54,536 bases of DNA, from the IMG/VR virus record IMGVR_UViG_3300038321_000349, positions 1 to 54,536 of that record; one strand, written 5' to 3'. The notes beneath the pieces were generated by a model. That model saw only the letters and a program-made list of their open reading frames with translations. It ran no database searches and was not told where the DNA came from. Of this stretch, positions 1 to 54,536 are shown piece by piece (positions within the stretch are counted from its first letter, which is position 1; every line of letters starts with the position of its first letter). Position numbers and translations under genes: made by a program. The stretch comes from a virus. Taxonomy: Duplodnaviria > Caudoviricetes.

Positions 1-1389
1 CTTTCCAAGTTCCCGGTGCCCGAAAGCGTCTGGGAGGAGTATCAGCTGGATCAGGAAATCAACGACCGGGGCGCCGCGCTGGATCTGACGCTGGTCAGGC
101 AGGCCATCGCGATGGACGCACGCTCCCGCCGGCAGCTTACCGCAGCCATGAAGAAGCTGACGGAGCTGGACAATCCGAATTCGGTTCAGCAGATGAAGCG
201 GTGGCTTGCGGAAAACGGGCTGGAAACGGACACCCTCGGCAAAAAGGCCGTCGCAGAACTGATGAAAACCGCACCGGAACCCCTCGGCGACGCGCTCTCC
301 CTCCGACAGCAGCTTGCCAAATCCTCGGTGCGGAAATATCAGGCGATGGAGACCGCCGTCTGCGCCGACGGACGCGCCCGCGGCATGTTCCAGTTTTACG
401 GCGCCAGCCGAACCGGGCGCTGGGCCGGCCGGCTCATTCAAATGCAAAACCTGCCGCAGAACCATCTTCCCGACCTGGAGCAGGCACGCACGCTGGTGCG
501 CCGCGGAGATTATGACGGCGTCGAAATGCTCTACGAAGATGTTCCGGATACGCTCTCCCAGCTGATCCGCACGGCATTCGTGCCGCGGGCGGGCGCAAAA
601 TTCATCGTCGCGGACTTCAGCGCCATCGAAGCCCGCGTGATCGCGTGGCTTGCCGGCGAGCAGTGGCGGCAGGCGGTTTTTGCAAAGGGCGGCGACATCT
701 ACTGCGCCTCCGCCTCTCAGATGTTTAAGGTGCCGGTCGAAAAGCACGGCGTCAACGGGCATCTGCGGCAAAAGGGAAAAATCGCAGAGCTGGCACTCGG
801 GTACGGCGGCTCGGTCGGTGCGCTCAAAGCCATGGGCGCTCTCGACATGGGCCTTGCCGAAGACGAGCTTCCTTTGCTGGTCGACGCGTGGCGGCAGTCC
901 AATCCGAATATCGTAAAGCTCTGGTGGGATGTGGACCGTGCGGCGATTGAGGCCGTCCGCAATAAACATGCCAACAGCACCCACGGCATTGTGTTCTCCT
1001 GCCGGAGCGGGATGCTTTTTGTCACGCTGCCTTCCGGCCGGCGGCTTGCCTATGTAAAGCCGCGCATCGGTCAAAACCGGTTCGGCGGGCAGTGCGTCAC
1101 CTATGAAGGCGTCGGCGGCACGAAGAAATGGGAACGCCTCGATTCCTACGGCCCTAAATTTGTGGAAAACATTGTGCAGGCCACCGCACGCGATATTCTC
1201 TGTTACGCCATGCGGACGCTCCGAAATTACGCCATCGTCATGCACATTCACGACGAAGTGGTCATCGAAGCCGAACCGGGCATGTCTCTGCAGGCCGTCT
1301 GCGAACAGATGGGCAGAACGCCGCCATGGGCAAAGGGTCTGCTGCTCCGCGCCGACGGGTACGAGACGGATTTCTATAAAAAAGACTAA
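1..1389 (+). CDS. Phage family A DNA polymerase (5' truncated by window edge)
   Basis: Frame is open from base 1. Motifs TGRWAG, ADFSAIEARV (motif A), RQKGKIAELALGYG (motif B), MHIHDE (motif C). Confidence 0.93.
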   Translation, partial: LSKFPVPESVWEEYQLDQEINDRGAALDLTLVRQAIAMDARSRRQLTAAMKKLTELDNPNSVQQMKRWLAENGLETDTLGKKAVAELMKTAPEPLGDALSLRQQLAKSSVRKYQAMETAVCADGRARGMFQFYGASRTGRWAGRLIQMQNLPQNHLPDLEQARTLVRRGDYDGVEMLYEDVPDTLSQLIRTAFVPRAGAKFIVADFSAIEARVIAWLAGEQWRQAVFAKGGDIYCASASQMFKVPVEKHGVNGHLRQKGKIAELALGYGGSVGALKAMGALDMGLAEDELPLLVDAWRQSNPNIVKLWWDVDRAAIEAVRNKHANSTHGIVFSCRSGMLFVTLPSGRRLAYVKPRIGQNRFGGQCVTYEGVGGTKKWERLDSYGPKFVENIVQATARDILCYAMRTLRNYAIVMHIHDEVVIEAEPGMSLQAVCEQMGRTPPWAKGLLLRADGYETDFYKKD

Positions 1390-1394
1390 GCAGG

Positions 1395-1435
1395 TTCGTC
1401 AAAAGCGGGCCGTCGCCTCCAGTGGGTAATAGAAG
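1395..1435 (+). promoter_or_regulatory. Conserved ~40 bp element, copy A (copy B at 31408-31447)
   Basis: TTCGTCAAAAGCGGGCCGTCGCCTCCAGTGGGTAATAGAAG, intergenic upstream of the primase/helicase gene run; near-identical to the element upstream of the SHOCT/recombinase genes. Confidence 0.6.
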
Positions 1436-1471
1436 CGGGCGGCGTGTATCCGCTTGGAAAGGAGGTCTGCC

Positions 1472-1909
1472 ATGAGCATCGGCAAACGCAACAGCGAAGG
1501 CTATCCGGACCCCACCGCCTGCGAAGCTCTGTCGCTGATTGAGCAGGAGGAGCGCGCGCTCCGGGCATTTCGGCCCATCGTCTATATCTGCTCCCCCTAT
1601 GCGGGAGATGTCGAAAGAAACGTCCGGGCCGCGCGGAATTACTGCCGATTCGCCGTGGACAAGGGGTTTATTCCGATCGCGCCGCACCTGCTGTTCCCGC
1701 AGTTTTTAAACGACGCCGACCCGCGGGAGTGGGAGCTTGGGCTGTTCTTCGGAAACGCCCTGATGAGCAAATGCTCCGAGGTGTGGGTGTTCGGCGGCAA
1801 TATCACAGCCGGCATGCAGGCGGAAATCAAACGCGCCAGGTGGAAGAATTACCGCCTGCGCTGCTTCACGGAAGATTTGGAGGAGGTACAGGATGTTTGC
1901 AGTCACTGA
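1472..1909 (+). CDS. DUF4406/nucleoside 2-deoxyribosyltransferase-like phage protein
   Basis: AAGGAGG RBS before ATG 1472; VYICSPYAG...PIAPHLLFPQF...CSEVWVFG...GMQAEI pattern. Confidence 0.75.
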   Translation: MSIGKRNSEGYPDPTACEALSLIEQEERALRAFRPIVYICSPYAGDVERNVRAARNYCRFAVDKGFIPIAPHLLFPQFLNDADPREWELGLFFGNALMSKCSEVWVFGGNITAGMQAEIKRARWKNYRLRCFTEDLEEVQDVCSH

Positions 1910-2216
1910 AGGCACGCGCCGCATCGGCGGCACAGAGATTCCTACTTATACGCGCGAAATTGTCAGCGCCAACGTTCTCGAGGCTGAGGCCGGCACCAAC
2001 GGCTATCAGGGCGGAGACACCGGGCACGGCAGCCGCACCTATTTCCGCATTTCGGACGAGGGCGGCACGGATATCCGGGTGCGCCCGCTGGGCCGCTGCG
2101 GAAACGGAGGCTTTGAAGTCACGCTCGGCGGCGACTGCGAACTGGAAACCATTATCACGGCGCTGAAGTTCATCACCAAGGTATTGGAGGACGGCGCGAA
2201 GGAGGTGCGCGACTGA
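1893..2216 (+). CDS. Conserved phage hypothetical protein
   Basis: GGAGG RBS; overlaps both neighbours (translational coupling). Confidence 0.75.
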   Translation: MFAVTEGTRRIGGTEIPTYTREIVSANVLEAEAGTNGYQGGDTGHGSRTYFRISDEGGTDIRVRPLGRCGNGGFEVTLGGDCELETIITALKFITKVLEDGAKEVRD

Positions 2217-4489
2217 TGTTTACGCTGTACAGCGCCGACATTGTCGGCAACCCCGGCAACTGCTCCTATCCCCACAAAACCGAAGTCACGGACGAGGAAA
2301 GCCTGCGGGCGGCGGTCTGCCGCGACTACGTCTGCGCCGAGTACAAAAACAGCTACCGAAGCGGCGACAATTTTCTCGGCTCGGACTGCCTGCCCGTGGA
2401 CTGCGACAACGACCACTCCGAAAACCCGGCCGATTGGGTTCGCCCGGCCGATGTCGCCGCCGCGTTTCCGCACGTCGGCTTCGCGGTCCATTACAGCCGC
2501 TGCCACATGCGCGAGAAAAACGGGAAGCCCGCCCGGCCGAAGTTTCATATTCTTTTCCCGATTACGCGCATCACCGACGCGGCTGCTTACAGCGATATGA
2601 AGAAGCTGGTAAGCGCCGTCTTTCCGTATTTTGACACCAGGGCGCTGGACGCGGCGCGCTTCTTCTTCGGCACATCCCGCGCCGAGGTGGAACTCTTCCC
2701 CGGCAGGATGAATCTGACCGAATTTCTGGAGGACGACGACTTTGACGCGGATCTTCCCGGCGGCAGCGGAATCGGCCCGGTTATTCCGGAGGGCAGCCGC
2801 AACGCCACCCTGTCCCGATTTGCCGGCCGTGTCATCAAAAAATACGGCGACGGCGATGAGGCGTATCAATGCTTTCTGGAGGAAGCCGCAAAATGCGCGC
2901 CGCCGCTTCCGGACGCCGAGCTTTCGACCATCTGGCACAGCGCCCGGCGGTTTTACGCCAAAATTCAGCGTCAGGACAGTTATGTGCCGCCCGAGGTCTA
3001 TAACGGCGATGTCTCATACAAACCCGGTGATTTCTCCGATGTCGGGCAGGCCGAGGTGCTGGCAAAGCACTTTTCCGGTGAGCTGCGCTACTCGCCGGCG
3101 ACGCACTTTATCCGGTACACGGAGCACTACTGGAAGGAAACCGAGCCGGGCGCACAGGCAGTGGCCCACGAGCTGACCCGCCGCCAGCTGGAGGAAGCGA
3201 CACGGGATCTGCTGGCCGCCGCCAAAAAGCTGACCGGATGCGGGGCGCAGGGCATTCTCGACACGACCTCCAAAGCCAAGGCGGAAGCGCTGTTCAACGA
3301 CGCGCAGTCCGAGGCCTACGCCGAATATCTCGCGGCGAAAGCCTACCAGTCCTATGCGATCCGCCGCCGCGATTCCAAGAATATTACCGCGGCGCTCAAA
3401 GAGGCGCGCCCGATGCTGGAGATTTCCCCGAGGGATCTGGACGCGGACTGCTTTCTTCTCTGCACGCCCGAAGCCACCTACGATCTGCGCAAAGGTCTCG
3501 ACGGCGCGCGGGAGCACGCGCCGTCCGACTTTATCACCAAAATCACCTCTGTTTCGCCCGGCAGGAAAGGCGGGCAGCTCTGGCAGGACAGCTTAGACCT
3601 CATCTTCTGCAAAGACCGCGAACTCATCGACTATGTGCAGATGATCTGCGGGCTTGCCGCCGTCGGCAAGGTCTATGTGGAAGCGCTCATCATCGCCTAC
3701 GGCTGCGGGCGCAACGGCAAGTCCACCTTCTGGAACGCGGTTTCCCGCGTGCTGGGTCTGTACAGCGGCAACATCTCCGCCGACACGCTGACGGTGGGCT
3801 GCCGCCGCAACATCAAGCCGGAGCTGGCCGAGGTCAAGGGCAAGCGCCTGCTCATCGCCGCCGAAATGCAGGAGGGCGCCCGGCTCAACGACTCCACCGT
3901 CAAGCAGCTCTGCTCCACCGACGATGTGTTCGCCGAGAAAAAGTACAAGGACCCGTTCAGCTTCACGCCCTGCCATACGCTGGTTCTCTACACCAACCAC
4001 CTGCCGAAGGTCAGCGCCTCCGACGACGGAATCTGGCGCAGGCTGATCGTGATTCCGTTTGGCGCAAAGATAGAAGGAAAGAACGACATCAAGAACTACG
4101 GCGAATATCTCTACAACAATGCCGGCGAGAGCATTCTGGCGTGGATCATCGAGGGTGCCCGAAAGGTGATCGCGCTGGATTACAAGCTCCCCGTGCCGGC
4201 ATGCGTGCAAAAAGCCATTGATGAGTACCGGGCGCAGAACGACTGGTTCGGTCATTTTCTGGAGGACCGATGCGAGCTTGCCGCCGGTTTCCGCGAAAGC
4301 TCCGGCGCTTTGTATCAGGCGTACCGCAATTACAGCATTGACACGAACGAATATGTCCGCAGCACCGCGGATTTCTATTTCGCACTGGAAAAGGCCGGCT
4401 TTGAGCGGATTGTCCGGGACGGCCGGCGCTTTTTTACCGGGCTCCGTCTCAAAACGGACGACGGAGATTTCGAGCGCTTTTTGCAGTAA
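2216..4489 (+). CDS. P4-family/D5-like primase-helicase
   Basis: N-terminal primase-like region (DCDND, RPKFH), PriCT-like EGSRNATL, SF3 Walker A GCGRNGKST, D5-type C-terminus. Confidence 0.92.
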   Translation: MFTLYSADIVGNPGNCSYPHKTEVTDEESLRAAVCRDYVCAEYKNSYRSGDNFLGSDCLPVDCDNDHSENPADWVRPADVAAAFPHVGFAVHYSRCHMREKNGKPARPKFHILFPITRITDAAAYSDMKKLVSAVFPYFDTRALDAARFFFGTSRAEVELFPGRMNLTEFLEDDDFDADLPGGSGIGPVIPEGSRNATLSRFAGRVIKKYGDGDEAYQCFLEEAAKCAPPLPDAELSTIWHSARRFYAKIQRQDSYVPPEVYNGDVSYKPGDFSDVGQAEVLAKHFSGELRYSPATHFIRYTEHYWKETEPGAQAVAHELTRRQLEEATRDLLAAAKKLTGCGAQGILDTTSKAKAEALFNDAQSEAYAEYLAAKAYQSYAIRRRDSKNITAALKEARPMLEISPRDLDADCFLLCTPEATYDLRKGLDGAREHAPSDFITKITSVSPGRKGGQLWQDSLDLIFCKDRELIDYVQMICGLAAVGKVYVEALIIAYGCGRNGKSTFWNAVSRVLGLYSGNISADTLTVGCRRNIKPELAEVKGKRLLIAAEMQEGARLNDSTVKQLCSTDDVFAEKKYKDPFSFTPCHTLVLYTNHLPKVSASDDGIWRRLIVIPFGAKIEGKNDIKNYGEYLYNNAGESILAWIIEGARKVIALDYKLPVPACVQKAIDEYRAQNDWFGHFLEDRCELAAGFRESSGALYQAYRNYSIDTNEYVRSTADFYFALEKAGFERIVRDGRRFFTGLRLKTDDGDFERFLQ

Positions 4490-4498
4490 ACCAGATAA

Positions 4499-4599
4499 TC
4501 AAGTGACCTCGACGAAGGTCTCTTCCAAAACTTTTCTTAGGCACATAAAAAATCTCGTAAGAAAAAGTTCGGTAAATGACACGCGCCGAGGTCACTTGA
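4499..4599. repeat. Long imperfect palindrome, candidate replication origin
   Basis: Perfect 13-bp arms TCAAGTGACCTCG (4499-4511) / CGAGGTCACTTGA (4587-4599), inner arms AACTTTTCTTA / TAAGAAAAAGTT, AT-rich centre. Confidence 0.7.
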
Positions 4600-4614
4600 A
4601 AGGGGAAAACGGCC

Positions 4615-4896
4615 GTGAGAGAAAAGGAAATCGAGCAAAAATTCACCCTGATGGCAAGGCAGACGGGCGGTCTGGCCTTGAAGTTCGTATCCCCCGGCAT
4701 GAGCGGCATGCCCGACCGCCTTGTGCTGCTGCCGGGCGGACGCATGGCCTTTGTGGAGGTCAAGGCTCCGGGCAGGGCGCCGCGCCCCCTGCAGGAAGCC
4801 AGACACCGGACGCTGCGGCGGCTGGGCTTTCGGGTTTTCGTGCTGGACCGGCCAGAGCAGATTGGAGGAATTCTGGATGCAATACGAACCCCATAG
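4615..4896 (+). CDS. VRR-NUC domain nuclease
   Basis: REKEIE...GMPDRLVLLPGG...FVEVKAPG...PLQ, a PD-(D/E)xK VRR-NUC pattern. Confidence 0.9.
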   Translation: MREKEIEQKFTLMARQTGGLALKFVSPGMSGMPDRLVLLPGGRMAFVEVKAPGRAPRPLQEARHRTLRRLGFRVFVLDRPEQIGGILDAIRTP

Positions 4897-6241
4897 CTAC
4901 CAGACCTATGCCGTCCGTTACATCGAGGATCACCCGATTGCGGCGGTCCTGCTGGATATGGGCCTCGGCAAAACGAGCATCACGCTGACCGCCCTGAATA
5001 ACCTGCTGTTTGACAGCTTCGAGGCTCACCGCATTCTGGTAATTGCGCCTCTCCGCGTGGCCCGCGACACATGGCCCGCCGAGATTCAGAAATGGGATCA
5101 CCTGTCGCTTTTGACCTGCTCCGTGGCGGTGGGCACCGAGGCCGAGCGCAGGGCGGCGCTTTTGCGGCGGGCGGATATCTGCATTATCAACCGGGAAAAC
5201 GTCCAGTGGCTCATTGAGGAGAGCGGCGTCCCCTTTGATTTCGACACCGTGGTGGTCGACGAGCTGTCGTCCTTCAAAAGCCACCGGACAAAACGCTTCC
5301 GGGCGCTGATGAAGATCCGCCCGCGCGTCCGCCGCATCATCGGCCTGACCGGCACTCCGTCGGCGAACGGACTGATGGATCTGTGGGCCGAATACCGGCT
5401 GCTGGATATGGGACAGCGCCTCGCCCGCTTTATCGGGCAGTACCGAACGGACTATTTTCTTCCTGACAAGCGCAGCGGGCAGGTGGTGTTCACCTACAAG
5501 CCGCTGCCCGGCGCGGAGGAAGCGATCTACCGCAGAATCGCGGACATCACCATCAGCATGAAGTCCGCCGACCATCTGCGGATGCCGAAGCTTATCAACA
5601 GCGAATACGAGGTGCGGCTTTCCGAGGAAGAACGGGCGCGGTACAACGATCTGAAAAAAGATCTGGTGCTTCGGCTCCCGGACGGCGAGATCACCGCCGC
5701 CAACGCCGCGGCGCTGTCAAACAAGCTCTCGCAGATGGCAAACGGCGCGGTCTATGACGACGCCGGCGGCACGATCCATATCCACGGCCGCAAGCTGGAC
5801 GCGCTGGAGGATTTGATCGAGGCGGCGAACGGCAAACCGGTGCTGGTGGCCTACTGGTTCAGGCACGACCTTGCCAGAATCTCCGAGCGCCTGCGAAAGC
5901 TCCGCATCCCGTTTTCACCCCTTGACACTCCGGAGAGCATCCGCAGATGGAACGCCGGCGAGCTTCCCGTGGCGCTGGTGCACCCCGCGTCCGCCGGGCA
6001 TGGGCTGAACCTGCAGTCAGGCGGCTCCACCATCATCTGGTTTGGGCTGACGTGGAGTCTGGAGCTTTACCAGCAGACCAACGCCCGGCTCTGGCGGCAG
6101 GGGCAGACGGCGGACACCGTTGTGGTGCAGCATATCGTCACCAAGGGCACCATCGACGGCCGCATACGCAGGGCGCTTTCCGTCAAGGACCGCACACAGT
6201 CCGCCCTGATTGAGGCGGTCAAAGCCGATCTGAAAATCTGA
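4877..6241 (+). CDS. SNF2-family phage helicase
   Basis: GGAGG RBS before ATG 4877; LDMGLGKT, VVDELS, LTGTP, HGLNLQ, QTNARLWRQGQ motifs. Confidence 0.92.
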   Translation: MQYEPHSYQTYAVRYIEDHPIAAVLLDMGLGKTSITLTALNNLLFDSFEAHRILVIAPLRVARDTWPAEIQKWDHLSLLTCSVAVGTEAERRAALLRRADICIINRENVQWLIEESGVPFDFDTVVVDELSSFKSHRTKRFRALMKIRPRVRRIIGLTGTPSANGLMDLWAEYRLLDMGQRLARFIGQYRTDYFLPDKRSGQVVFTYKPLPGAEEAIYRRIADITISMKSADHLRMPKLINSEYEVRLSEEERARYNDLKKDLVLRLPDGEITAANAAALSNKLSQMANGAVYDDAGGTIHIHGRKLDALEDLIEAANGKPVLVAYWFRHDLARISERLRKLRIPFSPLDTPESIRRWNAGELPVALVHPASAGHGLNLQSGGSTIIWFGLTWSLELYQQTNARLWRQGQTADTVVVQHIVTKGTIDGRIRRALSVKDRTQSALIEAVKADLKI

Positions 6242-6313
6242 TGACAATAAGGGACTTCGTCCCTGAGACAATTTGTGCCAACCCGAGGGATCAAGAAACC
6301 GGAGGTACAGATT

Positions 6314-6748
6314 ATGAACACGCAGGAAATGACGGCGAAGGAGTACCTTTCCCAAGCCTATCGAATCGACCAGCGCATCAACTCAAAACTGGAGCAGGTC
6401 CAGTCGCTCCGGAATTTGGCGGAGAAAGCCTCCGCCGCTCTGGGCGAGACGCCGAACAGCGGCACAAGGAATTTCCACCGCATGGAGGACGTGATCTGCA
6501 AAATGATCGACCTGGAGGACGAAATCAACGCCGACCTGAACACTTTGATCGACCTGAAACATGAAATTGTCACGATCATCCGGTGCGTGGAAGCGCCCGA
6601 TCTCCAGACCATTCTGGAGCTCCGCTACCTGTGCTTCAACACATGGGCGGAAATCTCCGTGGCGTTGCATCTCGACATCCGCTGGGTGCACCGGATTCAC
6701 AACAAGGCGTTAAACGAAGTGGATGCGATTCGCCACCCGAGACCATAG
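6314..6748 (+). CDS. DUF1492/RinA-ArpU-like late transcription regulator
   Basis: GGAGG RBS; AKEYLSQAYRID N-terminus, C-terminal sigma-region-4-like HTH (LELRYLCFNTWAEISVAL); located just before HNH/TerS. Confidence 0.75.
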   Translation: MNTQEMTAKEYLSQAYRIDQRINSKLEQVQSLRNLAEKASAALGETPNSGTRNFHRMEDVICKMIDLEDEINADLNTLIDLKHEIVTIIRCVEAPDLQTILELRYLCFNTWAEISVALHLDIRWVHRIHNKALNEVDAIRHPRP

Positions 6749-6795
6749 AAAGCCACGCGGCTCTTATGATATTGTTAGAGTGGCGAAAAAATCAG

Positions 6796-6832
6796 AAAGC
6801 CTTCACGGGAGCAAAACCCGCGGAGGCTTTTT
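6796..6832 (+). terminator. Intrinsic terminator-like hairpin
   Basis: AAAGCCTTCACGGG-loop-CCCGCGGAGGCTTT followed by TT. Confidence 0.6.
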
Positions 6833-6859
6833 CCATGCGCCGGAACGGAGGAAATCACG

Positions 6860-7210
6860 GTGCCGTACAAAGCGAAAAAGCCGTGCGCCTACCCGGGCTG
6901 TCCCAAGCTGACCGCCGGGCGCTACTGCGAGGAGCACGCGAAGCTGGAAGCCAAGCGCTACAACCGGTACGGCCGCGACCCGGAGTCCAACAAGCGCTAC
7001 GGAAGGTCTTGGGCAAAGATCCGGGCGGCATACCTTTCGGCTCATCCGCTGTGCGAGGTTTGCAAGGCAGAAGGCAGGCTGACCCCCGCCGAGCTGGTTC
7101 ACCACAGGCGCAGGCTGACCGACGGCGGCACCAACGACTGGACGAACCTGCAGGCGCTGTGTCAGGAGTGCCACTCAAGGCTTCATGCCGAATGCGGGGA
7201 TTATTTCTGA
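6860..7210 (+). CDS. Packaging-associated HNH endonuclease
   Basis: CAYPGC, CEEH, HPLCEVC, VHH...GG...NLQALCQECH; adjacent to TerS. Confidence 0.9.
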   Translation: MPYKAKKPCAYPGCPKLTAGRYCEEHAKLEAKRYNRYGRDPESNKRYGRSWAKIRAAYLSAHPLCEVCKAEGRLTPAELVHHRRRLTDGGTNDWTNLQALCQECHSRLHAECGDYF

Positions 7211-7244
7211 TTCTATGAAATAAATCAAAGGCTGTGAATTCAAC

Positions 7245-7330
7245 GGGAGGGGCGGTCCGAATCTCTGCGGCTTTCGGGCAGGACAGCGCGCCCGGCCCTT
7301 CGTATGAATTTTCGCGGAATCAAAAACTTT
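7245..7330. other. Possible cos region
   Basis: Non-coding gap between HNH and TerS containing GGGAGGGGCGGTCCGAATCTCT; called from position only. Confidence 0.3.
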
Positions 7331-7355
7331 TTCAAAACGCGCGGCAAAGGAGGCG

Positions 7356-7910
7356 ATGCCCGTGCCGAGAGGAGGAGCAAGGCCCGGCGCGGGCCGCCCA
7401 AAGAAACCGCTCGCGGACAAGATCATCGAAGGCAACCCCGGAAAACGGGATCTGACCAAGCTGAAATTTCCCGCGGGTGAAAAATCAAACACAGGTTTTG
7501 AAAAAAATTCAAACGCGCAGAAATCAAAAACCAAAAGCAGCCGCCGTATGCCGTCCTTCCTTGACATGGCTGCCAAGGAGGGCGGCGACGTGCTGCCGCC
7601 GGCAAGCGGGATTTATAAAATGCTCGCAGAGTGGGTCGATGGTTCCGGGTGCGGAGAACTGGTCGCGCCGAACCTGATTGAGGACTTCGCGTTCCTGCGC
7701 AGGGCCTATCTGGAATGCGAATACATGAACCGCCGGCTGGGGCGCATCGCGTCCGGCAAGCGGTCGCCTTACGTCAACATGGCGCTGGATTATCAGAAAG
7801 CCATGATGGCGGTCTACAACCAAATCTGGCTGATCGTTTCGCAGAACTGCGAAACCAAATACGAGGGCAAGAACGAATTCCTCGAGATGCTCAGGAACAG
7901 GGGGTTTTAG
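7356..7910 (+). CDS. Terminase small subunit (P27-like, divergent)
   Basis: RGGARPGAGRPKKPLADKI..GNPGKR N-terminus; follows HNH; AAGGAGG RBS. Confidence 0.75.
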   Translation: MPVPRGGARPGAGRPKKPLADKIIEGNPGKRDLTKLKFPAGEKSNTGFEKNSNAQKSKTKSSRRMPSFLDMAAKEGGDVLPPASGIYKMLAEWVDGSGCGELVAPNLIEDFAFLRRAYLECEYMNRRLGRIASGKRSPYVNMALDYQKAMMAVYNQIWLIVSQNCETKYEGKNEFLEMLRNRGF

Positions 7911-7913
7911 CCA

Positions 7914-9209
7914 ATGCAGCCGACGGAAAGGTTTCCTGCCGGGACTTCCCGGTTTGAGAAAGTGAATATCGACAAACTGGTGCCTTACGCCCGCAACGCA
8001 CGGACGCACTCCAAGGAACAGATTCTGCAGCTTCGCGCGTCGCTCCGTGAGTTCGGCTTCGTCAATCCCGTCATTGTGGATAAGGACTGCAACATCATCG
8101 CGGGGCACGGGCGCGTGCTGGCGGCGAAAGCCGAGGGCATGACCGAAATCCCCTGCGTGTTTGCGGAACATTTGACCGAAGCGCAGAAGCGCGCCTATAT
8201 TCTTGCGGACAACCGCCTTGCGCTGAATGCCGGATGGGACGAGGAACTGCTGGCGCTGGAATTCGGCGAGCTGAAGGACCTCGGCTTTGATGTGGAGCTG
8301 ACCGGCTTCGGGGCAGACGAAATTGAAAAGCTCTTTGCCGCCGACACCGGCGAGGTGCAGGATGATGACTTTGACCTCACGGTCACTTTGGAAGAGGCGG
8401 CTTTTGTTCTGCCCGGCGATGTGTGGACGCTGGGACGGCACCGGCTGATCTGCGGCGACGCCACCGACGCGGAAACGGTGAAAAAGCTGATGGGCGCCGG
8501 GAGCCCCGGTGGAAGCCGCAAGGCAAACCTTGTCCTGACCGACCCGCCGTACAACGTGAACTTCGAGGGTTCCAGCGGACTGAAAATCAGGAACGACAGC
8601 CAGAAATCAGACCAGTTCTATGCTTTTCTGCTTTCGGCGTTCCGGAATCTGGCGGACAATCTGGAAAGCGGCGGCTCCGCCTACATCTTCCACGCGGACA
8701 CCGAGGGCGAAAACTTCCGCCGGGCGTTCCGGGAAGCTGGCTTTCACCTCTCCGGAACCTGCATCTGGGTGAAGGACAGCTTTGTCATGGGACGTTCACC
8801 CTACCAGTGGCAGCACGAGCCGATTCTCTACGGCTGGCTCAAAACCGGTATGCACAAGTGGTACGCCGGCCGCTCGGAAGCCACGGTCTGGAATTTTGAC
8901 AAGCCGAAAAAGAACGCCGACCACCCGACCAGCAAGCCCCTCGACCTGCTGGCCTATCCCATCCGCAACTCCAGCGAGGCAAACGCCATCGTGCTGGATA
9001 CTTTCGGCGGCTCCGGTTCCACGCTCATTGCATGCGAGCAGACCGACCGCATCTGCTTCATGATGGAGCTGGATGAAAAGTACGCGAGCGTGATTTTGCG
9101 CCGGTATGCCAAGTTCAAACAGAACGGCGGCGCGGACGTCACCTGCGAGAGGGACGGCAGAACCTATGCCTACGCCGACCTTGTGAAGGAGGTGGCGGGA
9201 CGTGAATAA
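7914..9209 (+). CDS. ParB-like domain fused to amino (N6/N4) DNA methyltransferase
   Basis: LVPYARNARTH...FGFVNPV...IIAGHGR (ParB); TDPPYN, HPTSKP, DTFGGSGSTL (beta-class MTase). Confidence 0.9.
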   Translation: MQPTERFPAGTSRFEKVNIDKLVPYARNARTHSKEQILQLRASLREFGFVNPVIVDKDCNIIAGHGRVLAAKAEGMTEIPCVFAEHLTEAQKRAYILADNRLALNAGWDEELLALEFGELKDLGFDVELTGFGADEIEKLFAADTGEVQDDDFDLTVTLEEAAFVLPGDVWTLGRHRLICGDATDAETVKKLMGAGSPGGSRKANLVLTDPPYNVNFEGSSGLKIRNDSQKSDQFYAFLLSAFRNLADNLESGGSAYIFHADTEGENFRRAFREAGFHLSGTCIWVKDSFVMGRSPYQWQHEPILYGWLKTGMHKWYAGRSEATVWNFDKPKKNADHPTSKPLDLLAYPIRNSSEANAIVLDTFGGSGSTLIACEQTDRICFMMELDEKYASVILRRYAKFKQNGGADVTCERDGRTYAYADLVKEVAGRE

Positions 9210-10782
9210 TAAACTGACGCTCGGTTCGCTCTTCGACGGCTCCGGCGGTTTTCCGCTCGGAGCCGTTTTAACAGGGATCGAACCGCTGTGGGCTTCAGAA
9301 ATCGAGCCGTTCCCCATACGGGTTACCACAAAACGCCTGTCGGGGATGAAGCACCTTGGCGACATCAACAGGATGGACGGCTCCAAAGTTCCTCCCGCGG
9401 ATATTGTCACGGGCGGCTTTTGCTGCCAAGACCTCTCGGTCGCGGGCCGGCGAGCCGGACTTCACGGAGAACGGTCGGGACTCTTCTTTCAGGTAATACG
9501 GATTATCCGTGAAATGCTCGCTGTCACAGACAACGAATACCCGAAGTTCGCTGTGCTCGAAAACGTCCCCGGGATGTATTCCTCAAACGGCGGGCTTGAT
9601 TTTCAGGAGGTGCTCAATGAACTCATCCATATCAAAGACGAAACCCTGTCAGTACCTTTGCCTGAAAAGGGCCGATGGTCGACCTCCGGCGAAATCGTGG
9701 GAAAAGGTTTCTCCGTCGGTTGGCGCACGCTTGACGCTCAATTTTGGGGAGTCGCCCAGAGACGCCGCCGCTGTTACATTGTCGTCGATTTTACAGGCAA
9801 ACGTGCCGGAAAAATATTATTTGACGAGTCGCGCCTGCGCGGGCATCCTACGCAGAGCGGCTGTCCGTGGCAAGCAACTGCCGGAAGTGCTGAGACTGGC
9901 GCTGGAAACGCAGTCGGCTTCGAACCCGGCGCCTGCTCGAGATTAGGAGGCCGGGCATGGGCGATTGAGAATCATCCGGTGGATAGCCGCGTGAAGTTCT
10001 GTGAAAACGGCATTGTCCAAACTCTTTCCGAACGCATGGGAACAGGCGGCGGCAACATTCCGCTCGTGATGAACGAAAAGAAAGAAACTCCGCCAAACCC
10101 CGCCGCGTTTATGGGCGGACAGGGAGCGGATGCCGGAAGCATTGCCTACAGCGAAACAGTCACGCCGACCCTGCGGGGGCAGGCGGGCGGAAACTCCGTT
10201 CCGATGGTGATGACGGCGTTCGGCATCGGGTCCCATGGAAGCAGCGCCATGCTTTCGCCGAATCCGCACAGCGGGTTTTATGAAGCCGGCACCTCGCGGA
10301 CGCTCGATCTGAACTGCGCCCGCCCGGACTGTCATCAGGGCGGCGTTGCGGTGGTGAGCTATGGAATCGACCGCGCGGCTTTTAACCAAGGAAAAGGCGC
10401 GCAGTATAAGCCCCAGTTCACGGAGGAAAGCGCGGCCACGCTCACATCCCGCGGGCCTTCCGCGGTTTGCTCCCGTTATATCGTCCGGCGGCTCACCCCC
10501 ACCGAATGCGCCAGACTGCAGGGCTTTCCCGATTGGTGGTGCTCCAGTCTCGGTACGGAGCACCCGACCGAAGAGGAAATCGCCTTCTGGTCGGAAGTGT
10601 GGGAAACGCATCGTTGCGTAATGGGCGCGCCCTCCAGAGCGAAAAGCCGGAACCAGATAGTCAAATGGCTCCGGCACCCTCATACGGATTCCGCTGAATA
10701 TAAAATGTGGGGAAACGGCGTGGCTCTGCCGTGCGTCCGGTTCGTTCTGGAAGGAGTCGCGGCGGTTACCTCTTCCGTTTGA
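9202..10782 (+). CDS. C5-cytosine DNA methyltransferase with long variable region
   Basis: SLFDGSGG (I), GGFCCQD (IV, atypical), ENVPG (VI), QRRRR (VIII), RRLTPTECARLQGFP (IX), YKMWGNGV (X). Confidence 0.9.
   Translation: MNNKLTLGSLFDGSGGFPLGAVLTGIEPLWASEIEPFPIRVTTKRLSGMKHLGDINRMDGSKVPPADIVTGGFCCQDLSVAGRRAGLHGERSGLFFQVIRIIREMLAVTDNEYPKFAVLENVPGMYSSNGGLDFQEVLNELIHIKDETLSVPLPEKGRWSTSGEIVGKGFSVGWRTLDAQFWGVAQRRRRCYIVVDFTGKRAGKILFDESRLRGHPTQSGCPWQATAGSAETGAGNAVGFEPGACSRLGGRAWAIENHPVDSRVKFCENGIVQTLSERMGTGGGNIPLVMNEKKETPPNPAAFMGGQGADAGSIAYSETVTPTLRGQAGGNSVPMVMTAFGIGSHGSSAMLSPNPHSGFYEAGTSRTLDLNCARPDCHQGGVAVVSYGIDRAAFNQGKGAQYKPQFTEESAATLTSRGPSAVCSRYIVRRLTPTECARLQGFPDWWCSSLGTEHPTEEEIAFWSEVWETHRCVMGAPSRAKSRNQIVKWLRHPHTDSAEYKMWGNGVALPCVRFVLEGVAAVTSSV
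9617..9946 (+). CDS. Nested out-of-frame ORF (109 aa), putative methyltransferase beta-subunit-like polypeptide
   Basis: AGGAGGTG at 9605-9612 precedes ATG 9617 in the +1 frame; product contains TLSSILQANVPEKYYLTSRACAGILRRA..RGKQLP. Confidence 0.6.
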   Translation: MNSSISKTKPCQYLCLKRADGRPPAKSWEKVSPSVGARLTLNFGESPRDAAAVTLSSILQANVPEKYYLTSRACAGILRRAAVRGKQLPEVLRLALETQSASNPAPARD

Positions 10783-10939
10783 CCTCGATTTTCCCAAGCT
10801 TTTGCTCATACTCCTCGATGCATTTGCGGATGAGATAGATGATCTGGCTGTTGGCGGAACGGCCTTCATAGTCCGCGACGACGTGAAGCTGATCCAGCAT
10901 ATCCTCCTCAATCCGTATCGATAAGCTCTTTATAGCCAT
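10766..10939 (-). CDS. Arc/ribbon-helix-helix DNA-binding protein (57 aa, not in ORF track)
   Basis: Hand translation MAIKSLSIRIEEDMLDQLHVVADYEGRSANSQIIYLIRKCIEEYEQKLGKIEVKRKR; GGAGG RBS; alternating beta strand plus EGRS.N motif. Confidence 0.85.
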   Translation of the reverse strand: MAIKSLSIRIEEDMLDQLHVVADYEGRSANSQIIYLIRKCIEEYEQKLGKIEVKRKR

Positions 10940-10953
10940 ATGAAACCTCCGCT

Positions 10954-11026
10954 TTAGATACGTTATGCGTTTATTTTATAGTCGGTTTATGGCACAATGT
11001 TCAAAACGAACGCAAAACATGTCTAA
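10954..11026. promoter_or_regulatory. Inverted operator-like pair in divergent promoter region
   Basis: TTAGATACGTTATGCGTT (10954-10971) and AACGCAAAACATGTCTAA (11009-11026), 15/18 complementary. Confidence 0.55.
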
Positions 11027-11050
11027 TATATATCCAATCGGAGGCCTGCC

Positions 11051-11392
11051 ATGAGAGTTGCGGTCATCGGATCAAGAGACCTTTCCGTCCGGAATCTTGG
11101 GGATTATCTGCCGCCGGGCACGAACGAAATCGTCAGCGGCGGGGCGCGGGGCGTCGACGCCTGCGCGCGGGAATACGCCGAGGCAAACGGTATAAAGCTG
11201 ACGGAGTTTCTGCCCGAATATGAAAAATACGGCCGTTCGGCTCCGCTTCGGCGCAACATTACCATCGTTCAGCACAGCGACCTTGTCCTCGCCTTTTGGG
11301 ACGGGCACAGCCGCGGAACAAAATTCGTCATCAACAAATGCAAAGAACTCGGCGTTCCGGTCAGGGTGTTCCGGCCGAAAGCAGAGAAATGA
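11051..11392 (+). CDS. SLOG-superfamily protein (YspA/DUF2493-like)
   Basis: VAVIGSR, IVSGGARGVD, APLRRNITIV, LAFWDGHSRGT motifs. Confidence 0.85.
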   Translation: MRVAVIGSRDLSVRNLGDYLPPGTNEIVSGGARGVDACAREYAEANGIKLTEFLPEYEKYGRSAPLRRNITIVQHSDLVLAFWDGHSRGTKFVINKCKELGVPVRVFRPKAEK

Positions 11393-11427
11393 CTTGCTAT
11401 CACACCCGTTTGGAGTGATGGATATAC
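11387..11427 (+). promoter_or_regulatory. Repeated moron promoter motif, copy 1
   Basis: AAATGACTTGCTATCACACCCGTTTGGAGTGATGGATATAC, followed by hairpin CCCACC-GAAAGAAA-GGTGGG. Confidence 0.65.
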
Positions 11428-11455
11428 CCACCGAAAGAAAGGTGGGTCAGGGAAA

Positions 11456-11728
11456 GTGGATGAAAAACTGAGAAAAGCCATGGACGAATTTATGACAAGA
11501 AGGCTCGGAGATCTCGGGACGGATCCCCCGGAAACGGTCACCGCGGCCATTACCCAAGCCTCCCGGTGCATGGAGCGGCTGGCGGGGGCGCTGACGGAAG
11601 AACAGCGGGAACTGTGGACAGACATGGAGGACGCTCTCGCCCTGCAGATCGGGGAGGAAACGCGCTATTACTACAAATCGGGTTTTGAGGACGCAATCAA
11701 TTTCCTGCTGGGGTGGGGCGGTCTATGA
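11456..11728 (+). CDS. Small helical hypothetical protein
   Basis: GTG start downstream of motif copy 1; YYYKSGFEDA C-terminal motif; ATGA overlap with next gene. Confidence 0.7.
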   Translation: MDEKLRKAMDEFMTRRLGDLGTDPPETVTAAITQASRCMERLAGALTEEQRELWTDMEDALALQIGEETRYYYKSGFEDAINFLLGWGGL

Positions 11729-12042
11729 GGGAACCCACGGCATATTTTGTAAGGCTGCCGCGCCGGCTGGAAGATTTGCGGAAGCCTCACTTCGTTTCGG
11801 ACGAAAAGCCGTATGCGGTCAACAAAACAGTCGCCCTCGCCGCCATCGACTATGAAAACTTCGTTACAGACCTGCGCGCGGACCGGCGGTTCATCGAAGA
11901 AAACGCCGGCCTGTGCCGTATCGGCGACAGCGGCGTATGGCACTGCATCCTTGCGAAACAGCGAAACCGGACGGACGGCGTGCTGGTCATGTCCGGAGGG
12001 GAGGACTTTCCCCTGTGGGCGGCGTACATAGGACAAACATAA
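11725..12042 (+). CDS. Hypothetical phage protein (DUF6329-like)
   Basis: ATGA overlap start; WHCILA...GVLVMSGG...WAAY pattern; followed by terminator. Confidence 0.65.
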   Translation: MREPTAYFVRLPRRLEDLRKPHFVSDEKPYAVNKTVALAAIDYENFVTDLRADRRFIEENAGLCRIGDSGVWHCILAKQRNRTDGVLVMSGGEDFPLWAAYIGQT

Positions 12043-12065
12043 AAGAGCCTTTCGGGGCTCTTTTT
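12041..12065 (+). terminator. Intrinsic terminator
   Basis: AAAAGAGCC-TTTCGG-GGCTCTTTTT. Confidence 0.8.
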
Positions 12066-12088
12066 GCTGTCCGGAAACGCAGTATGAT

Positions 12089-12170
12089 ACACAAACCTCC
12101 GCGCACATCTTTGTCGGCATTACGGCGCCGAAATGACTTGCTATTCTCACGCTTCGGAGTGATATATGTA
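12089..12170 (+). promoter_or_regulatory. Repeated moron promoter motif, copy 2, with upstream ACAA-N16-TTGT
   Basis: AAATGACTTGCTATTCTCACGCTTCGGAGTGATATATGTA at 12131-12170. Confidence 0.7.
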
Positions 12171-12223
12171 GTCACCGGAGGACGGAAGCCCGCCGGAATC
12201 AAAGCAAAACGGAGGATTCCATC

Positions 12224-12892
12224 ATGAAGCTCAACTACAACCTTGTCGGAGAGAAACGCAAGTCGCTGGCCGGCGCCGCCGGTGATATTCTGAATCAGCC
12301 GGTTCACTACCTCGGCGCGCCCTCGTTTGAATACGAGGTCGGCGCCTACCGCGTCGGCAAAACCGGGCTGTTCGCCGGCCCGGACAGCCGGGAGCTTGAG
12401 GAGGCCCTGAAAGAACGCGGCTTTTCCGCCGAGGTTCGTGATTACGACGAACCGGAAGCGGTAAAAGCGAACGCCGTCCCGGACATTCTGACCATCGAGA
12501 TGCCGATGGACGGCTTTTCCCCCAGAAAGGTCGACAACCTCTGCAAAATGGTGGACGCCAAGGCCGCGCTTCTGAAAGCGTCGCTGGGAACGGAGGAGCT
12601 GCCCATCCGGCAGACGAACGAGGACGGCGGCAGGCTGTGCTTCCCCTGGTTCCGGTTTACGGACGATGCCGACACCGTCGCCGCCTACACTGCCCTGATT
12701 GCCAAGCTCTGCGAAGCGGCCAAAAAGAAAAAGCGCGTCACCGCCCGGGAGCACGAGGCGGATAACCCCAAATACGCCATGCGGTGCTGGCTTCTTTCGC
12801 TGGGCTTCATCGGGGAGGAATACAAGCAGACGCGGAAAATTCTGCTGGCAAACCTCAAGGGCAACGGCTCCTACAAATCCAGAGTACGGTAA
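12224..12892 (+). CDS. Conserved phage hypothetical protein (often labelled 'virulence-related protein')
   Basis: GGAGG RBS; YLGAPSFEY, FPWF, NPKYAMRCWLLSLGFIGEEYK..RKILL motifs. Confidence 0.75.
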   Translation: MKLNYNLVGEKRKSLAGAAGDILNQPVHYLGAPSFEYEVGAYRVGKTGLFAGPDSRELEEALKERGFSAEVRDYDEPEAVKANAVPDILTIEMPMDGFSPRKVDNLCKMVDAKAALLKASLGTEELPIRQTNEDGGRLCFPWFRFTDDADTVAAYTALIAKLCEAAKKKKRVTAREHEADNPKYAMRCWLLSLGFIGEEYKQTRKILLANLKGNGSYKSRVR

Positions 12893-12905
12893 GGCGGTGA
12901 ACACA

Positions 12906-13136
12906 ATGAATTTTCCGAGCAGAGAAACGGTGGAGCGGCTCCGCCGGCAGTATCCCACGGGCTGCCGCGTGGAACTGGTGCGGATGAATGACCCGCAGGC
13001 CCCGCCCATAGGAACCCGCGGCACGGTGCGCGGCGTGGACGACATCGGCAGCGTGATGGTTGCATGGGACAACGGGAGCGGCCTTTCGGTCGCCTACGGC
13101 GCGGATATTTGCAGGGTGGTGAGCGGGCGTGACTGA
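12906..13136 (+). CDS. DUF4314-family protein
   Basis: YPTGCRVELVRMNDPQAPPIGTRGTVRGVDDIGS..V.WDNGSGL. Confidence 0.8.
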   Translation: MNFPSRETVERLRRQYPTGCRVELVRMNDPQAPPIGTRGTVRGVDDIGSVMVAWDNGSGLSVAYGADICRVVSGRD

Positions 13137-13305
13137 AAAAGTGAAGGAACAGATTCTGGCCGTGCGTGACACCGGGCGGACGAATATGTTTGACACGAAC
13201 GCCGTCAAAAGCATCGCGCTGGAAATGGACTTTTTTGAACTGGCGGATTTCCTCGAAACCGAACGCAAAGCCTACGCCCGGTTCATCCTCACGGGCGAGG
13301 GTTAA
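13129..13305 (+). CDS. DUF5049-like small protein (58 aa, not in ORF track)
   Basis: Hand translation MTEKVKEQILAVRDTGRTNMFDTNAVKSIALEMDFFELADFLETERKAYARFILTGEG; overlaps the preceding stop. Confidence 0.8.
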   Translation: MTEKVKEQILAVRDTGRTNMFDTNAVKSIALEMDFFELADFLETERKAYARFILTGEG

Positions 13306-13307
13306 TC

Positions 13308-13389
13308 ACACAATCTCCAAGCGAGAACTTTGTGTAATATATATCCTCAAAATGACTTGCTGTTCCGGGCGTTCAGAGTGATATATGTA
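13308..13389 (+). promoter_or_regulatory. Repeated moron promoter motif, copy 3, with upstream ACACAA-N16-TTGTGT
   Basis: AAATGACTTGCTGTTCCGGGCGTTCAGAGTGATATATGTA at 13350-13389, then hairpin TGCC-GAAA-GGCA. Confidence 0.7.
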
Positions 13390-13432
13390 CATGCCGAAAG
13401 GCACACAACACTTTTTCAGGGAGGAACCCACG

Positions 13433-13597
13433 ATGGATTACAGGCAGATGATCAGGGAACAGCTCGGCGAAGGCTGGCGCTTTATCAAGGCATACAACGC
13501 CTTTGAAAACGGCGAACTGCGCATTATCGCGGCGGACAAAACCGGGCGGGAGCACCGCTGCATTCTGGTCGATGGGAAGCTGACCGAGAAACCGTAA
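13433..13597 (+). CDS. Small hypothetical protein (54 aa)
   Basis: GGGAGG RBS before ATG 13433; downstream of motif copy 3. Confidence 0.7.
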   Translation: MDYRQMIREQLGEGWRFIKAYNAFENGELRIIAADKTGREHRCILVDGKLTEKP

Positions 13598-13610
13598 GGA
13601 GGAAACCGCC

Positions 13611-13844
13611 ATGTGGAGCGAAGGCATTCTCACCGGCCCGGAAACGGGCGTTCCGTACAAATACTGGGTCAAGCACTACGAGGAAGGCTCCGAATTCGGC
13701 ATTGACGGCGGCCGCATTTCCAAGCTGACCATCCGCAGGCTGAACGACCACCGAGACCTTTGCAACTACGACCGCGGCTGGGACATAAAGCCCGCCGGCG
13801 AGGTTAGAGCGGTTTACGCCATGATTCTCGAAAAGTACAATTAA
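13611..13844 (+). CDS. Conserved small phage protein (MWSEG...YWVKHYEEGSEFGIDGGRISKL...NYDRGWD family)
   Basis: AAGGAGG RBS; recognisable clostridial phage moron family. Confidence 0.75.
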   Translation: MWSEGILTGPETGVPYKYWVKHYEEGSEFGIDGGRISKLTIRRLNDHRDLCNYDRGWDIKPAGEVRAVYAMILEKYN

Positions 13845-13858
13845 CCGCGACGGCAATC

Positions 13859-13886
13859 GGGAGCGCCCCGCGAGGGGCTGGCTCTC
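13859..13886 (+). terminator. GC-rich hairpin after moron
   Basis: GGGAGCGCCCC-GCGA-GGGGCTGGCTCTC; weak U tract. Confidence 0.45.
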
Positions 13887-13911
13887 GTTCCATATATTTT
13901 TCAAAAAAGTA

Positions 13912-13942
13912 TTGACATTGACGTTGCGTCAAGGTTTACACT
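13912..13942 (+). promoter_or_regulatory. MerR-type promoter with 19-bp spacer and dyad operator
   Basis: TTGACA (13912-13917), 19 bp, TACACT (13937-13942); dyad TTGACG-TTG-CGTCAA inside the spacer. Confidence 0.85.
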
Positions 13943-13965
13943 GATACTCACAGGAGGAAACGTCA

Positions 13966-14721
13966 ATGGAATACACCATCAACCAGCTTGCAAAACTGGC
14001 GGGCGTCAGCACCCGGACGCTTCGCTATTATGACCAGTGCGGCCTGCTCCCGCCCAAAACCGTGCGCTCCAACGGGTATCGGATTTACGGGGAAGCGGAG
14101 GTAAACCGGCTCCAGCAGATTTTGTTCTACCGGGAACTGGGCGTGGAACTCTCGGAAATCGGGCGTATTTTGGCGGAGAATGACTTTGACGGGCTGTCCG
14201 CTCTGCAGAATCATCTCACCGCTCTGCGGGAGAAACGCGCGCGGCTGGACCGCCTGATCGGCAATGTACAGAAAAGCATTTTGGCAATGAAAGGAGAAAC
14301 GGAAATGACAGATGAGGAAAAATTCGAGGGCTTCAAGGAAAAGCTGATTTTGGACAACGAGCAAAAATACGGCGGGGAAATCCGGGAAAAATACGGGGAC
14401 GAAGCCGTTGACCGTTCGAACGCCAAACTCAAAAACATGACCAAAGAGCAGTACGGCGAACTGGAAGCCCTGACGCAGGAACTGAACCGCACCCTGAAGG
14501 CGGCCTTCGAACAGGGCGACCCCGGAAGCGAGCTGGCGCAAAAAGCCTGCGCGCTCCACAAGAAGTGGCTCAGCTTTTACTGGGACCATTACAGCAAAGA
14601 AGCGCACAGGGGTGTTGCGCAGATGTATGTGGACGACCCGCGATTCACTGCGTATTATGACGCCGTCGCGCCCGGATGCGCCGTGTTCTTAAGGGACGCA
14701 GTTCGGATTTTCTGCGCGTAA
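13966..14721 (+). CDS. MerR-family regulator with TipAS antibiotic-recognition domain (TipA/Mta-like)
   Basis: YTINQLAKLAGVSTRTLRYYDQCGLL.P...NGYRIY (MerR HTH); MYVDDPRFTAYYD...PGCA.FLRDA (TipAS). Confidence 0.9.
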   Translation: MEYTINQLAKLAGVSTRTLRYYDQCGLLPPKTVRSNGYRIYGEAEVNRLQQILFYRELGVELSEIGRILAENDFDGLSALQNHLTALREKRARLDRLIGNVQKSILAMKGETEMTDEEKFEGFKEKLILDNEQKYGGEIREKYGDEAVDRSNAKLKNMTKEQYGELEALTQELNRTLKAAFEQGDPGSELAQKACALHKKWLSFYWDHYSKEAHRGVAQMYVDDPRFTAYYDAVAPGCAVFLRDAVRIFCA

Positions 14722-14742
14722 CACAAACAAAATCATTCAGGC

Positions 14743-14780
14743 AAAAGGTGACGGACAAAAACAGTCCGCCGCCTTTTTTG
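14743..14780 (+). terminator. Intrinsic terminator
   Basis: AAAAGGTGACGGAC-loop-GTCCGCCGCCTTTTTT. Confidence 0.7.
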
Positions 14781-14811
14781 CGCGCATTTTTATAAAAAGG
14801 AGGTTCCGCCG

Positions 14812-16422
14812 ATGGGTGCTTTTCAATATACACCGACCCCGCTGATGCTGCCGACCAGCCATTATGACACCCGGCGGGCCGACTTCGCGGTGAATTTTAT
14901 TCAGATGCTCAGGCACACCACCGGCGAATGGTACGGCAAGCCGTTTCGCCTGATGCCGTGGCAAGAGCAGATTGTGCGGGACATTTTCGGTATCGTGGAC
15001 GCGGACGGGTACCGGCAGTTCCGCACCGCTTATGTGGAGGTGGGCAAGAAAAACGGCAAGTCGGAGCTGGCCGCGGCCATCGCCCTTTATCTGCTGTTCG
15101 CCGACGGCGAAGCGGGCGCGGAGGTCTACTCCTGCGCCGCCGACATCAATCAGGCGTCCATCGTGTTCAACACCGCCCGCGCCATGGTCGAGCAGTGCCC
15201 CGACCTGCGGGCGCTTTCCAAGCTGGTCCCTTCCACCAAGCGGATCATCTTTCCCTACACCAACAGCTTCTACCGGGTGCTCTCCTCCGAAACCAAATCC
15301 AAGCAGGGCTTCAACGTGTCGGGGCTGATTTTCGACGAACTGTTCGCCCAGCAGACCCGGGAACTGTTCGACACCATGACCAAGTACACCGGCGACGCCC
15401 GTCGCCAGCCGCTGTATTTCCTTATCACCACCGCCGGTCGGGATAAGACTTCCATCTGCTATGAAATCCATTGCAAAGCAAAAGCTGTGATGGACGGCAC
15501 TAAAATCGACCCGTCGTTTTATCCCGCCGTGTTCGGCATTGAGGAGGGCGACGACTGGAAGGACGAGGCTGTCTGGCGGCGGGTGAACCCCTCCATCGGC
15601 GTGACGATTCCTTTTGAAACCGTCAGGGCCGCGTATGAGCAGGCAAAACAGAACCCCGCCGAGGAGATGCACTTTCGGCAGTTCCGCCTGAACGAATGGT
15701 GCAACGCCGACATCCGCTGGATGCCGATGGACAAATGGGACGCTTTGGGTGAGGACATCGACTGGGAGGAATACGAAGGCCGGGACTGCTGCTGCGGATT
15801 GGATTTGTCCTCCACCGGCGACCTGACCGCTCTGGTTCTTGTTTTTTCTCCGGGCGGCGGGGATATGAAATATACCGTCCTGCCGTTTTTCTGGCTCCCG
15901 GAGGACGTGATCGATCTGCGGACGCGGCGCGACCACGTTTCCTACGCCGTGTGGAAAAAGCAGGGTGTGTTCAACACCACCGAGGGAAACGTGGTGGACT
16001 ACGACTACATCGTGGCGTTCATCGGAAAACTGGCGGAGAAATACCGAATCCGCGAAATCGCCTACGACAGGTGGGGCGCGGAGAAAGTACGCCGCGACCT
16101 GGAAGAATTGGGCGAGGAAAAGAGCTTCACGGTCTTTCCGTTCGGGCAGGGCTTCGGCTCCATGTCCCCGGCCAGCAAGGACTTCTATCAGTTCGTGATG
16201 GAGGGCCGAATCCGCCACGGCCGGCACCCCGTCCTCGACTGGAACATGGCAAACGTCATCATCGATCAGGACGCGGCGGGCAACATCAAGCCCAACAAAA
16301 AGAAATCCACTGAAAAAATCGACGGCGTGGTGGCCATGATCATGGGCTTTGCTCGGGCTGCGGTCGGCGGCGCAGGCTTCACCGACAGCGTCTACAACGA
16401 AAGGGGGCTGTTGTTTATATGA
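14812..16422 (+). CDS. terL: Terminase large subunit
   Basis: LMPWQ, VGKKNGKS (Walker A), LIFDE (Walker B), ITTAG, GLDLS, KIDGVVA. Confidence 0.95.
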   Translation: MGAFQYTPTPLMLPTSHYDTRRADFAVNFIQMLRHTTGEWYGKPFRLMPWQEQIVRDIFGIVDADGYRQFRTAYVEVGKKNGKSELAAAIALYLLFADGEAGAEVYSCAADINQASIVFNTARAMVEQCPDLRALSKLVPSTKRIIFPYTNSFYRVLSSETKSKQGFNVSGLIFDELFAQQTRELFDTMTKYTGDARRQPLYFLITTAGRDKTSICYEIHCKAKAVMDGTKIDPSFYPAVFGIEEGDDWKDEAVWRRVNPSIGVTIPFETVRAAYEQAKQNPAEEMHFRQFRLNEWCNADIRWMPMDKWDALGEDIDWEEYEGRDCCCGLDLSSTGDLTALVLVFSPGGGDMKYTVLPFFWLPEDVIDLRTRRDHVSYAVWKKQGVFNTTEGNVVDYDYIVAFIGKLAEKYRIREIAYDRWGAEKVRRDLEELGEEKSFTVFPFGQGFGSMSPASKDFYQFVMEGRIRHGRHPVLDWNMANVIIDQDAAGNIKPNKKKSTEKIDGVVAMIMGFARAAVGGAGFTDSVYNERGLLFI

Positions 16423-17678
16423 GCATTTTTTCGGGACTTTTTCGCTCAAGGGATAAGCCCGGCAATCGCTCCGGCGGGACGCTGGACTTTCTCTTTGGAA
16501 ATACCACAAGCGGCAAGCCTGTCAACGAGCGCACGGCGATGCAGACCTCAGCGGTCTACGCCTGCGTGCGGATTCTCTCGGAATCCATCGCGGGACTACC
16601 GCTCCATGTTTATCGGTATACCCGCGACGGCGGCAAGGAGCGCACCGCCGCCCACCCTCTGTACCGAATCCTGCACGATGAGCCGAATCCGGAAATGACC
16701 TCGTTCGTGTTCCGGGAAACGCTGATGGCGCACCTGCTTTTATGGGGCAACGCCTACGCCCAGATCATCCGCAACGGCAACGGGCAGGTGATTGCCCTCT
16801 ATCCGCTGCTCCCAAACAAGATGGACGTGAGCCGAAACCGCGCCGGGGAGCTGATTTACACCTACTACCGCGACTGGGAGGAAAGCGGCGGCCGGCCCAA
16901 GCAGGGCGGTGTAACACTGCGCCGCGACGAGGTGCTGCACATTCCGGGGCTGAGCTTCGACGGACTGATCGGGTACAGTCCCATCGCCATGGCGAAAAAT
17001 TCCATCGGACTTTCCCTCGCTACCGAGGACTACGGCGCCAGGTTTTTTGCCAACGGCGCCAACCCCGGCGGCGTGCTGGAGCATCCCGGCGTCATCAAAC
17101 CGGAGCAGGCCGAGCGCCTGCAGGAAAGCTGGCAGTCCCAGTTCGGCGGCGCGAACGCCCACAGAGTCGCCGTTCTGGAGGAAGGGCTCAAGTTTCACCA
17201 GATGAGTATTCCGCCCGAAGAAGCGCAGTTTCTGGAAACCCGAAAATTCCAGATCAACGAGATCGCGCGGATTTTCCGCGTGCCGCCCCACATGGTGGGC
17301 GACCTGGAAAAGTCCAGCTTCTCCAACATCGAACAGCAGAGTCTGGAGTTTGTCAAATACACGCTCGACCCGTGGGTGGTGCGCTGGGAGCAGTCGCTTC
17401 GGCAGGCGCTTTTGCTGCCGAGCGAGAAATCGGTGTTCTCCATCCGCTTCAACCTCGATGGGCTTTTACGCGGCGACTACCAGAGCCGCATGCAGGGCTA
17501 CAGCGTGGGCATTCAAAACGGCTTTTATTCCGTCAACGACGTGCGTGCACTCGAAGATCTCAATCTGCTGTCAGACAGCGAGGGCGGCAACCTCCATGTT
17601 CTCAACGGCAATATGGTCAAGCTCGCCGACGTGGGCGCAGCGTACAATTCAAAAGAAAGCGAGGAAAACACATCGTGA
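16419..17678 (+). CDS. HK97-family portal protein
   Basis: SAVYACVRILSESIAGLP, LLLWGNAY, GYSPI, FANGANPGG, EIARIFRVPP. Confidence 0.95.
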   Translation: MSIFSGLFRSRDKPGNRSGGTLDFLFGNTTSGKPVNERTAMQTSAVYACVRILSESIAGLPLHVYRYTRDGGKERTAAHPLYRILHDEPNPEMTSFVFRETLMAHLLLWGNAYAQIIRNGNGQVIALYPLLPNKMDVSRNRAGELIYTYYRDWEESGGRPKQGGVTLRRDEVLHIPGLSFDGLIGYSPIAMAKNSIGLSLATEDYGARFFANGANPGGVLEHPGVIKPEQAERLQESWQSQFGGANAHRVAVLEEGLKFHQMSIPPEEAQFLETRKFQINEIARIFRVPPHMVGDLEKSSFSNIEQQSLEFVKYTLDPWVVRWEQSLRQALLLPSEKSVFSIRFNLDGLLRGDYQSRMQGYSVGIQNGFYSVNDVRALEDLNLLSDSEGGNLHVLNGNMVKLADVGAAYNSKESEENTS

Positions 17679-18400
17679 AAAGCAAAAAGTTTTGGAGCTG
17701 GGCGCGGGATTCTGACGAAAACGACGGCCGCACCCTGTACCTCGACGGGACGATTGCGGAAGAGTCGTGGTTTGACGACGACATCACCCCGCGGCTGTTC
17801 AAGTCGGAGCTCATGGCAGGCGACGGCGACGTGACCATTTGGCTCAACTCGCCCGGCGGCGACTGCGTGGCGGCGTCGCAAATCTACTCAATGCTGATGG
17901 ATTACAAAGGAAACGTCACGGTCAAAATCGACGGCATCGCCGCAAGTGCGGCCTCTGTAATCGCCATGGCGGGGACAAAGGTTCTGATGGCGCCCACCGC
18001 TCTGATGATGATTCACAACCCGTTCACCGTCGCCATCGGCGATACCGAAGAGATGAAAAAGGCGGTTGAAATGCTGAACGAGGTCAAGGAAAGCATTATC
18101 AACGCCTATGAAATCAAAACCGGTCAGGTGCGGGTGAAAATTTCCCACTGGATGGATGCGGAAACGTGGATGAACGCAAACAAATCGATCGAACTGGGCT
18201 TTGCTGACGGTATTCTTGAGGATGCCAAACGCCGGCAGGCTGAGGAGACACCGCTGAACTTCGCTTTTTCAAGGCGGGCCGTGACCAACTCTCTGCTCGA
18301 CAAAGTGCGGCCCAAGACAAAACCCGAACCCCAGTCCGAAGCGCCCGACGGCGTACCGGCGGAGCTGCTGCAAAAGCGGCTTTCCCTCATTCTTCACTAA
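17675..18400 (+). CDS. ClpP-like prohead protease
   Basis: GTGA overlap with portal stop; LNSPGG, DGIAASAAS, MMIHNP, ETWM...GFAD. Confidence 0.92.
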   Translation: MKSKKFWSWARDSDENDGRTLYLDGTIAEESWFDDDITPRLFKSELMAGDGDVTIWLNSPGGDCVAASQIYSMLMDYKGNVTVKIDGIAASAASVIAMAGTKVLMAPTALMMIHNPFTVAIGDTEEMKKAVEMLNEVKESIINAYEIKTGQVRVKISHWMDAETWMNANKSIELGFADGILEDAKRRQAEETPLNFAFSRRAVTNSLLDKVRPKTKPEPQSEAPDGVPAELLQKRLSLILH

Positions 18401-18420
18401 TTTTGATGGAGGTAAAAGAC

Positions 18421-19608
18421 ATGAACACAATTCTTGAACTGCGCGAAAAGCGCAGTAAAATCTGGAACACCGCCAAGGAATTCCTCGACCAGAAGCGCGG
18501 CGCGGACGGCATTGTTCCTCCCGAAGCCGCAGCCGAGTACGACAAGATGGAGGCCGATATGGTGAAGCTCGGTAAGGAAATCGAGCGGCTGGAGCGTCAG
18601 CAGGCGTATGACCTCGAGCTGAGCCGCCCGACAAGCCTTCCCATCACAAACGCGCCGACCAAACCGGAGGCGCCGAAAACGGGCCGCGCCAGCAACGAGT
18701 ACAAGGAGGATTTCAGCCGCCATCTGCACGGCAAAGCCCTTCTGCACAACGTCATGACCGAGGGCGTGGACGCCGACGGCGGCTATCTGGTGCCGACGGA
18801 ATTTGAGAATCAGATTGTATCGGGGCTGGACGAGGCGAACATCATCCGCTCCCTCGCCAAAGTCATCACGACGTCGAGCGAGCGTAAAATTCCGCTGGCG
18901 GCTTCCCATTCCGTGGCGACGTGGACCGCGGAAAACGGCGCGTACACCGAATCCAACCCCACCTTCGGGCAGACTCAGATTGACGCCTTTAAGCTGACCG
19001 ACCTTGTGAAGGTCTCCACGGAGCTTCTGCAGGACAACATGTTCGATCTGGAGAGCTACATCGCGCAGGAGTTTGCCAGAGCGTTCGGCATCGCCGAGGA
19101 GCAGGCGTTCTGCGTCGGCACCGGCACGGGTCAGCCCACGGGGATCTTCACGGCGAACGGCGGGCAGGTGGGCGTGACGGCAAATTCCGCCACGGCCATC
19201 ACGGTTGACAACGTCCTCGACCTCGTCTACTCGCTGAAAAGCCCCTACCGCCGCAATGCCGTGTTCCTGATGAACGACGCGACGGTGTCGCTGCTGCGCA
19301 AGCTGAAGGATTCCAACGGCGCGTATCTCTGGCAGCCTTCCGTGCAGGCAGGCCAGCCGGACAGACTGATCGGCTACCCGATTTACACCTCGCCCTATGT
19401 GCCCGTCGTGGCAGCGGACGCGTTTGCCATCGCCTTCAGCGACTTCAAAAACTACTGGATTGCCGACCGTCAGGGCCGCACGGTGCAGCGGCTCAACGAG
19501 CTCTACTCCACCAACGGACAGGTCGGCTTCATTGCCACCGAGCGCGTGGACGGCAAGGTCATTCTGGCCGAGGGCATCAAGCTGCTCAAAATGGCGGCTG
19601 GTTCGTAA
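18421..19608 (+). CDS. HK97-fold major capsid protein
   Basis: GGAGG RBS; coiled-coil delta domain, DGGYLVPTEF, VSTELLQD, GTGTGQPTGI, LKDSNGAYLWQP. Confidence 0.95.
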   Translation: MNTILELREKRSKIWNTAKEFLDQKRGADGIVPPEAAAEYDKMEADMVKLGKEIERLERQQAYDLELSRPTSLPITNAPTKPEAPKTGRASNEYKEDFSRHLHGKALLHNVMTEGVDADGGYLVPTEFENQIVSGLDEANIIRSLAKVITTSSERKIPLAASHSVATWTAENGAYTESNPTFGQTQIDAFKLTDLVKVSTELLQDNMFDLESYIAQEFARAFGIAEEQAFCVGTGTGQPTGIFTANGGQVGVTANSATAITVDNVLDLVYSLKSPYRRNAVFLMNDATVSLLRKLKDSNGAYLWQPSVQAGQPDRLIGYPIYTSPYVPVVAADAFAIAFSDFKNYWIADRQGRTVQRLNELYSTNGQVGFIATERVDGKVILAEGIKLLKMAAGS

Positions 19609-19677
19609 GATGCGCTTTCACGTTCGCGTGGAAGCACAAAATATGCAGTTCGTAACGACGAAAGGAGGCGCGGCGGC

Positions 19678-19995
19678 ATGACGCCTGCGGATTTACTGGC
19701 TCCGGTTAAGGAAAACCTGATCCTCACGCACAATCAGGATGACGATTTGCTTCTGCGGCTGATTGCCGCCGCCATCTCCTACGCCGAAAGCTACCAGCAC
19801 GTTTCGGCGGGATATTATGGCGAAAACGCCATGTCTCCCACCACCGAGCAGGCCGTGATTATGCTCGTTTCCAACTGGTACGAGTCCCGCGACGGCTCTA
19901 CGGGCGGCTTTTTCGCCGATTCCGTGCAGGCGGGCCGGCAGGTGTGGGATACGGTCAATCTGCTGCTGCGGCTGGACCGGGATTGGAATGTATAG
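19678..19995 (+). CDS. Head-tail connector (gp6-like)
   Basis: VKENL...DDDLLLRLIAAA...QAVIMLVSNWYESR; position after capsid. Confidence 0.85.
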   Translation: MTPADLLAPVKENLILTHNQDDDLLLRLIAAAISYAESYQHVSAGYYGENAMSPTTEQAVIMLVSNWYESRDGSTGGFFADSVQAGRQVWDTVNLLLRLDRDWNV

Positions 19996-19997
19996 CT

Positions 19998-20333
19998 ATG
20001 AGTTTTGGAAAAATGAACAGCTTCATCGACATAATCTCCAACGCGCCGATCAAGGACGCGGACGGCTTTGTTATCAACGGTGACCATATAGTTGCTTCCG
20101 TCCGCGCCTACAAGGAGGACCGCAACGGCTCGGAGCGCTGGGCAAACATGGCAGTCTTTTCCGAAGCGTCCGTGCTGTTCTGCTTCCGTAAAATCCCCGA
20201 CGTCGAGGTCCGTCCGGCTCTCTTCATCGTCTGCGAGGAAAAGCGCTATTGCATCACCAGCGCGGAGGATGTGCGCGGGCGCGGGATGTATGTGGAGTGC
20301 CTGTGCGAGCTGGTGGAAGGGAGCGTGAACTGA
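19998..20333 (+). CDS. Head closure / head-tail adaptor
   Basis: MSFGKMNSFI start; position in neck module. Confidence 0.8.
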   Translation: MSFGKMNSFIDIISNAPIKDADGFVINGDHIVASVRAYKEDRNGSERWANMAVFSEASVLFCFRKIPDVEVRPALFIVCEEKRYCITSAEDVRGRGMYVECLCELVEGSVN

Positions 20334-20334
20334 T

Positions 20335-20769
20335 TTGGGAAAAGCAGAAATCAAAATGCCGGAGGATTTTCTTTTGAAGGTTTCCCGGCTGAATGAAAAG
20401 ACGGACGAAATCCTGCCCCGTGTGCTGGAAGCCGGCGGGCAGGTGGTGCTGGAACGGGTAAAATCCAATCTCTCCGCCGTCGTTGGGAAAGGCACGAAAG
20501 AACCGAGCCGCTCCACCGGCGAACTGGAAAGCGCGTTGGGACTTTCGCCCGCCAAGCCTAAACGGGACGGCTCCGGCTGGAACATCAAGGTCGGCTTTGC
20601 TGAGCCGCGTTCCGATGGGGATTCCAATGCCAAAATCGCCAATATTCTTGAATATGGCAAACACGGACAGCCGCCCAAGCCCTTTCTCAAACCGGCGAAA
20701 GCCCAGAGCCGCAAGGCCTGCATCGAGGCAATGAAATCAAAGCTGGGCGAGGAGGTGCGGCGGATATGA
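20335..20769 (+). CDS. HK97 gp10-like tail component
   Basis: STGELESAL, ILEYGK..QPPKPFLKPA. Confidence 0.85.
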   Translation: MGKAEIKMPEDFLLKVSRLNEKTDEILPRVLEAGGQVVLERVKSNLSAVVGKGTKEPSRSTGELESALGLSPAKPKRDGSGWNIKVGFAEPRSDGDSNAKIANILEYGKHGQPPKPFLKPAKAQSRKACIEAMKSKLGEEVRRI

Positions 20770-21104
20770 GCGTTCTTTCCGAACTGAATACGCTTCTGAC
20801 GCCCATTCTTCCGGTGGAGACGGGCGTTTTTTCCGGTGTTCCGCCCGACGAATATCTGGTTCTGACGCCGCTGATCGATGATTTCGCCCTGTTCGGCGAC
20901 AACGCGCCGCTGATGGATGTGTCCGAGGTGCGGATTTCGCTCTTTTCAAAGGGCAATTACCTGCAGCGCAAACGGCAGATTACACAGGCGCTTTTGAACG
21001 CCGGCTTCACCGTCACCGGACGCACCTATGTCGGGCATGAGGACAACACCGGCTATCACCACTACGCGATTGACATCGCGCAGTCTTATGAAACGGAGGA
21101 ATAA
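20766..21104 (+). CDS. Tail completion/terminator protein
   Basis: Position before major tail; EDNTGYHHYAID C-terminal motif. Confidence 0.75.
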   Translation: MSVLSELNTLLTPILPVETGVFSGVPPDEYLVLTPLIDDFALFGDNAPLMDVSEVRISLFSKGNYLQRKRQITQALLNAGFTVTGRTYVGHEDNTGYHHYAIDIAQSYETEE

Positions 21105-21107
21105 ATT

Positions 21108-21707
21108 ATGGCGACTATTGGGCTGGATAAGCTCTATTACGCAAAAATCACCGAAGCCGAGGACGGCGAGGAAACCTATGATACGCCCGTCATCCTCGCG
21201 AAGGTCATCTCGGCGGAACTGTCCGTGGAGCTTGCCGAAGCGACGCTTTACGCGGACGACGGCGCGTCGGAGGTGGTCAAGGACTTCAAGTCCGGCAAGC
21301 TGACGCTGGGCGTGGACGATATCGGCATCACTGCCGCGCAGGATCTCACAGGCGCGGCGGCGGACGACAACGGGGTTCTGATTTCGGCGGGCGAGAACAT
21401 CGCCCCGCCGGCGGCGATCGGCTTCCGCGCTCTGCGGGCAAACGGCAAGTACCGGTACTTCTGGCTCTACCGCGTTATTTTCGGCATCCCTGCGACTAAC
21501 CTGCAGACAAAGGGCGACTCCATCACCTTTTCCACGCCGAGCATCGAGGGCACGGTCATGCGCCGCAACAAGCCGGACACCAAGGGAACGCATCCGTGGA
21601 AGGCGGAGGCTTCCGAGGGTGCCGCGGGCGTTACGTCCGAAACCATCACCGGCTGGTTCGGGCAGGTGTACGAACCCACCTACACCGATGCGCCGGCCGG
21701 CGAATAA
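21108..21707 (+). CDS. Major tail protein (phi13-like)
   Basis: IGLDKLYYAKI, ATLYADDG, GKYRYFWLYRV.F motifs. Confidence 0.9.
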   Translation: MATIGLDKLYYAKITEAEDGEETYDTPVILAKVISAELSVELAEATLYADDGASEVVKDFKSGKLTLGVDDIGITAAQDLTGAAADDNGVLISAGENIAPPAAIGFRALRANGKYRYFWLYRVIFGIPATNLQTKGDSITFSTPSIEGTVMRRNKPDTKGTHPWKAEASEGAAGVTSETITGWFGQVYEPTYTDAPAGE

Positions 21708-21720
21708 GGAGGACTGACGG

Positions 21721-22110
21721 ATGGAAAACGAACGAAGTGCCGTAATCAAAATCGGCGGCAAAGAGTATGAGCTGGTGCTCACCACCCGCGCCACCAAGGA
21801 AATCGCGCGGCGCTACGGCGGGCTGGAGAACCTCGGCGAAAAGCTGATGAAGTCCGAGAATTTTGAGATGGCGCTGGATGAGATCGTCTGGCTGCTCACC
21901 CTGCTGGCGAACCAGTCCATCCTGATTCACAACCTGAAAAACAAGGATGCACCGCAGGAGCTGCTCACCGAGGAGGACGTGGAACTGCTGACCTCGCCGC
22001 TGGATCTGGCGGTGTACAAAAACGCCATCACCGAGGCGATGTTCAAGGGAACGGCGCGGAATGTGGAGAGCGAAAGCGAAGACGGCGCAAAAAACACACA
22101 GGGCGCGTGA
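21721..22110 (+). CDS. Tail assembly chaperone (gpG-like)
   Basis: Between major tail and tape measure; ends just after slippery heptamer A AAA AAC. Confidence 0.85.
   Translation: MENERSAVIKIGGKEYELVLTTRATKEIARRYGGLENLGEKLMKSENFEMALDEIVWLLTLLANQSILIHNLKNKDAPQELLTEEDVELLTSPLDLAVYKNAITEAMFKGTARNVESESEDGAKNTQGA
22089..22095 (+). other. Programmed -1 ribosomal frameshift site
   Basis: A AAA AAC heptamer; the -1 frame is open into the 22107-22298 ORF. Confidence 0.75.
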
Positions 22111-22298
22111 CTACTGAAGAAGTGTTCACGCGCCTGCTCTATTACGGAACGGTGCAGATGGGCATGGGCGCGGAGGACTTCTGGCTGATGCCCATCGGAC
22201 TGTTTCTGGATTTATGGGCCTGTCACAAGCAGTTTCTCGGCATGGAAAAGCCGAAACGGACTTTTTCCATTGACGATATCATCCCGCCGGGGATATGA
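22107..22298 (+). CDS. Tail assembly chaperone C-terminal extension (gpT-like)
   Basis: -1 frame relative to upstream gene; EDFWLMPIGLFLDLW pattern. Confidence 0.75.
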   Translation: MTTEEVFTRLLYYGTVQMGMGAEDFWLMPIGLFLDLWACHKQFLGMEKPKRTFSIDDIIPPGI

Positions 22299-22309
22299 AA
22301 ATCAGAAAC

Positions 22310-22382
22310 TTGCCGACATCGGCAAAAATCCGAATTGTATCGCGCATACTATATTGATTTCTTGCCGATAATATGCTATCAT
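22310..22382 (+). promoter_or_regulatory. SigA promoter and operator of Fic moron
   Basis: TTGATT (22354-22359)-17 bp-TGnTATCAT (22377-22382); dyad TTGCCGA-CA-TCGGCAA (22310-22325) and half-site TTGCCGA in the spacer. Confidence 0.7.
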
Positions 22383-22410
22383 AAAGGCAGAAATACAAAG
22401 GGGGCACGGT

Positions 22411-23301
22411 ATGAATTATCTGTCGGTGGCACAAACGGCGAAGAAATGGAAGATGTCCGAGCGGACGGTCCGCAATTACTGCGCCCAGAACAAAATCCCC
22501 GGCGCGTTCCTGACAGGCAAAACATGGAACATCCCCGAAAACGCCGAAAAACCGGAGCACGTCAATAAGCATTCCGACGCGCCGAAAACGCTTTTGGATA
22601 TTCTGCGGGCGGAGCAGGCGGCGAAAACCTCCGGCGGGATTTATCACAAGGTGCAGATCGAGCTGACCTACAACTCCAACCATATCGAGGGCAGCCGCCT
22701 GACCCATGACCAGACACGCTACATCTTTGAGACCAACACCATCGGCCCGGCCGGCGAAGCGATGAATGTGGACGATATCGTCGAGACGGCAAACCATTTC
22801 AAGTGCATCGACCTGATTATTACGCAGGCAAAATACGCGCTGACGGAAAAATTCATTAAGGAACTGCATCTCACGCTGAAAAACGGCACCAGCGATTCGC
22901 GGCTGGACTGGTTCGCCGTGGGCGATTACAAACGGATGCCAAACGAGGTCGGCGGCAAGGAGACCACGCCGCCCGAACAGGTCGGCTCGGCCATGAAGAA
23001 GCTGCTGACCGACTACAACGCGGGAAAGGAAAAGACCTTTGAGGAGCTTCTCAATTTTCATGTGCGCTTCGAAAGCATACATCCGTTTCAGGACGGCAAC
23101 GGCCGTGTGGGGCGGCTGATTCTGTTCAAGGAATGCCTGCGAAACAACATTGTGCCCTTTATCATCGGCGACGACATGAAGATGTTTTACTATCGCGGGC
23201 TGCATGAGTGGGATCGGGAAAAGGGCTATCTGACCGACACCTGCCTTGCGGCGCAGGATCAGTTTAAGAGGTATCTGGAGTATTTCAGAATCAAATATTA
23301 A
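22411..23301 (+). CDS. HTH-Fic family protein (moron)
   Basis: N-terminal HTH (YLSVAQTAKKWKMSERTVRNYC); inhibitory motif SNHIEG; catalytic HPFQDGNGRVGR. Confidence 0.92.
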   Translation: MNYLSVAQTAKKWKMSERTVRNYCAQNKIPGAFLTGKTWNIPENAEKPEHVNKHSDAPKTLLDILRAEQAAKTSGGIYHKVQIELTYNSNHIEGSRLTHDQTRYIFETNTIGPAGEAMNVDDIVETANHFKCIDLIITQAKYALTEKFIKELHLTLKNGTSDSRLDWFAVGDYKRMPNEVGGKETTPPEQVGSAMKKLLTDYNAGKEKTFEELLNFHVRFESIHPFQDGNGRVGRLILFKECLRNNIVPFIIGDDMKMFYYRGLHEWDREKGYLTDTCLAAQDQFKRYLEYFRIKY

Positions 23302-23317
23302 AAGACACAAGCGTTTC

Positions 23318-23345
23318 AGGAGCAACCTTCGGGCTGCTCCTTTTT
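23318..23345 (+). terminator. Intrinsic terminator
   Basis: AGGAGCAACC-TTCG-GGCTGCTCCT-TTTT. Confidence 0.75.
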
Positions 23346-23374
23346 CATGCCCTTTGTGAGGAGGTGATCAGCGG

Positions 23375-25801
23375 ATGGCGGATAATTTCGGATTGAAAAT
23401 CGGTGTGGAGGGCGAAAAGGAATTCAAGAAGGCACTCTCGGACATCAACCAGTCTTTCAAAGTCCTCGGCTCTGAAATGACGCTGGTCACCAGCCAGTTT
23501 GACAAGCAGGACAAATCCGTGCAGGCGGCCGCCGCCCGGAACGAAGTTCTCAACAAGCAGATCGACGCCCAGAAGGCGAAAATTGAAACCCTGCGCGCCG
23601 CTTTGAAAAACGCATCCGACTCCTTCGGCGAAAACGACCGCCGCACCCAGAACTGGCAGATTCAACTGAATAAAGCACAGGCGGAGCTTAACGGCATGGA
23701 GCGCGAGCTTTCGCAGTCCACTGAAAGTGCTGACGGACTTGGGAATGAACTGAAGGAAAGCGGCGACGAAGCGGAAAAGTCCGGTTCCAAATTTGAAAAG
23801 CTGGGCGGCGTCTTAAAGGGCGTCGGCGTTGCGATGGGCGCGGTCGTGGTCGCCGCCGGTGCCGCCGCCGTCAAGCTCGGCAAGGAAGTGGTCGCCGCTT
23901 ACGCCGATTATGAGCAGCTGGTGGGCGGCGTGGACACGCTGTTCAAAGGTTCCGGCGCGGCTGTCCAGCGCTATGCCGCCAACGCTTTCCAAACCGCCGG
24001 CATGTCCGCCAACGAGTATATGGAAACGGTCACGAGCTTTTCGGCCAGTCTTATCCAGTCCCTCGGCGGTGACACCGCCAAGGCGGCCAGGGCCGCGGAT
24101 ACGGCGATTACCGATATGTCCGACAACGCCAACAAGATGGGCACGGACATTTCCTCCATTCAGGACGCCTATCAGGGCTTCGCCAAGCAGAACTATACCA
24201 TGCTCGACAACCTGAAGCTCGGCTACGGCGGCACAAAAACTGAGATGGAGCGTCTGCTCGCCGACGCCGAAAAGCTGTCCGGGCAGAAGTACGACATCAG
24301 CAATTTAAACGATGTGTACGCGGCCATCCACGTCATCCAAACAGAAATGGGCATTACGGGCACGACCGCAAAGGAAGCGACAGAAACCATCAGCGGGTCC
24401 ATCGCCGGGATGCAGTCGGCCATCGGCAACCTGACGGCGGGGCTTGGCGACGCGGACGCGGATATTCAGCTGCTGATCGGCAACGTGGTGGAGGCGTTTC
24501 AGAACGTGGTCAAAAACATCACGCCGGTGATTGAGAACATCGTTGCCGCCCTGCCCGCCGCTTTGGACGGGATACTGCAGGCGGTCGGAGAACTGCTCCC
24601 CACGCTGCTGTCCACAGTGGTCAGCCTGTTCACGCAGGTGCTCGACACGCTTCTGACGCTCCTGCCCCAGCTGATTCCGGCGGCGGTGGATGCGGTTATG
24701 ACCATTGTCTCCGCGCTCATCGACAGCCTGCCGCTCCTCATCGACGCGGCGTTGCAGCTGGTGACGGCGCTGGTGGAGGGTATCGGAAATGCCCTGCCGG
24801 AACTGATTCCCGCGGCGGTAAACGCCGTGACCACCATTGTGCAGGGGCTGATTGAAAACCTGCCGATGCTGCTGGAAGCGGCGCTGCAGATCATTCTCGG
24901 TCTGGCGCAGGGTCTGCTTGACGCCATCCCGCAGCTGGTGGCGGCGCTCCCCGCCATTATCACCGCGCTGGTGAATTTTCTGGTTGGCTCGATTCCGCAG
25001 ATCGTGCAGGCAGGGATTCTGTTGCTGACCTCGCTGGTGACCGCCCTGCCGCAGATTATTGAAGCGGTGACGGCGGCGATTCCTCAGATTGTGGACGGCC
25101 TTGTGAACGCGCTGATTCTCTCCATCCCTCTCATTGTGGAAGCGGGCGTGAAACTGCTTATCGCGCTGATTCAGAATCTGCCGCTCATCATCACGACCGT
25201 TGTGTCCGCTATCCCGCAGATTGTCGCCGCGCTGTCAAACGCCTTCGCCGGCAACACCGGGAAAATCATCACGGCCGGCGTCAGGCTGCTGGTGTCGCTG
25301 ATTGCCAGCCTGCCCTCCATTATTGTGGAAGTCGTCAAAGCGGTGCCGCAGATCGTGGCGGGCCTTGTCCGGGCGTTCACCGGCTATATCGGGCAGATGG
25401 CGCAGGTGGGCGGAAATCTCATCAAGGGCCTGTGGCAGGGCATTTCGGACGCGGGCGCGTGGCTGTGGAACAAAATCAGCGGCTTTTTCGGCGGCATCGT
25501 GGACCGCATCAAGGACTTTTTCGGCATCCATTCGCCCTCGACGCTGTTCGCCGGCTTGGGCCGAAACATGGGCGAAGGCATCGGCGTGGGCTTCGAGGAC
25601 GCCATGGATTCCGTGTCGCGCGAGATGCAGAACGCCGTCCCCACCAGCTTTTCCGTAAGCGCCGGCGCGTCCGGGCGGACAGTATCCGCGGGAACGAGCA
25701 TCACGCAGAACATCTCGGTGGTTACTCCCAAGGCGCTGTCCGAAAAGGAGCTTGCCCGGGAATTTAAGAACCTCTCGCGCAAGCTGGCGCTGGAGTACTA
25801 A
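23375..25801 (+). CDS. Tape measure protein
   Basis: FGLKIGVEGEKEFKKAL start, Ala/Leu-rich amphipathic repeats, FFGIHSPS motif. Confidence 0.92.
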   Translation: MADNFGLKIGVEGEKEFKKALSDINQSFKVLGSEMTLVTSQFDKQDKSVQAAAARNEVLNKQIDAQKAKIETLRAALKNASDSFGENDRRTQNWQIQLNKAQAELNGMERELSQSTESADGLGNELKESGDEAEKSGSKFEKLGGVLKGVGVAMGAVVVAAGAAAVKLGKEVVAAYADYEQLVGGVDTLFKGSGAAVQRYAANAFQTAGMSANEYMETVTSFSASLIQSLGGDTAKAARAADTAITDMSDNANKMGTDISSIQDAYQGFAKQNYTMLDNLKLGYGGTKTEMERLLADAEKLSGQKYDISNLNDVYAAIHVIQTEMGITGTTAKEATETISGSIAGMQSAIGNLTAGLGDADADIQLLIGNVVEAFQNVVKNITPVIENIVAALPAALDGILQAVGELLPTLLSTVVSLFTQVLDTLLTLLPQLIPAAVDAVMTIVSALIDSLPLLIDAALQLVTALVEGIGNALPELIPAAVNAVTTIVQGLIENLPMLLEAALQIILGLAQGLLDAIPQLVAALPAIITALVNFLVGSIPQIVQAGILLLTSLVTALPQIIEAVTAAIPQIVDGLVNALILSIPLIVEAGVKLLIALIQNLPLIITTVVSAIPQIVAALSNAFAGNTGKIITAGVRLLVSLIASLPSIIVEVVKAVPQIVAGLVRAFTGYIGQMAQVGGNLIKGLWQGISDAGAWLWNKISGFFGGIVDRIKDFFGIHSPSTLFAGLGRNMGEGIGVGFEDAMDSVSREMQNAVPTSFSVSAGASGRTVSAGTSITQNISVVTPKALSEKELAREFKNLSRKLALEY

Positions 25802-25813
25802 AGGAGGGACGGC

Positions 25814-26665
25814 ATGGAACTGACCTATACCAACGAATCGGGAGAGAAACTGACGCTGCGGCAGACAAAGCCGTTCTTTCTGACGAAGCTCGACGGCGCG
25901 GGAAGCGTCCGCCAGACCGTCAATACATTCCAAGCGCCGCAGCAGGACGGCGCTTTTTTCATCTCCTCCGCGCTGGACATGCGCAACATCACGCTGGAGG
26001 GCACGATTGTTGCGTCTTCTCCCGATGCGGCGTATGAACGAAGAAAACAGTTCCTGCGGATTTTCACGCCAAAGCAAACTGGCACGCTGACCTACCGGAA
26101 CCGGCAGATTGCCTGCGTGGTGGAGGAAGCCGGGTTTACCGCCTCCGGCAGAGAGCGCGCACCGGGCTTTTTCGTCAGTCTGCTGTGTCCCTCGCCCTTC
26201 TTTGAGGCGCTTTCGGAAGTCCGCGCGGAGCTGGCGCGCTGGACGCCGCTCTTTCATTTCATGCTGGAAATCCCGGACGGCGGCGTGGAATTCGGCTCCC
26301 GCCAGCCCAGCCAGATTATCACGGTGGAAAATTCCGGGGATGTGTCCTGCGGGTGCCGGATTGTGTTCCGCGCGCTGGGCGAGGTAGAAAACCCGGAACT
26401 GATGAATGTCTCCACCGGCGAATATGTCCGCCTGAATACCGTCATGACCGCCGGCGAGGAAATCCGCGTCTACACCCATTTTGCGGGCAAGCGCGTGGTG
26501 CGGCTGCAGAGCGGTGAGGAAGTCAGCGTGTTCAGCCTGCTGGACACCGGCTCGACTTTCCTGCAGCTGTCTCCCGGAACGACCACTCTCCGCTACGACG
26601 CGGCGGCGGGCAAGGAACTGCTGGAGGTCAGCCTGTACTACCGCCCGCAGTATTTAGGGGTGTGA
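25814..26665 (+). CDS. Distal tail protein (Dit)
   Basis: Follows tape measure; QDGA, RNITLEG, LLCPSPFF, FLQLSPG. Confidence 0.85.
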   Translation: MELTYTNESGEKLTLRQTKPFFLTKLDGAGSVRQTVNTFQAPQQDGAFFISSALDMRNITLEGTIVASSPDAAYERRKQFLRIFTPKQTGTLTYRNRQIACVVEEAGFTASGRERAPGFFVSLLCPSPFFEALSEVRAELARWTPLFHFMLEIPDGGVEFGSRQPSQIITVENSGDVSCGCRIVFRALGEVENPELMNVSTGEYVRLNTVMTAGEEIRVYTHFAGKRVVRLQSGEEVSVFSLLDTGSTFLQLSPGTTTLRYDAAAGKELLEVSLYYRPQYLGV

Positions 26666-26669
26666 TTTT

Positions 26670-27710
26670 ATGGAACTATATGTTTTTGACGCAAACCGCC
26701 GGCCTGCCGGCGTGGTGGAATCTTTTGAATATCTGCGCTGGACAAGGCGGTACTCCCAGTGCGGAAGCTTTGAACTCAAGGCCATCGCCACGGCGGAAAA
26801 CCTCGCCCTGCTGACGCTGGGGAACATCCTTTGGAAAAGCGGCGGCGAGGAAGCCGGCGTGATTGAATATGCGGAAATCTCGCAGGAGGAAAAAGAGCTC
26901 ATCACCGTCAGCGGACGGTTCGCCGTTTCCTATCTCGCCCGGCGCATCGTATGGGACACGGAAATTCTAAACGGCACGCTTGCCGACTGCGCGGGGCAGT
27001 TAATCAACAACCACCTCATCAATCCGGGCAACACCGACCGGAGGATGGACTTCCTCGCCTATGACGGCGGCGGTCTGTCGGACCCGGTCAGCACGCAGAT
27101 TTCTTACAAGAATCTCATGGACGCGGCGACCGACCTGTGCGAGGCGGCGGACGCCGGCATCAAGGCGGTGTTCTCCCCGGCAGACAGAATCTTCACCGTC
27201 ACGCTGTACAAGGGTGCAGCATCGCAGGCGGTGTTCTCGTGGGAGTATGAGAACCTCACGTCCCAGACCTTCACGAAAAGCGCCTCGGACTATGCCAACG
27301 TGGCGCTGATCGGCGGCGAGGGCGAAGGCGTGGAGCGCGTTTTTGCCGTGTACGGGGAGAGCGAAGGCACTGAGCGCCGGGAGGTGTTTGTGGACGCCAA
27401 AGCTCTGCGCTCCGAGGATTTCGGGGACGAATACACCGCCGCCCTGCTCTTTCAGGGACAGAGCAAGTTAAGCGAACTTGCGATGGCGCAGTCCTTTGAC
27501 GCATCCGTCAATCCCCACGGCAATCTGACCTACGGCACGGATTTTGACCTTGGGCAGACCGTGAAGGTGGTTTCAAAAAAATGGGGCGTGACGCTCGACA
27601 CCCGCATTACGGAGATTGAGGAAAGCTACGACAGCACAGGGCAGAGTCTGGACATCACCTTCGGCAAGGGCGTGCTCACGCTGGCTCAAAAATTAAAACA
27701 GGAAGGGTGA
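26670..27710 (+). CDS. Tail hub protein (ReqiPepy6 Gp37-like)
   Basis: LRWTRRYSQCGSFEL, IGGEGEG, RREVFVDA, YGTDFDLGQTV, RITEIEE. Confidence 0.8.
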   Translation: MELYVFDANRRPAGVVESFEYLRWTRRYSQCGSFELKAIATAENLALLTLGNILWKSGGEEAGVIEYAEISQEEKELITVSGRFAVSYLARRIVWDTEILNGTLADCAGQLINNHLINPGNTDRRMDFLAYDGGGLSDPVSTQISYKNLMDAATDLCEAADAGIKAVFSPADRIFTVTLYKGAASQAVFSWEYENLTSQTFTKSASDYANVALIGGEGEGVERVFAVYGESEGTERREVFVDAKALRSEDFGDEYTAALLFQGQSKLSELAMAQSFDASVNPHGNLTYGTDFDLGQTVKVVSKKWGVTLDTRITEIEESYDSTGQSLDITFGKGVLTLAQKLKQEG

Positions 27711-27714
27711 TACG

Positions 27715-28218
27715 ATGGAGAAAAGCGGATTTTTCAACAGCACCAGCGGCGACCGGATGTACGATGCATCCGATTTCGCGGGGTATTTTGCAAAGCTGGT
27801 GTCCAACGGCATCTTCTACGCCAATGCCGACAATCTGCGCGTGACGCCGGGCGGCGGGCTGTTAGTGAATGTCCTCGCCGGGAACGCATGGATCAACGGC
27901 TATGCGTATGAGAATACCGAAACGCTGAACCTGACGATTGCGGCGGCGGACGGTGTGAATCCCCGCGTCGACCGGGCGGTGATCCGCTGGGACGCGGTGG
28001 CGCGCCAGATTTCCGCGGCGGTGCTGACGGGAACGGCGGCGGCTTCTCCCACCGCGCCATCGCTGACCCGGAGTGACAACATCTATGAGCTGGCGCTGGC
28101 GGATATTGCCGTCGCGGCAGGTGCGGTCAGCCTTGCCAACGGGGACATTACCGATCGGCGGCTGGACACATCTTTGTGCGGCACGGTCAATTCGCTGATT
28201 ACGGCGGTCTATGAATAG
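27715..28218 (+). CDS. Baseplate/tail fibre upper protein
   Basis: SGFFNS..GDRMY.A.DFA.YF, GNAWINGY, YELALADI, ITDRR...CG.V. Confidence 0.75.
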   Translation: MEKSGFFNSTSGDRMYDASDFAGYFAKLVSNGIFYANADNLRVTPGGGLLVNVLAGNAWINGYAYENTETLNLTIAAADGVNPRVDRAVIRWDAVARQISAAVLTGTAAASPTAPSLTRSDNIYELALADIAVAAGAVSLANGDITDRRLDTSLCGTVNSLITAVYE

Positions 28219-28230
28219 GAGGTGGTTTGA

Positions 28231-29934
28231 TTGGCGGATATCAACGGCGTAACCCTGAACGCGGGCAGCGGCCCGACGGTTCACTACACCATCACCTATT
28301 CCAAAAGCCGGCCGAATAACAGCCAGATGACCTACCATTTTACGATTGCGGCGGCGCTGGCCTCCTCCGGCTCCTACATTCACAGCGGCTATGCCCTGCT
28401 CTGCACCATTACCGTCAACGGCTCGTCCGGGCAGGTGCGCATCAAGGCCCCTGACAACGACAACTGGGACGGCACCGCGCCCCGCTACCGCTACGTGACG
28501 GTGACCTGCACCTCGACAAGCGGAAACGCGGCGCAGGGCGTGCGATTCCGGGTGGTGTCGGACGGACGGCTTACCTTGAATTCTGGCGTGATCGACAATT
28601 CCGGCTATACCGTAACCAGCTCCGCGCTTCTGACCACCGCCTGCGGCGCGCCGTCCGCCTGTTCCGTTTCCCCGACGGTGGCGGAAGGCAGTGCCGCGCT
28701 CTCGTGGAGCGGCGCGTCCGGTGGCACGAACAACGCCATTTCCGGCTTTGAAATCCAGTACGGCGATTCCGCCAACAACACCGACTGGGGAAGCTGGACG
28801 GCGCTGAGCACCGTTTCTTCCTCTTCCGGCTCGGGAAGTTCATCGGTTGCGCCGCCCGCTGCGCGGGGGACTTACCGCCGGTTCCGGGTGCGCACGCAGG
28901 GCTCCGCCGGCTCCGGCTACTATTCGGGCTGGAAGGTGTCCTCCAATTCCGTAAGGAAGAATACGCCGCCGCAGCCCGCGGCGAGCTTGGCCGCTTCGCC
29001 TTCCGTTTACAGCACAGGTTCCGTGACCATTTCATGGAGCGGCGCATCCGGCGGCACCAGCCCCATTAAGGGGTACATGCTGGCAAGCAGAACCTCAACG
29101 GACGGCTCCACCTGGACGGCGTGGAACGTGCTGGAGACCTTCGACCTGTCCGCCTCCGGCGGAAACCGAACCGTCCCGGCTTCGGATGTTCCGGGCACCT
29201 ACACCAAATACGGCCTGTGGACCATCGACGCGCTGGACGTGTATTCCAGCGAGCAGGTGTCCAACGCCATCCTATGCGTGGCGGCCGCCTGCGACGAACC
29301 GGTGATCGCGGCACCGAAGAACGGCTCCTCCACCTACAACCCGAATCCCCGCGTGCTGATGACTGCCGGCGCACAGCCCTCCGCACAGGTGGCGCAGGTG
29401 AAAATCGGCGCGGGAGACTGGCGGGACGGCGTGAACAATCCGTCCCTCTTTTCTCCCAGCGGCGAGGTCGGCGGCGGTGCGGCGGTGATGTTCAAGACCG
29501 AAACGCAGACGGCGGGGACAAAAACGCTCACGGTGCGCTGTGTCAATCCCGACTTTGAAGCGCCCAGCGCAGAGATTTCCCGTTCCTTCACGGTACTGGC
29601 GTCCCCTTTTGAGGAGGTTGCGGCCAATGAAACCAAGGTGAAGGCTTCCCACATCACAGCGCTCCGCACCGCCGTCAACACCGTGCGGAACTACTACGGT
29701 CTCGCGCCGGTTTCATGGAGTGAGGAAATCATGGCGGGCAGAACGGAAGTGAAAAACTGGCCGCTTCACATTCTGGAGATCCGCGCCGCCGTGGAACCGG
29801 TGATTGCGCTGATTAACCAATTTGGAGGAGGAACGGGGTTCACTGTGCCGGAACCGGACTGGGAAGAACTCGGCACGGGCAGACCCCGGGCGGCGGTGAT
29901 GAACCAGCTTTCCGAACTGCTTTTGTCGCTGTAG
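28231..29934 (+). CDS. Ser/Thr/Gly-rich tail fibre/receptor-binding protein with FN3-like repeats
   Basis: AGGAGG RBS with TTG start; two SWSGASGGT repeats, YRRFRVR; last tail gene before holin. Confidence 0.7.
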   Translation: MADINGVTLNAGSGPTVHYTITYSKSRPNNSQMTYHFTIAAALASSGSYIHSGYALLCTITVNGSSGQVRIKAPDNDNWDGTAPRYRYVTVTCTSTSGNAAQGVRFRVVSDGRLTLNSGVIDNSGYTVTSSALLTTACGAPSACSVSPTVAEGSAALSWSGASGGTNNAISGFEIQYGDSANNTDWGSWTALSTVSSSSGSGSSSVAPPAARGTYRRFRVRTQGSAGSGYYSGWKVSSNSVRKNTPPQPAASLAASPSVYSTGSVTISWSGASGGTSPIKGYMLASRTSTDGSTWTAWNVLETFDLSASGGNRTVPASDVPGTYTKYGLWTIDALDVYSSEQVSNAILCVAAACDEPVIAAPKNGSSTYNPNPRVLMTAGAQPSAQVAQVKIGAGDWRDGVNNPSLFSPSGEVGGGAAVMFKTETQTAGTKTLTVRCVNPDFEAPSAEISRSFTVLASPFEEVAANETKVKASHITALRTAVNTVRNYYGLAPVSWSEEIMAGRTEVKNWPLHILEIRAAVEPVIALINQFGGGTGFTVPEPDWEELGTGRPRAAVMNQLSELLLSL

Positions 29935-29947
29935 CGGCTGCAAACTC

Positions 29948-29980
29948 AAGCGTTTCCGCTTTGCGCGGGAGCGCTTTTTT
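29948..29980 (+). terminator. Intrinsic terminator
   Basis: AAGCGTTTCCGC-loop-GCGGGAGCGCTT-TTTT. Confidence 0.7.
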
Positions 29981-30014
29981 CATACATACCAAGCAATGAA
30001 ACGGAGGTTTTACG

Positions 30015-30428
30015 ATGAAGGAAATCTGGGTTTGGATTCAGGCCGCGCTGGCCGCAGTCGGCGGTGCGCTCGGCTGGTTCCTCGGCGGGTGGGACGGCTT
30101 TCTCTACGCGCTGGTGGCGTTTGTCGTTCTCGACTATCTGACGGGCGTGCTGTGCGCGATTGCCGACAAACAGCTTTCCAGCGAAATCGGCTTCAAGGGC
30201 ATCTCCCGTAAGGTGCTGATCTTTGCGCTGGTGGGCGTTGGAAATATCATCGACAGCCAGGTGCTGGGCGACGGCGGCGCGGTGCGCACGGCGGTCATCT
30301 TTTTCTACCTGAGCAACGAGGGTGTGTCCATTCTGGAAAACGCGGGGCATCTGGGACTTCCCATCCCCGAAAAACTGAAGGCGGTTCTGGAACAGCTGCA
30401 TGACCGCAGCGACGAGGAGGACAAATAA
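30015..30428 (+). CDS. Holin (phage holin 4 / TcdE-like)
   Basis: GWFLGGWDG, DYLTG, LSSEIGFKGI.RK, NEGVSILEN...GLPIP. Confidence 0.92.
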   Translation: MKEIWVWIQAALAAVGGALGWFLGGWDGFLYALVAFVVLDYLTGVLCAIADKQLSSEIGFKGISRKVLIFALVGVGNIIDSQVLGDGGAVRTAVIFFYLSNEGVSILENAGHLGLPIPEKLKAVLEQLHDRSDEEDK

Positions 30429-30429
30429 T

Positions 30430-31353
30430 ATGAATCTGCACAAACTGCTTCTGACCAACAACGCCTGCTGCAAGGCGGGCAGAACCATCACGCCCCGGGG
30501 CATTATGGTGCATTCCACCGGGGCGGACAACCCCAATCTCAAGCGCTATGTAGGCCCGGACGACGGCCTGCTCGGCAAGAACCAATACAACAACCACTGG
30601 AACACCGACAAACCGGGCGGGCGACAGGTCTGCCCGCACGCCTTCATCGGGAAACTGGCGGACGGCACGATCGCCGCTTACCAGACGCTGCCGTGGAACA
30701 TGCGGGGCTGGCACTGCGGCAGCGGCTTCCAAGGCTCCGGCAATGACACGCACATCTCCTTTGAAATCTGCGAGGACAATCTGACCGACGCCGCGTATTT
30801 CAACGCGGTCTACAAGGAAGCCGTGGAGCTGTGCGTATATCTCTGCAGGCAGTACGGTATCCGCCCGGAGCGGCCGTACCTCATCTGCCACAGCGAGGGG
30901 CATGAGCTGGGCATCGCCAGCAACCATGGCGACGTGATGCACTGGTTTCCGAAGTTTGGCAAGTCCATGGACACCTTCCGTGCGGAGGTCAAGCGCCTGC
31001 TGGAAAACGGCGGCTCGGGAACATCTTCCTCGGCTGGAAGCAAAGCGGTGGACGAGCTGGCGCGGGAGGTCATCCGCGGGAACTGGGGCAACGGCGAAAC
31101 GCGCAGGCAGCGCCTGACCGCCGCCGGGTATGACTATGCCGCCGTGCAGGCAAGAGTCAACAAGATTCTGGCCGGGGAGAAAACGGAACCCACACCGGCA
31201 TATGGAACCTACACCGTGGTCAAGGGCGACACGCTCTGGGGCATCGCCGCCAAAAAGCTCGGCAGCGGCACGAGGTACAAGGAAATTAAGACGCTGAATG
31301 GGCTGAGCTCGGACACCATCTACGCCGGGCAGAAGCTGAAACTGCCGAAATAA
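30430..31353 (+). CDS. Endolysin: amidase_2 + CW_7 + LysM
   Basis: MVHSTG, WHCG, FEICED, ICHSE..H.D (amidase); LAREVIRGNWGNG..R..RL..AGYDYAAVQARVN (CW_7); YTVVKGDTLWGIA (LysM). Confidence 0.93.
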   Translation: MNLHKLLLTNNACCKAGRTITPRGIMVHSTGADNPNLKRYVGPDDGLLGKNQYNNHWNTDKPGGRQVCPHAFIGKLADGTIAAYQTLPWNMRGWHCGSGFQGSGNDTHISFEICEDNLTDAAYFNAVYKEAVELCVYLCRQYGIRPERPYLICHSEGHELGIASNHGDVMHWFPKFGKSMDTFRAEVKRLLENGGSGTSSSAGSKAVDELAREVIRGNWGNGETRRQRLTAAGYDYAAVQARVNKILAGEKTEPTPAYGTYTVVKGDTLWGIAAKKLGSGTRYKEIKTLNGLSSDTIYAGQKLKLPK

Positions 31354-31357
31354 GTGC

Positions 31358-31400
31358 AAAACCCACTGAGGATTCGTTCCTCGGTGGGTTTATTTTTTTT
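31358..31400 (+). terminator. Intrinsic terminator after lysis module
   Basis: AAAACCCACTGAGGA-loop-TCCTCGGTGGGTTT then long T run. Confidence 0.85.
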
Positions 31401-31407
31401 GCCTGTT

Positions 31408-31447
31408 TTCGTCAAAGCGGCGCCTTCACCTCCAGTGGGTAGTGAAG
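31408..31447 (+). promoter_or_regulatory. Conserved ~40 bp element, copy B
   Basis: TTCGTCAAAGCGGCGCCTTCACCTCCAGTGGGTAGTGAAG; matches 1395-1435. Confidence 0.6.
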
Positions 31448-31470
31448 AAAGCTGCTTTGGAGGTTATGTC

Positions 31471-31677
31471 ATGGACAGACTGCAGACAGACGGAACAGTT
31501 CCAACCACGCCGCGCATGACGCAGGAGGCGCTTCAGCGGGAAGCAGACTACGCGCGGGCGCAGAAAATACTCGAATCCATGCGCGGCCGAGGGCTGATTT
31601 CATTGTCCGAATTCGACCAAATCACCGCCCTAAACCGCGAATCTTTCTCCCCCGCGCTGGCGGAGATTATGCCTTGA
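31471..31677 (+). CDS. SHOCT-domain small protein
   Basis: GGAGG RBS; M..RGLISLSEFDQI motif; precedes recombinases. Confidence 0.75.
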   Translation: MDRLQTDGTVPTTPRMTQEALQREADYARAQKILESMRGRGLISLSEFDQITALNRESFSPALAEIMP

Positions 31678-31682
31678 AATCG

Positions 31683-31711
31683 TTGATATAACTCGGATTC
31701 AGAGGTAATAT
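31683..31711 (+). promoter_or_regulatory. SigA-like promoter of recombinase genes
   Basis: TTGATA-17 bp-TAATAT; shares TTG.T-N10-TTCAGAG with the moron motif. Confidence 0.5.
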
Positions 31712-31737
31712 GTCACACTGACCAAGGAGGTGAAAAC

Positions 31738-33309
31738 GTGAAGAAGGTCACGAAAATAGATTCCCGTGCTGTCAACCCGATTGGGGAAAATGAAGCGCCG
31801 AAGCTGCGTGTCGCGGCCTACTGCCGTGTTTCCACCGACAGCGACGAGCAGAAGGAAAGTCTGGAAACGCAGATTCGGCATTATGAATCCTACATCAAGG
31901 CGAATCCCGCGTGGACGTTTGCCGGCGTGTATTCCGACGAAGGCGTCACCGGAACCAAAAAGGAAAAGCGTCCGGAGCTTCTCCGGATGATTGCCGACTG
32001 CGAGGACGGGCGGATTGACTACATCGTCACCAAGTCCATCAGCCGGTTTGCAAGAAACACCGCCGACTGTCTGGAACTGGTGCGGAAGCTGCAGAAACGC
32101 GGCATTTTTATCTATTTTGAAAAGGAAAATCTGGACACCGGCACTATGGAAAGCGAATTCATGCTGTCCATCCTGAGCGGCCTTGCCGCGGAGGAGTCGG
32201 CTTCCATTTCTCAGAATAATAAATGGTCGATTCAGCGCCGGTTCCAAAACGGCACCTATAAAATCACCTGCCCGCCCTACGGCTACGATTCCGTTGACGG
32301 AATGCTGGTCATAAACGAGCGGGAGGCGAAAGTCGTTCGCTTTATCTTTTCGGAAATTCTGTCCGGAAAAGGAACGCCCCAAATAGCCAAAGAATTAAAC
32401 CGCCGCGGACAAAAGGGAAAGACGGGCGGGCAGTGGACATCAACGACCATTCGCGGAATGGTGATGAACGAAAAATATACCGGCGACGCCGTTTTTCAAA
32501 AAACCTATACCGACTCGAATTTCAACCACCGCCGCAACGATGGGGAAAAAGAGAAATATCTGATTTCTAACCATCACGAACCAATTGTCAGCCGCGAGGA
32601 CTTTGAAGCCGCGCAGGCCGTTATCGCTCAGCACCGCAGGGAAAAAGGCATAAAACCGAAGCAGCCGAAGTATGTGAACCGATACCCGTTTTCGGGGAAA
32701 ATTGTGTGCGGACACTGCGGCGGCACGTTCAAGCGCCGTACCCACGCATACGGACGGCACAAAATCGCGTGGTGCTGCGGTACGCACATTACGGATATCG
32801 CCAAATGCCCAGTGAAATACATCCCCGAGTCCACCCTCGAATGCGCCTTCGTTACAATGATGAACAAGCTCATCTTTGCCAATCAGACCGTTCTCAAGCC
32901 CCTGCTGTTCAGTCTGCGTGGGGTAAACGCCGATGACGGCATGGAGCGCATCGGACAGCTCGAAACAAGTCTGGAGGAAAACCGGCGACAGCAGGAGATG
33001 CTGGTCAGTTTGCTGAGCAAGGGGTATCTGGAACCCGCCGTCTACAAGAAAAGCAATAACGAGCTGCTTCGGGAAGCCGAGCGGATTCAGCATCAAAAGG
33101 ATTCCTTTTCCCGTCTTTTGAACTGTGACAGTCAATATCTGACGGAGGTCAGCGAGCTTCTGCAGTACTGCACGAAAGCAAAAATGATGAGGGCGTTTGA
33201 CGGAGAACTGTTCTCCCGCTTTGTGGAGCGGATTCACGTGTATGAACGCGAGAAAATCGGCTTTGAAATGAAATGCGGCATAACGCTGAAAGAAAGGCTG
33301 GTGATTTGA
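31738..33309 (+). CDS. Large serine recombinase 1
   Basis: [27 protein letters not shown], recombinase domain, zinc ribbon CGHCG...C...C. Confidence 0.95.
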   Translation: MKKVTKIDSRAVNPIGENEAPKLRVAAYCRVSTDSDEQKESLETQIRHYESYIKANPAWTFAGVYSDEGVTGTKKEKRPELLRMIADCEDGRIDYIVTKSISRFARNTADCLELVRKLQKRGIFIYFEKENLDTGTMESEFMLSILSGLAAEESASISQNNKWSIQRRFQNGTYKITCPPYGYDSVDGMLVINEREAKVVRFIFSEILSGKGTPQIAKELNRRGQKGKTGGQWTSTTIRGMVMNEKYTGDAVFQKTYTDSNFNHRRNDGEKEKYLISNHHEPIVSREDFEAAQAVIAQHRREKGIKPKQPKYVNRYPFSGKIVCGHCGGTFKRRTHAYGRHKIAWCCGTHITDIAKCPVKYIPESTLECAFVTMMNKLIFANQTVLKPLLFSLRGVNADDGMERIGQLETSLEENRRQQEMLVSLLSKGYLEPAVYKKSNNELLREAERIQHQKDSFSRLLNCDSQYLTEVSELLQYCTKAKMMRAFDGELFSRFVERIHVYEREKIGFEMKCGITLKERLVI

Positions 33310-33741
33310 ATGAGCCACATCCCCTACGGATACCGGATTGAAAACGGGAAAGCCGTCATTGATGAGAAAGCCGCCGAACAGGTGAGGACGCTCTTTGAGT
33401 CCTACCTGTCCGGTGATTCGATGAGTACCGCCGCAGGCAAGGCGGGAATTAAAAGTTTCCACGCCGGAATCGGCAGGATGCTTACAAATGCCCGCTACCT
33501 GGGCGACGGGTTTTATCCCGCAATCATCGACGCTGACACCTTTGCGGCCGCAGAAGCGGAGCGCGCGAATCGGGCGGAAAAGCTGGGCCGTATTCAGAAG
33601 CCGGAAGAACCGGAAAAGGCGGTCTTTCCCACATCTTTTTGCATACGCGAAAGAACGGAGCAGTTAGACGACCCGTTCGAGCAGGCGGAATACGCCTACA
33701 GTCTGATAGAAATGGAGGTAAAAACAGATGGAAGTCAGTAA
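33310..33741 (+). CDS. Small recombinase-domain protein (no catalytic domain)
   Basis: [26 protein letters not shown]; no YxRVS motif. Confidence 0.85.
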
Positions 33742-35296
33742 AAATATCACGGTCATTCCGGCGCGAAAACACAGGCGCACCGAACCCGGCGAGGAGAAGC
33801 CGAAGCTGCGTGTCGCCGCCTACTGCCGGGTTTCCACCGATACGGAGGAGCAGGCCACAAGCTATGAAACGCAGATTGACCATTACACCGCCTACATCAA
33901 CGGTCACCCAGACTGGACGCTGGCGGGCGTTTTCGCGGATGACGGAATCAGTGGGACCAACACCAAAAAGCGCGACGAGTTCAACCGCATGGTTGACGAG
34001 TGCATGGCGGGTAAAATCGACATGATTGTCACCAAGTCCATCAGCCGATTTGCACGCAACACGCTGGACTGCCTGAAATACATCCGTCAGCTGAAAGAGA
34101 AAAATATTCCCGTTTATTTTGAAAAAGAGAACATCAACACGATGGATTCCAAGGGCGAAGTGCTCTTAACAATCATGGCGTCCCTCGCCCAGCAGGAAAG
34201 CCAGAGCCTTTCTCAGAACGTGAAGCTGGGTCTGCAGTATCGCTACCAGCAGGGACAAATTCAAGTCAACTGCACCCGCTTCCTCGGTTATACCAAGGAC
34301 GAGAACAAGCATCTGGTGGTCGTTCCGGAGGAAGCAGAAATCGTCAAGCGCATCTACCGGGAATACCTTGAGGGTGCCAGTATGCTAAAAATCGCCCGCG
34401 GGCTGGAAGCTGACGGCATTTTAAACGGCGCGGGCAATGTACACTGGCACACCAGCAACATCAGCCAGATTTTACGAAACGAAAAATACATCGGCGACGC
34501 CCTTCTGCAGAAAACCTATACCACGGATTTTCTCACGAAAACGCGCGTCAAAAACCAAGGCATCGTCCCGCAATATTACGTAGAAAACAGCCACGAAGCC
34601 ATTATCCCGCGTGAGATTTTCATGCAGGTGCAGGAGGAGCTTGTGCGCCGGCGGCTGGTGCATAAAAGCCCGAACGGGAAAAACCGGGTGTTCAGCAGCT
34701 GCCACTGCCTGTCGAACATCGTCTACTGCGGCGGCTGCGGGGAGTTTTACCGCCGGATTCACTGGTACAACCGGGGCAAAAAATCGATTGTCTGGCGGTG
34801 CATCAGCCGGCTGGAGAACACCGGCCTGTACTGCGACGCCCGCACCGTGCCGGAAAGCCGGCTGGAGCAGGTGCTGGTCAAAGCCATCAATCGGACGCTC
34901 TGCGACAAGGACGATTTTCTCGAAATCCTGCAGAAAAACATTGAAACCGTCCTTAGCCAAGGGAACGACCAGGCGCTCGCCGACATCGAAAAGCGCTTGA
35001 AGGAACTTCAGGCGGAGCTTTTGAAGCTGGCCGCGTCCAACGCGGATTACGAGAAAGTGGGCAATGAAATCTACCGTCTGCGTGACGAAAAGCAGAAAGC
35101 CCTGATGGAAAGCGCCAACCGCGACGAGGTCAAGAAACGTATCGCCGACATGGGCGTTTTCCTGCGGGAACAGCCTACAAAAATCACGGAATACGATGAA
35201 TCGCTGGTGCGTCGTCTGATTGAAAAAGTCACAGTCTACGAAGGTAAATTCACTGTGGAATTTAAGTCCGGCGTGACGGTGGATGTGGATGAATAA
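33728..35296 (+). CDS. Large serine recombinase 2
   Basis: [32 protein letters not shown]...WRC zinc ribbon, coiled coil. Confidence 0.95.
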
Positions 35297-35311
35297 GGTT
35301 AAAAGCGAGCA

Positions 35312-35345
35312 AGGCACTCTACGCGAATTTGAACGTAGAGTGCCT
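35312..35345. terminator. Hairpin between convergent genes
   Basis: 12-bp perfect stem AGGCACTCTACG / CGTAGAGTGCCT. Confidence 0.7.
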
Positions 35346-35369
35346 CGCGTTGTTATATTATACTGATAT

Positions 35370-36107
35370 TTATCGTTCATCTTGCTTCAATGCCTTAATT
35401 AGTAACATCATCGGGCGGCGCATTTCATCTGACATGCCTGGAATCTCCATCATGTCATTGCTCGGCATCGCTTCTTCAACGGCTTCCAGCCGGAACCCAG
35501 CATTTATAAGTCCCATCAGTATCTGAGTCAGTGTATGATGCTGTTTTGTAACATTCTGTCCAAGGAAATGAGTAACCCTCTCTCCAGAATAAAAGTAATT
35601 ATCCACAGGCCAATATTGCGGCTTGCCGTTTGAATCATAAATCCAGTCTTGGTTCACTCCCGCTGTAAAAACGGGATGTTCTATATTAAGAAGGAAAACC
35701 CCCTCTGTCTTCAGTGTCCGGTATATCTTTTTGAAAATTTCATCAATGTCTGCAATGTAGTGAAGCACCAAATTTGAAACCACGCAATCGAAAGAATCTG
35801 CCGGATAATCATAATCATCCAGCCCACAGACCCGATAGATGATTTTGGGGTCGGCATTCTTTTCTTTTGCTTCTTGTATCATTTTCTCGCTCAAGTCGAT
35901 GCCCAGCACCTGCTTTGCACCACATTCCACAGCATATTTGCAGTGCCACCCGTAACCGCACCCAAGATCGAGTACGCTTTTGCCGCTTAAGTCTGGAAAC
36001 AAGGCCTTTAACTGATGCCATTCGCCCGCACCAGATAATCCTTGCTGACTTCGTGACATCTTCGCATATTCTTCAAAAAATTGTTTATCGTCATAAATGT
36101 TATTCAT
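35370..36107 (-). CDS. Class I SAM-dependent methyltransferase
   Basis: VLDLGCGYG, GIDLSEKM, FDCVVSNLVLHY; GAGGTG RBS. Confidence 0.9.
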   Translation of the reverse strand: MNNIYDDKQFFEEYAKMSRSQQGLSGAGEWHQLKALFPDLSGKSVLDLGCGYGWHCKYAVECGAKQVLGIDLSEKMIQEAKEKNADPKIIYRVCGLDDYDYPADSFDCVVSNLVLHYIADIDEIFKKIYRTLKTEGVFLLNIEHPVFTAGVNQDWIYDSNGKPQYWPVDNYFYSGERVTHFLGQNVTKQHHTLTQILMGLINAGFRLEAVEEAMPSNDMMEIPGMSDEMRRPMMLLIKALKQDER

Positions 36108-36148
36108 AGTTCACCTCGGTAATTTAAATTTGTCAGCTTGAGTTATTT

Positions 36149-36333
36149 ATTTTAATTCATATCCAATAGTCTTAAGCCAATTTGCGACCTCTTCCGATGT
36201 AGCAGATTTTCTTGAAGCGGGTGTGATGAGAGGTACTCTCGGCAAATTTGGGTTGTGCCTTTTCACATCTATTGATAGTTGAAGAAACAATTTGCAAGGC
36301 TTCTTCTAATTCTTCTCTTGTATATTTGTCCAT
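36149..36333 (-). pseudogene. Chimeric remnant: 5' part of one hypothetical gene joined to the 3' end of another
   Basis: ATG 36333 with GAGGTG RBS gives MDKYTREELEEALQIVSSTINRCEKAQPKFAESTSHHT.. (stop 36172); another frame reads PASRKSATSEEVANWLKTIGYELK-stop. Confidence 0.5.
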
Positions 36334-36378
36334 TTCACTTCACCTCAAATCCCGGTTTATTACCCTACAATAGTAGGC

Positions 36379-37014
36379 TTATTTAATCTCCTTTATTTTT
36401 GTCAGATCACCACTACATAGGGTTTCGAGATTGTGAAAAATCTTTGAAGCAGGCCAGTCCCACCACTTTAGTTCCAGTAGATAGCCTATGAGGTTATCAT
36501 CAAATCTTTTCTTAATAATTTTACAGGGGTTCCCTCCTGCGATATGATAGGCGGGAACATCTTTTGTAACAACAGAATTGGCAGCGACGATTGCTCCGTC
36601 TCCTATATGTACGCCAGGCATTACGGTGACATTTTGACCTATCCACACATCATTACCGACAACAGTATCTCCTTTGAAAGGCAAGTCTTTCAGTGACGGA
36701 GTTGCCTTTTCCCAGCCATGTCCCATTATATTAAAAGGATAGGTAGTGACGCTGCACATTCTATGATTTGCACCGTTCATAATAAATTCGATGCCTTTTG
36801 CAATGGCGCAGAACTTTCCAATTATGAGCTTGTCACCTAAAAATTCATAATGATGCGTAACATGTTCCTCAAATCGTTCCGCACCGCTTATATCATCGTA
36901 ATATGTGTAATCATCGACGATAATATTAGGACGGGTGATGACATTCTTGACGTAGCATACGCTTCTTATTTTCTCATTGGGATAAACAGCATTAGGATTA
37001 GGGCCGTATTGCAT
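36379..37014 (-). CDS. vat: Vat-family streptogramin A O-acetyltransferase (xenobiotic acetyltransferase)
   Basis: GPNPNAVYP, YTYYDD, HHYEFLGDKLIIGKFCAIA, NGANHRM, TYPF, KGDTVVGNDVWIG, KWWDW; GGAGGAGG RBS before ATG 37014. Confidence 0.88.
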   Translation of the reverse strand: MQYGPNPNAVYPNEKIRSVCYVKNVITRPNIIVDDYTYYDDISGAERFEEHVTHHYEFLGDKLIIGKFCAIAKGIEFIMNGANHRMCSVTTYPFNIMGHGWEKATPSLKDLPFKGDTVVGNDVWIGQNVTVMPGVHIGDGAIVAANSVVTKDVPAYHIAGGNPCKIIKKRFDDNLIGYLLELKWWDWPASKIFHNLETLCSGDLTKIKEIK

Positions 37015-37037
37015 AAAAATTTCCTCCTCCAGTTTTG

Positions 37038-37199
37038 TTAATTGTTGGGCAGTTGGATGCCACGCCAACCGCTTATATCGCATTGGCCATATTCATTATC
37101 ACCCACAGCAACCACCGTGCCGTCCGACTTAAGGCCGATCGTATGACGACGACCCGCTGCTATGGTATCTTTGAGAATTTTCAATGAAATACAATCCAT
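37038..37199 (-). pseudogene. Single RCC1-repeat mini-gene (53 aa, not in ORF track)
   Basis: Hand translation MDCISLKILKDTIAAGRRHTIGLKSDGTVVAVGDNEYGQCDISGWRGIQLPNN; AAGGGGG RBS. Confidence 0.7.
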
Positions 37200-37288
37200 G
37201 TTTTACCCCCTTGAAAACAAGATTTATTTAATTATAAAACGGCTTTTTGATCATCAAATCCTTAAATATAAGAGTTCGATATATACGG

Positions 37289-37404
37289 CATCCAACCTGA
37301 CCACACAACCTCAAAAACTTCTGAAAAAACATCTAACCTGACCACTCGCGAACGCTGACATCTAACCCGACCACTCACCGAGCTATGACATCTAACCTGA
37401 CCAC
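37289..37404. repeat. Four 16-bp subterminal direct repeats CATCTAACCTGACCAC
   Basis: Copies start at 37289, 37330, 37359 and 37389, each with at most 1 mismatch. Confidence 0.9.
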
Positions 37405-37526
37405 TTAACTATCAAAAACCGCTCTTATGGACTTATTCCCTCGAAGCGATATTTTCATGATTTTACTCAATGGGTTTTACACCCATATGTGCTGAAAGCC
37501 CTGATATATAAGGGTTTTTTACGCTC

Positions 37527-37690
37527 TCACTCTTTCACCCTTGTTATCAATACAACCGTCTCAACATGGCACGAGGCAAGCACCTGAATGTCTGGATTCC
37601 GTACACATTTCCGTCCGTTCGCGGGAACTGCTCTAAGCCGAAAATCGGCGCTTTTACAGGTGCTCTCCGTTTGCGGGAACTTGTCCACAT
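37527..37690 (-). other. att-like junction carrying rlmD/rumA 3' end fragments
   Basis: Minus strand encodes HVETVVLITRVKE-stop (37568-37527); upstream GTGGACAAGTTCCCGCAAACG (VDKFPQT) and CAGTTCCCGCGAACG (QFPRT) resemble the RlmD VDMFPxTxHVE motif. Confidence 0.75.
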
Positions 37691-38100
37691 GCTTTTTCTA
37701 CCTATAATACGGCGGGCAGGAGGGAAGCCATCGTCTCGACCTGCTCTCCTCTGCTCAATCGGTTTATGATCAAGGCCTCAACCCAGTATGCCGTTAACTT
37801 GGTCGGCATCTTGGTCGCTTATCTTGGTCGGTCACCGATCAAGTTGCTTTTTCCTGTACCTCTGATTTCGGCTGTTAGGCTTGTCTATCAAGACCTCATC
37901 TTCGGATACAATGCCCATATGTGCTTTTAGCCCGGAAACCATGCTGTTTCTGGGCTTTTCTTCGTCTCAGAGTATAGAGCAGGATTACGTCTGTGGTCCT
38001 GTATGTATATGCTGCCGTGGCTTCTGTAGTCAAAAGCGACACCCTCCCCCCAATCTGCAATCGTTAAAAGGTATGGCTATCGTTGAAAGGTTACTCGGCG

Positions 38101-38808
38101 TCACCATGCTTTCTCAAGCTCTGACGCCTCGTAGGAATCCACATGTTTTCCGTCATCAAGGGAAACCATTATCAGGTTCCCATTGATGTCAATTATCGTT
38201 CCTTCTTGGCCGCGATACTTCACTCGCACATGATCACCAACTCTAAAGCCAGACGACGACTTGGCTCGGTTTGAATCTCCGAGCACACCGAGAAAAGCAA
38301 ACCATCCTGATTTTTTCTTTCGTTTCTGCTTTTCGAGATTCTTGTTAATCCGGTTCAGGTTGTCCGCAAGCTGTCCCGCACTTTCCGCGAGGTCGTCGAT
38401 CTGTTTCTGAAGAACTCCCGGCTGCCAGATAGCACCTTCATTCGGATCTTGCAGATTGTATCGCTTAGCGATATTTGTTATCACATCGTCCCGAATCTCG
38501 TTATTATTGAGTTCTTCCAGAACCTCCTGCGTACAAGGACCCGTTGCCGCTATCGCGAGAGTATTCAAAAGCTCCTCGTCGCCGATAAATGCAGCAAGCT
38601 CCGCAACCTGAGCATAGGTGAAGGAAAGCTGTACCTTCTCTGCCTTGCGAAGAAGGCGGCGGGCAAGAGCCTCATCTATACATTGGCAGCAATCTACAAT
38701 CTCGGTGGTATCCGCATTTTGAAGGTCGGATATCTGTGAAAGTCTGGAAGAGACAGTGCTATCAGACCAGCAAAGATAACCATCGTAGAATTGTTTCCAG
38801 GTCATCAT
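38101..38808 (-). CDS. Hypothetical protein with coiled coil and C-terminal KOW/SH3-like domain
   Basis: Start overlaps the brxA-like stop; FRVGDHVRVKYRGQEGTIIDI...VSLDDG...ASELEK. Confidence 0.75.
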   Translation of the reverse strand: MMTWKQFYDGYLCWSDSTVSSRLSQISDLQNADTTEIVDCCQCIDEALARRLLRKAEKVQLSFTYAQVAELAAFIGDEELLNTLAIAATGPCTQEVLEELNNNEIRDDVITNIAKRYNLQDPNEGAIWQPGVLQKQIDDLAESAGQLADNLNRINKNLEKQKRKKKSGWFAFLGVLGDSNRAKSSSGFRVGDHVRVKYRGQEGTIIDINGNLIMVSLDDGKHVDSYEASELEKAW

Positions 38809-39518
38809 AAGCTCGCCGTCAGGCTCACTATCATTTCGCCAGCGATGTTCGTGATGGTAAACGTGTCATTCATCATAAGCATTTCCCTCTCAATTTGGTA
38901 TTGGAACGGGAACATATAGCCCATTTCGCGTAAGTCCTGAAGGGTAAAGTTTCCTTTATCTTCGACAGTCATACCGGCACTTGCCAGAAGTGCATTTACT
39001 TTATCGTCTCGCACTTCATGCTTTACGATAGTGTAGCGACCCGGCTTCTCAGCTTTTAAAGCACCAATTGCTTTCATTGTTGCGATGATCTTGTCGATGG
39101 AGTGGAACAGCGTAGCGCGTTCACCCCATTCATCAAAGATCTTCTGCTTTAGTTGCTGGAGTGTAAACTCCTTTTCGAATTCGGAGAGCTTACCAATGAT
39201 CCTCGATACATCTACAAATATCGGATAAGTGGCGAGGATAATACACCAGTGTGCTGCAAGCGAATTATCAGAATCCTTTTCGATAAGAGCCCGTGCCTGT
39301 GTACGTAGAGATTTCGTCTCCGGATTCTCGTAATACCATAAGTTCATCAGAATCTCTCTGGTTTTACGTAAGTTTGTAGGACTCTTGATTTCAAAGCTGA
39401 GGTATTCATTCAGCCTGTCCTTATATTCTTGTTCTGGCAGATTCTCGGATAACAGCTCGACGGCCTTATTAAGCCATGTCATCTTCAAATTTCTCGAAAG
39501 TCCGACCATCTTACCCAT
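38805..39518 (-). CDS. brxA: BrxA-like protein of BREX type 3
   Basis: Position after pglZ, helical 237 aa, RKTREIL..LW and WGER motifs; mostly synteny. Confidence 0.65.
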   Translation of the reverse strand: MGKMVGLSRNLKMTWLNKAVELLSENLPEQEYKDRLNEYLSFEIKSPTNLRKTREILMNLWYYENPETKSLRTQARALIEKDSDNSLAAHWCIILATYPIFVDVSRIIGKLSEFEKEFTLQQLKQKIFDEWGERATLFHSIDKIIATMKAIGALKAEKPGRYTIVKHEVRDDKVNALLASAGMTVEDKGNFTLQDLREMGYMFPFQYQIEREMLMMNDTFTITNIAGEMIVSLTASL

Positions 39519-40986
39519 TGTTATCCACCGCCTTTATTTTAATAAATGGCACGATCACCTCGTCCACCGTTATGCCTCCGTGTGTCATCACCTTGTCACC
39601 TTTCGCATCAAAGGATTTCCCAATGTTGCAGATCAAGTAATCGTACTGCTTGTCAAGAAAGTACTTCGGATACTCGATCATTTCATATTGTTCCTTCATT
39701 TTCTCTTTGTCTGCAAACTTCTCCAGAACCAACATACGATGGCTCTTTGTTTCTGTCTCGACGCCAAGCTTCATCAGTCTCCCCTGACCGACGCATGGAG
39801 TATTACCGTGATCAGCTGATATATAGATATCAAAGCCTTTACTGAGTAGTTTCCGGACAAGTGTCGCGAGCTTTCCGGTACTGGACAGGTATTCCACATC
39901 ACGATACATGCCAGAGCGCCCCTGCTGTTGACCATGAACCATATCATCTATGTCATTGATGATGACGCAACCACACCGAATCGTCGGCCCAAAGTCGGCA
40001 TCGTATCCTCGATGATATTCAACCTGCTCTTTACGCAGGCCAAAGCTTATGGCGCAATCGGTGAATTCCTTACCCTCCTTGCTGGTACTCCACGGGCTCA
40101 AAAGCTGAAGTGGATATTTGCCGGAAACAAGGCTCTGCCGAGAAAGTGATGTGATCGTCGGAATCATGGCAAAAGCCGCAGATCGTTCGTACTTTATGTC
40201 TCCGAAGCTTCGCGACAATATGGTCCAATCAAATTCTGACATTCCGTCCATGACAATAATCACGAACTTGTCACTGTGATTATGTATGTAATCCATCGCG
40301 CCCTTGACGAGCACCGGTGTTTCCCGATCTGAAGTAATCTTTCCTGAAAGCTTGCCGAAGCCTTCAAGTATAAATTTCAAGAATGGTTCCTGTACGAACT
40401 CGGCATTCGCGTCGATCTCATAAGCTGCACAGAAGACATCAATCTCGGATTTTGTCTCCGCGACCTTGATCCAATCCCTATAGTTTTGAGCCTTTTCTGC
40501 CATAACAGAGACATCTTTGATACGCTGCTTCACGTATTTGCGAACATTGTCTCTGCCGTATACAACATTGTCTATGAATTCTTTCGTCTTTTCATACGTG
40601 CAGCAATCGTCATAGAGGCCTTTATACGCCATGCAGAGAAGATCAAAGTTCAGGTCTGCCTTTTCCCGGATGCACTGTGTCTGCAGACGCGGGAAGAGAT
40701 TCATCAAAGAAATACGAAATATGTAAGAGCCACAAGCCTTCAGAACGTCATATGGTATATAAACCTTTGGCGCTGCGAGAATCAGGTACTTATCCTGGCC
40801 GCCTTTGAACTCGTCTTCCCACTCAATTCTGAAGCTCAGGTCATCTTTGTAGCGAATGATCTGGAAACCTCTGTGCTCAAACTCATCTGTATAGTGCGTC
40901 TTTTTTTCAAGGCCGTCCTCATCAATGAAGAGCATGCGTGAAGTGTGGGAAGCATAAGTTTTTTCATATACATATTGTCCGAACAT
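39511..40986 (-). CDS. pglZ: PglZ alkaline-phosphatase-superfamily protein
   Basis: IVMDGMS, PTITSLSRQSL, IDDMVH, ISADHGN, THGGIT.DEVIVPF; GGAGG RBS before ATG 40986. Confidence 0.92.
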   Translation of the reverse strand: MFGQYVYEKTYASHTSRMLFIDEDGLEKKTHYTDEFEHRGFQIIRYKDDLSFRIEWEDEFKGGQDKYLILAAPKVYIPYDVLKACGSYIFRISLMNLFPRLQTQCIREKADLNFDLLCMAYKGLYDDCCTYEKTKEFIDNVVYGRDNVRKYVKQRIKDVSVMAEKAQNYRDWIKVAETKSEIDVFCAAYEIDANAEFVQEPFLKFILEGFGKLSGKITSDRETPVLVKGAMDYIHNHSDKFVIIVMDGMSEFDWTILSRSFGDIKYERSAAFAMIPTITSLSRQSLVSGKYPLQLLSPWSTSKEGKEFTDCAISFGLRKEQVEYHRGYDADFGPTIRCGCVIINDIDDMVHGQQQGRSGMYRDVEYLSSTGKLATLVRKLLSKGFDIYISADHGNTPCVGQGRLMKLGVETETKSHRMLVLEKFADKEKMKEQYEMIEYPKYFLDKQYDYLICNIGKSFDAKGDKVMTHGGITVDEVIVPFIKIKAVDNNG

Positions 40987-40988
40987 TG

Positions 40989-43664
40989 TCACGCCTCCAA
41001 TCTGACAAGGAGGCACAACCTGAATTCTGGATAGACCTCTTGTCCTTTTCTATATCGCTCCTCTACCGTTTCTTTTTCTTTTTCCAGTCGCTGCAGCCGA
41101 GATTTTCTGATGTTATCTATGCCCACATGCTCCGTAGCTTCTGTCCGCAGTTTCAGAGCATACATGTACTTGTCGTAGCTTTCCTTATTTCTTTTTAACT
41201 GCTGATCCTTTAATTCAAGAAACGAATCGTACGCAAATTCTGTGCTCAGCTTTTCGAGCTGTTGATACTCGTCTCCAGTTAGGTTCGGTACGGAACGGAT
41301 AGAAAGTCGTGACGTTCCATCGAGGAATACATCCATAATCCGCTGCCCGGCCATTGGCCGCAGCACAAAATCTTTATTGACAAATACGGGAAGTATTCTC
41401 TGATCCATTTTTTCATCGGTTACAGACAGATCCCAGAGCATGAAGTAACCTTCCTCGTTCGGAAAATCCTGAATCGAAACCGACAATATCGGGGAGAATC
41501 GATCCTGAATCACGTCTGCATTGAGATGCCGCGTAATGCTCTCGTCATTGATACTGATATCCATAATGAGCCGCGGGTCCAATCCCTGCCATGCATCATA
41601 ATAGGTGAGCATCTGGCGCAGAGCGGAATCCACATCAAAGTTCGATTCCTTCCCGACGAGCTTCGTCAGGTCTTTGTCTTCATGAAGCAGGCTCTTGTAT
41701 TTCTGCGCGTTTTTCAGCTCCTGCCGCAGCTCCGATTCTACCGGATATAGATTCTCATCGGATTTTCTATGTGGCCTACTGATCGAGCGCATATAGACAT
41801 CAGTAAAATCAACTTCCGCGACTTCGCTATCAAGGACATCCGAATACTTATCGACGCCCATTTCTTTGAGGATCACAGAGAGCTTTTCTTCCAGCACTTC
41901 CCGTACACGGTTTTCAATCGTCTCTGTTACGATGAAATTGAAAATCTGCACATCTCGCGTCTGACCGATACGATCTACACGACCACAGCGCTGCTCGATC
42001 TTCATCGGATTCCACGGCAAATCGTAGTTGATGATGATATTCGAGAACTGTAAGTTCAGGCCTTCGCCACCGGCATCGGTAGAAATAAAGACGTTCGTAT
42101 TGTCGCGGAATTCCCGAAGTGCCTCGTTACGCTCTTCGATACTCATCCGTCCATTCAGGATTGTCGCTGTATATCCCATAGTCGTTAGCAGTCGCTGGAG
42201 ATATTCCTGCGTAGCCACAAATTCCGTAAAGATGATAATTTTCTGGTTTCTATCTGCGTTTAGGAGAGCGTCTATCGTATTCTCCAGCGTTTCGATTTTT
42301 ACATCCGGGTGCTGGAACTCCGCCTGCTTTGCAACGGCGATGATATTCTCCAACTCGCTGATTTCTTCTTCCATGTCAAGGGACATTGCCAGAAGAGCAT
42401 CCTCGACACCATCTTCGATATCAAGTTCCGCCAAATCCTCCTCGGTAAGAGTTCCCAGTTTGGTATTCTGGGTTTTCAGGATTTCAAGCCGTCTTTCAAG
42501 GCTCTGACGAATTGCTGCCGTGCTGCTTGTCACCATGCGCTGCATGATGATAAGCAGGAAAATCAGGCACATGTTTTTCTTACGATTCCGGAGCGCCTTG
42601 TTATAGGTCTTCGAAACGTAGGACGTGACCATCTCATAGAGCTGTCTTTGATAGGTATGCCGTTCGTCCCAGGTCAGCTCGACCAGATGTGTGACACGGT
42701 TCTTAAACAGCAGATTTCCGTTATTGTCTATAGCCTCGCGCTTCTCTGTACGGATCAGGAACGGAGCAACCTGTTCCTTGACTACGGATTTTGCGTTCGG
42801 AAAGGCATCCTCGTCAAGCAGGCGGACCAGCCGTAGGAAAGGTTCGGTCTTGCCGTTGTGCGGCGTGGCTGTCAGGAGCAGCAGATATGGGCTTGCCTGC
42901 GAAAGTAGATACCCGAGCTTATATCTTGCCACTTCACCGGAAGAACCAGCAACACGATGCGCCTCATCGATGATGATCAGGTCCCAGCCGCTGTTAATGA
43001 TGGAATAAATGCGCTCCTGGTTATATTGCTCGACGCGCTCCTCTGTCCACCCGGCATGTTTTTCGAGAGGCTTGATGGAATCCATCGGCGAGATGACTTG
43101 ATCGTACTGCCCATAGACATCATCGCTGTCCGTAAGCCTGCGAATCGTATCGTAGTCCGACGGCAGAATCACCTGAAACTTCTCGTGGAATTTCTCCTGC
43201 ATTTCCGCAGACCACTGCGTTACAAGGCCGGTCGGGCAGACCACAAGCGTCCGCCTGACCAGTCCTCTTGCTTTCAGTTCCTTGATGACCATGCCAGCCT
43301 CGATCGTTTTCCCGAGGCCGACCTCATCCGCCAGAATATAGCGGATGTTGTTTGTGGACATCACGCGGTTCAGCACATGCAGCTGGTGCGGCAGAGGAAT
43401 GACGCCGCTGGCAAGAGAAGTCAGGAGTCCTCCTGCGGTTTCGTTTTTAATCTTTGACAGAAGCGTGACATAGCGCAGATAATTCTCGTCGTAAGTATTC
43501 GAACCGGACGAATCGCTCAAGCTGTCCGCCATCACCTTATAAACAGTTCCAGTGGACGAATCAAAGACGCGATAGGACACATATCCCCATACTTCGAGCC
43601 GATCGAGAACCTGTACGCTTTTTCCCGTATTCCTGTCAAAGGCGAATTCACCTGCCTTCAGCAT
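40989..43664 (-). CDS. brxHII: SNF2-type helicase BrxHII
   Basis: LPHQ, LADEVGLGKT, IIDEAH, LTATPH, EGLNLQ, PWNP..IEQR.GRVDRIGQ; lies between methylase and pglZ. Confidence 0.85.
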   Translation of the reverse strand: MLKAGEFAFDRNTGKSVQVLDRLEVWGYVSYRVFDSSTGTVYKVMADSLSDSSGSNTYDENYLRYVTLLSKIKNETAGGLLTSLASGVIPLPHQLHVLNRVMSTNNIRYILADEVGLGKTIEAGMVIKELKARGLVRRTLVVCPTGLVTQWSAEMQEKFHEKFQVILPSDYDTIRRLTDSDDVYGQYDQVISPMDSIKPLEKHAGWTEERVEQYNQERIYSIINSGWDLIIIDEAHRVAGSSGEVARYKLGYLLSQASPYLLLLTATPHNGKTEPFLRLVRLLDEDAFPNAKSVVKEQVAPFLIRTEKREAIDNNGNLLFKNRVTHLVELTWDERHTYQRQLYEMVTSYVSKTYNKALRNRKKNMCLIFLLIIMQRMVTSSTAAIRQSLERRLEILKTQNTKLGTLTEEDLAELDIEDGVEDALLAMSLDMEEEISELENIIAVAKQAEFQHPDVKIETLENTIDALLNADRNQKIIIFTEFVATQEYLQRLLTTMGYTATILNGRMSIEERNEALREFRDNTNVFISTDAGGEGLNLQFSNIIINYDLPWNPMKIEQRCGRVDRIGQTRDVQIFNFIVTETIENRVREVLEEKLSVILKEMGVDKYSDVLDSEVAEVDFTDVYMRSISRPHRKSDENLYPVESELRQELKNAQKYKSLLHEDKDLTKLVGKESNFDVDSALRQMLTYYDAWQGLDPRLIMDISINDESITRHLNADVIQDRFSPILSVSIQDFPNEEGYFMLWDLSVTDEKMDQRILPVFVNKDFVLRPMAGQRIMDVFLDGTSRLSIRSVPNLTGDEYQQLEKLSTEFAYDSFLELKDQQLKRNKESYDKYMYALKLRTEATEHVGIDNIRKSRLQRLEKEKETVEERYRKGQEVYPEFRLCLLVRLEA

Positions 43665-43700
43665 ACATTGCCACCTCCAAAAATGTGCAGATCAAAAGCC

Positions 43701-46244
43701 TTACTGCACGCGGCTCAAACTAATGTCGTAGTACATCAGCAGCTTATCGTCTTCCTGAATGGTCTGCTCCGGCAGCCGCTCCGCCATGTCGACAATGGCC
43801 TGATAGTTCTTATCCTTCCAGAGCCTTGAGAAACCTACCCGGATTGCCTCGGAACGAAACAGCTTCAGCTTTCCTTTGCTGTTCATATAGCTCTCGAATT
43901 CCTTCCAGAGATTTTTCTCGCGGAGCTTGGCGACGTCGCCTTCCTTCGTACGGTCCGGAATATACCAGCGGCCCTTATCATCCTGAATGAAGTTCTCGTC
44001 CAGCATGACGGAAAGCTCAGGCATGTCCTCGTATCGGTCGACGGACTTCACTTCCTGCATGAACTTCGGCTGGAGTTCCGCATACGTCTGCGGTGTGTCG
44101 AGCTGCTGATAAAGCCATGCAATAGCAGATTTCTCATTCGAAACGAACAGCTCAAACTGGATCGGCTCGACGTCCATCTTGATGCGGGCAATATCATATT
44201 CGTTCACCTGATCTGGCAGGAAATACATGCCGTCGCGCTTCAGGAACTTCTCATCCAGTCCCTTATAGAAATCCGTCGCATCAATCGGAACCGGAATGCC
44301 GTTCATGATGTGGTATGCAACCATGCGGTCAAAAAGCAGGTACGCCTGACGCTCTGCAATAATGTCGATCTTGCCATCGTGGTCGGAATCCACAACGACA
44401 GGAAGATTAGCAAGATGCTGCCGGACAAACGCCCACGCGGTTTCTTCGGTTCCGGCCTTTGACTCAAATTCCTTGCGGAACTTTTCCTTGGGCTTGTAAG
44501 CCGAAATAACAAGATCCTGCTTCACTGCAGAAGTGTTATTGACCTGCTTGAAGCTGCCTTGCTTTTTATCAAGAGTACGGACATCAGCAATTATAAAACC
44601 GGCTCTCCCAAGGCTCTCTTGAATCGCATTCCACACTGCATTCTTCGAGTTATGAAATTCAACAGTCATCCACCTGTTCGGTTTCAGAACTCTGTAGAAC
44701 TCCAGAAAACAGTTCGTCATTAGACTCTGATATTCAGCAATACCTTTCCCTTGGACATCATTTACAATAGCCTCTGCTTTATTACGGGTTAACACATTAA
44801 GCCAAGACTCCCAAATAAAGCTAAGCTCTGAATAATTTAAATTGTCCCCAAATGGCGGATCGGTAAAAATGTAATCCACAGTGTTATTGGGAATCGTTTT
44901 AAGCTGTGTAGAAGAAGATGTCTCACATAGAGCTCCTCGAAACGTATGGGTCATCTGAAAGACTTTTTGAAAATCTTTAAATTTCCCTTCTACAGCTTTT
45001 ATTACATCGCCTTCAGCAGAAAGGGAAGGTAAATAAAGCGTTCCGCTAAGAACTCCATTCCCGCGCTTTCCCATGTTATAACGAACAAGTTTGGAAACCA
45101 GGCCAGGATTTACTGATTCGACTACAATTCTGAATCTTGATGTTTTTGACTTCTCATACAATGCTGAGAGCACATAAAGATTTCGTTTTGTATAGAATTG
45201 GTCCACATTTGTAATTCCGTATTTGTCATTGCGCCGGGATTCTCCCCCCTCGCACATCCTGTTATGTGGGTAGGGATAGGGTATTGTTAAGGCATCAATC
45301 TTTTTTAGTAACTCTAAATCTGCCTCATCAGGTTTTTTCTCATATCGCTTCCCTGCGTAAAGATAATTGATTAACACGGGAACCTGCCTGCTCATTGTAT
45401 GCGTAGTCTTCAGATTCTCGTCAAAAACGGTCATTACTGCGTTTTGACAGTCTCTTTTTGTTAGACGAACGCCGCATGAAGGACAAGTGAACTCGTTGTT
45501 TACTTTTTTGTTTTTTGCATCGACAGCAACATCCCAAAATACGAATTCATTTCCACAATGTGGGCAAACAAATACATCAGACCACACTGTATAGTTAATT
45601 CTCCCCTTAGGTTTCATTTCCGCGGATAAGAACGATACAGAGGAATCTGAGGAATGTGCGGTTTCGTACATCCAACCACACTCCTTTTCGACTTCTTGTA
45701 GTATTTTTTGACCTTCTTCAACAAAAGCTGTTATATCTACGAGGCTGTTATAATTGTATGTAATATAAGTAGCTACAGGTGACAGGTCATTCAGAATGGC
45801 ATTCCTACGTCCCCAATTGTTCTCGTCAGCTTTCAACTCTTGTTGCAGCATGTAATTATCGGTACCACACATCTGAGCAGCGACACCAGTCATTCCTGTT
45901 CCGCAAAATCCATCAAAAACAATATCGCCTGGCTTGGTGTAATGGAGAATGTATCTCATTATTGCTTTGTAAGGCACCTTAGTATGGTAAGTATGTGCCA
46001 TATAAATAGGATCGTTCTTTCCCTCGCTGACATCAGACGCAAACGGCTCGCGATGATAATCATCCGTCTCCTCGTCGTAAGGAGTCCCGTTCTCCGCGAT
46101 GAATTCCTTAATAAACGGATTCGGGCATGCGGTGTAATATGGCGCATCGGAGAGCGCAATGATGTCCTCGTCCGTGCCGATCGGGAAGCCTTCTATATCG
46201 CGGACCTTGTCGAGATCCTCCTTGGTCAGTTTTCTCTTCTCCAT
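43701..46244 (-). CDS. pglXI: BREX-3 DNA methyltransferase PglXI
   Basis: HTYHTKVP, DGFCGTGMTG (motif I), CPHC/CPSC zinc ribbon, FTDPPF (motif IV). Confidence 0.85.
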   Translation of the reverse strand: MEKRKLTKEDLDKVRDIEGFPIGTDEDIIALSDAPYYTACPNPFIKEFIAENGTPYDEETDDYHREPFASDVSEGKNDPIYMAHTYHTKVPYKAIMRYILHYTKPGDIVFDGFCGTGMTGVAAQMCGTDNYMLQQELKADENNWGRRNAILNDLSPVATYITYNYNSLVDITAFVEEGQKILQEVEKECGWMYETAHSSDSSVSFLSAEMKPKGRINYTVWSDVFVCPHCGNEFVFWDVAVDAKNKKVNNEFTCPSCGVRLTKRDCQNAVMTVFDENLKTTHTMSRQVPVLINYLYAGKRYEKKPDEADLELLKKIDALTIPYPYPHNRMCEGGESRRNDKYGITNVDQFYTKRNLYVLSALYEKSKTSRFRIVVESVNPGLVSKLVRYNMGKRGNGVLSGTLYLPSLSAEGDVIKAVEGKFKDFQKVFQMTHTFRGALCETSSSTQLKTIPNNTVDYIFTDPPFGDNLNYSELSFIWESWLNVLTRNKAEAIVNDVQGKGIAEYQSLMTNCFLEFYRVLKPNRWMTVEFHNSKNAVWNAIQESLGRAGFIIADVRTLDKKQGSFKQVNNTSAVKQDLVISAYKPKEKFRKEFESKAGTEETAWAFVRQHLANLPVVVDSDHDGKIDIIAERQAYLLFDRMVAYHIMNGIPVPIDATDFYKGLDEKFLKRDGMYFLPDQVNEYDIARIKMDVEPIQFELFVSNEKSAIAWLYQQLDTPQTYAELQPKFMQEVKSVDRYEDMPELSVMLDENFIQDDKGRWYIPDRTKEGDVAKLREKNLWKEFESYMNSKGKLKLFRSEAIRVGFSRLWKDKNYQAIVDMAERLPEQTIQEDDKLLMYYDISLSRVQ

Positions 46245-46248
46245 AGTT

Positions 46249-49200
46249 TTAATTCTCCTTACGCTTTACGACGATACGCAGCTTGCTTTCATCCTTGCCT
46301 CTAGTGTAGGAAGCGATGATATCGTTCAGCTTCTTACGGAAGTTATCTTCACTGAGCGGCTGTAGCTGTTCGAGCTTTTCCACCAGCGTTTCCGCGTCGA
46401 TGACCACAGGCTCGAATCCTTTCAGAAGCGCGGTAATGCTCTCGACGAAGAAATCATCCACTCGCTTCGGTAGTTCTTTTGAGGCGACAAAGTCATCGAT
46501 GACTTTCTGCTGGTCGTCATTCAGGTACTGCTTCTGCGCGAGCACGAGCGGATCGGTGACAGTCTCCAGCAGCTTCTTCGTCCATTCCTGTGTCAGCTCA
46601 TCAATGCCGTAGTCGATCTGATCCAGCAGGCCATGCACATTTCTCTCATGGCTGCTCATGTCAAAGTGGCAATGAAGGCAGATTGGATTCTTCTTCAGTT
46701 CGCTCGGCGTCAGTTCGTAGCAGACCTTGATGTTCGCCATCGATGTTTCAAGGTCGGACAGCTTCGCACCCGGCAGAATCGTGATGGCGTGCAGCTTACG
46801 TAGATTCTTGAGTGCAAAGCTCTCCTGAATCTTACCCTTCCGCTGCGCATCCTCAATTCCGAGGCGCTTCTTCGAATGTGCATCGTAGTAAAGATTAATG
46901 TACTTTTCCTGTACTGGCTCAAGCGCATCCTTCACAGCGCGAGCCGCATCAGCACCGGATGTCCCTTCTGCAATGCTGTCTCTTGCTGCTCGGAAGGCTG
47001 CGCGTGCGTCTTCGATAGAAGTTTTAATCTCATCAATATCGAAGTTCTGGACACTCGCAACGTATCCGACTAAATCTCCGCATTCGCTCTTGAAATCGAG
47101 GTACTCAGGAATACGGCGTAAAGTCCAGATCTGCTTCTCAATTTCCTGAATCTCATCCATCGTGTGCCGGAAATTATTCAGCTTTGCGAAAGTGTTAAAC
47201 TTCGCTGAGTAGTTGCTGAATTCCCCCTTGACCTTATCGCAGGCGCTCTGCATCTTCGCCTTCATCTGCGAATCTGCAAGCGGCTCTCCCCACAGCTCGA
47301 AGCCGTCAGAAAGTTTCCTTGTTCCGAGAACCGCATCATTGCAAAAATTCTGTGCGGCCTGAATGAGCTGCTTGACGCCATTGTCTCTGTCCTTCGGCAA
47401 ATCCAGGAGCGCAGGATTGAGGCCAAGTACCTCGAACATCTTCTTGATCTCCGCCAGAGCCATCTTTGCCGGACGGGAGATGTACTTGAATTCGTACAGA
47501 TCAAGCGCATTTGTATTTGGAATCTCATCAAGGTTGGATGCTGTTATCGTCTTGCCATTGTTCAGCGTAATGACCGCGTATCCCGCGTAAACAAGCGACA
47601 GGAAGATGATCGGTGTAAACAAGAAGCTGATCTTAAATTGCTTGTCGATATACACACTCATGAACTGCTCTTCAAACAGGTCGGTATAGTTCAACACGCC
47701 CTGTGGCGGCAGCTCCTGCAGGCGATCGATATAGTATCTGGCATACTTCGAGTTTTCAGGTTTGATCTTGTCATCCTCGAGCACACCAAAGCTCTCGAGC
47801 ATCATCCGTGCTTGCTGCGTCTTCCGGCCTGCAAAATAGTCAAAGGAATCCCGTGCCAGTCCTGCCATGTTCTTTCTGGTGACTCTGGTCTTCATGACCG
47901 GGAAGTCTTTGTACTTGCCCGTGAAATATTCATCAAGGCAGATCGAGGCTGCGAGGTCGATGGTATCTTTGAAAGTCAGGTCTGGACGATACTTGCCTTT
48001 CAAAACCTCGATCAGCTGTCTCATCTGAGCTTTGTAGGTCACGTTGAAGCAGGTGTTCTTGTTATCGCTTAGATATTTTACGAGCTGGCGGTTGAACATT
48101 TTCGCCTTGTTCAGATAGGCTTCCTTATCCTTGCCCTCGCTGATTTCAGCTAGCTGATTCGCTGCTGCATAGAGTTCCAAATTTTTCTTGAACTCATCCG
48201 CGGAGCGGAAGAAGAAGTAGACTTCGTCCGGGAGATTCGCAATATCCACATTGCCGTTGTCATATGGCGGCATGATGTGGATATAGAAGTCTCGTTCCGG
48301 CTGGGCCGTGCTGCGTTCTCCCGGAAGTCCCATAAAGAGATAACCTTCCCGGAAGATATTGTGGCTGTTCCAGTTCAGATCGTACTCGTAGATCTTGAAG
48401 TTTGTGACGTATTCCTTCGCGTCCCATTCAAGGCAGTTGTAGACAACCGTGTAAAAGTACCGATTCAGCTCCGCAGGAGCCAGAAGCGACGCTTTCTGAT
48501 TGATCTTCTCGTCGTAGTCTACGACCTTGTCGACGTCGATGTAGTACTGGTTATTCGCGTCGTTATGAATGATGAACTGTCCGGAGACGGTCGTCATGAT
48601 ATCCTTCAGCGTCGTGTTGACAACGCCAAGGAGGAAGTCTGCATCGTTTTCCGGCATGGAATCCAGATACAGGCAGAGGTCGTCCTTCAGGTTTTCCGCG
48701 GTCAGTCCGAACTGCACATCGAGTCCGTTTGTCGTCAGCCTATGCACGCTGAGTGCATAAATGATCTGAATTGCGAGCGGCTTATAAACCTTGTGCGGGA
48801 AGGAGCGATTGATAATCTCCTCCAGCTGTGTGCTGGCATTCACGACCTTGCTGATTGTAACGTCGCTCTTCAGAAGCCCATTTCCCTTGATGGCGGGCCA
48901 ATAGGTATCGAAGGAATAGATTCCAGGTGCATCTTCCGGTACGTCTTTATCAAAGATATCACGAATGACTCTGGAGATGTTTTTCAAGATATGGCGGTTC
49001 TCCACAAGATAGACTTTATTGAATACATCAATATAAGCCGGGTGAATCGGAAACAGATCCACAAATTCATCCATGCGGGTAGACATGCCACTGTAAAGGC
49101 TGGAGAACTTCTCGAGGTGATTCCGGATCAGCGCCTTCTGTTCCGGATTCTTCTTCAGGATCCTTTCTGAAACAACGTACTCCGTATCTTCCTTTGTAAT

Positions 49201-49938
49201 CTCCATCTGTGTAAAACGATCGCTGACGTGTTTCAGCGTTTCGGAGACGAAGCTGAATTTTGGATTGTCGAAGATTTTCTCCTGAATGCCAAGAATGATA
49301 CGGAGATTACTCTTTGAGCACATTTCTCCGAAAGCACGCAACACTTCCAGGTCAAGAACCAGCTGGCGCTCGTCTCTGGATGTAAGGTAGGCCAGGAACT
49401 CGTCTACGACGATCAGATATCCCTTGTCCGGGTATTTGGAATTGAAGGCTTCCATCATCTGACGGATGACCTTCTTGTTGTCGCGGACCGTCGAATAGTC
49501 TGGTTTCTTGAAGTCAATGCCACGACGCTGGAAATCCTCTTCAATGTAGTCAAAGAGAATATCGTAGAGCGTCATGGTCACTCCACCAATTTCCAACCGT
49601 AGAATCTCGAATTTGCCTGCAACAGGCTCCATGCGCTTTGCAAAGTTCTGGTTCTGTAAATATTGGAGATTGCCTGCGTCATTAGCCACAGCAGAAATCA
49701 CACTCATCAGGTGAGATTTACCGGTACCATAGTTACCTACGATGAAAACGCCTTTGTTGTCGACTACCTCGTCCATCTGGAGCTGGTCGATCACCGGAGC
49801 CTGCAGACTTTCCGCCATGCTGTCCGACATGACATAGGTCTGCACGAGTTCCTTGACTCCGCTTTCTGTTTTTGTGCCCTCAACAAGCTGTATCGTCGAT
49901 TCGATTGGCTTGAAGCTTATTAGCTCTGAATACTTCAT
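46249..49938 (-). CDS. brxC: BrxC/PglY-type ATPase (DUF6079-like)
   Basis: GNYGTGKS Walker A, LIVVDE Walker B, LFPIHP; 1229 aa with C-terminal CxxC. Confidence 0.88.
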   Translation of the reverse strand: MKYSELISFKPIESTIQLVEGTKTESGVKELVQTYVMSDSMAESLQAPVIDQLQMDEVVDNKGVFIVGNYGTGKSHLMSVISAVANDAGNLQYLQNQNFAKRMEPVAGKFEILRLEIGGVTMTLYDILFDYIEEDFQRRGIDFKKPDYSTVRDNKKVIRQMMEAFNSKYPDKGYLIVVDEFLAYLTSRDERQLVLDLEVLRAFGEMCSKSNLRIILGIQEKIFDNPKFSFVSETLKHVSDRFTQMEITKEDTEYVVSERILKKNPEQKALIRNHLEKFSSLYSGMSTRMDEFVDLFPIHPAYIDVFNKVYLVENRHILKNISRVIRDIFDKDVPEDAPGIYSFDTYWPAIKGNGLLKSDVTISKVVNASTQLEEIINRSFPHKVYKPLAIQIIYALSVHRLTTNGLDVQFGLTAENLKDDLCLYLDSMPENDADFLLGVVNTTLKDIMTTVSGQFIIHNDANNQYYIDVDKVVDYDEKINQKASLLAPAELNRYFYTVVYNCLEWDAKEYVTNFKIYEYDLNWNSHNIFREGYLFMGLPGERSTAQPERDFYIHIMPPYDNGNVDIANLPDEVYFFFRSADEFKKNLELYAAANQLAEISEGKDKEAYLNKAKMFNRQLVKYLSDNKNTCFNVTYKAQMRQLIEVLKGKYRPDLTFKDTIDLAASICLDEYFTGKYKDFPVMKTRVTRKNMAGLARDSFDYFAGRKTQQARMMLESFGVLEDDKIKPENSKYARYYIDRLQELPPQGVLNYTDLFEEQFMSVYIDKQFKISFLFTPIIFLSLVYAGYAVITLNNGKTITASNLDEIPNTNALDLYEFKYISRPAKMALAEIKKMFEVLGLNPALLDLPKDRDNGVKQLIQAAQNFCNDAVLGTRKLSDGFELWGEPLADSQMKAKMQSACDKVKGEFSNYSAKFNTFAKLNNFRHTMDEIQEIEKQIWTLRRIPEYLDFKSECGDLVGYVASVQNFDIDEIKTSIEDARAAFRAARDSIAEGTSGADAARAVKDALEPVQEKYINLYYDAHSKKRLGIEDAQRKGKIQESFALKNLRKLHAITILPGAKLSDLETSMANIKVCYELTPSELKKNPICLHCHFDMSSHERNVHGLLDQIDYGIDELTQEWTKKLLETVTDPLVLAQKQYLNDDQQKVIDDFVASKELPKRVDDFFVESITALLKGFEPVVIDAETLVEKLEQLQPLSEDNFRKKLNDIIASYTRGKDESKLRIVVKRKEN

Positions 49939-49952
49939 TTAGCGTTTCCTCC

Positions 49953-50372
49953 TTAAATGACACAGGTGATGTCATAGTTCTTTACTTCATATGCTTTATA
50001 GTCCGGATACCCTTGTTCGCTGTAATAAAGTGTTCCGTTTTCATATCGCCCCGGCCAGATCACGCTGTACGGTTTGCTTTTCCGGGCCTCGGTGAGAATC
50101 TTCAAAACGTCGACCTGATAGGCTGGATTGAACATCACGTCGATATCTTTGATGACCACGTTGTCCGGATACTGTGCGAGCACGCTTTGAAAACAAGATG
50201 CAAGCCTCATTGTCCGGCTCCTCGGCGATACGTCCTGCAGTTTTTCCGAAAGCGGTTTGCTGACAGATATCGGCTTTGAAGACAGCTCTCGTATTCGTGT
50301 CCAGTAAATGAGAAGCCGGGAAATGGTGTTTTTTTGTCTTTGGAGATTTCCATATTTAATAATCTCGCCCAT
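49953..50372 (-). CDS. brxF: BrxF-like protein
   Basis: IDVMFNP.Y.VDVLKIL, WPG...GTLYYSEQGYPDY; first gene before brxC. Confidence 0.75.
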   Translation of the reverse strand: MGEIIKYGNLQRQKNTISRLLIYWTRIRELSSKPISVSKPLSEKLQDVSPRSRTMRLASCFQSVLAQYPDNVVIKDIDVMFNPAYQVDVLKILTEARKSKPYSVIWPGRYENGTLYYSEQGYPDYKAYEVKNYDITCVI

Positions 50373-50387
50373 TTCAATCCGCCTTCC

Positions 50388-50600
50388 TCATTTTGCCTCT
50401 TCGTTCGTCATTTCCATTATGTCACTGACATCACAATCCAAGGCAACGCATATCTTTTCTATGATCTCTGTATTCACATTTTCATTTTTTCCAAGTTTTG
50501 TTATTGACGCCGAGCTAATACCGGCAGCCTTCTGTAAATCCTTCTTTTTCATATCGCGATCTATCAGTAGTTTCCACAATTTCTTATAGCTAATGGCCAT
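50388..50600 (-). CDS. Xre/Cro-C1 HTH regulator heading BREX operon
   Basis: MAISYKKLWKLLIDRDMKKKDL...KIC.ALDC...DIME; GAGGT RBS. Confidence 0.9.
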   Translation of the reverse strand: MAISYKKLWKLLIDRDMKKKDLQKAAGISSASITKLGKNENVNTEIIEKICVALDCDVSDIMEMTNEEAK

Positions 50601-50642
50601 GACGCTTACCTCGCTTTCCGCCAAAATCAGACTTGTAAACCC

Positions 50643-50671
50643 ATTATACACATTCTGCGATGCAAAATCAA
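50643..50671 (-). promoter_or_regulatory. SigA promoter for Xre-BREX operon
   Basis: Minus strand TTGATT-17 bp-TATAAT. Confidence 0.7.
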
Positions 50672-50711
50672 GATTTAATCAAGCGTTCGCGCGAAATTTT
50701 CCGCCGAATTA

Positions 50712-50740
50712 TTGATTTATGCACAAACTTTTGATATACT
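50712..50740 (+). promoter_or_regulatory. SigA promoter for kinase-GNAT-ASCH operon
   Basis: TTGATT-17 bp-TGnTATACT. Confidence 0.7.
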
Positions 50741-50789
50741 GTACATAATCTATTTTTTAGCTACGCTGAACAACTTAGGAGGTGGTCCT

Positions 50790-51308
50790 ATGATCTTTAT
50801 CAGTGGCATTCATGCGGTCGGCAAAGGCTACTTCTGTGGCCTTGTAAAAAAGGAACTGGGTATCGAGGCGTATTCGGCAAGTGATCTGATTGCAAAGGCA
50901 CGTAATGCCAGTTTCAGTAGTGACAAGCTGGTCGCCGAAATAGAGGAAAACCAGCAGTATTTACTCGCCGCCGTGCAAGAGCTGCGCGAAAGCGGTAGCG
51001 ATTTCATTCTTGACGGGCATTTCTGCCTCATCAACAGGAGCACTGGCGAACCGGAACGGATCTCGCTTGAGACGTTCACCACGCTCAAGCCGGAAGCCAT
51101 CGTATTATTGACTGAGAAGCCGAAGGTCATCGTCGAACGCCGCAAGACACGCGACGGGATCGATGAGACACCTGAGTATGTAGAACAGTTTCAAAACATG
51201 GAAAAACAATACGCCAATGAGGTCGCCGAGTTACTGAATGCGAAGCTGTTCATCTCGACCGGCGCAGCTGATCTCGAGTCGGCGATTGACTTCCTGAGAT
51301 CCCTATAA
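50790..51308 (+). CDS. P-loop NMP-kinase-like protein (archaeal adenylate-kinase-like)
   Basis: AGGAGG RBS; IFISGIHAVGKG P-loop, SASDLI, ILDGH, ERRKTRD lid-like motif. Confidence 0.8.
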   Translation: MIFISGIHAVGKGYFCGLVKKELGIEAYSASDLIAKARNASFSSDKLVAEIEENQQYLLAAVQELRESGSDFILDGHFCLINRSTGEPERISLETFTTLKPEAIVLLTEKPKVIVERRKTRDGIDETPEYVEQFQNMEKQYANEVAELLNAKLFISTGAADLESAIDFLRSL

Positions 51309-51320
51309 GGAGGAAATCAT

Positions 51321-52418
51321 ATGGCAGGTAAATTCATTCACAAGCGATTTGCTGACATAGATATCAACGATCCCTTCTTCGACTCATTAAAGAGAGACTA
51401 TCCGGGCAGCGCAAACAGTACTGAATTCACAAAGTGGTTCGCCAAGAAAGCAGCAGAAGGAAAGGAAGCCCTCGTCTTCGAAGATGAGCAAGGTGTCGGC
51501 GCTTTCGTTAATCTGAAGCCAGGTGAAACGGAAGAGATCAAACTTTCAAATGGACACGTTCTTCCGTACGACTCTCGCTTAAAGATTACGACGATCAAGA
51601 TCGACGAACGGTTCCAACATCAGCGGATTGGCGAAGGCGCACTGGGATTGACATTATGGGACTGGAGAGATCAATGCGCTAACGAGATCTATGTTACAGT
51701 CTTCGAGAAGCATACCAGCTTAATCTTCCTGCTTGAAAAATACGGATTCAATTACGTTGGAGATAATCTTAACGGTGAACGCGTCTATATCAAGGACCGC
51801 AGAAATTTGGACATTAGCGATCCATGCAAGGCGTTTCCATTCATCAGTGGCAGGATGAGCCATGCCGGATGCCTTGCTATTAATATGGAATATCACGATA
51901 CCATGTTTGCCTATTCAGAACTGGCAAATACGCTGCAGGAGCGCGTCGATATCAATGTTGCAAATGGTCTGAAGAAGGTCTATATTGGAAGTCCTTATAG
52001 TCTCGCTTTCAAAGCTGGTGATCCCGTCCTTATTTATCGAAAGTATACCGGTAATGATGGCAGACCCGGCTATAAGTCTGTTATAACCTCATACTGCATT
52101 GCTACCCGAGTTGAGAAAATAAAAACTCAGGGACAGTTCTTACATTCGTTTGATGAGTTTCTTCACATCGTTGGAAACAAGTCGGTCTATACCAAGTTTG
52201 AACTAAAGAATCGGTATGATAATGAAAAGAATCTTACTGTAATCGAACTTCTTTACTGCGGTTATTTTGGCGCAGGCAATAATGTCAATTGGAGATGGCT
52301 CAAGGATAATGACCTCTGGCCGGGAACCCACCCGATGAATTTCCGATACACAAGAAGTCAATTCGAGAAAATTCTACGGGAGGGAAATGTTGATGTCGAC
52401 AATGTTATTATCGATTAA
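51321..52418 (+). CDS. GNAT acetyltransferase with C-terminal PUA/ASCH-like domain
   Basis: DPFFDSLK.DY, LKITTIKI..RFQHQRIGE (acetyl-CoA loop), IYVTVF, LLEKYGF; KKVYI...GDPVLIYR C-terminal region. Confidence 0.75.
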   Translation: MAGKFIHKRFADIDINDPFFDSLKRDYPGSANSTEFTKWFAKKAAEGKEALVFEDEQGVGAFVNLKPGETEEIKLSNGHVLPYDSRLKITTIKIDERFQHQRIGEGALGLTLWDWRDQCANEIYVTVFEKHTSLIFLLEKYGFNYVGDNLNGERVYIKDRRNLDISDPCKAFPFISGRMSHAGCLAINMEYHDTMFAYSELANTLQERVDINVANGLKKVYIGSPYSLAFKAGDPVLIYRKYTGNDGRPGYKSVITSYCIATRVEKIKTQGQFLHSFDEFLHIVGNKSVYTKFELKNRYDNEKNLTVIELLYCGYFGAGNNVNWRWLKDNDLWPGTHPMNFRYTRSQFEKILREGNVDVDNVIID

Positions 52419-52764
52419 GCCAGAATACGCTAAAGTCATTCTTGATGGACAAAAGGAATACGAATTTCGAAAACGCCGATGTAAAACCGGCGTCAATAAA
52501 ATTGTTTTCTACTCCACGGCTCCCGAAAGCAAGGTCGTCGGAGAAGCTGAGATTGAGGACATCATAGAAGGAAGCCCTTCTAAAATCTGGGAGCTGGCTA
52601 AAAAAGCTGCCGGAATTACGCGGGCAAAGTACCGCGCCTACTATCACGGCTATCACAACGCCGTGGCTTACAAACTGAAAAACGTAGTCGTCTACGACCC
52701 TCCAAAAGAACTGTCGGACTACGGGATAGATCATGTTCCACAATCTTTCATCTACTTGGACTAA
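52393..52764 (+). CDS. ASCH domain protein
   Basis: LLSIKPEYA..ILDGQKEYEFRK, VFYSTAP..KVVGE, VPQSFIYL; overlaps GNAT stop. Confidence 0.9.
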   Translation: MSTMLLSIKPEYAKVILDGQKEYEFRKRRCKTGVNKIVFYSTAPESKVVGEAEIEDIIEGSPSKIWELAKKAAGITRAKYRAYYHGYHNAVAYKLKNVVVYDPPKELSDYGIDHVPQSFIYLD

Positions 52765-52772
52765 ACTTATTG

Positions 52773-52803
52773 TCGCGCTGTATGAAAATGCAGCGCGATT
52801 TTT
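52773..52803 (+). terminator. Intrinsic terminator
   Basis: TCGCGCTGTAT-GAAA-ATGCAGCGCGA-TTTTT. Confidence 0.8.
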
Positions 52804-52811
52804 CAGCCTCC

Positions 52812-52871
52812 TTGACATCGGTTTTTCTTTTTGATACACTAATAAACAGATTAGCGAATCTGCTAATCAGC
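52812..52871 (+). promoter_or_regulatory. SigA promoter with downstream dyad operator
   Basis: TTGACA-17 bp-TGnTACACT (52812-52840); GATTAGC-N6-GCTAATC (52849-52868). Confidence 0.8.
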
Positions 52872-52890
52872 TATTGAAAGGAGAATTGCT

Positions 52891-53274
52891 ATGGCTGGTG
52901 AATTTGGAAAGTTTATCGACGAAAAACGCCGAGGGCGTGGTCCGGACGGAGGAGACATCCTGCTTAAGGACATTGCCAAGGCTATGGGTGCGACGCCCAC
53001 CTATTTATCCGACATCGTTAAAGGACGCCGGAACCCACCCGAAATGTCCATGCTCCTGAAGATCTCCGATGTGCTTCACCTCTCTCCCGAGGAGCAGGCC
53101 CAGATGTTCGACCTTGCCGGACGGGACAGAAATGAAGCTGCCCCTGATCTTCCTGAATACATCATGGATGAGAACCTGCCGCATGTCCGCGCTGCTCTTC
53201 GGAAAGCCAACGACAAAGGTCTCAGGGATGATTTCTGGAAGCAGGTCTATGACGCAATCGACAAGAAGGAGTGA
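52891..53274 (+). CDS. Xre-family repressor (ImmR-like)
   Basis: FGKFIDEKR, LKDIAKAMGATPTYLSDIVKGRRNPP HTH. Confidence 0.9.
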   Translation: MAGEFGKFIDEKRRGRGPDGGDILLKDIAKAMGATPTYLSDIVKGRRNPPEMSMLLKISDVLHLSPEEQAQMFDLAGRDRNEAAPDLPEYIMDENLPHVRAALRKANDKGLRDDFWKQVYDAIDKKE

Positions 53275-53283
53275 TCCTATCGT

Positions 53284-53997
53284 ATGGTAAATGACGTATT
53301 TCTCAGCAACCTTGTCCCTCACATGTACAAGTCTGAATTTGATGACCGGGCTGCTGATTTTCTCTCGCATTACTGCAAAGAGGCGCTGGAAAAGCCGATG
53401 CCCGTCCCTATCGAGGATATCGCCAGGCATCAGCTTCACATGGCCATTCTGGAAGTTCATCTCAGCGAAGATCTGAGCATTCTCGGTCAAACCTGCTTTA
53501 CAGACGGTCTCGCAGAAATCTACGATCCCGAAAACGACGAATACAGAGAGATTCCGATAAAAGGCGGAACCATGCTCATCGATCCGGACACGTTTCTGAA
53601 GCGAAACTTCGGAACCAAGAGGAATACCATCGCCCACGAATGCGTCCACTGGGTATACCACAGAAGATACTATATCGCCGCCAACCGGCTCGGCAATAAG
53701 CAGAGCATTGCCTACAGGGAGCCTGCCGGAATCGGTTATGACACCCTTCCCAAGAAATGGTCTGACGAAGACTGGATGGAATGGCAAGCCAACAACATCG
53801 CTCCTCGCATTCTCATGCCTAAGCAGACTGTCGGTAAAGCCTTCCAGATGGTACTGGATCGGAGCAAGGAGAATTCATTTGTTTCTGCCGGACTTGTCTC
53901 CAAGGGAAAATGGGTGATCGAGCAGTTCGCTGGCTTCTATCAGGTCTCAAAACAGTCCGCTGCAATACGCTTACAGGAGCTGGGCTACCTTTCCTAA
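53284..53997 (+). CDS. ImmA/IrrE-family metallopeptidase
   Basis: PVPIEDIA, NTIAHECVH (HExxH), EWQAN....ILMP, VSKQSA.IRL. Confidence 0.9.
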   Translation: MVNDVFLSNLVPHMYKSEFDDRAADFLSHYCKEALEKPMPVPIEDIARHQLHMAILEVHLSEDLSILGQTCFTDGLAEIYDPENDEYREIPIKGGTMLIDPDTFLKRNFGTKRNTIAHECVHWVYHRRYYIAANRLGNKQSIAYREPAGIGYDTLPKKWSDEDWMEWQANNIAPRILMPKQTVGKAFQMVLDRSKENSFVSAGLVSKGKWVIEQFAGFYQVSKQSAAIRLQELGYLS

Positions 53998-54091
53998 TAT
54001 GCATCAGGTAGTTCCGCTCTTTATTTTTTGCAAAGTAACTTCGCTAATCAGCGGAGCCGCTTATTTAGGAATTTTAGAAAGGAGGGATTCA

Positions 54092-54301
54092 ATGGAAGAT
54101 ATCCGAGACTGTTCAGGTCATCTCATGTGTCGCGGAGATGCCAGAACCGGCTTCGTGTCCTCTCTCTACAAAGGACATCGCACCACTGCTCACCTTGCAG
54201 TCGGCGAAACGTTCACCGTCGAGAGAAACGATACCAAGACCGAAATCACACGGATTGATGACTCGACCTTCAAGGTCAAGAGTTTTCAGAAAGCCGTGTA
54301 A
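54092..54301 (+). CDS. Small hypothetical protein (69 aa)
   Basis: AAAGGAGG RBS before ATG 54092. Confidence 0.7.
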   Translation: MEDIRDCSGHLMCRGDARTGFVSSLYKGHRTTAHLAVGETFTVERNDTKTEITRIDDSTFKVKSFQKAV

Positions 54302-54334
54302 GCGACAAACAAGTGAATAACACGTAAATCAACG

Positions 54335-54428
54335 ATCCGCAGAGCTGCACAGACGGCCGAGATAGTGACTTCAAAAACACTGTCCCGGCCGTCTTTCTGT
54401 CTCTACGGACGGTTCGGCTTCTGCGGAT
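54335..54428 (+). other. Nested stem-loop leader structure
   Basis: Outer ATCCGCAGA / TCTGCGGAT; inner AGACGGCCGAGATAGTG / CACTGTCCCGGCCGTCT followed by TTT. Confidence 0.55.
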
Positions 54429-54453
54429 TCAAGCAAATCCAAAGGAGTCGAAC

Positions 54454-54536
54454 ATGGGAAACAAATCTAAAACCTATCGCATCTACGACAAGACCACCAA
54501 GCAGTGGTACGAGATCCCGGAGGACCAGTACCGGGA
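54454..54536 (+). CDS. 5' end of a gene (possibly sigma-70 region 4 type regulator), truncated by window edge
   Basis: AAAGGAG RBS; MGNKSKTYRIYDKTTKQWYEIPEDQYR; product guessed from context only. Confidence 0.5.
   Translation, partial: MGNKSKTYRIYDKTTKQWYEIPEDQYR

Follow-up and report, generated by a model that had tools for sequence, protein, structure and literature searches.

C5 DNA cytosine methyltransferases carry a series of recognizable sequence motifs, namely I (FxGxGG), IV (PCQ-like), VI (ENV), VIII (QxRxR), IX (RxLTxxE..LQGFP) and X (GN..). According to the available sections of two papers (PMC2836561; PMC3404938), the enzyme M.EcoHK31I consists of two chains that must associate for activity. 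The coding sequence of its small polypeptide lies completely within that of the large one, in a different frame and with internal methionine starts; motif IX is contributed by the small chain, and motifs I-VIII, motif X and the recognition domain by the large one. The initial annotation of the locus studied here had invoked M.EcoHK31I as a two-polypeptide enzyme whose beta chain lies in an alternative frame of the alpha gene, and the sections of PMC2836561 at hand describe it in this way. In M.AquI, the division into alpha and beta chains (PMC3404938, sections available) matches the layout of one group of relatives of the present gene, referred to below as type B.

We analyzed a phage DNA stretch of 54,536 nucleotides (the window), in which a methyltransferase gene contains a second open reading frame. 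The features discussed below are as follows.

9202..10782, plus strand: main-frame C5 DNA methyltransferase, 526 aa, GTG start
9509..9616, plus strand: upstream stretch, open in the +1 frame beginning with GTG 9509
9605..9612, plus strand: Shine-Dalgarno AGGAGGTG of the nested ORF, 4 nt before its ATG and 6 nt from the GGAGG core
9617..9946, plus strand: nested ORF in the +1 frame, 109 aa, product named X (P0001)
9775..9912, plus strand: dual-coding core, main codons 192-237 and X residues ~54-98
10486..10530, plus strand: main-frame strand and motif IX, residues ~426-443, YIVRRLTPTECARLQGFP, the predicted dock for the KYYL strand of X

The GTG start of the main gene overlaps the stop codon of the ParB-methyltransferase gene directly upstream. 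Motifs I, IV, VI, VIII, IX and X all occur in one frame of the main ORF (P0002; LFDGSGGF, FCCQ, ENVPG, QRRRR, RRLTPTECARLQGFP and WGNGV), with a long variable target-recognition region separating VIII from IX. Its matches to Pfam PF00145 (E 1.9e-40) and TIGR00675 (E 1.3e-36; 126.9 bits, cut-off 100.65) place it in the C5 DNA cytosine methyltransferase family, and the core of its structural model matches M.HhaI and M.HaeIII (Foldseek E 4e-11 to 1e-9). When the main chain was folded alone, residues 214-423 had pLDDT <50, so this model is unable to reveal a gap for X.

The nested ORF (ATG 9617-9619, stop TAG 9944-9946) lies wholly within the main gene. Because (9617-9202) mod 3 = 1, it is in the +1 frame. 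The initial annotation had reported AGGAGGTG ahead of ATG 9617, opening a 109-aa ORF with a segment (L..IL...V.EKYYL) that the main frame lacks. The coordinates are exact, and X includes TLSSILQANVPEKYYLTSRACAGILRRAAVRGKQLPEVLRLALE, a stretch absent from the main-frame product. The core of X (residues ~54-98) reads LSSILQ..VPEKYYL..ACAGILRRA..RGKQLPEVLRLALETQ. Close relatives called by gene finders (P0003, P0005, P0008 and P0073) start at the same methionine as X. No family match to X was found in Pfam, PHROGs or NCBIfam; the Pfam model MLTR_LBD reached E 0.0066 and 17 bits, below its cut-off of 26.3, and was dismissed as a chance match. RNA runs contained 0.12-0.15 of the words sampled from the stretch.

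The length of the nested ORF alone is weak evidence, since GC-rich DNA is rich in long chance ORFs: we counted 36 ORFs of at least 40 aa within 3.5 kb of the window, including a 322-aa antisense ORF. One may thus ask whether the nested ORF is a chance ORF or the decaying, non-functional remnant of a type B beta gene. The abundance of long chance ORFs in the GC-rich window would fit this explanation, as would the frame change near the end of X that separates types A and B. The conservation of the frame speaks against it. In all 81 parsed homologous genes, the +1 frame is open for 132-182 codons and its stop falls at a conserved position, 54-62 codons past motif VIII. These 81 genes come from 83 sequences (L051 and L054 failed the motif VIII pattern), and the aligned homologues are 52-78% identical to the window and are not dominated by near-identical sequences. 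Between the conserved position of the upstream ATG and motif VIII lie 76 codons, in which we found 0 +1-frame stops per 100 codons, vs 3.65 elsewhere in the same genes. This stretch is open in 72/72 unique genes, and synonymous shuffling gave a mean chance of 0.26 per gene that it stays open. Judged by these counts, the openness of the +1 frame across relatives is far beyond chance. The initial annotation had named frequent +1-frame stops in homologous genes as the finding that would tell against a nested gene, and none of the parsed genes has such a stop.

Searches with the X peptide (tBLASTn and HMM) gave widespread matches in the +1 frame of homologous methyltransferase genes, and a profile of the X C-domain matched 4467 cluster representatives at E <= 0.001, a breadth that is difficult to reconcile with a chance ORF or a remnant. 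The same layout occurs in 69 of 80 bacterial-genome loci; of the other 11, ten did not qualify (several have much shorter main ORFs) and one was missed by the pattern. In the P7-like clade the nested layout is present in 77/80 loci. One relative (L280) has a premature stop inside the nested ORF. The +1 frame of the annotated C5 methyltransferase also holds a match in 4/4 distant annotated phages (P7, Vibrio PS10B.1, Mycobacterium JuicyJay and Pseudomonas TC7). At every locus examined, the nested ORF lies inside the same methyltransferase family.

Synonymous variation in the main frame is suppressed over the nested ORF, as would be expected from the dual coding proposed in the initial annotation. 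At codons ~192-231, the normalised codon entropy of the main frame is 0.14-0.18, vs ~0.8 elsewhere. The entropy at main codon positions 1/2/3 is 0.86/0.39/0.43 in the core and ~0.5/0.3-0.45/1.4 elsewhere, a codon periodicity that follows the +1 frame and not the main frame. Where codons of the core differ, the change is synonymous for the +1 frame in 54% of cases and for the main frame in 14%. The core holds a single close-strain SNP, 9877 A>G, which leaves Gln87 of the +1 frame unchanged and replaces main-frame T226 with A. These patterns indicate that the +1 frame is the dominant selective constraint over 9775..9912. The N-terminal half of X is weakly constrained, with 16% of differing codons +1-synonymous vs a background of 7-8%. 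The selection signature recurs in the P7-like clade (33 sequences <90% identical). The measurements of purifying selection in the +1 frame used type A genes exclusively, which argues further against a remnant of a type B gene. The open frame and the selection data, as read from the alignments, already contradict a remnant or chance origin, which we consider extremely improbable.

The start signals of the nested ORF are maintained as well. In most clades, an ATG lies 10 codons ahead of ENV (62/72 genes, with 4 more at -13). This upstream ATG arises from an Asn codon of the main frame, for which 47/47 genes use AAT; Asn codons elsewhere in those genes are AAC 769 times and AAT 742 times. The Arg codon before that Asn is AGG in 67/69 genes, which results in GAAATGAGGTG ~8 nt upstream of the ATG. 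Synonymous choices in the main frame thus preserve both the Shine-Dalgarno and the ATG of the nested ORF. In the clade of the window, the start has been relocated to 9617: GGAGGT(G/A)CT(C/T)A followed by ATG is found at the same place in 4/4 members (the window, L003, L004 and L005). In other clades, the start mostly falls in the counterpart of 9509-9616, a segment that the window's clade probably does not translate in the +1 frame. Given that the start site varies between clades, the true N-terminus of X is uncertain. Taken at the sequence level, these comparisons show a nested ORF that is real, conserved, under purifying selection in its own frame and equipped with preserved start signals.

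Some relatives arrange the same pieces differently. In type B relatives (for instance L083), the main frame ends soon after motif VIII, and the X frame extends further to encode the recognition domain and motifs IX-X. For a type B enzyme to possess motifs IX-X, its +1 frame must be translated. The alpha and beta ORFs of L083 overlap by 374 nt, and the frame change between types A and B lies near the end of X. Among the matches listed, 88 of 120 longer homologues are of the type B kind. Databases also hold ORFs that join the N-terminal motifs to X.

Such joined ORFs could suggest that ribosomes enter the X frame through a programmed +1 frameshift past motif VIII, giving a short isoform with motifs I-VIII fused to the X C-domain; the order of motif VIII and then L..IL..KYYL, which is colinear with single-chain enzymes, would fit such a shift. 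However, a poly-G tract of altered length or deletions account for the joined ORFs, and motif VIII is in frame with X in 0/120 longer homologues among the matches listed. The 76 codons kept open in the +1 frame before motif VIII, in 72/72 genes, would be superfluous for a shift that occurs later, and the start signals preserved by synonymous choices also speak against it. The Arg codons within motif VIII differ at the third position (entropy 0.86-1.26), so no conserved shift site is seen there. We therefore regard frameshifting as very unlikely. A -1 slippery site (X_XXY_YYZ) that would return the end of X to the main frame was sought in the last 21 codons, was present in only 2/72 genes, and was rejected.

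We then considered the relation of X to the large chain. Complex predictions for X with the main chain gave ipSAE values of 0.77, 0.78 and 0.77, and 0.00 for the best of three controls; the score may stem from the model's memory of single-chain methyltransferases, and the alignments supplied lay outside the calibration of the tool. The mark used for this score is reached by 58/80 solved complexes and by 2/110 mismatched pairs. The runs have at least 85% of contacts in common, with partner pLDDT of at least 72. The contacts of lowest error join main-chain residues 427-432 to X residues 67-69, and 434-439 to 58-60. Searches of solved structures with the X sequence (protocadherin, E 1.2) and with the X profile (antibody light chains, E >=0.25) returned chance matches only. 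The initial annotation had proposed a heterodimer built from dual-coded DNA, and our results support this proposal, the two-chain part through structure prediction (ipSAE 0.77).

X might nevertheless be produced without being a structural subunit, acting as a regulator of the methyltransferase or serving phage DNA protection in some other way, with its place inside the gene a coincidence. No family is assigned to X, every canonical motif is already in the main chain, and the beta-type protein P0075, folded alone (mean pLDDT 43), is predicted with confidence only in a helical hairpin (residues 60-95, pLDDT ~90); all three points are compatible with such a role. On the other hand, in type B the domain is covalently joined to the chain with the recognition domain and IX-X, the predicted interface involves motifs VIII, IX and X and the last recognition module, and the ORF never leaves this methyltransferase family at the loci examined. 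A role outside the enzyme thus seems unlikely to us.

We favor, as the probable explanation, that X, with an initiation site of its own, is the small subunit in a methyltransferase of two chains made from dual-coded DNA. The methyltransferase mRNA would be read in two frames. Initiation at GTG 9202 would give the 526-aa chain, composed in order of the catalytic core (I-VIII), a poorly constrained linker, the target-recognition modules and IX-X, while internal initiation at ATG 9617, through its own Shine-Dalgarno, would give the 109-aa X. The conserved C-terminal ~55 residues of X would form the KYYL strand and then a helical hairpin (ACxGILRRAxxRGKxLPxxLxxAL). X would dock on the large chain at a site flanked by the catalytic core and the last recognition module, with its KYYL strand pairing with the strand that leads into motif IX. 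By this pairing, the segment that follows motif VIII in cis in single-chain C5 methyltransferases would be supplied in trans, and the active enzyme, as proposed, would have two chains. We infer that X is translated in this phage, that it binds the large chain and that methyltransferase activity requires it.

More broadly, the nested ORF may be an ancient and never annotated third module of a superfamily of phage and prophage C5 methyltransferases, its attachment rewired by single-nucleotide frame changes, so that the enzyme would be modular and frame-switchable. We see this broader view as equally open to being right or wrong. The superfamily would span phages of Bacillota, Proteobacteria (including P7, species Punavirus P1), Actinobacteria and others, and the module would take three forms: free X, as in the window; X fused to the recognition domain and IX-X, as in the split alpha/beta relatives; and the N-terminal half fused to X via a variable poly-G tract. 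If so, a synthetic gene synonymously recoded for the main frame would lose X.

The nested ORF is almost never annotated. The initial annotation had anticipated that standard annotation would miss it, and none of the annotated phage records examined lists it as a gene. It is an out-of-frame gene of 100-165 codons, conserved in very distant phages and lacking a curated protein family, and it probably encodes a small piece of the methyltransferase itself. Among prokaryotic viruses, the family is a clear example of dual coding that has remained stable. Should X be a subunit, these methyltransferases, which are common in phages, would consist of two chains (the available sections of the Heliusvirales paper report a C5 methyltransferase gene in 67% of its genomes), and synonymous recoding of the main frame or partial expression would silently drop a component. 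The natural variants, which are distinguished only by the joining of their pieces, illustrate the origin of split enzymes. Our literature search, which covered main texts, found no description of the nested ORF. An out-of-frame HNH insertion in actinophage methylases (PMC11855218, available sections) is a different case, and PMC5723332, in the sections available, is irrelevant to the nested ORF.

The Dam protein of P7 (species Punavirus P1) is a member of this family, and its gene likewise contains the nested +1 ORF, which measures 165 codons between stops and ends ...LLSQVLEQTSIPQRYFLSSKACAGILRRAEARGRKLPDILQ... No gene is annotated inside Dam in the P7 record, and the available sections of a review do not mention one. 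The P1 record gives the same tblastn match as P7, under a different product name. The nested ORF thus also seems to be present in a laboratory phage of this species.

The single-chain enzymes M.HhaI, M.HaeIII and E. coli Dcm share the fold of the catalytic core with the main chain. The initial annotation had likened part of X to the stretch that follows motif VIII in single-chain enzymes. This resemblance holds weakly for Dcm, where X residues 50-70 align with Dcm 305-325, ~30 residues past its motif VIII (10/21 identical), and the support is marginal, coming from one comparison (BLASTP E 0.031). In single-chain enzymes the segment is in cis and in frame, whereas in the window it is in the other frame. 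The DNA of the X segment overlaps motif VIII and the next ~45 main codons, and one chain therefore cannot hold both without a frame change.

The window resembles M.EcoHK31I in that its small ORF lies entirely within the large gene in a different frame. It differs in what the nested chain carries: motif IX of the window is in the main frame (429-443) and X has none, bearing instead the stretch after motif VIII. The arrangement in the window is also family-wide, in phages of several bacterial phyla. M.AquI is matched by the type B relatives (L083; P0119, P0164 and P0115), with an alpha chain of I-VIII and a beta chain of part of the variable region plus IX-X. In contrast, the main frame of the window is unbroken as far as IX-X, the recognition domain included, and of the 'beta' frame just the first module remains, as a free 109-aa protein.

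Three features of the window, all on the plus strand, are central here:

9202-10782, +: C5 DNA methyltransferase gene, 526 aa, with motifs I, IV, VI, VIII, IX and X
9605-9612, +: Shine-Dalgarno sequence AGGAGGTG, read from the sequence
9617 (ATG) to 9944-9946 (stop), +, +1 frame: nested ORF X (product P0001, 109 aa), read from the sequence

The positions that the initial annotation had given for AGGAGGTG, for the ATG in the +1 frame and for the 109-aa product were exact. The main ORF matches PF00145 in Pfam (E 1.9e-40), and its TIGR00675 score exceeds the cut-off. In the same phage genome, genes for a helicase-primase, an SNF2-type helicase and a ParB-methyltransferase fusion (7914-9209) lie 5' of it, and those for the large terminase, head protease, major head protein and tape measure protein lie 3'. 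The GTG start shares 8 nt (9202-9209) with the end and stop of the fusion ORF, an overlap that suggests translational coupling of both methyltransferases. Because 36 ORFs of at least 40 aa occur in 3.5 kb of the window's GC-rich DNA, the existence of the nested ORF is by itself no proof.

The proposal that this stretch is dual-coded was borne out among homologous genes. When P0001 was compared by tblastn with 50,697 phage records, 143 matched (top match 60% identity, E 1e-27), with matches in the +1 frame of homologous methyltransferase genes. For instance, the AT-rich Streptococcus phage Javan191 and Ruminococcus phage NatCom_28274 match in the +1 frame of the annotated methyltransferase, in nested ORFs of 131 and 139 codons that end in ...VPEKYYLS.(K/R)ACQGIL.RA..RGK.LP... 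We combined these two and the window with 80 IMG/VR loci retrieved with the main protein as query. The main ORF carried the motif VIII pattern in 81 of the 83 sequences, and all 81 parsed genes have an open +1 frame of 132-182 codons whose stop lies 54-62 codons past motif VIII. The pattern was missed in L051 and L054, both of which contain the X domain. The stop-to-stop frames with the main gene vary from 509 to 758 codons (homologues L001-L082) because the count of repeated recognition modules (TL..GG..P.V-like units) differs, a variability that presumably recalls the multispecific phage methyltransferases.

To assess selection, we used 72 distinct genes with 52-78% identity to the window's main protein. 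Over the 76 codons 5' of motif VIII the +1 frame is open in all 72, that is, 0 stops per 100 codons versus 3.65 elsewhere; after synonymous shuffling of this stretch, the mean probability per gene of remaining open was 0.26. Outside the overlap, the main frame has a normalised synonymous-codon entropy of mostly 0.76-0.89 (less in the initial bins); the value is 0.54-0.68 from about codon 102 (0.79 in a single bin) and 0.45 at codons 182-191. It reaches its minimum of 0.14-0.18 at codons 192-231, the suppression of synonymous variation for which the initial annotation had proposed a test, and afterwards returns to 0.67-0.85. Entropy at main codon positions 1, 2 and 3 is about 0.5, 0.3-0.45 and 1.4 in controls, and 0.86, 0.39 and 0.43 at codons 191-232, where variation is concentrated at what the +1 frame reads as its third position.

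Synonymous fraction of the differing codons in each frame
Motifs I-IV: main frame 70%, +1 frame 8%
Codons 106-185: main frame 42%, +1 frame 16%
Codons 192-237: main frame 14%, +1 frame 54%
Motifs IX-X: main frame 58%, +1 frame 7%

The codon-position and synonymous-share data therefore indicate strong purifying selection on the C-terminal ~55 residues of X. Over these residues the main frame looks almost non-coding-like, as expected of a tolerant linker, and the N-terminal half of X is only weakly constrained yet kept open. Near-identical strain contigs from four coded runs of four studies differ once within the core of dual coding (9775-9912), at 9877 A>G, which is silent in X (Gln87) and changes main-frame T226 to A. 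Five of the six differences 5' of the core fall at main-frame third positions, and that at 9340 at a first position. Taken together, these sequence comparisons leave very little doubt that the dual coding is real.

In runs X5 and X9, summed contig depth was highest over the dual-coded core (window 9732-9890), and contigs of remoter relatives align only there; a 4492-nt contig, for example, matches with 15 differences over 9775-9882 alone. In one X5 contig, 9824 is joined directly to 10261 and 436 nt of the recognition region are absent.

The start signals of the nested ORF are also conserved. In most clades the first nested-frame ATG lies 10 codons 5' of ENV (motif VI): this holds for 62 of 72 genes, including 3 whose index is shifted by an earlier ENV tripeptide, and at -13 in 4 more. 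It arises where the last two nucleotides of a main-frame codon are AT and the next is G: Asn at this position is AAT in 47 of 47 genes, versus 769 AAC and 742 AAT elsewhere in those genes. Upstream, 67 of 69 genes have AGG for Arg and 70 of 72 have GAA for Glu, which yields GAAATGAGGTG about 8 nt 5' of the nested ATG. The window's clade is without this common ATG; all four members have GGAGGT(G/A)CT(C/T)A followed by an ATG at the 9617 position, and gene-finder calls in close relatives start at the Met of 9617. Entry into the +1 frame by frameshifting is unlikely because the nested ORF has its own start. In addition, slippery sites near the end of X are not conserved (2 of 72 genes), and neither is any shift site at the Arg codons of motif VIII, which vary in their third positions.

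The way in which X is joined to the other modules differs among relatives. In the window's arrangement (type A), X is free, and the main frame holds the core and linker together with the recognition domain and motifs IX-X. In type B, exemplified by the homologous locus L083, the main frame ends 30 codons past motif VIII, and the +1 frame runs from an AAGGAG-ATG start 5' of ENV through X into the recognition domain and motifs IX-X:

L083 (IMG/VR contig), 1945-3826: split gene; alpha (motifs I-VIII) ends at 2874, beta at 2501-3826 in the +1 frame, overlap 374 nt

In type B the enzyme has motifs IX and X only if the +1 frame is translated, and this dependence is the strongest indirect sign that the frame is read. 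Type B accounts for 88 of the best 120 longer X homologues (of 2320 with E <= 0.001), none of these 120 has motif VIII in frame with X, and the P0115 cluster, related to the split form, has 2335 member sequences. A third form consists of ~200-aa ORFs in which motifs IV-VI are joined to X. In one gut-phage clade (IMG/VR contigs, L164-L192) it results from a poly-G tract of variable length at about position 2829 of each locus, within the dual-coded DNA that separates motifs VI and VIII. Across 29 loci, on contigs 93-100% identical, the tract is G6 in 2, G7 in 2, G8 in 14, G9 in 9 and G10 in 2. The main frame is intact with G8, X is in frame with motifs IV-VI with G7 or G10, and neither is in frame with G6 or G9. 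The tract could act as a phase-variation switch, or its differing lengths could be an artefact of sequencing or assembling the homopolymer.

The initial annotation had regarded the enzyme as a heterodimer. Among mechanisms for X, a methyltransferase subunit translated separately has the best support and is probably the right one. Complex prediction with the 526-aa chain and X, each as a 69-row alignment, gave ipSAE of 0.77, 0.78 and 0.77, and 0.00 for the best of three controls; of 80 solved complexes, 58 attain this ipSAE mark, as do 2 of 110 mismatched pairs. At least 85% of contacts are common to the runs, and partner pLDDT is 72 or higher. The predicted contacts of lowest error are those of X 67-69 (YYL) with main 427-432, the strand preceding motif IX, of X 58-60 with main 434-439, of X 12-14 with main 163-166 and of X 55 with main 185; X helices also contact main 335-387 in the last recognition module. 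The predictor may owe this score to single-chain enzymes that it has memorised; in that case, too, it puts X where those enzymes have the cis segment. Folded alone, the main chain is confident in the catalytic core only, which matches M.HhaI and M.HaeIII, and a beta-type relative is poor apart from a helical hairpin. The suggested resemblance of X to the stretch following motif VIII in single-chain enzymes held for position, since X 50-70 aligns with E. coli Dcm 305-325, ~30 residues beyond Dcm motif VIII; the similarity is weak (10 of 21 identical; BLASTP E 0.031 in a single comparison; hhalign E 0.011 with a low probability of 3.8%).

Weaker tblastn matches extend to methyltransferase genes of Vibrio, Aeromonas, Pseudomonas, Pectobacterium, Mycobacterium, Akkermansia and Roseobacter phages, P1 and P7. 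In P7 ('dam'), Vibrio PS10B.1, Mycobacterium JuicyJay and Pseudomonas TC7, all four matches lie in the +1 frame of the annotated C5 methyltransferase, in nested ORFs of 147-165 codons:

P7 (L245; species Punavirus P1), 2216-2713: nested +1 ORF within the 'dam' CDS 1918-3936, 165 codons stop to stop

The P7 record has no annotated gene there; GGAG lies 8 nt 5' of ATG 2513, with a putative product of 66 aa. In JuicyJay (L247, 1667-3113) the methyltransferase annotation consists of two CDSs (231 and 116 aa), after which comes an HNH endonuclease; the nested ORF (159 codons) crosses the end of the first CDS. The P7 peptide retrieved at least 598 IMG/VR stretches, and 77 of the 80 loci kept share the layout. 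In this P7-like clade the selection signature repeats: third-position entropy is mostly 1.3-1.57 upstream (0.94 and 1.11 in two bins) and 0.2-0.6 at -10 to +39 codons around motif VIII, and first-position exceeds third-position entropy at +20 to +49 codons. L280, an IMG/VR locus of this clade, is the only one seen with a premature nested-ORF stop, 14 codons past the KYF motif, and its main frame is intact.

A search of bacterial genomes, with one genome for each species, gave at least 582 stretches coding for the X peptide. The layout recurs in 69 of the best 80; 10 fell outside the criteria, several with main ORFs far shorter than the rest, and the motif pattern was missed in 1. By title these loci are Bacillota, save two bins labelled Bacteroidales or Bacteroidaceae. 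When 1.84 billion cluster representatives were searched with a profile of the C-terminal domain (60 aa, alignment A4), 4467 matched at E <= 0.001 and 3550 at 1e-10. Clusters of 'hypothetical proteins' of 102-144 aa, largely viral, are present in the ESM Atlas.

We found no description of the nested ORF in the literature searched, supplements apart; the available part of the Heliusvirales paper mentions the methyltransferase and not an overlapping gene. According to PMC2836561 and PMC3404938, the beta chain of M.EcoHK31I lies wholly within the alpha gene in another frame, has internal Met starts, is required for activity and carries motif IX. In M.AquI, as described in PMC3404938, alpha has motifs I-VIII and beta IX-X, like the split in the type B relatives. 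The window has the nested topology of M.EcoHK31I, but X would supply another segment and the arrangement is family-wide here.

Follow-up and report, generated by a model that had tools for sequence, protein, structure and literature searches.

A kinase-bearing GNAT-PUA and ASCH operon beside type 3 BREX belongs to a catalogued family of suspected toxin-antitoxin-like anti-phage cassettes

A three-gene operon for a P-loop kinase, a GNAT-PUA-like fusion protein and a stand-alone ASCH protein was analyzed in a window of 54,536 nucleotides, which is IMG/VR virus record IMGVR_UViG_3300038321_000349. Judged by its genes, the operon is a member of a catalogued family of suspected toxin-antitoxin-like anti-phage cassettes, here with an extra kinase. 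An earlier sequence-only reading had presented it as an undescribed system. However, it is already PDC-M11 in PADLOC, the trio appears in Bell et al. 2020, and homologues have been named GevT/GevA. The operon is probably a member of the (PIN)-GNAT-EVE + ASCH (+AAA_17) group that has a kinase but no PIN domain, working as a toxin-antitoxin-like mobile anti-phage cassette. The evidence counted for this reading includes the PADLOC match, the protein folds, the pairing of the core genes, the conserved residues, the effector fusions, the wide distribution and the setting among defence genes and in prophages.

All three ORFs are on the + strand, in the order kinase (50790..51308), GNAT-PUA-like fusion (gene 2, 51321..52418) and ASCH protein (gene 3, 52393..52764). 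The kinase stop is followed by gene 2 after 12 nt, and genes 2 and 3 overlap by 26 nt if 52393 is taken as the start of gene 3, in line with the tight or overlapping junctions first described. The longest ORF of gene 3 runs from 52387, but its third codon (Met, 52393) is kept in at least 95% of 76 aligned homologues, so the start is likely to be 52393. AGGAGG is found 8 nt 5' of the kinase ATG, and gene 2 is preceded by its own AAGGAGG. The operon closes with an intrinsic terminator (52772..52804, + strand) made of a GC-rich 12-bp stem (52772-52799) with a 4-nt loop, followed by UUUUU. Its folding energy is -20.1 kcal/mol (z = -5.5), with 0 of 200 shuffles equally stable, and the claim of an own terminator is upheld. 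The companion claim of an own promoter is upheld in part. A consensus scan finds a promoter-like site (TTGATT, 17-nt spacer with TG, TATACT; 50712..50740, + strand) in the 138-nt divergent intergenic region common to the kinase operon and the HTH/BREX operon, but 14 such sites occur in 4.6 kb against 5.9 expected, so the site is weak evidence. In RNA libraries from two studies, contigs run across the operon, with both gene junctions spanned, although contigs cannot prove transcription, and a contig of run X16 starts at 50773, downstream of the promoter-like site. No X16 or X17 contig was seen over ~50555-50705, nor any X16 or X18 contig over ~52765-52855, contig gaps in themselves proving nothing. 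No tRNA genes were found in the 54,536-nt window and no Rfam families at 35000-54536.

The first gene encodes a 172-aa P-loop kinase of the AAA_17 family with an adenylate-kinase-like fold (Pfam AAA_17 6.8e-17, AAA_18 9.1e-8). The protein appears to have a kinase-like fold, yet is no orthodox adenylate kinase: it scores 32.2 bits against the NCBIfam adenylate kinase model NF003122, which has a cut-off of 155, and its best PDB sequence matches, although adenylate kinases, are weak (1zak, E 0.011; 1nks also weak). At least 95% of 51 homologues keep residues K12, R121 and D122, and at least 80% also share R117 and R118. K12 corresponds to the Walker A Lys of adenylate/NMP kinases, and the conserved R/D segment aligns with the Arg/Asp-holding region of the archaeal adenylate kinase 1nks, which we take to be the adenylate kinase lid. 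GxxxxGKG is the adenylate-kinase form of the P-loop, and the GIHAVGKG of the kinase, previously called atypical, is thus normal for the fold. The sole PADLOC match of the kinase is a weak one to VakA (9e-5), and a protein atlas search returned only unnamed AAA_17 clusters.

Gene 2 encodes a 365-aa fusion that matches no Pfam family at E <= 0.01, EVE included. In its AlphaFold2 model (pLDDT 89.3), residues 2-162 are predicted to form a GNAT fold (1wwz_B, Z 14.3, rmsd 2.9, 143 aligned), with GNAT matches also from Foldseek at E ~1e-5, and residues 179-358 a PUA-like fold closest to ZmASCH (5guq_A, Z 12.1, rmsd 3.4, 141 aligned). When the C-terminal domain was modelled alone, ZmASCH again came up (Z 11.7), along with the EVE proteins 2gbs (Z 9.1), 2ar1 (9.0), 5j3e (9.0) and 1wmm (8.7) and YTH (8.3). 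Given the lack of a Pfam EVE match, the domain is described as PUA-like, of EVE/ASCH type, by fold only. The protein opens with the GNAT domain, and no PIN domain is present at its N-terminus. Its acetyl-CoA loop, Q101-R-I-G104-E-G106-A, is of the canonical form kept in the window's clade. Most of the wider family does not have this canonical loop: of 204 members, only 146 carry Gly or Ala at position 106, and 123 carry Gln or Arg at position 101. Ten residues spread over both domains (Y27, W39, K88, Y124, E153, P173, H192, K219, Y239 and R240) co-occur in 194/204. The protein matches the PADLOC model PDLC04419 (PDC-M11A) at 2e-66, with residues 6-364 on profile positions 13-356 of 357, and phrog_6345 at 1.7e-57.

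Gene 3 encodes a 123-aa protein that matches Pfam ASCH (3e-4) and the PADLOC model PDLC04425 (PDC-M11B; 1e-42, residues 5-125 on positions 2-123 of 132). The GxKxxExR motif is formed by G21, K23, E26 and R28, which together with Y42 are kept in at least 95% of 76 homologues. Pfam finds no HTH or RHH match in it. The domain calls of the sequence-only reading for all three proteins are therefore confirmed by Pfam, fold matches and the conserved motif. Its appeal to YqfB, an N4-acetylcytidine (ac4C) amidohydrolase, in reading the ASCH protein as a possible deacylase finds no support in that form. YqfB-type ac4C amidohydrolases carry Thr/Ser in the octapeptide (GK[T/S]R type; 10.64898/2026.02.27.708502), whereas gene 3 falls in the Glu-type (GKER) class; of the proteins studied so far, ZmASCH (5guq; phmmer E 1e-12) is closest to it, and no YqfB chain is among its PDB sequence matches at E <= 1. 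Paralogy of gene 3 and the PUA-like domain of gene 2 was considered and rejected, as profile-profile comparison finds no similarity (probability 0.2).

Conservation was assessed in related loci, of which the best 80 of 149 were kept; all relatives are at least 49% identical, and one locus (L001) is the window's own DNA. In 77 of the 80, gene 2 is followed directly by the ASCH gene, the contigs of the remaining three ending too early. The kinase is present in 52/80, absent in 24 that have room for it, and without room in 4. Conservation thus extends to the GNAT-PUA/ASCH pair, but reaches the third gene in only 52/76 loci with room, which makes the kinase an accessory gene. Its absence from 24 of these 76 also means that it cannot be the core "recycling" step once proposed. 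No common substitute for it was found in the kinase-less loci, where the gene upstream of gene 2 varies (Schlafen/AlbA_2 twice, HsdS, a transposase, a relaxase, a sigma factor, or no match). Coupling of the kinase to the acetyl-CoA loop was rejected, because within the window's clade its presence is independent of the state of the loop.

Several relatives of gene 2 are natural fusions. A PIN-like domain is fused to GNAT-PUA in proteins of ~499 aa, and ASCH, PIN-like and GNAT-PUA regions are joined in single proteins of ~600-620 aa; the PIN call in both sizes was made by eye from N-terminal motifs, the domain being unnamed by Pfam. PIN-like N-termini are limited to distant relatives. TIR is fused to GNAT-PUA in relative P0236, and a partial kinase is fused to a 65%-identical relative of gene 2 in P0071. 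PIN and TIR are typical defence effector domains. The family comprises 903 representative clusters at 50% identity (E <= 1e-3) and is found in bacteria and archaea, among them Clostridia, Listeria, Akkermansia, Actinomyces, methanogens and Pirellulales; spread of this breadth points to horizontal transfer.

These data bear on a housekeeping explanation, in which the operon would serve nucleotide or RNA metabolism outside any conflict, for example by salvage of acetylated nucleosides with a deacetylase and a kinase. The NMP-kinase-like fold would suit it, as would the work of YqfB- and EOLA1-type ASCH proteins in ac4C salvage. However, the patchy distribution across phyla and domains, the placing of the pair in variable slots of prophages, the PIN and TIR fusions, the defence genes nearby and the kinase score, 32 bits against a family cut-off of 155, all speak against it, and a housekeeping role is scarcely credible.

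The genomic context is that of a defence island beside BREX, as first proposed. A complete type 3 BREX system (BrxF, BrxC, PglXI, BrxHII, PglZ and BrxA; 38805..50372, - strand) is identified by PADLOC and by Pfam DUF6079 and PglZ. The first gene of the BREX operon is a small Cro/C1-type HTH gene (50388..50651, - strand; Pfam HTH_26 3.7e-20), divergent from the kinase operon, and may possibly encode a regulator shared by both operons. At 17 related loci examined for PADLOC matches at E <= 1e-12 within 6 kb, defence genes were found near 13 and none matched at 4, as raw counts. The neighbours are type I RM (6), BrxC, AbiL, DrmC/REase III, PDC-M46 and mad genes. Three of the 13 defence-linked loci depend on mad matches alone, and at least one of these models, mad2, also picks up an ordinary methyltransferase (Pfam Methyltransf_11). 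It is in the window's clade, which is mostly from Clostridia, that type I RM genes lie within 6 kb at 6/17 loci. Among phages, the pair is located directly 3' of cI in PhiR47_2 and between gpA and gpQ in SopEPhi. Of 5426 complete E. coli genomes, 275 carry that allele. The slot after cI in a lambdoid phage is, we take it, the site of the lambda rexAB exclusion genes.

The phage context raises the alternative that a prophage-borne GNAT-PUA protein benefits the phage by acting against host restriction or competing elements and does not defend the cell. Homologues occur in 14 phage records, PHROG families exist for both core genes, and the window itself is an IMG/VR virus record. The possibility that PIN-less GNAT-EVE proteins help phages against host restriction is discussed by Bell et al. 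2020 (PMC7641849). Counter-defence is nonetheless very improbable here: the operon lies 15 kb past the recombinase genes of the phage, beside BREX, in a region of ~45% GC against ~60% for the phage, and many loci are chromosomal and adjoin type I RM genes. The lambdoid position after cI, if it is the rexAB slot, also fits prophage-encoded exclusion.

For the favoured toxin-antitoxin-like cassette, we infer a mechanism in which the toxicity, the substrate, the mode of neutralisation and any phage trigger are all predicted. The core would be the GNAT-PUA protein and a translationally coupled ASCH protein. The GNAT domain would be the active, potentially toxic part, docked by the fused PUA-like domain on nucleic acid, most likely RNA or tRNA, where its target may be the amino group of aminoacyl-tRNA or a base. 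The ASCH protein, as a second PUA-like RNA binder, would silence the system in uninfected cells by binding the toxin, by competing for substrate, or by reversing or removing the product, and the kinase would be an optional modulator with no core step. The general idea of a toxin with its neutraliser, already in the sequence-only reading, is thus retained, with toxicity itself as a presumption. Among the points against the cassette are the suggestion of phage benefit by Bell et al. 2020, the 4/17 loci without a defence match, and the unexplained role of the kinase.

An unlikely alternative to the cassette is a writer/eraser pair, as the sequence-only reading proposed. Here a base in DNA or RNA would be marked with an acetyl group by the GNAT-PUA protein, at cytosine N4 for instance, and this mark would be recognised or taken off by the ASCH protein. 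By analogy with TmcA, an ATP-dependent tRNA acetyltransferase, the P-loop protein would lend ATP-dependent help. The loop that is canonical in the window's clade argues for such chemistry, although most of the wider family is without it, and the kinase, present in 52/76 loci, is dispensable in a third of them. The C-terminal domain of gene 2 is close to THYN1 bound to 5mC DNA (Z 9.0) and to YTH m6A readers. According to preprint 10.64898/2026.02.27.708502, every ASCH protein tested took ac4C34 off tRNA in vitro, but ZmASCH is inactive on free N4-acetylcytidine and left tRNA ac4C levels undiminished in vivo. The Glu-type octapeptide of gene 3 is not that of YqfB. PMC7641849 and PMC5499597 credit the idea of nucleic-acid acetylation, in essence the "writer" of the sequence-only reading, to Iyer et al. 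2013. A bolder form, distinctly improbable in our estimate, is that in the canonical-loop clade the three proteins make up an ATP-assisted nucleic-acid acetylation circuit for immunity. During infection, tRNA or phage nucleic acid would receive from the GNAT-PUA protein an acetyl mark that the ASCH protein would erase or read. In PIN- and TIR-fused relatives, a nuclease or NADase effector would have taken the place of this chemistry, with the same sensor pocket retained and the ten near-universal residues as its signature.

The family is large, is present in both bacteria and archaea, and occupies classic prophage and defence-island slots. What the window shows is hardly new in kind, but it offers four testable handles in the intact-loop clade, the optional kinase, the ten near-universal residues and the natural PIN, TIR and ASCH fusions. 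Identification of the substrate would settle a question about nucleic-acid or tRNA acetylation in immunity that others trace to Iyer et al. 2013. The acetylation circuit, if true, would be the first example of immunity through reversible acetylation of bases.

Among known systems, the closest are the "(PIN)-GNAT-EVE + ASCH, often + AAA_17 ATPase" operons that Bell, Wolf and Koonin 2020 (BMC Biol 18:159, PMC7641849) describe and for which they predict a toxin-antitoxin function. These have the same domain order, GNAT then PUA-like, an adjacent ASCH gene and often AAA_17, and they share with the window's relatives a context of type I RM, other defence genes and prophages. The window copy differs in lacking PIN, and its clade keeps the canonical acetyl-CoA loop. 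The PIN-fused relatives are the PIN_15/PIN_17 systems of Matelska et al. 2017 (PMC5499597), who argued that GNAT domains of the PIN-fused forms are inactive, the acetyl-CoA loop having been lost; if this view held family-wide, acetylation would not be the mechanism. A search of the literature found no experimental work on any family member, GevT/GevA and GNAT-EVE included. Over its full length, gene 2 matches model A of PDC-M11 and gene 3 likewise model B, these two being the only models of that name matched, with the composition of PDC-M11 taken from HMM names. The Payne et al. 2024 preprint (10.1101/2024.01.29.577857) lists PDCs as untested single- and multi-gene candidates that were discovered inside BREX, DISARM or type I RM systems; the window copy adjoins BREX.

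The GevT/GevA pair of Escherichia phage PhiR47_2 (PV340567.1) has the gene order and overlap seen in the window, and an ASCH protein of equal size (125 aa), with GevT 32.3% identical to gene 2 over 98% of its length; the names toxin and antitoxin come from GenBank annotation only. The pair is located in a lambdoid immunity region and has no kinase, and the acetyl-CoA loop of GevT is non-canonical, whereas that of the window's clade is canonical, so GevT and gene 2 may not work alike. Among solved structures, Zymomonas mobilis ZmASCH (PDB 5guq) comes closest to gene 3 in sequence and to the C-terminal domain of gene 2 in fold. It is called a helix-turn-helix domain-containing protein in its PDB entry, and its Tyr47 appears to be kept as Y42 in gene 3, a mapping read from the alignment by eye. 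ZmASCH is an ssRNA-binding RNase, with cleavage seen in vitro only (Kim et al. 2017, PMC5615036).

The GNAT fold of gene 2 is also that of the type II GNAT toxins ("bacterial toxin" 7byy_A, Z 12.5), a match no better than those to generic GNATs. The toxins of the TacT, AtaT and KacT class are single-domain proteins of ~170-180 aa whose antitoxins bind DNA through RHH or HTH domains. Gene 2, by comparison, encodes a two-domain protein and its partner is an ASCH protein without an HTH or RHH match, which sets the pair apart from this class. It is nevertheless from the type II GNAT toxins that the idea of an acetylated RNA-linked amine is drawn.

The operon consists of three consecutive plus-strand ORFs. 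The first (50790-51308), with an AGGAGG 5' of its ATG, encodes the kinase, a P-loop protein of 172 aa. Gene 2 (51321-52418; 365 aa) begins 12 nt past it with its own AAGGAGG. The longest ORF for gene 3, which encodes an ASCH protein, runs from 52387, but alignment of homologues (n=76) shows a Met at 52393 kept in at least 95% of them, and thus 52393 is the likely start. This gives a 26-nt overlap with gene 2, the commonest spacing among related loci. A terminator-like hairpin follows on the same strand (52772-52804; 12-bp stem then UUUUU, -20.1 kcal/mol, z = -5.5), and a motif scan places a promoter-like site 5' of the operon (50712-50740, plus strand), such sites being frequent in the scanned stretch (14 found versus 5.9 expected). 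The operon is covered by RNA-library contigs from two studies, which also run across both gene junctions, although contigs prove neither transcription nor strand; one starts at 50773 and another stops at 52761, with sequencing adapter beyond. With its plus-strand ORFs, tight or overlapping junctions and hairpin terminator, the three-gene operon described in the sequence-only reading is borne out.

The IMG/VR virus record carries siphovirus-type genes up to ~31.4 kb (family A DNA polymerase, D5-like primase, portal/ClpP, capsid, tail and amidase lysin). A MerR/TipAS-type regulator gene, unusual as phage cargo, also lies inside this phage part (13966-14721, plus strand). Three serine-recombinase ORFs follow the siphovirus-type genes (31738-35296), and past them GC falls from ~0.60 (1-35300) to ~0.45 (35300-54536). 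The left edge of the low-GC island, on the minus strand (35370-37083 and 38101-38808), holds a methyltransferase (class I SAM; mad2-like in PADLOC, 1.2e-20), a hexapeptide-repeat transferase and a 235-aa ORF without a match, the last just downstream of brxA. Rightward come a complete type 3 BREX by PADLOC (BrxF, BrxC, PglXI, BrxHII, PglZ and BrxA; 38805-50372, minus strand), whose PglZ ORF is short (501 aa; its match takes in only positions 283-639 of a 641-position profile), then a small Cro/C1 HTH gene that heads BREX and diverges from the operon (50388-50651, minus strand), then the operon, and finally an XRE-type HTH gene with an M78 (IrrE/ImmA-like) peptidase gene (52891-53997, plus strand; weak capH and capP matches, 8.2e-4 and 5.1e-10). 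This last pair has its own promoter-like site (52812-40), and RNA-library contig depth is much higher over it than over the operon (two libraries, one sample). The operon is therefore beside BREX, as had been claimed, and not within it. As the island lies beyond the recombinases, BREX and PDC-M11 (the PADLOC candidate matched by genes 2 and 3) may be part of the host flank or of a separate element and not phage cargo. For an operon in this position, albeit in a virus record, a phage-benefit or counter-defence role is quite improbable.

Gene 2 has no Pfam match. AlphaFold2 models it confidently (pLDDT 89.3, pTM 0.87): residues 2-162 take a GNAT fold (1wwz_B, Z 14.3, rmsd 2.9, 143 aligned), and residues 179-358 match 5guq_A, the ASCH protein of Zymomonas (Z 12.1, rmsd 3.4, 141 aligned). 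When the C-terminal domain is folded alone (pLDDT 79.2), 5guq_A is again the best match (Z 11.7), followed by the EVE proteins 2gbs (9.1), 2ar1 (9.0) and THYN1 with 5mC DNA (9.0), then by YTH domains (8.3) and, lower in the ranking, YqfB (6.7). The earlier call of a GNAT fused to a PUA/ASCH-like domain thus agrees with the modelled folds. The family is large, with 731 matches among word-sharing candidates, and an exhaustive search of representative clusters gave 903 at E <= 1e-3, 414 at <= 1e-10 and 75 at <= 1e-30. In a 204-member alignment that takes in fusions, 194 members have all of Y27, W39, K88, Y124, E153, P173, H192, K219, Y239 and R240. Relatives of ~499 aa carry a PIN-like N-terminus (e.g. 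P0197; motif reading, Pfam being without a match), and those of ~600-620 aa have the order ASCH, PIN-like part, GNAT-PUA (e.g. P0242). In one close relative, P0071, part of the kinase is fused on. A single protein, P0236 (532 aa), is a TIR-GNAT-PUA fusion, a form of which no mention was found in the accessible text of the literature on the family. The canonical acetyl-CoA loop (Q/R-x-x-G-x-G/A) is present in 75/81 aligned rows of the window's clade and is not kept in the phage homologue labelled GevT, five PIN-like forms, seven ASCH-PIN forms, P0236 and one other long form.

The linkage scan took one genome per species and found 149 loci, the best 80 of which (at least 49% identity; one, L001, identical to the window) were kept. 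A gene 3 homologue is directly 3' of gene 2 in 77 of these best 80, the other three contigs stopping first. Among homologues of the ASCH protein (n=76), G21, K23, E26, R28 and Y42 are kept in at least 95%. Its nearest solved relative (E 1e-12) is the Zymomonas mobilis protein ZmASCH, for which nucleic-acid binding and ssRNA cleavage in vitro are described and whose cleft contains Tyr47, Lys53 and Ser128 (PMC5615036). According to a preprint (10.64898/2026.02.27.708502), every ASCH protein tested took ac4C off tRNA in vitro, but ZmASCH neither hydrolysed free ac4C nor lowered tRNA ac4C in cells. These results touch on the reversible base-acetylation marking system advanced in the sequence-only reading, base acetylation by GNAT-EVE proteins being a proposal credited to Iyer et al. 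2013 (by Bell et al., PMC7641849); we regard such a system as unlikely.

The kinase belongs to the AAA_17 family (Pfam, 6.8e-17). It resembles archaeal adenylate kinases distantly and below threshold (NCBIfam, 32 bits, cut-off 155), and has PDB sequence matches to 1zak (E 0.011) and 1nks (E 0.043). As the Walker A Lys (K12) and R121/D122 are kept in at least 95% of homologues and R117/R118 in at least 80% (n=51), it looks, from its sequence, like an active phosphotransferase. Its P-loop, GIHAVGKG, had been called atypical, but GxxxxGKG is usual for adenylate kinases and no oddity. Among the best 80 loci, the kinase is directly upstream of gene 2 in 49, between genes 2 and 3 in three (L044, L064 and L080) and missing despite room in 24, with four more lacking room; no consistent replacement gene was found in its place in the kinase-less loci. 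Conservation thus extends to the gene 2/gene 3 pair but not to all three genes. In two kinase-less loci, L023 (4328-5767) and L040 (4741-5976), a Schlafen/AlbA_2 (COG2865-like) gene is directly upstream of the pair; COG2865 is drawn in such neighbourhoods by Bell et al. too (PMC7641849). The kinase is an optional component. Plain nucleotide housekeeping, as an account of the operon, is very improbable.

Forty-two loci had at least 10 kb, and 118 flanking ORFs from 17 of these were compared with PADLOC. Matches at E <= 1e-12 were seen in 13/17 loci (a raw count, without background comparison) and were absent from the flanks of the other four. They comprise type I RM genes in six loci, BrxC, AbiL, DrmC/REase III and PDC-M46; 'mad' models are the sole matches in 3/13, and mad2 at least also matches a plain methyltransferase. 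In the Salmonella phage SopEPhi (L084, 2926-6215) the pair sits between replication gene gpA and portal gene gpQ. Two genes 3' of it, one with a phosphoribosyltransferase domain and one DprA-like (DNA_processg_A), may make up a further cargo module. In Lactobacillus prophage Lj965 (L085, 2289-4384), tRNA genes for Ser, Glu, Tyr and Phe are directly upstream of the pair, which could be a hint of tRNA-directed activity or a coincidence.

The operon is probably a toxin-antitoxin-like defence cassette: its GNAT-PUA and ASCH genes are strictly paired and translationally coupled, homologues are annotated as toxin and antitoxin, relatives carry PIN or TIR fusions, and the loci occupy defence and prophage slots. 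The GNAT of the window's clade, with its acetyl-CoA loop intact, is predicted to be catalytically active. Since RNA ends and modified bases are common ligands of PUA-type domains, and aminoacyl-tRNA is what known GNAT toxins acetylate, the PUA-like domain would aim the gene 2 protein at RNA, probably tRNA. The ASCH protein could act by binding the toxin, by competing for the RNA or by undoing the product.

The sequence-only reading is partly supported: its domain calls stand, but the system is not undescribed. PADLOC PDC-M11 models cover genes 2 and 3 at full length (2e-66 and 1e-42), and the family appears in Bell et al. and Matelska et al. In the searchable literature 'PDC-M11' was found in just two preprints, where it serves as an annotation label; PDCs are 145 untested candidates that were found inside BREX, DISARM or type I RM systems (Payne et al., 10.1101/2024.01.29.577857). 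Escherichia phage PhiR47_2 (PV340567.1) has homologues (32% identity) directly after cI, labelled 'GevT toxin' and 'GevA antitoxin'; a literature search found no paper on GevT/GevA. The GevT/GevA allele is in 275/5426 complete E. coli genomes. The family is worth bench work. Bell, Wolf and Koonin (PMC7641849) predicted a toxin-antitoxin function for GNAT-EVE fusions, which frequently carry a PIN at the N-terminus and are encoded with an ASCH protein and often an AAA_17 ATPase. Matelska et al. (PMC5499597) describe the same PIN-GNAT-PUA systems, accompanied by another PUA/ASCH protein and in some cases by an ATPase. The PIN-linked GNAT of the latter study is without acetyl-CoA motif A, whereas the GNAT of the window's clade, unlike the PIN-like forms, keeps the canonical loop. 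The window reveals no new kind of system, and its copy is a kinase-bearing, PIN-less member, its acetyl-CoA loop intact, of a known, experimentally uncharacterised family.
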